A stretch of 63,930 nucleotides of DNA, counting the filler, from Kipferlia bialata (taxonomy: Eukaryota): assembly GCA_003568945.1 (NCBI GenBank). It is 4 parts of 4 records of this genome, joined end to end, with 100 filler letters (N's around TTAATTAATTAA, not from the genome) between each part and the next. Parts side by side here need not be neighbours in the genome. Positions count along the whole stretch, not along the records: positions 1 to 20,670 come from BDIP01000363.1; 3 more parts are not named here. The stretch is one strand, 5' to 3'. Shown one piece after another: positions 1 to 63,930 of this stretch. Below the pieces are notes generated by a model. The model did not search any database. It was not told the DNA's origin and saw only the letters and a program-made list of their open reading frames with translations. Position 1 is the first letter of the stretch. Each line of letters starts with the position of its first letter. The position numbers and the translations under genes were made by a program.

Positions 1-46
<46 letters not shown>

Positions 47-100
47 GTACCAATGCACCGAAACTATATGTTGTCTACACAGTAGCACACTATGCGCTAC

Positions 101-192
101 CTCTCGTGCAGGTACACTGGCACTCTGGAGTGGCCAAAGGAGGCAATGTTCTTGAGGGTCTCTGGGGTGAGGAAGGGGGAGAGGGGGTCAAT

Positions 193-224
<32 letters not shown>

Positions 225-1745
225 CTATATGCACCCAGTACCTCTATCCAGGTTCCAGTCGAGGCTGAGCATGAACACCTCCTCCAGGGGGGTCATGGCA
301 TGCTTCACATTCTTGCCTGGGGGGTTACAGGGGCCTAATACTATATATACAATGGGTTAGGGGGGATAGAGAGAGACAGAGAGAGAGAGAGAGAGGGAGA
401 TCCCGTACCGGACATGGCCATGGCTCCCCTGATGATCATGATCTCGTCATAGGTCAGAGCATCCCTGCCACGCCTGGGTTAATGAATGAAGGGAGAAGGG
501 GGGAGTAGATGTGTGTATACACTTGTGTGAATGTACATATATCTGTCTGTATATATACCTGTTGTCCTTGGCTGCCTTGTGCTCTCTCAGCACACCTGGC
601 AGGTCATCGGCCTGGGGGGCCTGACAGTCAGCACGTAGTTACATAGTATAACACGTATGCTGTACTATTATAGCAAGGGGGGGGGCTGGCAGACAGCGCA
701 GACAGGTATATATACACAGAGAGAGAGCTACAACCACCCAACAGCACTAACCTGCTGGAAGGACCCGTCTCCGTGGAACTTGATGAGCTCAGCCAGCTCT
801 CTCCTGCAGTGTCAGACATATAAAGTAAAGAGTACACTAGTAGTAGAGGCCAATGATTACAGTACCTCTGGAAGTAGTGCTCCTCGTGTCCCAGCAGCTT
901 GTCGAGGCATATGGCGATAGGCTTGGATATGGGGTAGGACACAGTCATCAGGAAGTTGACGATGGGGGCGCAGAAGGAGCCAATCTCAAGGCCATATCTG
1001 AAGGTCAGGTTGGTGTTACAGTAGTAGAGAAATTACCACATCCTGCAAACACCCCTAGTGTATGGGTGTATGTATGTGAGTATGTGATCTACCCTCTAGT
1101 ACCTGGAGCATGCGGCCTGGGGGATGACCTCTCCGAACATAAGAACGGCACTCACGGATATGAGCACAGCGGCAACCTCTCCCACAACCTTGTCCAGACA
1201 GATGGGAAGGGCTGGGGGTGAGGGGGGGAGAAAGGTATCACCGAAACACCTCTAAGGCACTCTGGCATATCCACAGGAATATAATAGAGTGACTACATAA
1301 TATATAATGTAAAGATGATCATGCGGCACCGAAGGAGGGAGACCGAAACCGACCCTGAAGAAGAGAGAATCAACGAACAATACACCACACCCCGCTAAGT
1401 TCAATGTATATAAGAGTGTATGTGTGTGCCCCCATACCCTCCATAGCCAGGGCGTTCATCAGGAGCAGGGTGACCAGAAGCAGGTGGTGGTCCTTGATAA
1501 CAACAAGCACCCTCTTGGCATGCCTGGCCTCCTTGGCGGTGCCTGTCTCAATGATGATCTTCAGCTTCATGTCATCCATCGACAGCAGACCCAGGTTCAG
1601 TCCTGGGTGAGAGACAGAGCGGGAAAGACCCAAAACATCAGCAAAAGGTCGTACCTGAGCACAGACCGGCAAAACACACCAGACATGTGGAAGCAATGAT
1701 GTAGAGGATTGGATCCTCCACAATCTCTTCTTCTTCTCCTAGCAT
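101..1745 (-). CDS. CNNM/DUF21-CBS metal (Mg2+) transporter, 9 exons seen, 3' part lost at contig start
   Basis: Spliced reading MLGEEEEIVEDPILYIIASTCLVCFAGLCSG|LNLGLLSMDDMKLKII..HHLLLVTLLLMNALAMEA|LPICLD..LMFGEVIPQAACSR|YGLEIG..YPISKPIAICLDKLLG..|LTYDEIMIIRGAM..|AMTPLEEVFML..|GHSRVPVY. These are hallmark DUF21 and CBS motifs, and the GT-AG intron phases are consistent (exon1 1745-1655, exon2 1602-1438). Confidence 0.92.
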
Positions 1746-1873
1746 AGCTCACTGGCTGCCACAGAGCGGCGTCCTGACTGATCTCGGTACGACCGTTGAA
1801 TGGTCTCTACCCCCTCGAGGTTTTTGTCATTTTGAGTCAACTGACACTCTGTTTTATTTATAGGTCTAAGGCA

Positions 1874-3139
1874 ATGGTGAGGTCCGAAGAGGCTTATTCC
1901 GCCGTAAAAGCGCATCTCTATGAAGAGTATGGGTCTTTATTCGCATTGGACTCGAGAGCGGTCCCAGATAACAGTGCTGTACCGCATCTAGTGGTGCATC
2001 CTATCAAGGGTCAGGGGTGGAACGCAGTGTCTGTTATAGTGACCGTCCATGGCCCTGACAGTGAGGAAGTGGGGACCACAGGAGACGGCGGGAGAGAGAA
2101 GAAGGAGTACTTTGTGAAGCTGTGGTCCCCAGACTCGAGGGAGAGACCAAAACAGTTGAAGGAGGCATACACCATTTACCAGTCTCTGTCACAGCACTTG
2201 TCACACGGTACAGAGGGACATGATGTACATGGTGGTGTTCCCATGGTTCTGTTACCTACTCTCTTCTGTAGTGACAGGGGGGAGTGTGTGACCACGATAC
2301 ATGTACGTTCAACACAAGAAGCTGCACAACCAAGAGATGAGTGCAGTCCATCCTTCGACCAGTACAGTGTGTGTGTGTTTCAGAGTGTGAGTGGAGCCAT
2401 GCCTGTCAGTCCAGACCAGTGGGAGGGGAGTGAGACGGAGGTGGACATACAGCGTGGTGTCGCCCGGTTACTGAGAGACATGCGACTCCTCTGCCAGACC
2501 TGCCTATCAGACACCCCTGTACTGCCATACATACAGCAGTGGAGACAGGAGATGGGTGAGATAGCCCTGGGTCTAGAGGGCATACCCCCTGGCACATTCA
2601 GTGTCAACGCACATAGGGTGGCCTCAAGTATCATGCACCTCCTGGAGACTGTGTATGGGAGTGACAGTGAGGAGTCTTACACATGCAAGGAGTGCACATA
2701 TTCCCACCGTGACCTGTCCTACTGGAACCTTATATGGGGCACACCCTCCACAGAGTCAGAGATTATGCCTGACAAGTCGGATCGGCAAGAACCCTCCCTC
2801 TACCTCACCGACTTCGACAGGCTCTGTGTGGCCCCCCCTGAGCTAGACCTGGTCTTCCTATCTGCATACACCCCTACCACCCCCTGTGACATGGGTAGTA
2901 GGCGGCTTAGTGTCCTTGGTGATTCAGGGTTGGACAGTACAGATGCCCCTCTCAGACCAGGTATATATGCGTACAGGCTGTGTTGTCTGTGGAGGCATGG
3001 CGAGGACCTGCTTGACATATACAGACGCATGGCTAAGGGAGGGATAGAGAGTCAGGGGAGTAGCAGCCTCAAGGAGGTGGCCAATGAGTACATCGTCCCA
3101 GCCATTGAGGCGGTATTGGATACTGAGGAGGTTGTATAG
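1874..3139 (+). CDS. Intronless aminoglycoside-phosphotransferase/choline-kinase-like (APH family) kinase
   Basis: Single open frame of about 421 aa from ATG 1874. Kinase motifs: YFVKL, Brenner-type HRDLSYWNL, and LYLTDFD..VAPPELDL. Confidence 0.75.
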   Translation: MVRSEEAYSAVKAHLYEEYGSLFALDSRAVPDNSAVPHLVVHPIKGQGWNAVSVIVTVHGPDSEEVGTTGDGGREKKEYFVKLWSPDSRERPKQLKEAYTIYQSLSQHLSHGTEGHDVHGGVPMVLLPTLFCSDRGECVTTIHVRSTQEAAQPRDECSPSFDQYSVCVFQSVSGAMPVSPDQWEGSETEVDIQRGVARLLRDMRLLCQTCLSDTPVLPYIQQWRQEMGEIALGLEGIPPGTFSVNAHRVASSIMHLLETVYGSDSEESYTCKECTYSHRDLSYWNLIWGTPSTESEIMPDKSDRQEPSLYLTDFDRLCVAPPELDLVFLSAYTPTTPCDMGSRRLSVLGDSGLDSTDAPLRPGIYAYRLCCLWRHGEDLLDIYRRMAKGGIESQGSSSLKEVANEYIVPAIEAVLDTEEVV

Positions 3140-3200
3140 GTGTCACTGTGACGCAACCATGCACCATATCTATTGGCATCCACACCCATGCCCCCCCCCC

Positions 3201-4718
3201 TCACTCGAACTGGGCCACCATCTGGAGCGCATCCACCGCCAGAGTGACCCCAGCCAGTATGTCACCCACATCCACCAGACCACTCTCAGTGACACTGTTG
3301 GTGATGTGGACGGGCACCTCCACCCTCACCCCGGTGGGGCACATGCACTCCCCTTCTCTCTCCCCCTTGCCTAGGTCCTCCCTCCACACCGTAGTGACAC
3401 ACTCCGAGCTAGCCACGCCATCCCCTGCCCCCACCCTCTGTGCTAGTGCTCTATTCAACTCATGGGAGGAGTGGGGGCCTACAGCCAGCAGGGCACCCCC
3501 TCCCATGGCACCTGAGCCTGTGCCTGGGGGTGATTAGGGGTGTTAGGAGGATATATGTGTTTGTATATACCTATCTGCACCCATGTGTCGTTGATGTCAC
3601 TCAGCGTGTACTCAATGTCTCGGTACCCAGCCCTCTCCATGTCTCCCTCTCTCTCCCGCCTCAGTGCTGTACGCATCGCACCTGGTGTAGGAACTGAGTT
3701 CAACACATGTAGTGTATTGACGTATGTGTGCCACGTACCTATGCTAGGGCCTGCCATGAATAGTACATTGACACTCGAGTGCAGCAGCTTCTCCCCGTCT
3801 GTCTCCACAGTGGTATCATCCACGGCATCCCTAGGGGGTGGGAACGAGAGGTCTTGATGGTATAGAGATAGATCGTGTAGAAACCCCACCTTCTCTGGAG
3901 GCAGGATGTGACAAGCAGCATTGCCACCAGAGACACCACGGCGGGGAGAGACCTTTGTGCCAGTAGCACTGCCCTGTTGTCTATGGAGTCCTCGTTGATG
4001 CGCTCCACAGTGCCTGGGTTAGTAAGCATAGTATAAAGGACATGTCTGTCGACCCCTGACCTGAGCCTAGAGACACCGGCGCCCCCACCCTGACCCCCAT
4101 ATCCTCCGAGTCCTGGTATGACAGCGACCCCACGTCCAGGGACAGACCCCCTCCCTCTGTGTCTCTGTACACCATGCCTGTCACCCATGTGCCTGTCACA
4201 CCTAGCAGATCGGCACTCACCCCAGTGGGTATGTGTCCATGGCCAGTGGCGTCTGATGGTACTGAGAGTCGCACGGCACCTGACCTAGGACACACATGCT
4301 ATGGGGTTATTGGAATTTTCTGTGGTAGTGTGGTAGTTGAGAGTCTTATAGAAGAAGGAGATATGTATGTGTCCAAACATACCGTGACCACTCCCCCCAC
4401 ATCCCCTCCCACCACTGCCAGTACCACTGTTTTGCCACCCCTAGACAGATACCCCTTCTCCCACCCCCCGCCATCCTCTCTCTCCTCATGTGACCACTCT
4501 CCACGGACCGGCAGCACCATCACGACCTACTCAGTCAGTGTCTAATAGATATCAGAGAGTAAGAGAATATGAGATTGTCCACCGCACCTTCCCCGACTGG
4601 TCTATCTTGACTCTGTTGGGTGCTGTGTCTGGGTCACTGTTGGCCAGGACGTCCCTAGCCATGTCGGCTACCACTGTAGTGCGGGTACTCTCGCAGACAC
4701 TGTTGCGAGGGGCTTTCT
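3201..4718 (-). CDS. M42 (TET/glutamyl aminopeptidase)-like protein, apparently degenerate; first exon unresolved
   Basis: Spliced exons give RVKIDQSGKVVMVL, KTVVLAVVGGDVGGVV, LDVGSLSYQDSEDMGVRVGAPV, SIDNRA, MGGGALLAVGP and VPVHITNSVTESGLVDVGDI, in the order of M42 motifs. TGA at 3203-3201. Confidence 0.55.
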
Positions 4719-5676
4719 CTGTGTTAGTGATAGAAGATCAGGACCTAGCAAACATCAGCATAGACACAGTGTAAGAGTAGCAATAGATTCCGGTATTGAA
4801 CTCACTCTCAGACTCTTAGTCTAGGTGAAGAGTATTCACTGAAGACTGCTCTGTCGACAAACAATATTCAGGTATCAGTGAGAGATGCTCGAGAGAATGT
4901 GAGTAGTGAAACTGTTCTGATTGTTATCCCTGTGAGTTTGACACTCAAACATGGAACTCTCAATGTGGCCTACCTGCGATGATACGCTGGAACCACTCTA
5001 GTATGCGATCACTGTCCTAGGGTTAGAGGCACTTGACATAGCCTATGTAAATGTCAGAATGATAACACATCTACCAGTGACTCTTGAGCCTCAAGTTGAG
5101 GTGCTTTAGTATAAGACCGGTTTGCAAACCATTCGACCATTCGTGTAGTTCCTAATTAGAGATATTGCATAAGTATATGTAGTTTTGCTTGAATATATGT
5201 AGCAGACAGTATACCAAGTACCTGTCCCATCATAGCTGTGCATATCTCGTCGAGGGATGTGATCACCATGTCTGGCTGTCCATTCTCCTCAGACATCTCC
5301 ACTCTGGGCTGAGACCCTGTGCCGCCCTGTAGCACACTGACCCCCCCTACACTGGTGTCTGGCAGTGGCCAGGGCTGGGTACCAGTCTGTATAGGAACAG
5401 GGGCAGAGGTGGACGTAGGGGGGAGGGAGGGGACGGGAGGAACCCCGGCAAGAGAGAGTCTCCGAGCCTTTGCTATCTCTTTCTATGTAAGTAGAAGGGA
5501 CTCCCACTGTCAATACTATAGGGTGTATATGTGGTAGGCAGACCAACTTGTTGTAGAGAGAGAGAGCATTTGCATTGTCCGTGCGAGAGCTGAACGTGCG
5601 ATAGATATCCTAACTTGTCACTATACAGTACCCAACACTCAACTGCACTGACACTACAGTTCCATCAGGAGGGTCT

Positions 5677-8600
5677 CTATTCAGCCTCCATCTCTCCCTC
5701 CTCATCCTCCTCATACTGTGTGACACTACTCAGCCACCCGTCGCCATATTGCTGGGCCCTGAGGGTAAAGGGTGGTACATGTCATACAACAAGAGAATAG
5801 ATATGGATATATATCCCACCTTGCCAGCAGCACATCGCTCAGCTGCTTGAATAAGGGTCCAAACGACGCAAACTTGGGTACTTGTGCTAAGGCCGTGAGG
5901 TGCTGGCGGTAGTGCTCAACCTGGTGGTCAGATACCAACTGGGACCAGAACGCAGAGGGTTCTACGCAAAAGTATGAGGTGCTCTCTGAACATACTTCTC
6001 AATGTAAAATGAAACATGTATAACACTAAACATATGCGAATGGCTACCTTCTTCGTCGCTGCATCCACCCTGAGAATGAATGCCTCGTCTCTCACACACC
6101 TGAGCTCCTGGGGTGAGACAGGCAGATACCTACACACACATACACGGCAGAGTGATATATATATATATATATATATGGACCACTTGCAAAGACGCTCCAC
6201 ATATGTACATGCACAACCCACCCCGTAGTCTCCTCCAATGACCAGTCTATAGAGGACAGAGGCGGCGTCGAAGCTGGCCTAGGGTGAGGGGGCAGTATGT
6301 CAGTTGTATATATAGGTACACATACCCTGACTAGCACTCTTGTGTCAGTCGTATAAATGTGTATAAATACACAGTCTACGAGAAACCTCACCTGGATTAA
6401 CCCCGCCCCCTTCTCCCCCTTGAGCTGTGCAATGAGAGACCCGGACCTCACGGAGTCACCACCCACGGAGGCAGCCTCTAGAGAGTGAGGATAGGTGGCA
6501 CACGGTAACAGTAGTCATACATACTCTAGTCCTCGTACTGTGTATACCATACACATACATGTATACATAGAGAGAGACACGTACCGAGTGCCGCCTGGCA
6601 TGCCGCAGGTGGTGCAGGCCACGTCATGTCCTGGCTGGCCTTGTCTACACTGTCCTGGGGCATGCCCTGCTGGGCCTTAAGGGCATGCAGGTGGCTGGGG
6701 TGAGTACATACACGACATATACATATATATTAAATATACATATATATATATTCATTATATATATTTGACGGACCAGAGATATGGAGAGTAAGAACTACAT
6801 GTCCTTCTGGTATGTAGGTGGCTGGGGTATATATATATATATATATATTTGACGGACTAAAGACATATAGAGTAAGAACGACACGCTCTGCTGGGTATGT
6901 AGGTGGCTGGGGTTAACACTACAGAGATAGAGAGAGTGCAGTGTATTATACATATCACAAGAGCTGGCTGGAGTGAGGCAGAGATGGACATAGTATTTAC
7001 AGGGAACGTCATACACCAACAATGTGATAACAGGTGGAGAGAAAAGAGACTATATGAAACACCCGTACCTCTTGATGAGCTCTGCCTGAGATGCCTGCCC
7101 CCCCTTCACCACCGGTGTCTGACGCCTGGGTATCCTGATGTCCATGGCAGGGGATGGGTGGGGCATGTCAAGGGGGGCAGAGTCTATGAGGCCACTGCTC
7201 TGCATCACTACGTCACCCAATAGATCAACACCCGCAGCCTCTCTCTCCCTCTCCCTCTCCCTCTCCTCCAGCATCTCTCTCTCGTGGGACCCGTCAATGT
7301 GGCTCTGCCTATCCACACCAGTCAGATGCTGGGGTTACGAGTAGTCTGAAGACACACCATTGACAGACTCGGTATCAATGTAACTCGCATACAATTACCA
7401 ACTGCATAATCCATATGAAAATAGTGATACAGGTATATTTCTGGTAGACTGAAAAGTAGACGTCTGTAGAACATGTACTGTCCCACCCACCTCCAGGACT
7501 ATGGCACTGTGCGTCATGAGTTGGGCCATGAGGAGCTTGGCACTGGGGGGTGAGGGCAGGATGGGGAATATATACATAGATGCACATACACACTATAAAC
7601 TCCATCTATGTACATACACATAACCTATACCTCTGTGTTGTGGATGAGACCCCAGACACGTCGGGGCCTACCCCATAGGGGGTGTGGCCTGGGGTCAGTG
7701 GGGACACGGGGCAGGTATACATAGAAATCAAAGTAGTATTATGTGTTGAGAGAGAGTATATATAGTCTCCGCCATGCACCTGGCGTGTATATCTGGTCCT
7801 TGGCGGTGTACAGTGGTGTCTCGAATATGTTCTCTGGCGTGTGTGTCACTGCCAGCCTTGATGATGCCTCCTCAGTATCCAGGGCATAGGTGTCATCCAT
7901 GTGCAACTTCCTGGAAGGGTAAGGCTATCGGTAGAGTATATGATATATGGTAATGCCTCTTCTGACCGAATCACAGTCCATGTGACACTACCTGAAGTCC
8001 TCTCTGAACACACTGCCCGTGTTGTACTCTGAGGCATGCATGATACGCTCATAGGCCTCAACAAGGGTGGCGGTGTTGCCAAGGGCATTGCTGCCTGGGG
8101 GGTAGGCATATAATCCACAGCACAGTTCCAGAGTACCGACTCCTAGGATACAGTTAGATAGTACACCTATGGTATATAGTACTCATACCTAGTCCGATGG
8201 CATTGGCGATGTTCTCTGCCTGGTTCTTACTCCTGCCCTTACCACCGTGGGTCCTAGGGGTGAGGGGGGTACAAGGGTGGACTCATATACAAGTATATAC
8301 ACACACACACACACCATGTCCCACCTGTCGTAGAATGACGCCACGTACAGTGCCCAGAACTGGGTGTCAGACAGAGGGGCACCCGTCTTCTGCACAAGTC
8401 TGGGATGAGAGAGAGAGAGAGAGAGAGAGAGGGAGAACATGAATGAAGCATACGATACGCACCTCTTGTACAGCTGCTTCACACTGGGTCTCTCCCCCAG
8501 CACCTGTTCTCTCAGTCCGTCAGGCACATACAGACGGTCCTCGGTCCTGACACGTCAGTGGGGTGGGTTCAAGTGTATACTATACGACGTCAATATATCA

Positions 8601-9100
8601 AGAGGGCACACTCTGACACTATAACAGAGTGGGAGTACTATATATACTGACACCAATGTCCACCAACCTGTGCCACACAAAGCAGTTGGTGCTCCTGGCC
8701 ACCTGGGCACCAGACTGAGAGTCACCTAGGGGTGAGAGGTATCCATGAGAGTGTAAGTGCTCTGGCTAAACCCTATATAGATATATATGTATATATATGT
8801 ATATATGTATATAGCTTCCATGCACAATGTGTGTCGTACCCACGCTGACTGGGATGAGTGACACCAGTCTCGAGGGCATGGGGTGGGTCTGCTTGCCCTG
8901 GAGGTGGTCCAGCCTGGGGGGAGAGAGGGGAGGGGGGGAGGGAGAGAGGGAGAGAGGGAGAGAGAGCTGTTGTTGTGAATTACTACACATGTAACCAAAG
9001 GATATTCATACCCATCCATACCTAGCTCTCTCCGTGCCGTGCACTGCCCAGAAGTCATCCTCGGCCATCCCACCCTCGGTCACGAGCCACTTCCAACTCC
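5677..9100 (-). CDS. TFIIH subunit p62 (GTF2H1/Tfb1)-like, two BSD domains; 5' end missing
   Basis: Exons WKWLVTEGGMAEDDFWAVH (BSD1-like), LREQVLGERPSVKQLYKR|LVQKTGAPLSDTQFWALYVASFYDR (BSD2-like) and AKLLMAQLMTHSAIVLE (like p62 'RFNHHSAMVL'). Last exon ends ..EDEEGEMEAE TAG at 5679-5677. Confidence 0.6.
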
Positions 9101-9192
9101 CTGGGGGATGAGGGATTGGAGAGTAAGTAGGAAGGGGGAAGGCAAAGAGAGAGAGCGGTGGGGAGGGGGGGGGGGGGGGGGGTTTAAACAAA

Positions 9193-9229
<37 letters not shown>

Positions 9230-9252
9230 CCCTCCTCCCCTTCTTACCCCAG

Positions 9253-12200
9253 GAAATCAGCATGCGTGTCCCAGAGAGTGGGGTGGCCAAGATTGTGGCA
9301 GGGATCAGGGAGTGTCAGGTGTGTACTGTATTCACTACATGCTATATGCCATATGCTATATATACGCTGTATTCTGTGTACTATATACTGTATATATGCT
9401 TCTCTTTACTCTATGATCTCTACACTGTGTTGTCTAGGTTTCTCCAGTGGCAGATTAGGGAATGCCAGGTGTATGGGTACAATAATATGTAGTATGATCT
9501 CACTCATTTGTCGCGCTCTCTCTCTCTATCCCCCCCCCCTCTCACCCCAGATCCAGTACTATGCCATCAAGAAGGACTATGGCAACCAGACCCTGCCAGA
9601 CTCCATCTGGGAGGCAGGTATTAGACATCATATACACACATATATATATATATATATATACACATTGTATCATCTCTAATTGCACTGCTATAGGGTATAT
9701 AACCTGACCCTGCCAGACTCAATCTGGGAGCCGTATATATATACATTCTCTTCTCTCTCTAGTAATATAGTGTATGTATATCTCGTTATCTGACATCAGT
9801 GAGGCTCCACGAGGCCCGCATTGCCACACCATACAAACATAGTATTCATTTCTTTAGTATATATTCATTGTATATAGTATATATCTATATATATATTGTA
9901 TGTATGTCTCTTTAACTTTTATCTTATGGTCAGTGAGGCTCCACGAGGCCCGCATTGCCACGGCCCACAAGGAGAAGGTGGAGAGGCAGCAGAGGGAGGA
10001 GGTTAGTGTATATATGTATATATATATATATATAGTATATAGGGTGTATATATGGTATATTTATAGGTATTGCCACTGCCCACATGGAGAAGGTGGAGAG
10101 GCAGCAGAGAGAGGAGGTGAGGGAATAGTGTATATTAGGGATATTTATGTGGGTTACAGTACACGCTGTGAGTGCACACATATATATGTCTACTGTGTTT
10201 CACCCCAGAAGCTGAAGGCCGAGAGGGAGGAGGAGAGAGAGAGAGAGAGGCTCAGGGACCTCGAGATCAAGAGACAGGTACACAGTCACCATTAAGGCTT
10301 TTACTGATTAGAACGAGATATGTTCTCCGTGTACTCATGCCGAGCTAGGTCTCCCTCTCTCTCTCCCCACTTACCCCCCCCCCCAGGACAAGCTTGCGGC
10401 ATTCTCTCTCTCTCTCGCCGTATATGCACATATAGTTTTATGTGTGTGTGTATGTTTATACATACTTACCCCCAGGCCGAGCAGCTTGAGAGGCAGCGCA
10501 AGGAGGACGAGGCTAGGGCTATCAAGGTATGGTATAGCAGATGTGTGTATGTATGTATGTGTTCATATGTCTCTCTAAGTATGGCATGCAAATATATATA
10601 TGCGTGTATATTATACTATATCTAACTGTCAGATTGAGCTTGCCAAGAGGCAGGACCGGGAGATACTAAATAGTTTATGCATATATATATATGTGTGTGT
10701 GTGAGTGTATGGGTTTTGTGTACCTTCCTCTAACTATCAGATTGAGCTTGCCAAGAGGCAGGACCGGGAGATACTAAGTATTATATGCATATGTGTGTTT
10801 ATATATATATGTTCTTGCGTATATAGGTACACCCTAACTATCAGATTGAGCTGGCCAAGAGGCAGGATAGGGAGAGACATATTGATGAATACATTAGATA
10901 CTATATTGTGTATGCAAATATATATGAATATATGTTACTGAGAGTGTATATACTATATCTAACCCCTAGATTGAGCTGGCTAAGAGGCAGGACCGGGAGA
11001 GACTAAATAGTATATGTATGTATATATATGTATATATATATACACCCTAACTATCAGATTGAGCTAGCCAAGAGGCAGGACCGGGAGAGACTAAATAGTT
11101 TATGCATATATATATATATATATGTGTATGAGTGTATAGGTTTTGTATACTTCTCTAACATCCAGATTGAGCTGGCTAAGAGACAGGACAGGGAGAGACT
11201 ACATACTTTGTGCATATATATAGATACATATATATGTATGTATATGTATGAGTGTATATATATATACTATATCTAACCCCCAGATTGAGCTTGCCAAGAG
11301 GCAGGACCGGGAGAGACATATATAATTATATGTATATTTATGTGTATAGATTTTGTATACTTCCTCTAACATCCAGATTGAGCTTGCCAAGAGGCAGGAG
11401 AAGGAGAGACATATTGATGCCAATATGTGTATATGTATATATATGATACTGAGAGTGTATATACTATCTAACCACCAGATTGAGCTTGCCAAGAGGCAGG
11501 AGAAGGAGAGACATTATGATGAATGTATATATTAGATACTCTATTATATATGCAAATATGAATATAAGTATCTGCATGTATATACTACCTCTAACTATCA
11601 GATTGAGCTAGCCAAGAGGCAGGAGAAGGAGAGGAGGGAGAGAGAGATGGGGAGGCAGGGCAGGGACGGGAGGCAGGACGGTACGCATATATATATTATC
11701 TATAGTGTAGTTTTCTATTCATATATATGTATGTGTGTTTGTGTTCTGATATCAGGCCGTAACCGCGAGGGTGGCAGGACAGTGGAGGCACTATAATATA
11801 ATAATTTTTGTATTATGCCATTATGTCATTTTGTTATGTTAAGTAGTGTGTATATACTACCAGTATGTACATAGTTGACTTACCCCTAGGCCGTAACCGG
11901 GTATATATATATATATATATACTACTTACCCTTAGGCCGTAACCGCGAGGGTGGCAGGACAGTGGAGGCCGAGATGAAGAAGTTCATCACTCCCAGGTAG
12001 AACAGACTATAGATAGACAGAATATAGACTACATATAGATCTATGTGTGTGTATATCTTCTCTCTGCCCCTACATCCTTATTGACATATTATTATACATA
12101 TTATTATACATATTAAGAAGTTCAGCGGACCCAGGTAGGGCTAGGGGTGGTGGTGTAAGTTTGGCGCATATATGAGAGAGAGTGTGAATAACTGTCATAT

Positions 12201-12653
12201 ATTGGTCTCTCTTTCCTTCTCTCTCTCTCTCTTTCTCTCTCTCTTCCAACCCCCAGGCCCGATCTCCGTGCCCTACCCACCATGGATGACATAGTCCCGG
12301 CAAGGTACATGCATATATATGTATATATATAATATGTATATACTTATGTATAGTCATTAAGGGATATATTGTACATAGTATACCGGTGCCCTTCCCACCA
12401 TGGATGACATAGTCCCGGCAAGGTATGTAGTCATGAATACATATATCCATTTATATATATATGCATCAATAGAGCACATATTTGTATCTATATACCCACT
12501 ATGGATGACATAGTGGTGACATAGTCCCGGCCCGGCCCGGCAAGGTATATATATATATGTATATATGTATGTATATATATTGTTATATATATGCATTAAG
12601 GGATATATAGCATATAGGATACTGATCCAAACCATGGACGACATAGTCCCAGC

Positions 12654-12688
<35 letters not shown>

Positions 12689-13277
12689 CAATAGGTTGTA
12701 TAAGAGTACATAGTTTGTTGAATCCCAACTATGGATGACATAGTCCCGGCAAGGTACATACATATATATATGTATATATGTATTAATATATATACGAATC
12801 GATAGAGCACCTTATATGTGTATATATACAAGTATATATATATTGATCTCCGTGCCCACCATGGATGACATAGTCCCGGCAAGGTATGTGTGTGTATGTA
12901 TATATATGAGTATGTTTGTAATAATCAATAGAGCACCTTGTATGGGTATATTTTCCAAGAGAGCGTAGTTGTATATATGGTATACTGATCCCAACCCATG
13001 GATGAAGTGCCAGCAAGGTATATATATATATGTGTGTATGTACATATGTATGTATAGTTATATATATTCATTAAGGGATATATAGCATATAGTATACCTG
13101 TGCCCTCCCAACCATGGATGACATTGTCCCGGCAAAGTGTGTGTGTGTGTATTCATGGATATGTATGTGATACATATATAGATATCCATATGTGTGTGTA
13201 TTGGGGGATACTTGTATTATTATACTTGTGGGAATACCCGGGATCATTGTGGTGTGTGCATAGGTAATCGTGTTAGA

Positions 13278-13309
<32 letters not shown>

Positions 13310-16300
13310 TTCTTACCCCCCTAGGAATGACGTTGGTCTCCACGCCCTCCTCATCCAGCGAGTCAATGTCAGATACAACTCGGCAGTCAAGCTGGCACTC
13401 CACTTCAGCCGGTACGCGCATATATTTATATATAGTATGAAGGATATACTATTGTGTATGAATGTATATATACTGTATTTAATATATATGTTTTAAATGA
13501 ACTCGCCAGTCAAGCTGGCCCTGCACTTTAGCCGGTACGCGTAAGTTTCGTATATGACTTCGAGTATTTACATTCCTGAACTTGTCACGCGACATCTCTC
13601 TCACTTCTAGCTATGGTGATGTTGCCTCCATCCTTGTCTCTCTCTCTCTCTCTCTCTCCCCCCCCCTCTCTCTCTCACCTCTAGCTATGGCGATGTTGCC
13701 TCCATCCTGACCTGTCACAAGACACAGAGGGCAGTGGTCCAGTTCACTCAGGTGTGTATATGTATATATATATATGGGTGTATATGTATTATAGATAGAT
13801 AGATAGATAGATATACATACCATGAATGCCACAGCCATCCAGCACTCATACATATATATATTATATATGTATATGTAGAGTATAAGTATTGACTATAGAC
13901 TATATATGAATGTATACTCACCCCTAGGCCACCCACTGCACTGCCGCCATCCAGCACCCTGCCCCACCCCTCATTCCCCCACACGCACTGCTGACACACG
14001 CCAGAGGGTATGTATACATATATATTATATTTTGTACATTGTATGTATACCTGTGGGATCTCTCCCTCCCTCACCCTAGCAATGCCGATGTCGAGGCCTC
14101 TGTGGCAGAGCACTTCCAGGGCAGAAAGAGAGCCAGGGAGGAGGATGAGGTATGTGTGTGTGTGTATCTCCTATACTGCAATATGCTATTATATAGCAAT
14201 CTTTGTGGTGTAGGTAAGGTTGGAGATGTGCCCAACTCTCTCTCTCTCTCTCTCTCTCTACACCCTTTATTCACCCCAGGATGAGTCTGGGGAGTCTGTC
14301 CCCGGCTCCTCCCCCCCTGTCGCACAGATCGACACGGCAAAGCTCAGGCAGATTGACAAGTACGTGTATCACTATTTTTATATATATATATACATTTATG
14401 TATTAGTGAATGTATATATATATGTGTGTATTACCGTGTTGGCCAGATTGACACGGCAAAGCTCAGGCAGATTGACAAGTACGTATTATGATTATGTTCA
14501 TTTGTTATATATTTGTATATTTCACCCCCAGCTGTGACCATGAGTGTATATTTCTCTACTATTCTTATTGTTCATTCTTTTACTTTTCTCAATGTATACC
14601 TCACCCCCAGCACTGTGACCCAGACAACATGAATCCATTCATATATATATGCACATATGTCATATATATATGTTGCTTTTGCATATGTGTATCTATCTCA
14701 CCCCCAGCACCGTGACCCAGCTGTCCACCATGCAGACACGGCTCACAAAGGTATATCCTAATATATATACATAGATACATACCTTCATGTATATATAGGT
14801 ATATATAGGTATATATATATAGATATATGTATATGGTATATATACACAGCACTGTGACCCAGCTGTCCACCATGCAGACACGGCTCACAAAGGTACATAT
14901 ATAATGTGTATAGATACATACACACATGTATATAGTATATATATACACATGTCCATATGTTATATTACTGTATACATATATAGTGTAGTTGTACTTCTGC
15001 TGTCCACCATGCAGACACGGCTCACTAAGGTATGGATACTTTGATATAAATGAATATATGGGAGTATGTTTTACTTATTAGGTGTTCAAGTCATATATAT
15101 GTAGTAGTGTCTGTGTGTCTATATACACCTCATATCAGGACCGTGGCACCATGGTCAACACCCTGAGCCTCTCTCTCTCTCTCTCTCCCCCTCTTTCTCT
15201 CTCTCTCTCTCACCATATATATATATATATTCCTCACCCCAGGACCGTGGCACCATGGTCAACACCCTGAGTGGTGTGCAGGACGAGGCACAGGCAGAGA
15301 AGGTATATATGTATGTATATGGATATATTTACATATGAGTATATAATTGACTTATATTTATGTTTGTGTATGTGTTTACATTATATACTCTTAGTGGTGT
15401 GCAGGACGAGGCACAGGCAGAGAAGGTATGTACATATATATATATATATACAGTGTATATATATATATATAGGCACATGTATATGCATATATTGGGATGT
15501 ATACACTGAGTGGGGTGCAGGACGAGGCACAGGCAGAGAAGGTTAGTGTGTCTGTATATATATGTATGTATATATATAATCTTGCCAGTATGGACATGTC
15601 TAACCCCAGATCCGTGCCGGTGTGGCCAAGGTGGACAGTATATATATATATGTATATACCTCTATACATATAGCTATAGCTATAGACTCATATATATATA
15701 TGTATGTACATACAGCTAACCCCAGATCCGTGCCGGTGTGGCCAAGGTGGACAGGTCACTGGCAGTCATTGCAGCACAGCTCATCAAGGTATGGGTAGAG
15801 ACATACAGTATATAAATATATGTGTGATATATATGTAATGGTGTGTTAGCTTTTGTGTAGAAGACTTGGTCTCTGGCAGTCATTGCAGCACAGCTCATCA
15901 AGGTACAGTGAATACATGTAGAATAGCTGTGAATGTGTATATGTGTGATTTGATTGTTACGTACCCTCTGACCCTATCCTTCCCTCACCCCAGCTCACCA
16001 CTGCCCGTAACACCATGATTGCTGCGGCATCCACGGTCAGGTACATGGAATATGTACTAAATGTAGTGTATATATATATACAGACAGGGACATATGTATG
16101 AGTATACCTTCATAGATGGATATGTGGGTATATGCAGCATCCACAGTCAGGTAAATGGCATCAGTATTGCATCATCTTTACGTTCCAGGACATATGATTT
16201 GAGTGGCTATTATACTTACATAAGTGTCTCTCCCCTTACCCCTAGGCGCCCCCCCACCGTCAAGAGGGTACCTGTCGACAGCTCCAGACTGCACTACTAC

Positions 16301-17670
16301 ACCCTGGCACAGTACCCACAGGTAGATATAGTGTAGATGTGTATAGGTACTATATATAGATAGTGTAGAGTATAGATAGTATATTTTATAGAGAATTTAT
16401 AGTATATCGGCACTACTACACCCTGGCACCGTACCCACAGGTTTGGGTATATCTATAGTATATAGTGTAACAATCAGTATATGTCTATGTATATTTGTAT
16501 ATGCTACTAACCCCCAGTCCTGGCTCAACAACCCAGAGGCAGTGTATGTTTATTTAGAGTATCTGCTGTTTCTCAAATATATTAGTATAATGTATAGGTA
16601 GTATATATATTAGAGTCTATGTGTATAATTGTCCCTCACCCCAGTCCTGGCTCAACAACCCAGAGGCAGTGGCACACCACTTCGGAAAGGTATGTGTATA
16701 TAATGTAATACGCTATTGTATATATGTATATTTCAGAATTCCTCTCTCTTTGTATCTCTCTCTTCCCGTCTCCACTGTCCCTTCTCTCTCTCTCTGCTCC
16801 CAGCTGACATTCTCTCTCTCTCTATATATATATATGTATGTATTCGTGTACTCACTCTCAGGGCGGTGACCTTCTGTCTGAGGGCAACGGCAGCATCCAC
16901 CTCGGCGAGGGGTCCAAGGTTGGGGAGTATATGTATACTACCTATCCGTTGGATATGGTATCTCTCTCTCTCTTTCTCTTTCTCTCTTTGTGGGTGTATG
17001 TATATATATATATATATTCATATATTCATATATCCCTCACCTCTAGTCCCTAGTGACCCACGTCGGGTATGGCCCCCAGCTGGAGTCAGGCACCCTGCCC
17101 ACCCTCTACGTCAGATTCAAGGATAAGGTATGGGATAGTGCACACGTATATGTATTTACTATACCGTTAGTAAATACTAGAATTATTCGAGAGAGTGAAT
17201 GAACATTAGTCTATATTGATCATCAGTCTCTCTGACACTCTCCTTCTCCCTGCCATGTAGATTGTCTCTCTCTCTCTCTGTCTCTAACCCCCAGACCTCC
17301 TTCCTGCAGTGCTCTGAGCAGGGCCATCCCTCATCCACTGCAGAGGGAATCAGACTAGGTACAGAGTATATAGAGTGTTAACAGTACTGTAACTGTAAAT
17401 GAAACGGACAGTATCTCGTTCCTACCCAATATATAATACACTATAATACACTATTCTCTTGTACACCATTCATATATATGTTTATATGTCTAACACCCAG
17501 TATACTATGCCGTGCGTGGTCCCCTCAACGAGGCCATTGCCGTAACAGCTGTATGCAAGGCAGAGACTGAGGCAGAGGCAGAGGGAGAGGGAGAGGGAGA
17601 GGGAGAGCACGAGGCTGAGGAGGCCGAGGCCCCTATCCAGTTCACTAACGTGGTCAACGAGACGGCTTAG
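9253..17670 (+). CDS. RBM26/27-like RRM and coiled-coil RNA-binding protein, about 23 exons; 5' end missing
   Basis: Phase-consistent small exons with a charged coiled coil (KLKAEREEERERERLRDLEIKRQ). RRM1-like RYNSAVKLALHFSR|YGDVASILTCHKTQRAVVQFTQ resembles RBM26 'LNEHFSRFG'; a second RRM-like segment is EAVAHHFGK. TAG at 17668-17670. Confidence 0.55.
10622..11630 (+). repeat. 10 tandem copies (about 110-bp period) of branch point + AG + exon start (ctaacNNNcag|ATTGAGCTxGCCAAGAGGCAGGA); only the last copy (exon 11602-11680) is the full exon
   Basis: Copies seen near 10630, 10740, 10843, 10969, 11057, 11165, 11283, 11376, 11478 and 11601, separated by diverged TA-rich spacers. Confidence 0.95.
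12257..13140 (+). repeat. True exon 12257-12304 followed by 7 diverged copies of exon end + donor (CCATGGATGACATAGTCCCGGCAAG|gta)
   Basis: Echoes near 12385, 12496, 12631, 12724, 12843, 12988 and 13100. Confidence 0.95.
14522..15030 (+). repeat. Duplicated 43-nt exon (14708-14750 and 14850-14892) with partial echoes on both sides
   Basis: Both copies read CACxGTGACCCAGCTGTCCACCATGCAGACACGGCTCACAAAG flanked by AG and GT. Acceptor echoes near 14527 and 14607; donor echo near 14998. Confidence 0.9.
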
Positions 17671-17980
17671 ACGCTCTATACGCTCGAGACGGCCCAGAGA
17701 TGGAGAGAGAGAGAGAGTATTTGTGTGTGTTTTGTGTGCTTCTGGTGTGATGTATCTTAGCCAGTGTAGTGTGTTTCATTTAGTGTGATCCTCCATCCCT
17801 ATCTTATGGGACTGTAGGGAGGGGGTGACAAGCAAACGAGTATAAATATCCCAAAGTTGATTGATGGCTGAATATGTGTCTTTGATGGTGGTAGTGTAAT
17901 AGAGATGGCCTCTCTATGTATATCGAAGAGAGTGTCTAGTATTCTCACGCCCTCACTCTTCTCTCATTCCACCAGTCTCA

Positions 17981-19348
17981 ATGAGTGACGAGGAGAAGGG
18001 GGCTATACAGGTGGGGATGGTGTATTGTGCATAGCGTATCATTGTGGCCACGCTAGCCCTATATATATAGAATACGTGCGCACCATGAGTGTGTACTTGG
18101 CATCACTATGTGAGGCCTTACGCACAGACACTTTACAGTGCATCGTATATCACTAACGAACCCTCAGTGACAATGCTTAGTGCTGACGTGGGACACAATA
18201 ACATAACTGTCACATTTGTGCGAATATGTTCACACCCTTGAAGACAATAGGCGGTTCTACATATTATTTAATAATATGTAGAACATGTAATAATTATTAT
18301 TACGTAAGCATATGTTGCACCGACACCGCTGTTGTATACTAACACCCTAGCTCCTAGAGGCCCTGTCCCAGGATATGGCAGCAATAGAGGTCAAACAGGA
18401 GGCATACAGGGTATGGTTGTATAAGTAGTGTAGCATATACCCTAGGGTGTTCTATATACGGGATAGTATACACTCTATACAGTCTATATGCCTCATAGAC
18501 ATGGCAGCCATAGAGGTCACTCAGAAGGCATAGAGGGGTTGGCTGGAATCCCAGGTCTTCTTAACCAACACTGGATTGCTTCATACAAATTGCATATACC
18601 CTCTCACTCCAGACTGGAGTCTCCAGTTTCACTCACCAACATTATGATATGTATGTGTGTGTTTACTCTCTAGTAAAGAGTCTCTACCAAGACCAGTTCC
18701 ACGCCTCCCCGACTCTGTCCACACCCATATATACATGGTACCATATTTTCATATACAGTATATATATGTACTAGAGTGTAAGGTACACTATCCCTCTCAC
18801 TCCAGTTCCACGCCTCCCCCACCCTCTCCACACCCATTGTCCAGCTGTCAGCAGCACTATCACTGCCAGAGTGTGAGGGGGTGACGCAGGTACAAATATG
18901 TATACACGTACGTAGTATACAATACACATGTATATTGGGAGTGACACAGGTATTGATATGCTAGTATATACACAATCACTAGACCCTATCTCCGCCGACC
19001 CTGCTCTCTCTCACCCACCTCAGTATGACGCTGTGCCTTCCCCCTCCCCTCTCCCTCTCTCCCCTGTGTCAGTGGAGTCAGACGGAGACAGAGAGAGAGA
19101 CAGGGACACAGAGAGTGACACAAGTGCCAAGGTATAGAAATATTGTGTAGCATCTACAGGTGTATATAGAAGGAGAGGATATGACAAGGGTCTCGTTTCT
19201 CTCCTGTTCACTGAAGTAGAACTTTGCGACAGTGCTTGCCACGATGTACTATTACGCTGCACTTGTTACCCTACAGGCCGCCCCAAGTGTACACTCTCCT
19301 TCTCCGGCGTGTCTGTCTCCCGTCAGTCTGTCAGACAATGACGCCTAG
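17981..19348 (+). CDS. Hypothetical multi-exon protein
   Basis: Exons MSDEEKGAIQ|LLEALSQDMAAIEVKQEAYR|..FHASPTLSTPIVQLSAALSLPECEGVTQ|YDAVPSPSP..DTSAK|AAPSVHS..DNDA TAG with genome-typical splice sites. The middle exons are uncertain. Confidence 0.5.
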
Positions 19349-20192
19349 ACGCCTGCTCTGCCACCCAATACCTTGGTAGAGAGGGAGGACCTCCCTTAGA
19401 CAGGGGTTGCTGCATCATGGACTCTTCTTCACAACAACTGCACTGCAGTCTGTGGCTATGTGTTCTACGTAGAATCTACGGCTACCTAAAAGGACCCTTC
19501 AAATGTCATAAAGTCCCCAGTTTTGAAGCCAAATATTGCCCTTTCTGACTAGTATACTAGTAAACATCAATGACACCCCTAGCGAGTATTATTGTTATTA
19601 GTCACTACAAGAACCCAAGAATTCATATTTACTGTTAGACGACGACCTGTAGGCTAAAGACTGTGGGTCACAACCGCTGTGGCGGAGATACCAGTTGGCT
19701 TGATATAGTAGATTTAGTGTAGTGAGTCACTAATAGCGACACCATTATGTAAGACACTTCTGGCCAATAGAATGTCAGTATCATGTCATAAATCCAGCTT
19801 AATCAATAGCATCAGAAAATAGACAATCTGTCACAGCCTGACATATACAGGTCACCCCTGTGACTCACAGGCTGTGAGAACCAATGGGGGTAATTGTGCT
19901 GCGCGGTTTGTTCACTGGGCACTACTAGAATGCTGTATTGAACAGGGATTGCATCAGTTACTGTAACAGTCATCGGTATTGGGCGAAGATGGCCTCTAAC
20001 AGTGATACCATACGAGACTCGCATTGCGAGTATCTTCCACGCGTTGAAAGTTTCAATTTGATACCATATGCGGCGCAGATTCGGCGTCATCTACCTCACT
20101 TTCCAAAGACTAACAACCCCCTCAGGGGCGCCGTTCTCTACTTCTCCGTGTGCCATACAGTTTCCTCCCACCAATACTCCTGACACCACCTA

Positions 20193-20670
20193 ATGTCTGA
20201 CCCCAATCAACTCTTCATAGAGCACTGTAGAGCTAACATGAGGTTTCCCCACCAAAAAGCAGTGGCTGTTGGAAACAACACCCTGTCTTTCCATGATGCG
20301 GGTACCACTCTCACACTGGTGGGCCTGTGTGATGAAACATGTATTGAGAGACATGACTCTCCACAGATACCACGCTGGTGGAACTGCCAGTGTCCATACT
20401 ACATAGTATTTGAGTCTAGTCTCTACGTATACAATGGTAATGGCAACATTCTGCTGACTGTGCCACTGGATTCCTTGGAACAAACCATTCCGCAACTTGG
20501 TGTGTCAGTTGACAGGCGGGGGTTCGACATACTTGGTAGTTTCGGTCTTGGAGGAAAGTTGTTCTCGGTGTTCGAGAGTGAAGGGAGAGTCGATTCCCCA
20601 GAGATTGACCAGTGGACAACTCTGATGTACAACCCATCAGACGATCACCCAAGATGGGAAGTGTGTGTAT
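20193..20670 (+). CDS. Intronless divergent Kelch-type beta-propeller protein, truncated by contig end
   Basis: Open frame runs to the N-linker; segments FESSLYVYNG, GLGGKLFSVF and LMYNPSDDHPRWE resemble Kelch blades. Confidence 0.4.
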
Positions 20671-20770
20671 NNNNNNNNNNNNNNNNNNNNNNNNNNNNNN
20701 NNNNNNNNNNNNNNTTAATTAATTAANNNNNNNNNNNNNNNNNNNNNNNNNNNNNNNNNNNNNNNNNNNN
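20671..20770. other. Artificial contig linker (N44-TTAATTAATTAA-N44)
   Basis: Six-frame stop spacer of identical 100-nt design at three places in the window. Confidence 0.98.
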
Positions 20771-20891
20771 GTGGGGTTGTGGGGGGGGGGGGGGGGGGGG
20801 GGTATGATTTACAAAGCAGTTCATTCACTTCTGCTAACTACACTCACATACATGCAGAGAGAGAGACAAAGAGAGAGAGGCACACACGCAC

Positions 20892-20937
20892 CTGCCGCAC
20901 CCTCTGTACTAGAGGTCTCTCCCTCCCCTTCTGACAT
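20892..20937 (-). CDS. Possible first exon of a gene truncated at contig start
   Basis: ATG TCA GAA GGG GAG GGA GAG ACC ... GCG GCA G|gtgcgt (MSEGEGETSSTEGAA), followed by intron-like DNA ending in sense poly-C. Confidence 0.3.
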
Positions 20938-21483
20938 ATTGTCTGCTCTTCTCGCTGTCTTGTGTGTAGATTCGATGTGTGTACTACGTGATAGCTATGT
21001 AAGCTAGGCAGTAGAGACACAGTGGGGTCCACAAGGTGCGTACTAAGGGAGACCGTAGGAGACGTGTGACACATATCGATCCAGTTCAAAAATGAGGGTG
21101 TAACCCGTACCAACGTTCACCCACGTGTCTACATGTTTCTACACATATACAGCTATAGTTTCAGCTTCAAAGAGATATCCTCTCCCCTTCTCACCATAGT
21201 GTATCTTTGTAGTTTTCTAGATGGCCTAATAAATGGGAAGTTGGCAGTGATATACTCTGAAGTCACAGGCCGTGGCAGGGAGGGATAATCCACTATCTTT
21301 CATCATACCAGAGACGAGGAGTGGCTCAGATAGAAGGACAGTGAAGAGTAGATTAGAAGAGATATAGAAGTAGAGGACATAGAGAAACATAGAGACATAG
21401 GAGCAGTACAGAGACCATGGCAATTGGCACTCCAGGATCTGTGACACCAGTGGACCAGCCAGATACGAACACATATCCATATC

Positions 21484-21524
<41 letters not shown>

Positions 21525-21613
21525 CCATATACCTATACGAGTTGGTCAGCCAGATACGTAGTTCTATATATGGCCCATGATTGTTTACCTCGCTCTCTCT
21601 CCCTCTCTGACCA

Positions 21614-24600
21614 GCACTCCCCCAGCCACATAGAGTGTACTTCCGATGGGTCACACCCGTCATGTTGGCAGGTATAGGGTATATCCTATACCAATCAGTT
21701 CATGTATATAGTAGACTACTAATAGTAGTCATTCGTTAGTGTGTAACATTACTATTGTTACATTAGTATTCAGATGGGTCACACCCGTCATGTTGGCAGG
21801 TATTGTGTATATCCTATCTACACTGTAGATAGGATAATATCCTTGTAGATTCTACACCAATCAGTTCATGTATAGTAGTATTTCGTTAGTATTTGCCCAT
21901 CATGCTGGCAGGTGGTTTGTACACAATGGTATATAGAAATGAGACTCAACTAGAATGAACTCACCTTCAGTTGTGGGCTCCCTTATTGGCACGGCAGTGT
22001 ACAGATACAACACACAGGTGTGAGAGTCGTATTATCAATCACCATGTGCATATGAGTCATGTGAAATGACACCTAACACCAGCACTGGCCCTATACATCA
22101 TTCAAGTGGACACAGCGGTACATAAGGTAGGAGCTTGGAGTGTGGTTCGGGACTCCATTATATGTTCCTTTAGACACTAACCTCCAGTGACCTAGGCAAC
22201 CCTGGCTTTGCCCAGGACTGGCACATATTCACAACGGCAATGGTAGGTACGAAAACACACCCGCTACTGTCTCGCTACCATGAGTTAAGACTCACCATAC
22301 TGTATACACATACTCATTGGCATTTCTTCTCCTTCAGTATATGGACTCTCTGGGTCAGTCCGCCCGATACCCTCCTAAATTAGAGATTCTTACACTCTCG
22401 CTGCCCATCTCACCTCAGTCTGCGGTCTCTTTCTGCTCTGGCTGCCTGGGTCCCTGGCAGATGGTATCCACATCTATATAGTAGAGAGTCTCTGTACTCT
22501 TTGTAGACATATAGTATATACTATATAGTATAGTATAGAATAGAGTGTATAGTTCATCCAGTTGACTCATGCAGGTATCCACACCCTATTAGACCACAAG
22601 CACCCTGAGGACCGCAAGCTGAGTCTAGCCCAACGCATACACCGCCGAATAGTAGGGGTGGAGGTGTTACTCCTACGCATCGGGGCAGTATGCCTGGCCA
22701 TGATAGGAAAGTGTAGTTATAACATACAATCCATATACATGTGTATAGTTGAGATATGTCCCCACACATGTAGTATAGTATAGGTAGTTATGTGTATGCT
22801 AACCCCAGGGATAGTTAACAATGCGAGCACCCCCTTATTGACCTTCCACACTCACACCTTCACAGTGCTGGGCCATACCTTCAGTCTCAAGGGCTGGACC
22901 ATTGACAACCAGTACCTGCACATCAACATGCTGGTGTACTTTGTGGGGGCATACACATTCATCATCATGTAAGTGTATGCAATATGCATAATACAATTGA
23001 ATATTATAGAACATATTTCTGTTATATACAATAATTCCTCATTGCTGGTTGGCGTACTTTGTGGGGACATACACACTCATCATCATGTATGTATATGGTA
23101 GCTTACACCCGTCCTACATCATTATGTATCCGATACCCTGCTACTCATGTGTACAAGTGTACATATTGTGTGTCTCTGATTGCAACTTTGAGTCAAAGTT
23201 TGACGCCTTAACAGTATTTAGTTAACACCCTCACCCCCATGTACCACTGGCTGGGTGTGGCACTGGTCAGACTCATGTATACATGTGTATATACAGATAC
23301 TTATATATCTCTATACATTGCATATAGTATACCTCTACACTCTTACACTCATGTACCACTGGCTGGGTCTGGCACTGGTCAGACTCATGTGGCACAGAAG
23401 GGGGCTGGGAGCAGATGTGCAACCAGAGCAGCCATCAATCACAACACCAGTACAGGTCTGACTGGATACACTACAATACTATTGTGCTTTTACAGTGCTT
23501 CTATGTCTTCATTGTACTTTGTTACTATTCCTGTCGATATCATAGTGAGTAAAATGTACTCATATACTCAGTATATAATTCACTTAACCCTCAGGTCTCT
23601 GATGTTGCTGACACTGTGGATGCAAGTGACACTGCTGCCTATCCGATTGCACCTGCAGCAGTCGCGACAGTGACACAGCAGGATGCAGTCAGCCCCAGTA
23701 GTGGGTGTCCATCTAACCCAGCAGTGCCTACAAAGGAGGCATGGTCACTTGCATTTGTACTATATACACATGGATGCTATTCTCACGCTAGGTTACCACT
23801 ATCCCTCCTACAAGAACCACCCCCTCTCCCTTAGTTCTCTGCTCTGCTCTCATAGTGTCCCTAATAATGGAGTGGGTCCGTGTAGTCTAATAGCAGGTTG
23901 TTGTTGTACCTCCTACCCTCTCCCCCAGGGCTGTGAGGCAGCAGAGGACAGAGACCCTCATCCTGTTCTTCTTTGGAGTTGTGGTGCAGAACCTACTGCT
24001 GATTGTGTGTCTGGACTACACCCTGCTGTGGCTGTGGAAGGCACCGGAGTCATGTAGGTAAAGCCTTACATTACTAGTGTACACACATACAAATACCGTC
24101 AAGCATCATACTATCATGTCTACATATTTTGTATGTAGAACAGAGACTACGCTATATATATGTGTGTGGATTATCGCCTGACACCCAGCCACCTCTTTGT
24201 GCAGACCACCCTGTGCCCTGAGTACCCTCTGCTGGGACTGCCAGTCTTTGAGTGGGTATTGATAGGTGCGTATATACAGTATATTGTAAAACTGTATATA
24301 GACAATATATACAATCTATAGTAGGTGGTTGGGTAATATGAAGTGAGTACCCTCTGCTGGGACTGCCAGTCTTTGAGTGGGTGCTGAATCAGCAGCTGAT
24401 AGGTACTAGATGATAGATATAATATATATGTTATATACTATAGGTACTAGATGATAGTTATTATATATATGATATATATATACTATAGGTACTAGATGAT
24501 AGATATAATATATATGTTATACATATACTATAGTGATAGGTATATATACATACATAGGCTCCCAGTCTGTCCAGATTGTGGCTCACTTCCAGTCTGTCTC

Positions 24601-24709
24601 TCTCACTCCTCACAAATCTACTTACCTTTCTACCACTATAGGCTCCCTGGCGGTCCAGATTGTGGTTGCACCCAACATCGTACTGGCCATATACGCCAGG
24701 ATAGCATAG
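21614..24709 (+). CDS. Frag1/DRAM/Sfk1- or DUF998-like multi-pass membrane protein; 5' exons (about 21220-21560) unresolved
   Basis: Spliced: YFRWVTPVMLAVVGSLIGTAVY..QRYISDLGNPGFAQDWHIFTTAMVVCGLFLLWL..IGAVCLAMIG..QYLHINMLVYFVGAYTFII..LPVFEWVLIGSLAVQIVV..ARIA TAG. ISDxG, LH and FEW motifs with several hydrophobic helices. Confidence 0.6.
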
Positions 24710-25246
24710 AGAGAGGTTTAAACACCGGACAACAGATACACATAGGAGAGTCTCCTATGGAAACCACCATCCAGCACAGGGGTAATAAGTTATTACCGTA
24801 ATAACCAGAATAGAGATTCAAAGATGAAGAGCCCCACAAACACAATTCATTTGCAATATGAAATATTCATACTATGTATATATCGTATACGTATGCCTGT
24901 GGTGATGTGTCCCAGATTTGTAGGCGAGCCTTCCGACTCAGATATTGAAAGTATATCCGACAATGTGTGTTTCGAGCTACACTGATATATCAGTGTTCAA
25001 GTTCGACTATTGCTATTCCAGGCGTAACCACGGGTTGATCACACGGCTTCCTGGCCAATGCGTTTCTATGACCAGGATTCAGTAGAGTTCCTCCGTCTCC
25101 CTTCCTTGCCTAGATCAATTTCGCTTCCTGTTGGATCTGGTTCCTACACCCCTAAGACCAAACCGTATGGAACGTCTTTTTGATTGATCAATCAGTGTGA
25201 GGGCCATATATGTGTCAAGTCTCTCTTTTTGAACAGACATCAGTAG

Positions 25247-25859
25247 ATGATAGCTGTTGTTGCCTTGTGTCTCCTGTGTCTGCTGGTACCCACACTAGCC
25301 CAGGTGAGTGGGTTGTATTGAGAGAGAGAGAGATAGCAGGAGCTTGATCATGTTGTATCGTGTGTGTATTTACATTTTCATATCATAATATTTCTGCAGA
25401 TTGCTATGAATACATGCCCCCTTACCACCTATACAAGTGCATGCTCTGATTATTATGATATACATCCTTGCAATCTGGTATACCTTGCAATTACACCCAG
25501 TATGTGATGAGAGTCCGGAATAATTGCAATCTGAACAATCAGTGTCAACCAGTGAAAATGAATCTCTCTCTCTCTTCTTCCCCCCATCCTCTAGAAGTGA
25601 ATATGTATGCTACAGTATGCATATGGAATACTACTACTAGTACCTCACCCCAATGAACCTGCTAACCATGGACATATACTATACATGGGATTACATGCAT
25701 GGAGAGAGATTGATGTGCAATGTATCATACTTGTATTGTATGTGCATTGTATTCTACATATGCCTCACCCCAGGACCCCTGTGCCACATGCACCCTGATA
25801 GCAGACTCTCTGCAGGTGAGGACATCGTCTCTCACTCTCTCTCTCTCTCTCTCTACGTA

Positions 25860-25909
<50 letters not shown>

Positions 25910-26062
25910 ATTCATCCCAGGCCCAATGTAAACAGGCTGCCTGCCTTGGTTCAGGTGAGTCACAACTGGTTCTAGACACTCCTTGCCCTATAGTAGTGAT
26001 TAAGTTGTCTCTCTCGCTTACTCCCCCCCCCCCCCCTTCCTCTTTCTCACCTAGCTTGCTGA
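25247..26062 (+). CDS. Small secreted Cys-rich protein (or the 5' part of another gene joined at a poly-C tract)
   Basis: Signal-peptide exon MIAVVALCLLCLLVPTLAQ|gtgagt, then DPCATCTLIADSLQ|AQCKQAACLGS|AC TGA. Exons after the poly-C (25861-25909) can alternatively be read in frame with the giant gene downstream. Confidence 0.4.
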
Positions 26063-26093
26063 GCCCGGCACTCTACCCAAGAGACCCATTCTG

Positions 26094-29000
26094 ATGGACT
26101 CTCCCTTCGCACCACAGAGGTCATTCAGTCTCACAGGGCCAGTCAAGGACAAGGTGTGTATGGTATCTGCGTCCTTTGCCTCTCAACTGATACACTATCG
26201 ATATGTCACCCATTGACACTCTCATTCCAGGTCTCTCGCCGCACTCTGCTGGCCGCCTTGCTGTCGGCATTCCTCATGTTTGGAATAGGTACTGAGAGAC
26301 ATGAAGCAACATTCACATGGGATGATTACTTATCCCCCCCCCCCCCCTCCTTCCTTCTTATTTGATAGTATACTAGTGTGTGCTTAAGTGTTGTATCTAT
26401 CTGACCCTCAGCCTGGGGCGTCTGGCTCATCTTCTACTTCTCGCCGCAGTCTGTCACCGTCAATGACCTCACTGCGCTACACGATGTCATCATTGACGGA
26501 GAGGAGATGACGCTGGGAGAGGCCTCGGAGGCAGACACGGACTTCCTCATCAGTACGTGCATCTACTCTCTCACTCTCTCTCTCTCTCCCTCTCTCACTC
26601 TAGCCATGGGCACCTCTGCACATGGGGACGGGGTGGTCCCAGGCGCCTCCCTCCTGATTGAGCCCTTAACCAACTCAGACACAGCGGGGACAGGGGCATT
26701 GCAAGGTGGGAGAGACACATACTGTACATATCCAATACATTAGCATTCGTGATAAGCCCTCCTTCTCACCCCAGGCACTGTCAAGATCAACTCAGTCGCT
26801 AGGAGTGACACATACATCGGAGGAGACCTGGTCGTGGGGTCCAGCACAACTGACTTTGTGCTATCCAGGTATATATACCTGTTGACTTGGTGTATACTTG
26901 TTTCTACCCTTATGAGCATAGTCTTACCATAGGCCTGTTGACACTGTCAACACAGCTGGCCACGTGGCCCCATCCACCTCTCTTGTGGGTACCTCAGCCA
27001 CACAGACAGGTCAGTGGTGCATATATGTATACAGAGAGTGGTCGATAGTCATTGCAATATTTACTGTATATGCCGTACTATGCTGGGGATTTTGTGACTC
27101 CATACTGACCTCAGGAGGAGACGTCTACATCGCTGCCGGATCTGGTAGCTCTTCCGGAGACGTGTATGTAAACGGTGGTACCGCAGCCAGCGGGCCAGCC
27201 GGAACTGTATTTTTAGGTACTTCTTATACATCCATGTTTCTATGGTCTCCTGTTACCGCTCACCCACAGGCACTGGGAGCACTGATTCCCTAGTGCTAGG
27301 ACAAAGTGGTGTTGTGACCACTATTGAGGGCGGGCTGGCTGTGACTGGCTCTCTGGTACGTATTCTACCATGGTCTTTGTATATAGATGTATCCTGAGTA
27401 TCATCTCACCCCCAGATGGATGTATCCCTCGCCACTGGGACTGACTGGTCTCTCTCTGTCTCTGGTACAGACGACATTGCCGGGAACACACGCGTGGTGG
27501 ATGGAGGAGACTTCTACATTGCTGCACAGGTACGTTGGGAGTATATATTGATATACTAGAGTGTAGGTACTATTCCACTACCTTCCATGTCTAACTGCAG
27601 GATGGTCTCCTGTCAGGAGTGGGAGGTGGCATGAACATATCAGCAGGTCGCACTGACGGTGTGGTCTCTGGCGCCATGACACTCAGTGGTGCCAGTATCA
27701 AGCTCACATCCACCAGTACTGTCCTCACAGGCACATCCCTAGGGCTGGGGGACGGTCTCTCAGCCGTCACCATGAGGTGTGTCACCCACTTATATGTACT
27801 TCTGTATAGTGTGGAGTCTAACCCCCAGGATGCGTGACAACTCTGACAACGGGTCCTCCATGGCCCTAGCAGGTGCCGAGTTCTCTATCCTCGGTATGGA
27901 CGCTGTGACTGTGGGAGGCACAGTCTCCATCGCAGGAGGGGAGGGTGTGGCAGGGGGTGTGGTATCCATTGACGGGGGTACCGGCACCACTGAGCACGGC
28001 AGTGTGCTGATAGGAGGGACAAGTGGCAATGTTGTCATTGGCATGGCCTCTGCAGAGACTGAACTGAGGGGAGACGTCGTCCTCCCCACCTTTGGAGGGG
28101 GTGTGCTCTACGCCAACTCCCTCACTAGCAACGTGGCTGCCTCCCTAGACCTGGACAGTGACACGGGTGTCGCCATCGGTAACTCCAGCGGCACTGTGTC
28201 CCTTGGGTCTCCTGCTGGTGACGTCACCGTAGCAGCCAGTGAGCTGATACTCACGCAGGGAGTGCTGGGGTCACCGACCGATCTGATTGTGACAGCTGGG
28301 GCTGGGGGTGACCTCAGGCTGACAGCGGGTGCCTCTACAGGCAGCACAGGGGGTAGCATGGTTGTGGATGCCGGGACTGGACTGGTAGTGGGGGGAGACG
28401 TTGTCCTTGGAGGGTCCTCTGCTAACTCTGTCCTCATATCGAGGACTGGTCAGGCCACGCGTATCCTTGGCTCAGGCGAGGTGGAGGAGACATTAACTGT
28501 GCACGGTAGTCTCACCTCTGCCATCGAGACAGTGACCCCAGTGGTCAGATCTGCTGCCAGTGACTCCCTCTCTGTGGATACAGACAACGCCATGACCCTG
28601 GGTGCCAGCAGTGCTAGTGTCTCTATTGGAGGCACTGGTGATGTGACGGTGCGTGGTGACACCATATACGTTGGCGAGTCTGATCAGGACCTCGCCATCA
28701 GACATATAGCGGCACCAGGGGGGACCAATGGGGGAGAACTCTCTATTGTAGGTATGGTTGGGTGAATCAAGTGATAGTAGCATTGTGTGTGTATACTAGA
28801 TATGTGTGTCTTACCCTTAGGACAGGAGGCCTCAGGTGCAGCTGTGGGTGGTGCAGTGACTGTGGCAGGTGGTGATGCCGGTGTGTCAGGTGCCGCAGGA
28901 GGCTCTGTATCTGTGGTCGGAGGGTCTGGTGTGAAGGGAGGAGACGCCTCTCTTGACTCAGGGCCATACACATCCGCACCTGGAGTGGTTACTGTCGGAG

Positions 29001-32000
29001 GCACATACAGTGAGCAGGTATGGGATACTATGTATTTGTATTCAAGTACAAGCCCCTCTTTCCCCTCCACGTCCTAACATCAAGGTAGTTGTCGGCAGGG
29101 ACGCTGTTGGTACTGAGCTGCTGGTCCCCTCTGAGACACTCTCACACACTGGAACTACCATGGTGTCAGGCACCATGGATGCTGCATACACATACTCTAG
29201 ACCTGAGCACACCAGTGGCCCTCAGGAGACCAAGTTCATTGGAATGGGGACATCCAGTACCACGGACACAGGTACCCAATATTGCATATACACTTGCGCA
29301 TACTATATACATTAGGGCATTACCACTGTAGTTGTATCTGACATCAGGTGGAGATGTAATTGTGTCTGGTGGCAGTGCCACTTCTGGCTATGGAGATGTC
29401 ATTCTGGGCACCTCCAAGACTGACTCACCCAACCCTGCATACACTAGGGCTCTAGGGGATGCCTGGGTGGAGGGTAGCAATCTCTACCTCGGTCCCAGTG
29501 TCGATCTGGCCGACTGTCCCACCCACGAGGCATTCACTATCACCCGTCCCTCCTCTACCTGTGCCACCCCTGAAGCCCTCAGGATAGTGGGGTCTCAGGG
29601 TGACACTGCAGCTGGGTCCGTTGTGGTGGCAGGAGGAGAGTCTCTGAGTGGCGATGGAGGAGACCTGACTCTGGTGGGTGGTGCAGGGGTCACAGCCGGT
29701 GGGTCCGTCATCATTGGTGACGCCGACACTGCTAGTGTGGCCATTGGACCTAGCTCCTGTGTCAAACTGGACGTGGTGGACCTGGCTGACCCATCTCTCA
29801 CCACATTCACTGTGGACCTCCAGCAGCCAGTCTCCATTCCAACAGGGGGACTCGACGTTTCTCCAAGGTGGGTTCAGTTCCCTTCACTAGAGTTTTTTGT
29901 CATTGATATCGGTTTCTAAGTGGGTATTGCTGTTCTCACCCTCAGTGTGGTTGTAGACACTGTGACTGCACACGATGATGGCACCACCTCTACCCTCACT
30001 CTCGACTCAGGCACTGCCCCTTCCAGTGGTGTTGTCCTAGGTGCCACCAGTGACACTATCGATATAGGACAGGCCAACGTGGTGGGAGGCACCCAGAAGA
30101 CCACTACGGTGTACAGTGACTTTGGAGTGCTTGATGCCGACGGTCTTGACCTCATTCGCACCGGTGCCAACTCCATTGCAATGACCAATGCGGATATGAC
30201 ACTGGCATCCCCTGGCAGTGTCTCTATATCCTCCACAGTCACCACACCCACCACTGGATCTTCCTCCATTACCCTCAACGGAGATACCCTCTCTCTGTCT
30301 AGCACTGGTGGTGATGTGACGCTCTCCTCTGGCCACGTGGTGGCTGGTCTCACTGTGGGTGCCACCGCTGACGTCAATACCCTAGCCACAAACACCGTCA
30401 CAAGTAGCACAGACAGCAACATGAGCATGAACGCACGCTCTGGGCGCACCCTTGCCGTGGGAGGGTCCTCTGGATACGTTGACCTGGGCAGGACTGGTGT
30501 GGACACAGATGTACTCGGCAACCTGAAAGTGGCAGGTACCATGGATGTGACTGGGGATGTGACCTTTGGGGCCACCCTCGACGTCACAGGGGACATATAC
30601 GTCACTGGAGACACGTGGATCAATGGCAACACCCTCACTCTCTCCAAGGCCCTTCCTGACACTGCCACCTGTGACGCCTCAGAGGCTGTATTCACTATCA
30701 CACGCCCTGCCTCAGACTGCACTGCCCCCAAGGAGCTCATACTGCTGGGTGCCCCCGGTGTCACCCATGCCGGGTCAGTGGTCGTGCAGGGAGGCACTGC
30801 TAGTGGGAACATTGCTGGTGATGTGACTATCCTGGGTGGTGACGGGTACTCAACCGACGGCACTGTGTATGTTGGATCCTCCCACACATCCGCAGTGGTT
30901 ATTGGACCCACCGACTATGTCAAGATGGACATCACCACTGGCACTCTGTCCACATCCCTGCCCAACCCTATTGAGGTTGGAAGTGGTGGTCTGCAGGTGG
31001 CGGGCTCCTTCGTGTCTGACTCCCTCTACTCCTACCCTGTTGCCGGTGTGTCAGGCGAGGCCACCCTCACCCTAGATGCCGGTATTGCCAATACCAGGCT
31101 GGTCAAGCTCGGTAGGACATCGGACACAGTGGAGATCGGCAAGGCTGACATGGCGACCACCGTCTACAGCTACGCATCTCTCCTCGACTCCAGTGGCAAC
31201 CCCCTCATTGCAACTACCGCCACAGGTGTAGAGATATCCAACTCTGACATCACTCTGGACTCCCCTGGGACCGTTTCCCTTGCCTCCTCTGCCGCAGGTG
31301 GCGCATCCTCCATATCAATGTCAGGAGACACCCTGACACTCACCAGCGGGGGTAGTCATGTGGAGCTGTCCTCTGCGTATGTACCTGGGTCCCTGTCTGT
31401 CGCTGGCACCGCCTCCCTGACACGTATTGAGACTCCAGTCATATCTAGCTCTGCATCTGACGTGTTTGTCAATGCCCCTTCTGCACACACTGTGAAGCTA
31501 GCCAATCTGACCGGTGACCTGCACCTTGGCCGTACCTCTCAGACGACTGTCGTCTCTGGAGGCCTCTCTGTGGCCGAGGCCACCCAGCTGCTGTCCACCC
31601 TCACTGTAGCTGGGACCGTGTCTGCTACCGGTACAGTCCATGCCAACAGCCTGGACGCACTCACCTCTGGCCCCCTCACCCTGGGCAGTGACGCTCTTTC
31701 TACCTCAGTCGTCGTTGACAACACCCTCACCGTGACTGGCTCTGTGAACACCGCCACTGTCCAGAACAGTGGTGGCGCCCTCACTCTCAGTGGCTCTGAG
31801 GTGGCTATAGATGGCCCTCTCAAGGTGTCCCACAACGCTGCTGACGTCACCTTGGCCTACCTGACTGGCACCAGTGCCTGGGAGCTAGACACCCAGGGAG
31901 GGGGTGTCAAGGTCTCTGCCTCTGCTGCCCTCATCGACCTCGATGCTGACACTGATACAGTTGAGGTGGCCTCTCCCATTGGCACTCTTCTGTCCCTCAC

Positions 32001-35000
32001 TGCAGCTGAGTTGGCAGTGGACGTCACAGCCGTTGACTTCACAACTAGTGCCGTCAAGGGAGGAGATTTCTCTGTCCTTTCCCTCGCAGCCAATGGCGTA
32101 TCATCAATTGCAGTCAACTCTGATGTGTCTGTGCTGGACGGGTTTTCCCTTGGCAGCGCCGGTGCTCTGAACCTCAATGGCGCCTCAGGTGTTGACCTCC
32201 AGATCGGTGGGGTTGACAAGGTGCAGCTGACTTCAACCAGCCTCAGTGTAACACCTGCCACCTCCTTTGCCGACACTGTCACGATGGAGACTGGCAAGGC
32301 TCTGACCCTTGACACCATCTCTGGTATAGGCGGGGGTGCTCTTGGAGTCACGTCCACTGCCACCTCTCTCTCTGGCACTCTAGACGTCACGGGCTCAGTC
32401 ACAGTCAGTGGCACCCACCTGTCTGTGGCCCAGGTCCAGGCACCCTCTGCGTCTGACCCCCTCGCTCTGCAGGGCCTGACTGTACACGCTGACACTGACA
32501 CATTCAAGACTGGCGCACTGTCTTCACTCACTGTCACACACACAGCCACCTCCGTAGGTGCCTCAGCCACCAAGGACCTAACTGTACACAGTGACGAGTC
32601 CTTGACCCTTGACGCTGCCACTGACATTGACATCGGAGTGGCTGGTGGCCAGGCTGTGTCCTTGCAGGTGGCCAGTGCTGACGTGCTCTCTGTAGATGCA
32701 ACTAGTGTTGTAGCATACGAGAACCTCACAGTGGCCTCTGGCAAGACCCTGTATGCCAACACTGTCACTAGGACAGACGGGACCATCCTCACCCTGGACA
32801 CACCCGTCTCTATAACAGGTGCCCTCACCCTCGGAGATCAGGATGTTACAGTGGCCCAGGGAGTAGAGCTACGCGTTGGCGTCAAGAACGCAGGTGGAAA
32901 CGGAGGTTACCTCGGTGTCGGATACTCTGTTGGTGACGTGCTCACCCTGAGCTCTGCCAGTGCCTCATCCTACACTGCCCCCAGCCTAGAGGTTGCCTCA
33001 GATGTCACTGTCACAGGAAGTGTGGCCCTGACCACCATCGAGCCATCCTCCGGCACTACAGTTACCATCAGTGGTGCCACCGCCTCTGCTGCCACCTTTT
33101 CTGACTCTCTTGTTAACATCCACAAGGCCTCTCAGTTCGACAGCAGTGTGGACATTGTCGGGAGCCTCAAGGTCGACACAATTGATGTCAACTCTGGGTC
33201 CCTTCTCACCCTCGACACGGACACAAGTGTGGCGGGCTCTCTGGCCGTGACCTCTGGTATCACTGTACCCTCAGTCACATCTCTGGCCGGTGGGGACCTG
33301 ACCCTCAGCGCCGTCCAGCAGTTGACACTCGACTTCGGGTCTGGTCATGCCCTGAGACTGAGCTCCGGTGCCAAGGTCGTTGACGTTGAGTACAACACTG
33401 GCCTATCCAAGTGGGACCTCGCCATCAACTCCGAAGCCATCGATCTCATAGCCGTGACTGATGTGACCATCAACCACTCAGCTGTCACTGACACCTTCTC
33501 TGTTGTGAGTGGGGGTGTAACCCGTCTGGGTCTCACAGAGGCCAGTATGGACATCAACGTCACAGATGCCAACTTCAATGGTAGCATAGTGCATGTGGAA
33601 GACCTGAGAACTGACCAGATTAGCGCTGATGACAATGCTGTGATTGCACTTCACAACAGTCTGGACGTCACAGATGGGTTCAAGATTGAGTCTGACGGCT
33701 CTCTCTTCCTAGCTGTCACCGACACAGCCACTTCCGCTGGTACTCTCTCCAACAAGCTGTCCTTCGACAATGGCTTTGTTGCTGTCACAGGAGCCGCGGC
33801 CCTGACCATCGACTATACCTCAGTCACCATTCCCAACACTGTGTCACTTGGCAGCAGCCTCACTGTTGCAGGTGCTCTCAACGCCTCTGGTGTTACAGAT
33901 GCTGCTACCTTGACCCTTACTGGAGGCTCCTCTGCTCTCACAGTTGATACCACCACGGGTGTCAATATCAACGCAGCCACGTCATTCGATGAGACCGTGA
34001 CCCTCACCACCAACAAGGCCTTGGTCCTAGACACTGTGACAGCGTTGTCGGCTGACATTGACCTCACTGCCACCAGTTTCAATGTGATTGGAGCTGCCGA
34101 TGTGTCGTCTACCCTCTCTGTGACTGGTGCCACAGAACTCAAGGACACGGTGGCCCTGAAGGGAGATGTCACCATTGACCCCGCCAAGGTACTCGACGTC
34201 AGGGGCATCAACACGAACGGAAACGGCCTGACCGTCACCGCCAGTTCTATGGGTGTCGTGTCCCCTGCTGTTACGCTGGGATCTGGGTCCACCCTCGATG
34301 TCACTACTGATGGTTCCTCTGTCGTCCTCGAGGGCACCCACGAGCTCACTATGAAGAGTGCCGACCATGTCTATCTTGACACTGTCACCGGTAAGCACGT
34401 TGGCATCAAGGTGGCTGACACCCAAGTAGTGAAGGTGGAGGGTGCACAGGTATCCGTGTACCAGGATACTGTATTCAGCAGTGGCGTGACTGTCGGTGGG
34501 GCTACTACCATGACTGGTGCTCTCACTGTAGACACTGTCACCTCCAGTGGTGCCAGTGTAGCAATAGGGCCCTCAGTTGCAGTGACTAGTGGCCTCGCTG
34601 CTGCCACTGTCACTGCCTCGGGTGCAGTCACCGGAGCATCAGTGAGCGCGGCTTCACTCAGTGTCGATGACATCTATGAGAAGACTGGGAGTGGGGGAAT
34701 CACAATCCACAACGACATCGCGTTGTCCGATGCTGCATTCGCTGTCACTGCTGCAGGGAGCATGACCTTCACCGTGACCGATGGTGTCCCAGCTGTGTTC
34801 TCAGTTGAGTCTGCTGCTGGTGTCCTGACCCTTGACAGTGCGTCCTCTCTCAACCTAGACGTGGCCGGAATCACCGTCCCTACCACCCTCACTGTCGATG
34901 ATTCCAACGTGCTCATGGCCAAGACAATTGGACATGGGACAGAGCTGGAGCTCAAGGCGAACAGCGCCTCCGTGGCCACCCTCACAGACAGTATGGTCAC

Positions 35001-38000
35001 TGTCAAGAAGCCAACCACCTTCAACGATGATGTCAGCATTGACACCACCAAGGCCCTGGTCCTGGACACTCTGACCGCCATTGGATCAGGCACACTCACA
35101 GTGACAGCATCCACACTTGCACTAACTGGGGGGGCCACTGTATCCACTACCCTAGGGGTTACAGGTCTGACTAGCCTCACAGACGCCACCCTCTCAGGCA
35201 CCCTGATAGCTCCCACTACCAATGTGGGCACAGCACTCAATGTCCACCAGATTGGAGAGTACACTGGTGGCAGTGGCATCACTGTGGCGAATGACTTAAA
35301 CGTCAATTCCGACATTGTTATCAATCCCACCAACCACCTTCAGACCAACACCGTTCAGAGCACTGGCTCCCTCACCCTGACCGGCAACTCAGTCTTGCTC
35401 AACACCGATGCTGTGACCTTGGGATCCACATCCGACATTGACATCGCCTTCACTGCCACTGAGGCAGTAGTCACTGCTAATGAGGACCTCATTATGAAGA
35501 CTCTCAGCAACACCGACTTCATTGATCTGCAGATCGCTGGATCATCCCGAGTCAAGGTGGAGGATGCGGTAGTGACCCTAGGGGGTGCAGGTGCTAGTGT
35601 CACTGGGATCCTAGATGTCGGTGGCACTCTCGATGTGACCGGTCTCACCACGCTTGTTGACGTCGACGCCTCTGGAGACCTGACAGCTGACAACGCCGAC
35701 ATAGCCTCCACCCTCAAGACGGACTCCATCGACCTGCACTCCGGCAGTCTCCTCACCATCACCCCTGCCACCCACATCACAGGGGCAGTCGACCTCGATG
35801 CCACTCTGCTTGTGGACGGGAACCTGACGGTCGGCACGGGAAGCTTCATCAACACCGAGACACTTCAGTCGGGTAACACTGGCACAGGGAGTCTGAGTGT
35901 CAAGGGAGCTGCCATTGATCTCGAGTCAGACGACATCACCCTCGGTGTGACGTCTACCCTCGGCATGATATATGGTGCCAGTATCACTGCCACTGCCTCT
36001 GACCCTCTGTCAATCAAGGGTCTAGAGAACGTGGTGATCGAGGCTGCCAGCACAAAGACTGTCGATCTCCAGATCAACAATGCCTCAGTCCTGCAGGTTG
36101 CTGGTGCCTCCGTCACCATCAGTCAGCCCACCACCCTCACCGCCATTACTGCTAGTGGTGCGGCCATATTCAATGGTGCAGCTACCTTTAACGCTGGCGT
36201 GACCCTCCCTACTGGTACCACTGCAGTTGACATTGACGTATCTGGTGGCACTGGGGTGAAGACCGACAAGCTGACAGAGCACACTGCTACCAATGGTATA
36301 ACCGTTACAAGTGACCTTTTGGTTGTGTCATCCAAGTACGTTGACACCGCTGCCGTCAAGAGCAACGGCGGTGCCTCGGCCCTCTCTCTGACAGGGTCTA
36401 CAGTTACTGTGACTGCCACCGATGTGGACCTATCCACAGACGATGTCACTTTAGGGTTAGCATCCACACTCCAACTCGACTTCAATGGCGCTGCCACCAC
36501 TGCCACGGCCTCTGCCGGTCTAGTTGTCAATCTCAGTGACGACACAGACGTCATTGCATTCCAGATTGATACTGATCCAAAGGTCACCATTGGAGACGCC
36601 CTGGTGACTATTGCAGCCGCTTCCACCTCAGTCTCTGCTCTTACAGTGGGATCCACCCTTGGTGTCTCCGGCACTGCCTCCCTGGCTGACGTCTCTGTGA
36701 GTGGCACGCTCTCTGCCGCCACTGTAGACTTCACCACAATCAAGGCCGACGACATATACGAGTCCACTAATGCAAATGGGATCCATGTCCACGACAACTT
36801 GGAGACCACCGCTGACATCACCCTCACTGGCAGTACCCTCCACACTGCTACCATCGCATCCTCTGCCGCCCTCACCCTCAACCCACTCACTGCCTCATAC
36901 GTCGAGATGACTACTGATACCGTCAAGATGGGAGTGACCTCCACACTTAACACCATCTTCACCTCCACTCATGCAACCTCGACTGCCTCTAAGTCTCTTG
37001 TGTCCACAACTTCATTGAACACCGAGAGTATCGACTTCCAGATTGCAACAGCGTCTCGTCTCAAGGTTCAGGATGCTGGGACAACTGTGACTGGGACTCT
37101 GGGAGTCAGTGGCGCCGCCACCCTAGACTCGGCAGTCATCACCAACACCCTGGATGTCGACAGTGTCGATGTTACCACAGATCTTAAGACCGACGCCATC
37201 AACCTCCACTCCGGAACCCAGCTCACCATCACTGCAGCCACCCTGAGTGTGGTCGGTGCCCTAGACGTGAGTAGTAACATTGAGCTGCCCTCTGGCTATG
37301 TGGAGACTGCCAATATACAGGGTCTCAGTGGAACTGGTGCAATCACCCTCACTGGTAGCTCTTTGACCCTTACTACCAACCAAGTGACCACTGGAGTGCT
37401 GTCCACTCTGTCCATTAGCCACGATGCCTCTAACGTGATTGCCAACGCTAGTAAGCAGCTGAAACTCACGAGTGATGAGCATGTGATGGTCTCTGCTGCC
37501 ACTGGGAGTAAGGTCATCCTCCAGAACAACGGCAATGCTAAGATCGAGGTGGAGGACACAATCACCACCATCCATGAGAATGCCGACCTGAAGTCCGATC
37601 TGAATGTCGATGGACACACGGATGTGACAACTCTGATTGCCTCTGCAGGCATCTCTGCCACCACCATTTCCATGAGCGGTGCCCTCTCCGTCGATACTAT
37701 CCAGGAGGGTACAGGTGGTGTCGGTATCGGTGTGGTTGATGATGTCACTATCCAGGCTGGAAAGACTCTCAATGTTAGCTTGATGGACTGCGGCTCCAGT
37801 GCCATGTCGGTTAACTCGGGGTCCTTGATCCTGTCCGAAGACGGCGTCGCCTCCACCCTCACCTTTGACTACACAGGCTCAGAGACATCCGTCACCTCCT
37901 CCTCCAACCTGACCCTGGATGCAGGTGGCACCTCGATGTCGCTCGAGGTCGGTGGTTCCCCAGAGGCTGTGATTACCTCTGGCCAGGTGGAGATCTCTAA

Positions 38001-39696
38001 CGCTCTCAAGGTCGCGGCCATCTCGAACGACAGTGGCATAGTGATCACAACTGGGTCTAGTGCTGGACTCAACTTCTCGATTGGTACTAACCAGTGGCTG
38101 AGCCTGACTTCAAGCAGTCTCACCTGGACTTTGGGGTACTCGAGTGGTGATTCCACCTGGAAGATGCAGTTTGACCATCAGAAGATGGCTATTCAGGAGG
38201 TTCTCAACGCCACCATTGACCTTGACAACGACACCAACATCTTCACCGTGAGCACCAACGGTGCCTCCAGGCTAGCCGTGACCAAGGCATATGCCGAGTT
38301 CAACACTGACGCTGTCACCTTCAACACATCGTCTGGTGTCACGATGAGCGATCTGACGTTGGCCTCCCTCACGGCTGCCTCCACGGACATCACGCTCAAC
38401 GATGACCTGGTTGTATCTGATGGATTCACAATCAATGGCGGAGGACTCGTAAACTTCGCTCTGGATGACACGGGTTCCGGTAATACCCAGACCGTGACGT
38501 TCAAGTCTACCAGTGACACCATATTCCTGAAGTCGACTAGACCCATCAGCCTTGATACCACGGACGTGTTGGTGACTGGTAATCTCGCCGTCAACTCTGG
38601 AGTGCTCTATGCTGCCACAATCACTGGGGCTGCCGCAGGTCCCCTGACGATTGGTGCCACGACAACGTCCCTCACTTCTGGCACCATAGAGTTGGGAGAG
38701 GATGCAGCTAGGCTGCTGACCTTGACCACCTCCTCGACAGTGGCTCTGGCCTCGAGTGACGATCTCACCCTTAGTGCTACCGGAGCAATCGTAATCAATG
38801 CTGATTCCGGAAATGATGTGAGTCTTACTGTTGGGGGATCAACAGTTGCCTCCTTTGCGACTGGTTCCATCGGGATCACTGGTGCCCTCTCCGTAAGTGC
38901 TACCATCACCGCCAGTGGTATAATTAAGGGTGGATCCCTGAAGAGTGATAGCATCGTCGAGGACACGACCGCTGGTATTACCATGACGGGAACTCAGCTG
39001 TCTCTTGACTCGGATTCGGTGTACCTTGGAACGGCCTCTACGTCTAAGTTGTGGGTTGACAGTTCCAGTTCCACTGCACTCTCGGTGGTTTCCAACGCCT
39101 CCTCAACCCTGACCATCTCCTCTCTAGGGTCTCTGATTCTGGGTATTGGTGGCGCCCCCACCGCTATCGTGACTGTCGATTCTGACGGAGTGGATATTGC
39201 CGGAGATATGTCTGCGACAGGTACCCTCAGCGCAGCATCCCTCACTACCCTATCAACAGGGAGCACTAAGGCAGTATCTATGAAGCGTGTAGAGTTTGGC
39301 ATGTACTATACTGGGGCTACCGCCACTTCTACTGTTCGCCTGAGTTATGACGACGCCGGAACAGCAAGACATCTAATGCATGTTACTACTAACAAGGTGG
39401 CGATGATGGGATCCTACACATGCTTCCCCGGAGGCGGTGGTGCCTTCACTGCCACACCTGTGCATGGTTTAGTGGATGACCCTGATTTGTCACTTGGCGC
39501 GAGTGCATTCTTCCTCAATCCGGTAACAGGGTATTCGGAGCTGCAAGTCACCGTCGCTAATCTTGATGGGGGGTGTGCCGGAACTGGCGAGGGCTACCTA
39601 TACGTGACAGCTTCAATATGCGTCTTCGACACTGCTACGGCCGCCGGAGTTGTGACTGGTGTTGATACCTACGAGCTTCTGGTGAGCTCTGCTTGA
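26094..39696 (+). CDS. Giant (about 4,200 aa, estimated) type II membrane-anchored, G/S/T/V/D-rich repetitive beta-fibre/adhesin-like protein
   Basis: MDSPFAPQ..KDK|VSRRTLLAALLSAFLMFGIA|WGVWLIFYF gives a single N-terminal TM helix. About 14 introns lie in 26154-29945, then one exon 29946-39696 of about 3,250 codons. Internal repeats are present. The start may extend upstream. Confidence 0.85.
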
Positions 39697-40095
39697 TAGG
39701 GGTACCTTTCTTCTGAGTGTATCACTCTTCAGTTTGATATGTTGATCCCTCAGAATGAAGGTGAAGAGAGGCAGTTAGCCTCTTATGTAACAATATATTT
39801 ATAGTGATTGCCACTTGTGTTGGAGCAGTATTGTGAATCTCTTCAGAATGAGCTTGATGTTTAGCACCTGCTGGATACCGTATGTCCGACATATATATAA
39901 ATGAATTCAATACTATAATGATATCATACCAGTTCTCAAGGCCCTATTGCAACAGAAGCATCTATTACAATACAGTATCAAACACCAATGGAAACAACAC
40001 ACACGAATCAACAACAAACAAACACTGGCAAATAATAATCGACCTATCATTCTGGTCGTATGACACTACACTCTGGGCTAAGAGAGAGATACTAC

Positions 40096-63930: not shown

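What the first reader, a model, noticed from the sequence alone, without database searches (positions are those of the whole stretch)
9253..17670. Polarised intronic 'exon echoes': stacks of decoy splice sites around true exons
Seen: in most multi-exon genes here (RBM26-like, p62-like, DRAM-like, Kelch, HAD, GCP-like, BUD31), introns carry diverged 20-50-nt copies of the neighbouring exon terminus together with its splice site. The polarity is consistent. Acceptor + exon-start copies lie upstream of the real exon and exon-end + donor copies lie downstream, so the full-length exon uses the last acceptor and the first donor. Spacers are TA/TG-microsatellite-rich and differ between copies. Inference: repeated tandem duplication across splice junctions drives intron expansion, and the spliceosome must reject many perfect-looking sites. 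That points to strict exon definition, or alternatively to stepwise (recursive) splicing or large-scale unproductive splicing with NMD. I know of no description of this as a genome-wide architecture.
Basis: partly seen in the sequence, partly recalled or inferred. Interest (0 to 1): 0.85.

Follow-up and report, generated by a model that had tools for sequence, protein, structure and literature searches.

The report
Introns crowded with copied exon ends
In this single-celled eukaryote about one intron in three carries a roughly 110-base stutter that copies the start or end of the neighbouring exon with its splice signal; the RNA skips the copies that could be checked, and their mostly silent-codon differences suggest they were likely picked up from a different allele of the same gene.

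Summary
Confirmed. 41 of 124 modelled introns (9 of 14 genes) carry 83 echoes; 77 keep GT/AG and 43 score at least as well as the real site. Spliced contigs skip every echo checked, including a stack of nine acceptors; three DNA contigs hold real site plus echo at full depth. Polarity is real (54 vs 2 intron hits) but follows from head-to-tail duplication. The unit is known: amphioxus 'mirages' and the human F7 intron-7 repeat; this scan also found single-gene cases in animals. Not found in my searches: this density, a narrow period (median 112 nt, IQR 99-122), exon parts capped at 48 nt, and a coding signature. Echo versus real exon gives pN/pS 0.25 (95% interval 0.16-0.37), whereas a neutral copy of the same molecule cannot fall below about 0.5; wrong frames give 1.2 and 2.8. 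Best reading (inferred): misaligned exchange between diverged alleles, tolerated because splicing picks sites across the exon. Recursive splicing is not supported. The organism is probably Kipferlia bialata or close kin. One window only; no second strain, no raw RNA reads.

The parts
9253..17670 (+). 23-exon gene R (5'-incomplete): 9253-9318, 9551-9617, 9934-10001, 10209-10277, 10476-10526, 11602-11680, 11936-11996, 12257-12304, 13325-13411, 13685-13751, 13928-14007, 14080-14149, 14280-14359, 14708-14750, 15243-15302, 15726-15788, 15994-16040, 16246-16321, 16645-16689, 16862-16918, 17047-17127, 17295-17358, 17501-17670
   Evidence: open frame, all GT-AG; spliced contigs and length accounting
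9701..9827 (+). donor echo 9701-9734 (GT lost) and acceptor echo 9800-9827 (28/28 identical; acceptor scores 12.2 vs 8.2 for the real one, yet skipped)
   Evidence: RNA joint 9617>9934
10069..10116 (+). donor echo of exon 9934-10001, 48 nt, GT kept
   Evidence: RNA piece ends at 10001 and length accounting
10633..11510 (+). stack of 9 acceptor echoes (10633, 10741, 10845, 10970, 11058, 11166, 11284, 11377, 11479; 31-32 nt of exon each), all scoring >= the real acceptor at 11601
   Evidence: RNA joint 10526>11602
11756..12115 (+). acceptor echo 11756-11789; short acceptor echo near 11890 and diverged donor echo 12097-12115 (these two by eye, below the score cut)
   Evidence: sequence; DNA contig 11940-12203
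12386..13136 (+). stack of 7 anchored donor echoes of exon 12257-12304 (6 keep GT)
   Evidence: DNA contig 13057-13268
13500..13634 (+). donor echo 13500-13534 and acceptor echo 13611-13634 enclosing a 76-nt complete inner GT-AG 'mini-intron'
   Evidence: DNA contig 13322-13624 holds real exon and echo; RNA skips both
14444..14632 (+). donor echo 14444-14478; short acceptor echoes near 14532 and 14612 (by eye)
   Evidence: DNA contig 14455-14741
14850..15167 (+). whole-exon copy 14850-14892 (no branch-point motif in front), donor echo 14999-15029, acceptor echo 15139-15167
   Evidence: RNA loose end at 14751 continues with exon 15243
15387..16544 (+). donor echoes 15387-15425, 15503-15541, 15868-15902, 16133-16150, 16410-16440; acceptor echoes 15610-15638, 16518-16544
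   Evidence: RNA only indirectly (contig length)
43687..50684 (-). 23-exon Kelch-type gene K, 12 of 22 introns with echoes (donor stacks 47088-47435, 46230-46510, 45883-46014)
50963..60550 (+). Kelch paralogue fragment K2 (1 of 2), HAD gene (2 of 8), GCP-like gene (8 of 11; 6-donor stack 56905-57489)
62380..63026 (-). BUD31-like gene, donor echo 62531-62509

Best explanation
The echoes are genuine, spliced-out genomic duplications of about 110 bases across exon-intron junctions that likely arise, or are likely refreshed, by out-of-register exchange between strongly diverged alleles of the same gene. Shown: each unit is 12-48 nt of exon plus its splice site plus an AT-rich spacer; the mRNA uses the site next to the full exon; echoes differ from the real exon like one working allele from another (synonymous sites, splice dinucleotides kept, intron flank drifted). 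Inferred: alleles match only at the short exons, so unequal crossover or aborted gene conversion puts a piece of allele B's working junction next to allele A's; only pieces that lack the second splice site, carry under about 50 nt of exon and sit behind an intron-like spacer survive selection. Inferred: the spliceosome picks the pair of sites that bounds an unbroken GC-rich, TA-poor exon (exon definition helped by base composition), which silences the echoes.
For: pN/pS echo vs real exon 0.25 over 49 junction stacks, bootstrap 0.16-0.37, P(>=0.5)=0.0002; fourfold sites differ 20%, zero-fold 4.5%. Wrong frames 1.18 and 2.83; 36 single echoes 0.27 (0.15-0.44), 13 arrays 0.19; ratio under 0.32 for each base and in 5 of 6 genes examined. 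Differences among sibling echoes: 28 synonymous, 15 not. No drift towards AT (36 vs 36 synonymous, 24 vs 19 non-synonymous). Identity drops from about 0.9 in the exon part to 0.53-0.70 at intron +3..+6 while GT is kept at 0.93-0.97. One Kelch echo has the exon-end state of the paralogue K2, not of its own exon. RNA skips nine acceptors that score >= the real one; using an echo gives a stop or frameshift in 78 of 83 cases; 60 nt on the exon side separates real from echo sites by GC (AUC 0.98) and 0 of 110 internal exons hold a 30-nt window of <=30% GC, against 46 of 51 spacers.
Against: No second allele was seen: no other letters in either run over 9240-14770 (contigs drop variants and the cut was 95% identity), and no close relative in metagenomes (best 67% aa). 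It needs synonymous diversity of roughly 10-15%, unknown for this organism. Gene E gives pN/pS 1.1 on few changes. Only 6 of 51 spacers align to their expected partner better than all control introns, so head-to-tail homology is mostly inferred. The narrow period is not explained mechanistically. The GC/TA separation follows partly from echoes being truncated and does not show causation. One window, hand-built models, RNA contigs for one gene only.
Confidence: 0.5

Rival explanations
1. Ordinary mirage-type minisatellites: same-molecule tandem duplication (slippage, flap misprocessing or unequal sister exchange), then neutral decay; unusually frequent because exons and introns are both about 100 nt, so most surviving duplications span a junction.
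For: Explains polarity, order (donor echoes before acceptor echoes in 10 of 10 introns with both) and silence; matches amphioxus mirages of 60-160 bp (PMC3087553, PMC3902484). Duplications lying wholly in fast-drifting intron DNA would be invisible, so the lack of them proves no junction targeting.
Against: Predicts pN/pS >= 0.5 (echo drifts at all sites, real exon at synonymous sites only; gene conversion within one allele does not lower this, my own derivation). Observed 0.25, upper bound 0.37. Predicts AT-ward decay, not seen, and similar divergence on both sides of the junction, not seen.
Confidence: 0.22
2. Echoes are under present selection: they are used in minor isoforms or act as decoy exons that tune intron retention, so coding frame and splice sites are kept.
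For: pN/pS 0.25 and 77 of 83 splice dinucleotides kept; many echoes can be chained in frame as microexons by a permissive parser; the two RNA contigs break at the acceptor of the 1020-nt intron, which may mark a retained form (not resolved).
Against: RNA contigs match the real exon with 0 other letters over the listed pieces and have exactly the echo-free length; 78 of 83 direct uses give stop or frameshift; a decoy role would not track codon position.
Confidence: 0.13
3. Assembly artefact: alternative haplotypes or reads stitched in tandem, which would also give synonymous differences and a read-length-like period.
For: Synonymous signature, period near 110 nt, exon parts of k-mer size; fragmented short-read-type contigs with N gaps, one beside an echo (57821-57862); interiors of the large stacks are not bridged by X1.
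Against: DNA contigs of X1 at 11940-12203, 13322-13624 and 14455-14741 each hold real site and echo without differences, at depth 419-440 against 343 and 386 for two echo-free contigs; X1 holds 0.91 of sampled words. Side-by-side haplotigs would put the acceptor echo before the donor echo; the order is the reverse in 10 of 10. X1 may be the source sample, so it checks the assembler, not the library.
Confidence: 0.08
4. Stepwise (recursive or nested) splicing removes the stacks unit by unit.
For: Ten introns contain a complete inner GT-AG segment of 65-223 nt whose prior removal would leave the final mRNA unchanged.
Against: No regenerated sites: 5 of 22 acceptor-echo exons start with GT, no enrichment; 0 of 29 donor-echo exons end in branch point + YAG. 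The nine-acceptor stack starts ATT.
Confidence: 0.05

Closest known systems
'Mirages' of amphioxus (Adh3, troponin C, globins BflGb6/BflGb9, PGBD5); PMC3087553 and PMC3902484, passages read
   Same: Tandem duplications of exon-intron boundaries, both 5' and 3', units of 10-160 bp, many keep AG/GT, no disturbance of the mRNA.
   Different: Reported for a few loci in an animal; here 41 of 124 introns in a protist, period tightly near 112 nt, 36 of 49 analysed stacks single copies, spacers barely alignable, and a synonymous signature that the passages read do not mention.
Human F7 intron-7 37-bp VNTR; PMC1557585, abstract and Discussion read
   Same: Silent but functional donor pseudo-sites downstream; the most upstream donor wins even against stronger ones.
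   Different: One locus, donors only, identical units. Here also acceptor stacks, where the last full branch point + AG is used, which a 5'-to-3' scan from the donor would not choose.
Intron gain by tandem duplication of an AG/GT proto-splice site (Rogers model, seen second-hand in PMC3087553)
   Same: Intragenic tandem duplication that leaves the protein unchanged.
   Different: Here no new intron is made; an existing intron is lengthened, and no internal AG/GT is needed.
Decoy exons in erythroblast intron retention (PMC6097662, search listing only) and recursive splicing (recalled)
   Same: Unused intronic splice sites that could engage the spliceosome.
   Different: No evidence here of regulated retention; no regenerated splice sites.
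Inter-allelic conversion at human minisatellites, and AU-rich intron definition in plants (both recalled, not from a call)
   Same: Repeat units transferred between alleles; splice sites chosen at AT/GC transitions.
   Different: Not described, to my recall, for exon-junction units or for a metamonad.

Membership tests
Mirage repeats | Direct tandem copies spanning an exon-intron boundary | tested here: met
   83 echoes with exon part and splice site; flank identity above background at +3..+12 and -4..-10
Mirage repeats | Both donor and acceptor boundaries duplicated, splice signals often kept | tested here: met
   48 of 51 GT, 29 of 32 AG
Mirage repeats | Normal mRNA unaffected | tested here: met
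   one gene, contigs only
Mirage repeats | Units homogeneous along their length (81-100% in BflGb6) by concerted evolution | tested here: inconclusive
   exon part 92% identical but spacers 68% vs 62% for control introns; 6 of 51 above all controls
Mirage repeats | Copy number differs between haplotypes or cells | not testable with these tools
   one sample only; no close relative
Recursive splicing | Splicing to the intronic site regenerates a splice site (AG/GT) | tested here: not met
   5 of 22 vs 17 of 102, p=0.54; 0 of 29 for the reverse case
Recursive splicing | Intermediates or lariats at the intronic sites | not testable with these tools
   only contigs served
Rogers-type intron gain | Duplicated AG/GT used as new donor and acceptor, creating a new intron | tested here: not met
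   RNA uses the original outer sites and the real exon's bases
Decoy exons | Decoy sites promote regulated intron retention | not testable with these tools
   no raw RNA reads, no perturbation
Neutral same-molecule duplicate | pN/pS against the real exon at least about 0.5 | tested here: not met
   0.25, interval 0.16-0.37

The most novel reading that the evidence does not exclude
A genome-wide by-product of recombination in a lineage reported to lack Rad51A and NHEJ and to rely on Dmc1 (PMC8516963): repair between hyper-diverged alleles pairs only at short exon islands, misfires about 110 nt out of register, and keeps depositing working splice junctions of other alleles into a third of all introns, so that introns hold an archive of past alleles and a reduced spliceosome enforces exon definition against tens of thousands of perfect decoys.
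Probability: 0.25. Interest if true: 0.85.

Novelty: new variant of a known kind. Interest (0 to 1): 0.62.

Why it matters
If the window is typical, the genome holds thousands of natural competition experiments between identical or stronger splice sites in an organism with short introns and, if it is K. bialata, only 87 of 174 searched spliceosomal proteins (PMC6679479). That makes exon definition in a minimal spliceosome directly testable. The synonymous signature would be indirect evidence for recombination between very different alleles, hence sex or parasex and high diversity, read from a single genome. It also gives a route to intron growth without transposons (36% of intron bases here) and a warning for gene prediction, since echoes parse as in-frame microexons.

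Tried and rejected
No whole genome is held, so no genome-wide count. No listed holder is on record as RNA; X2 is a guess, though its contigs are spliced at GT-AG. Contigs were laid only on 9240-14770; exons beyond 14750 rest on one loose end and a contig length. Bins without cover prove nothing. RPL11 searches gave only 62-68% relatives and at most 67% in metagenomes: no allele or sister species. A permissive gene parser included echoes as microexons and was replaced by hand curation. Fixed-length mechanism: exon part and spacer are not anti-correlated (rho -0.11, p=0.44), so no support for a constant total length. Junction targeting: almost all 75-180-nt repeats are echo-linked but visibility is biased, so not counted as evidence. 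Programmed DNA deletion between the copies (ciliate-like) rejected: the RNA carries the real exon's bases and DNA contigs carry echoes at full depth. Mutation hot spots at third positions rejected: 85 transversions vs 71 transitions, effect in all four bases. PMC3890296 (passages) gave nothing on inter-allelic transfer. Spliced proteins were not run against family libraries, so gene names stay unverified. No supplements were opened; those of the amphioxus papers may hold alignments that bear on the synonymous signature.
Full report
Setting. The window is four contigs of an intron-rich eukaryote joined by spacers, 47.9% GC. No whole genome is held. The only named relatives of the single-exon ORF 42237-43355 are two Kipferlia bialata proteins at 34% and 24% identity, and RPL11 has no relative above 68% among the 120 listed of 5458 hits. 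The organism is therefore probably K. bialata or close kin; this is inference. Introns have a branch point fused to the acceptor (CTNAC, 2-3 nt, YAG in 103 of 124), similar to the fused motif described for Giardia (PMC10711314, passages).

The observation. I built 14 gene models with 124 introns; all read open, 122 introns are GT-AG, one GC-AG, one GT-AT. The region 3150-5700, the 5' part of the gene at 25230-26050 and single-exon genes were left out. Median internal exon 76.5 nt; echo-free introns median 107 nt. Aligning exon ends to flanking introns gave 97 hits at a score reached by 8 of 1448 cross-gene controls. After dropping 14 (12 not anchored at the site, 2 beside an N gap) there are 83 echoes in 41 of 124 introns and 9 of 14 genes. 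48 of 51 donor echoes keep GT, 29 of 32 acceptor echoes keep AG, and 43 of 83 score at least as well as the real site on matrices trained on the real sites. Right-polarity hits occur in 32 + 22 introns, wrong-polarity in 2 + 0. Echo units are 36% of intron bases.

Is it real DNA, and what does the RNA do? Two runs of one sample hold the stretch, both as contigs; they were laid on 9240-14770. DNA contigs 11940-12203, 13322-13624 and 14455-14741 each carry a real site and an echo with no differences, at depth 419-440 against 343 and 386 for two echo-free contigs; 13057-13268 bridges a spacer-to-echo join. The interiors of the large stacks are not bridged, and X1 may be the source sample. Spliced contigs of X2 join 9318>9551, 9617>9934, 10526>11602 and 14007>14080. 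Unlaid gaps equal the model's exon lengths exactly (118, 138 and 65 letters), and the second contig's length puts its end in a GAGGGA repeat of the last exon, as expected with no echo included up to exon 22 (indirect). So the main mRNA skips nine acceptors that all score at least as high as the real one, and skips an echo with a better branch point at 9799. Contigs drop rare forms, so minor use is untested.

Anatomy. The period is narrow: median 112 nt, quartiles 99-121.5, 83 spacings. No echo carries more than 48 nt of exon although 42 of 51 stacks belong to exons of 60 nt or more. Spacers next to the real site are 42-146 nt with one exception of 23 and average 28% GC. In 10 of 10 introns with both kinds, donor echoes precede acceptor echoes. 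Polarity needs no special cause: in a head-to-tail duplication across an acceptor only the last copy runs on into the whole exon, and across a donor only the first copy is preceded by it.

The unexpected result. Echoes differ from the real exon as working alleles differ from each other. Of 156 distinct substitutions 91 are synonymous and 95 at third positions. Counting each junction once (49 of 51 stacks; one dropped for uncertain frame, gapped echoes left out), pS is 0.186 and pN 0.046, ratio 0.25, bootstrap 0.16-0.37. A neutral copy of the same molecule should give at least 0.5, because the echo drifts at all sites and the real exon only at synonymous ones; conversion between the two copies on one allele does not lower this (my derivation). 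Controls: wrong frames 1.18 and 2.83; single echoes 0.27 (0.15-0.44); arrays 0.19; each base under 0.32; no AT-ward drift; gene E is the exception at 1.1 on about 8 changes. Sibling echoes differ by 28 synonymous and 15 other changes. Identity falls at the junction from about 0.9 to 0.53-0.70 at intron +3..+6 while GT stays at 0.93-0.97, so the echo's splice site looks as if it was working until recently while its intron flank drifted. One Kelch echo shares its exon end with the paralogue K2 rather than with its own exon. Against: only 6 of 51 spacers align better than all control introns, and no second allele was seen.

How it most likely works. Origin (inferred, 0.5): alleles differ strongly in their microsatellite-rich introns and match only at short exons; unequal crossover or aborted conversion places a piece of another allele's working junction beside the resident one, and later exchanges enlarge or refresh the stack. 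Selection (inferred) removes pieces that include the second splice site or too much exon; the one whole-exon copy at 14850-14892 lacks a branch-point motif and is skipped. Silence (shown for one gene, mechanism inferred): direct use would give a stop or frameshift in 78 of 83 cases; the chosen pair bounds the shortest, unbroken GC-rich exon. No internal exon (0 of 110) holds a 30-nt window of 30% GC or less, against 46 of 51 spacers, and exon-side GC over 60 nt separates real from echo sites with AUC 0.98. This is exon definition or a composition-based equivalent; an intron-defining spliceosome would pick the inner sites. Recursive splicing lacks regenerated sites. A possible link to repair: fornicates are reported to lack NHEJ and Rad51A and to keep two Dmc1 genes (PMC8516963, section 8 and passages), and Dmc1 stabilises mismatched joints (PMC6719624, abstract only). 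This link is a hypothesis.

What is known. Earlier notes of this scan pointed to 'mirages' and to F7, which I then read. Amphioxus mirages are tandem duplications of 5' or 3' exon-intron boundaries with units of 10-160 bp that keep splice signals and do not disturb the mRNA (PMC3087553, PMC3902484; passages). The F7 intron-7 repeat shows silent yet functional donor copies with the first one winning (PMC1557585; abstract and Discussion). So the unit and its silence are known, and the scan has met single-gene cases in annelid, sea-urchin and shark-like genomes. The K. bialata genome paper reports 124,912 GT-AG introns and, in the passages and the methods section read, says nothing of such repeats (PMC5874029); 87 of 174 spliceosomal proteins were found in it (PMC6679479, passages). 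Searches and look-ups found no genome-scale count, no report in a protist and no synonymous signature; the library omits most subscription papers, and no supplements were opened. Plant AU-rich intron definition and inter-allelic minisatellite conversion are recalled, not from a call.

Verdict. Real, more than chance, a new variant of a known kind. Interest 0.62.

Noticed in passing
window 22969-23352 (+): The only frame-keeping intron in the DRAM-like gene is GT...AT, and its acceptor echo near 23240 also ends CAT, so the non-canonical end is in both copies.
   Followed up: partly
window 48254 (-): Kelch gene exon seems to use a GC donor while its echo 115 nt further on has a stronger GT donor; no RNA check.
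   Followed up: partly
window 50963-51443 (+): Three exons of a paralogous Kelch N-terminus in inverted orientation beside the Kelch gene, followed by a poly-C/G run and the HAD gene; possible misjoin.
   Followed up: partly
window 29946-39696 (+): A single exon of about 9.7 kb encoding a Thr/Ser/Val/Gly-rich repetitive-looking surface-type protein; its gene has no echoes in 14 short introns.
   Followed up: no
window 22464-22583 (+): An intron whose first nine bases repeat the first nine of the next exon, as expected for intron gain by duplication of a proto-splice site; short match, may be chance.
   Followed up: no
window 20671-20771, 41440-41539, 62184-62283; 57821-57862: Contig spacers; an N gap sits inside a donor echo of the GCP-like gene.
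   Followed up: partly
window 60492-60690 (+): Last modelled GCP-like exon has an uncertain frame and a downstream copy of its end; left out of the codon counts.
   Followed up: partly
window 24396-24510, 55995-56070, 56120-56190: Short-period (30-47 nt) repeats that also start at splice sites, a second, smaller size class.
   Followed up: no
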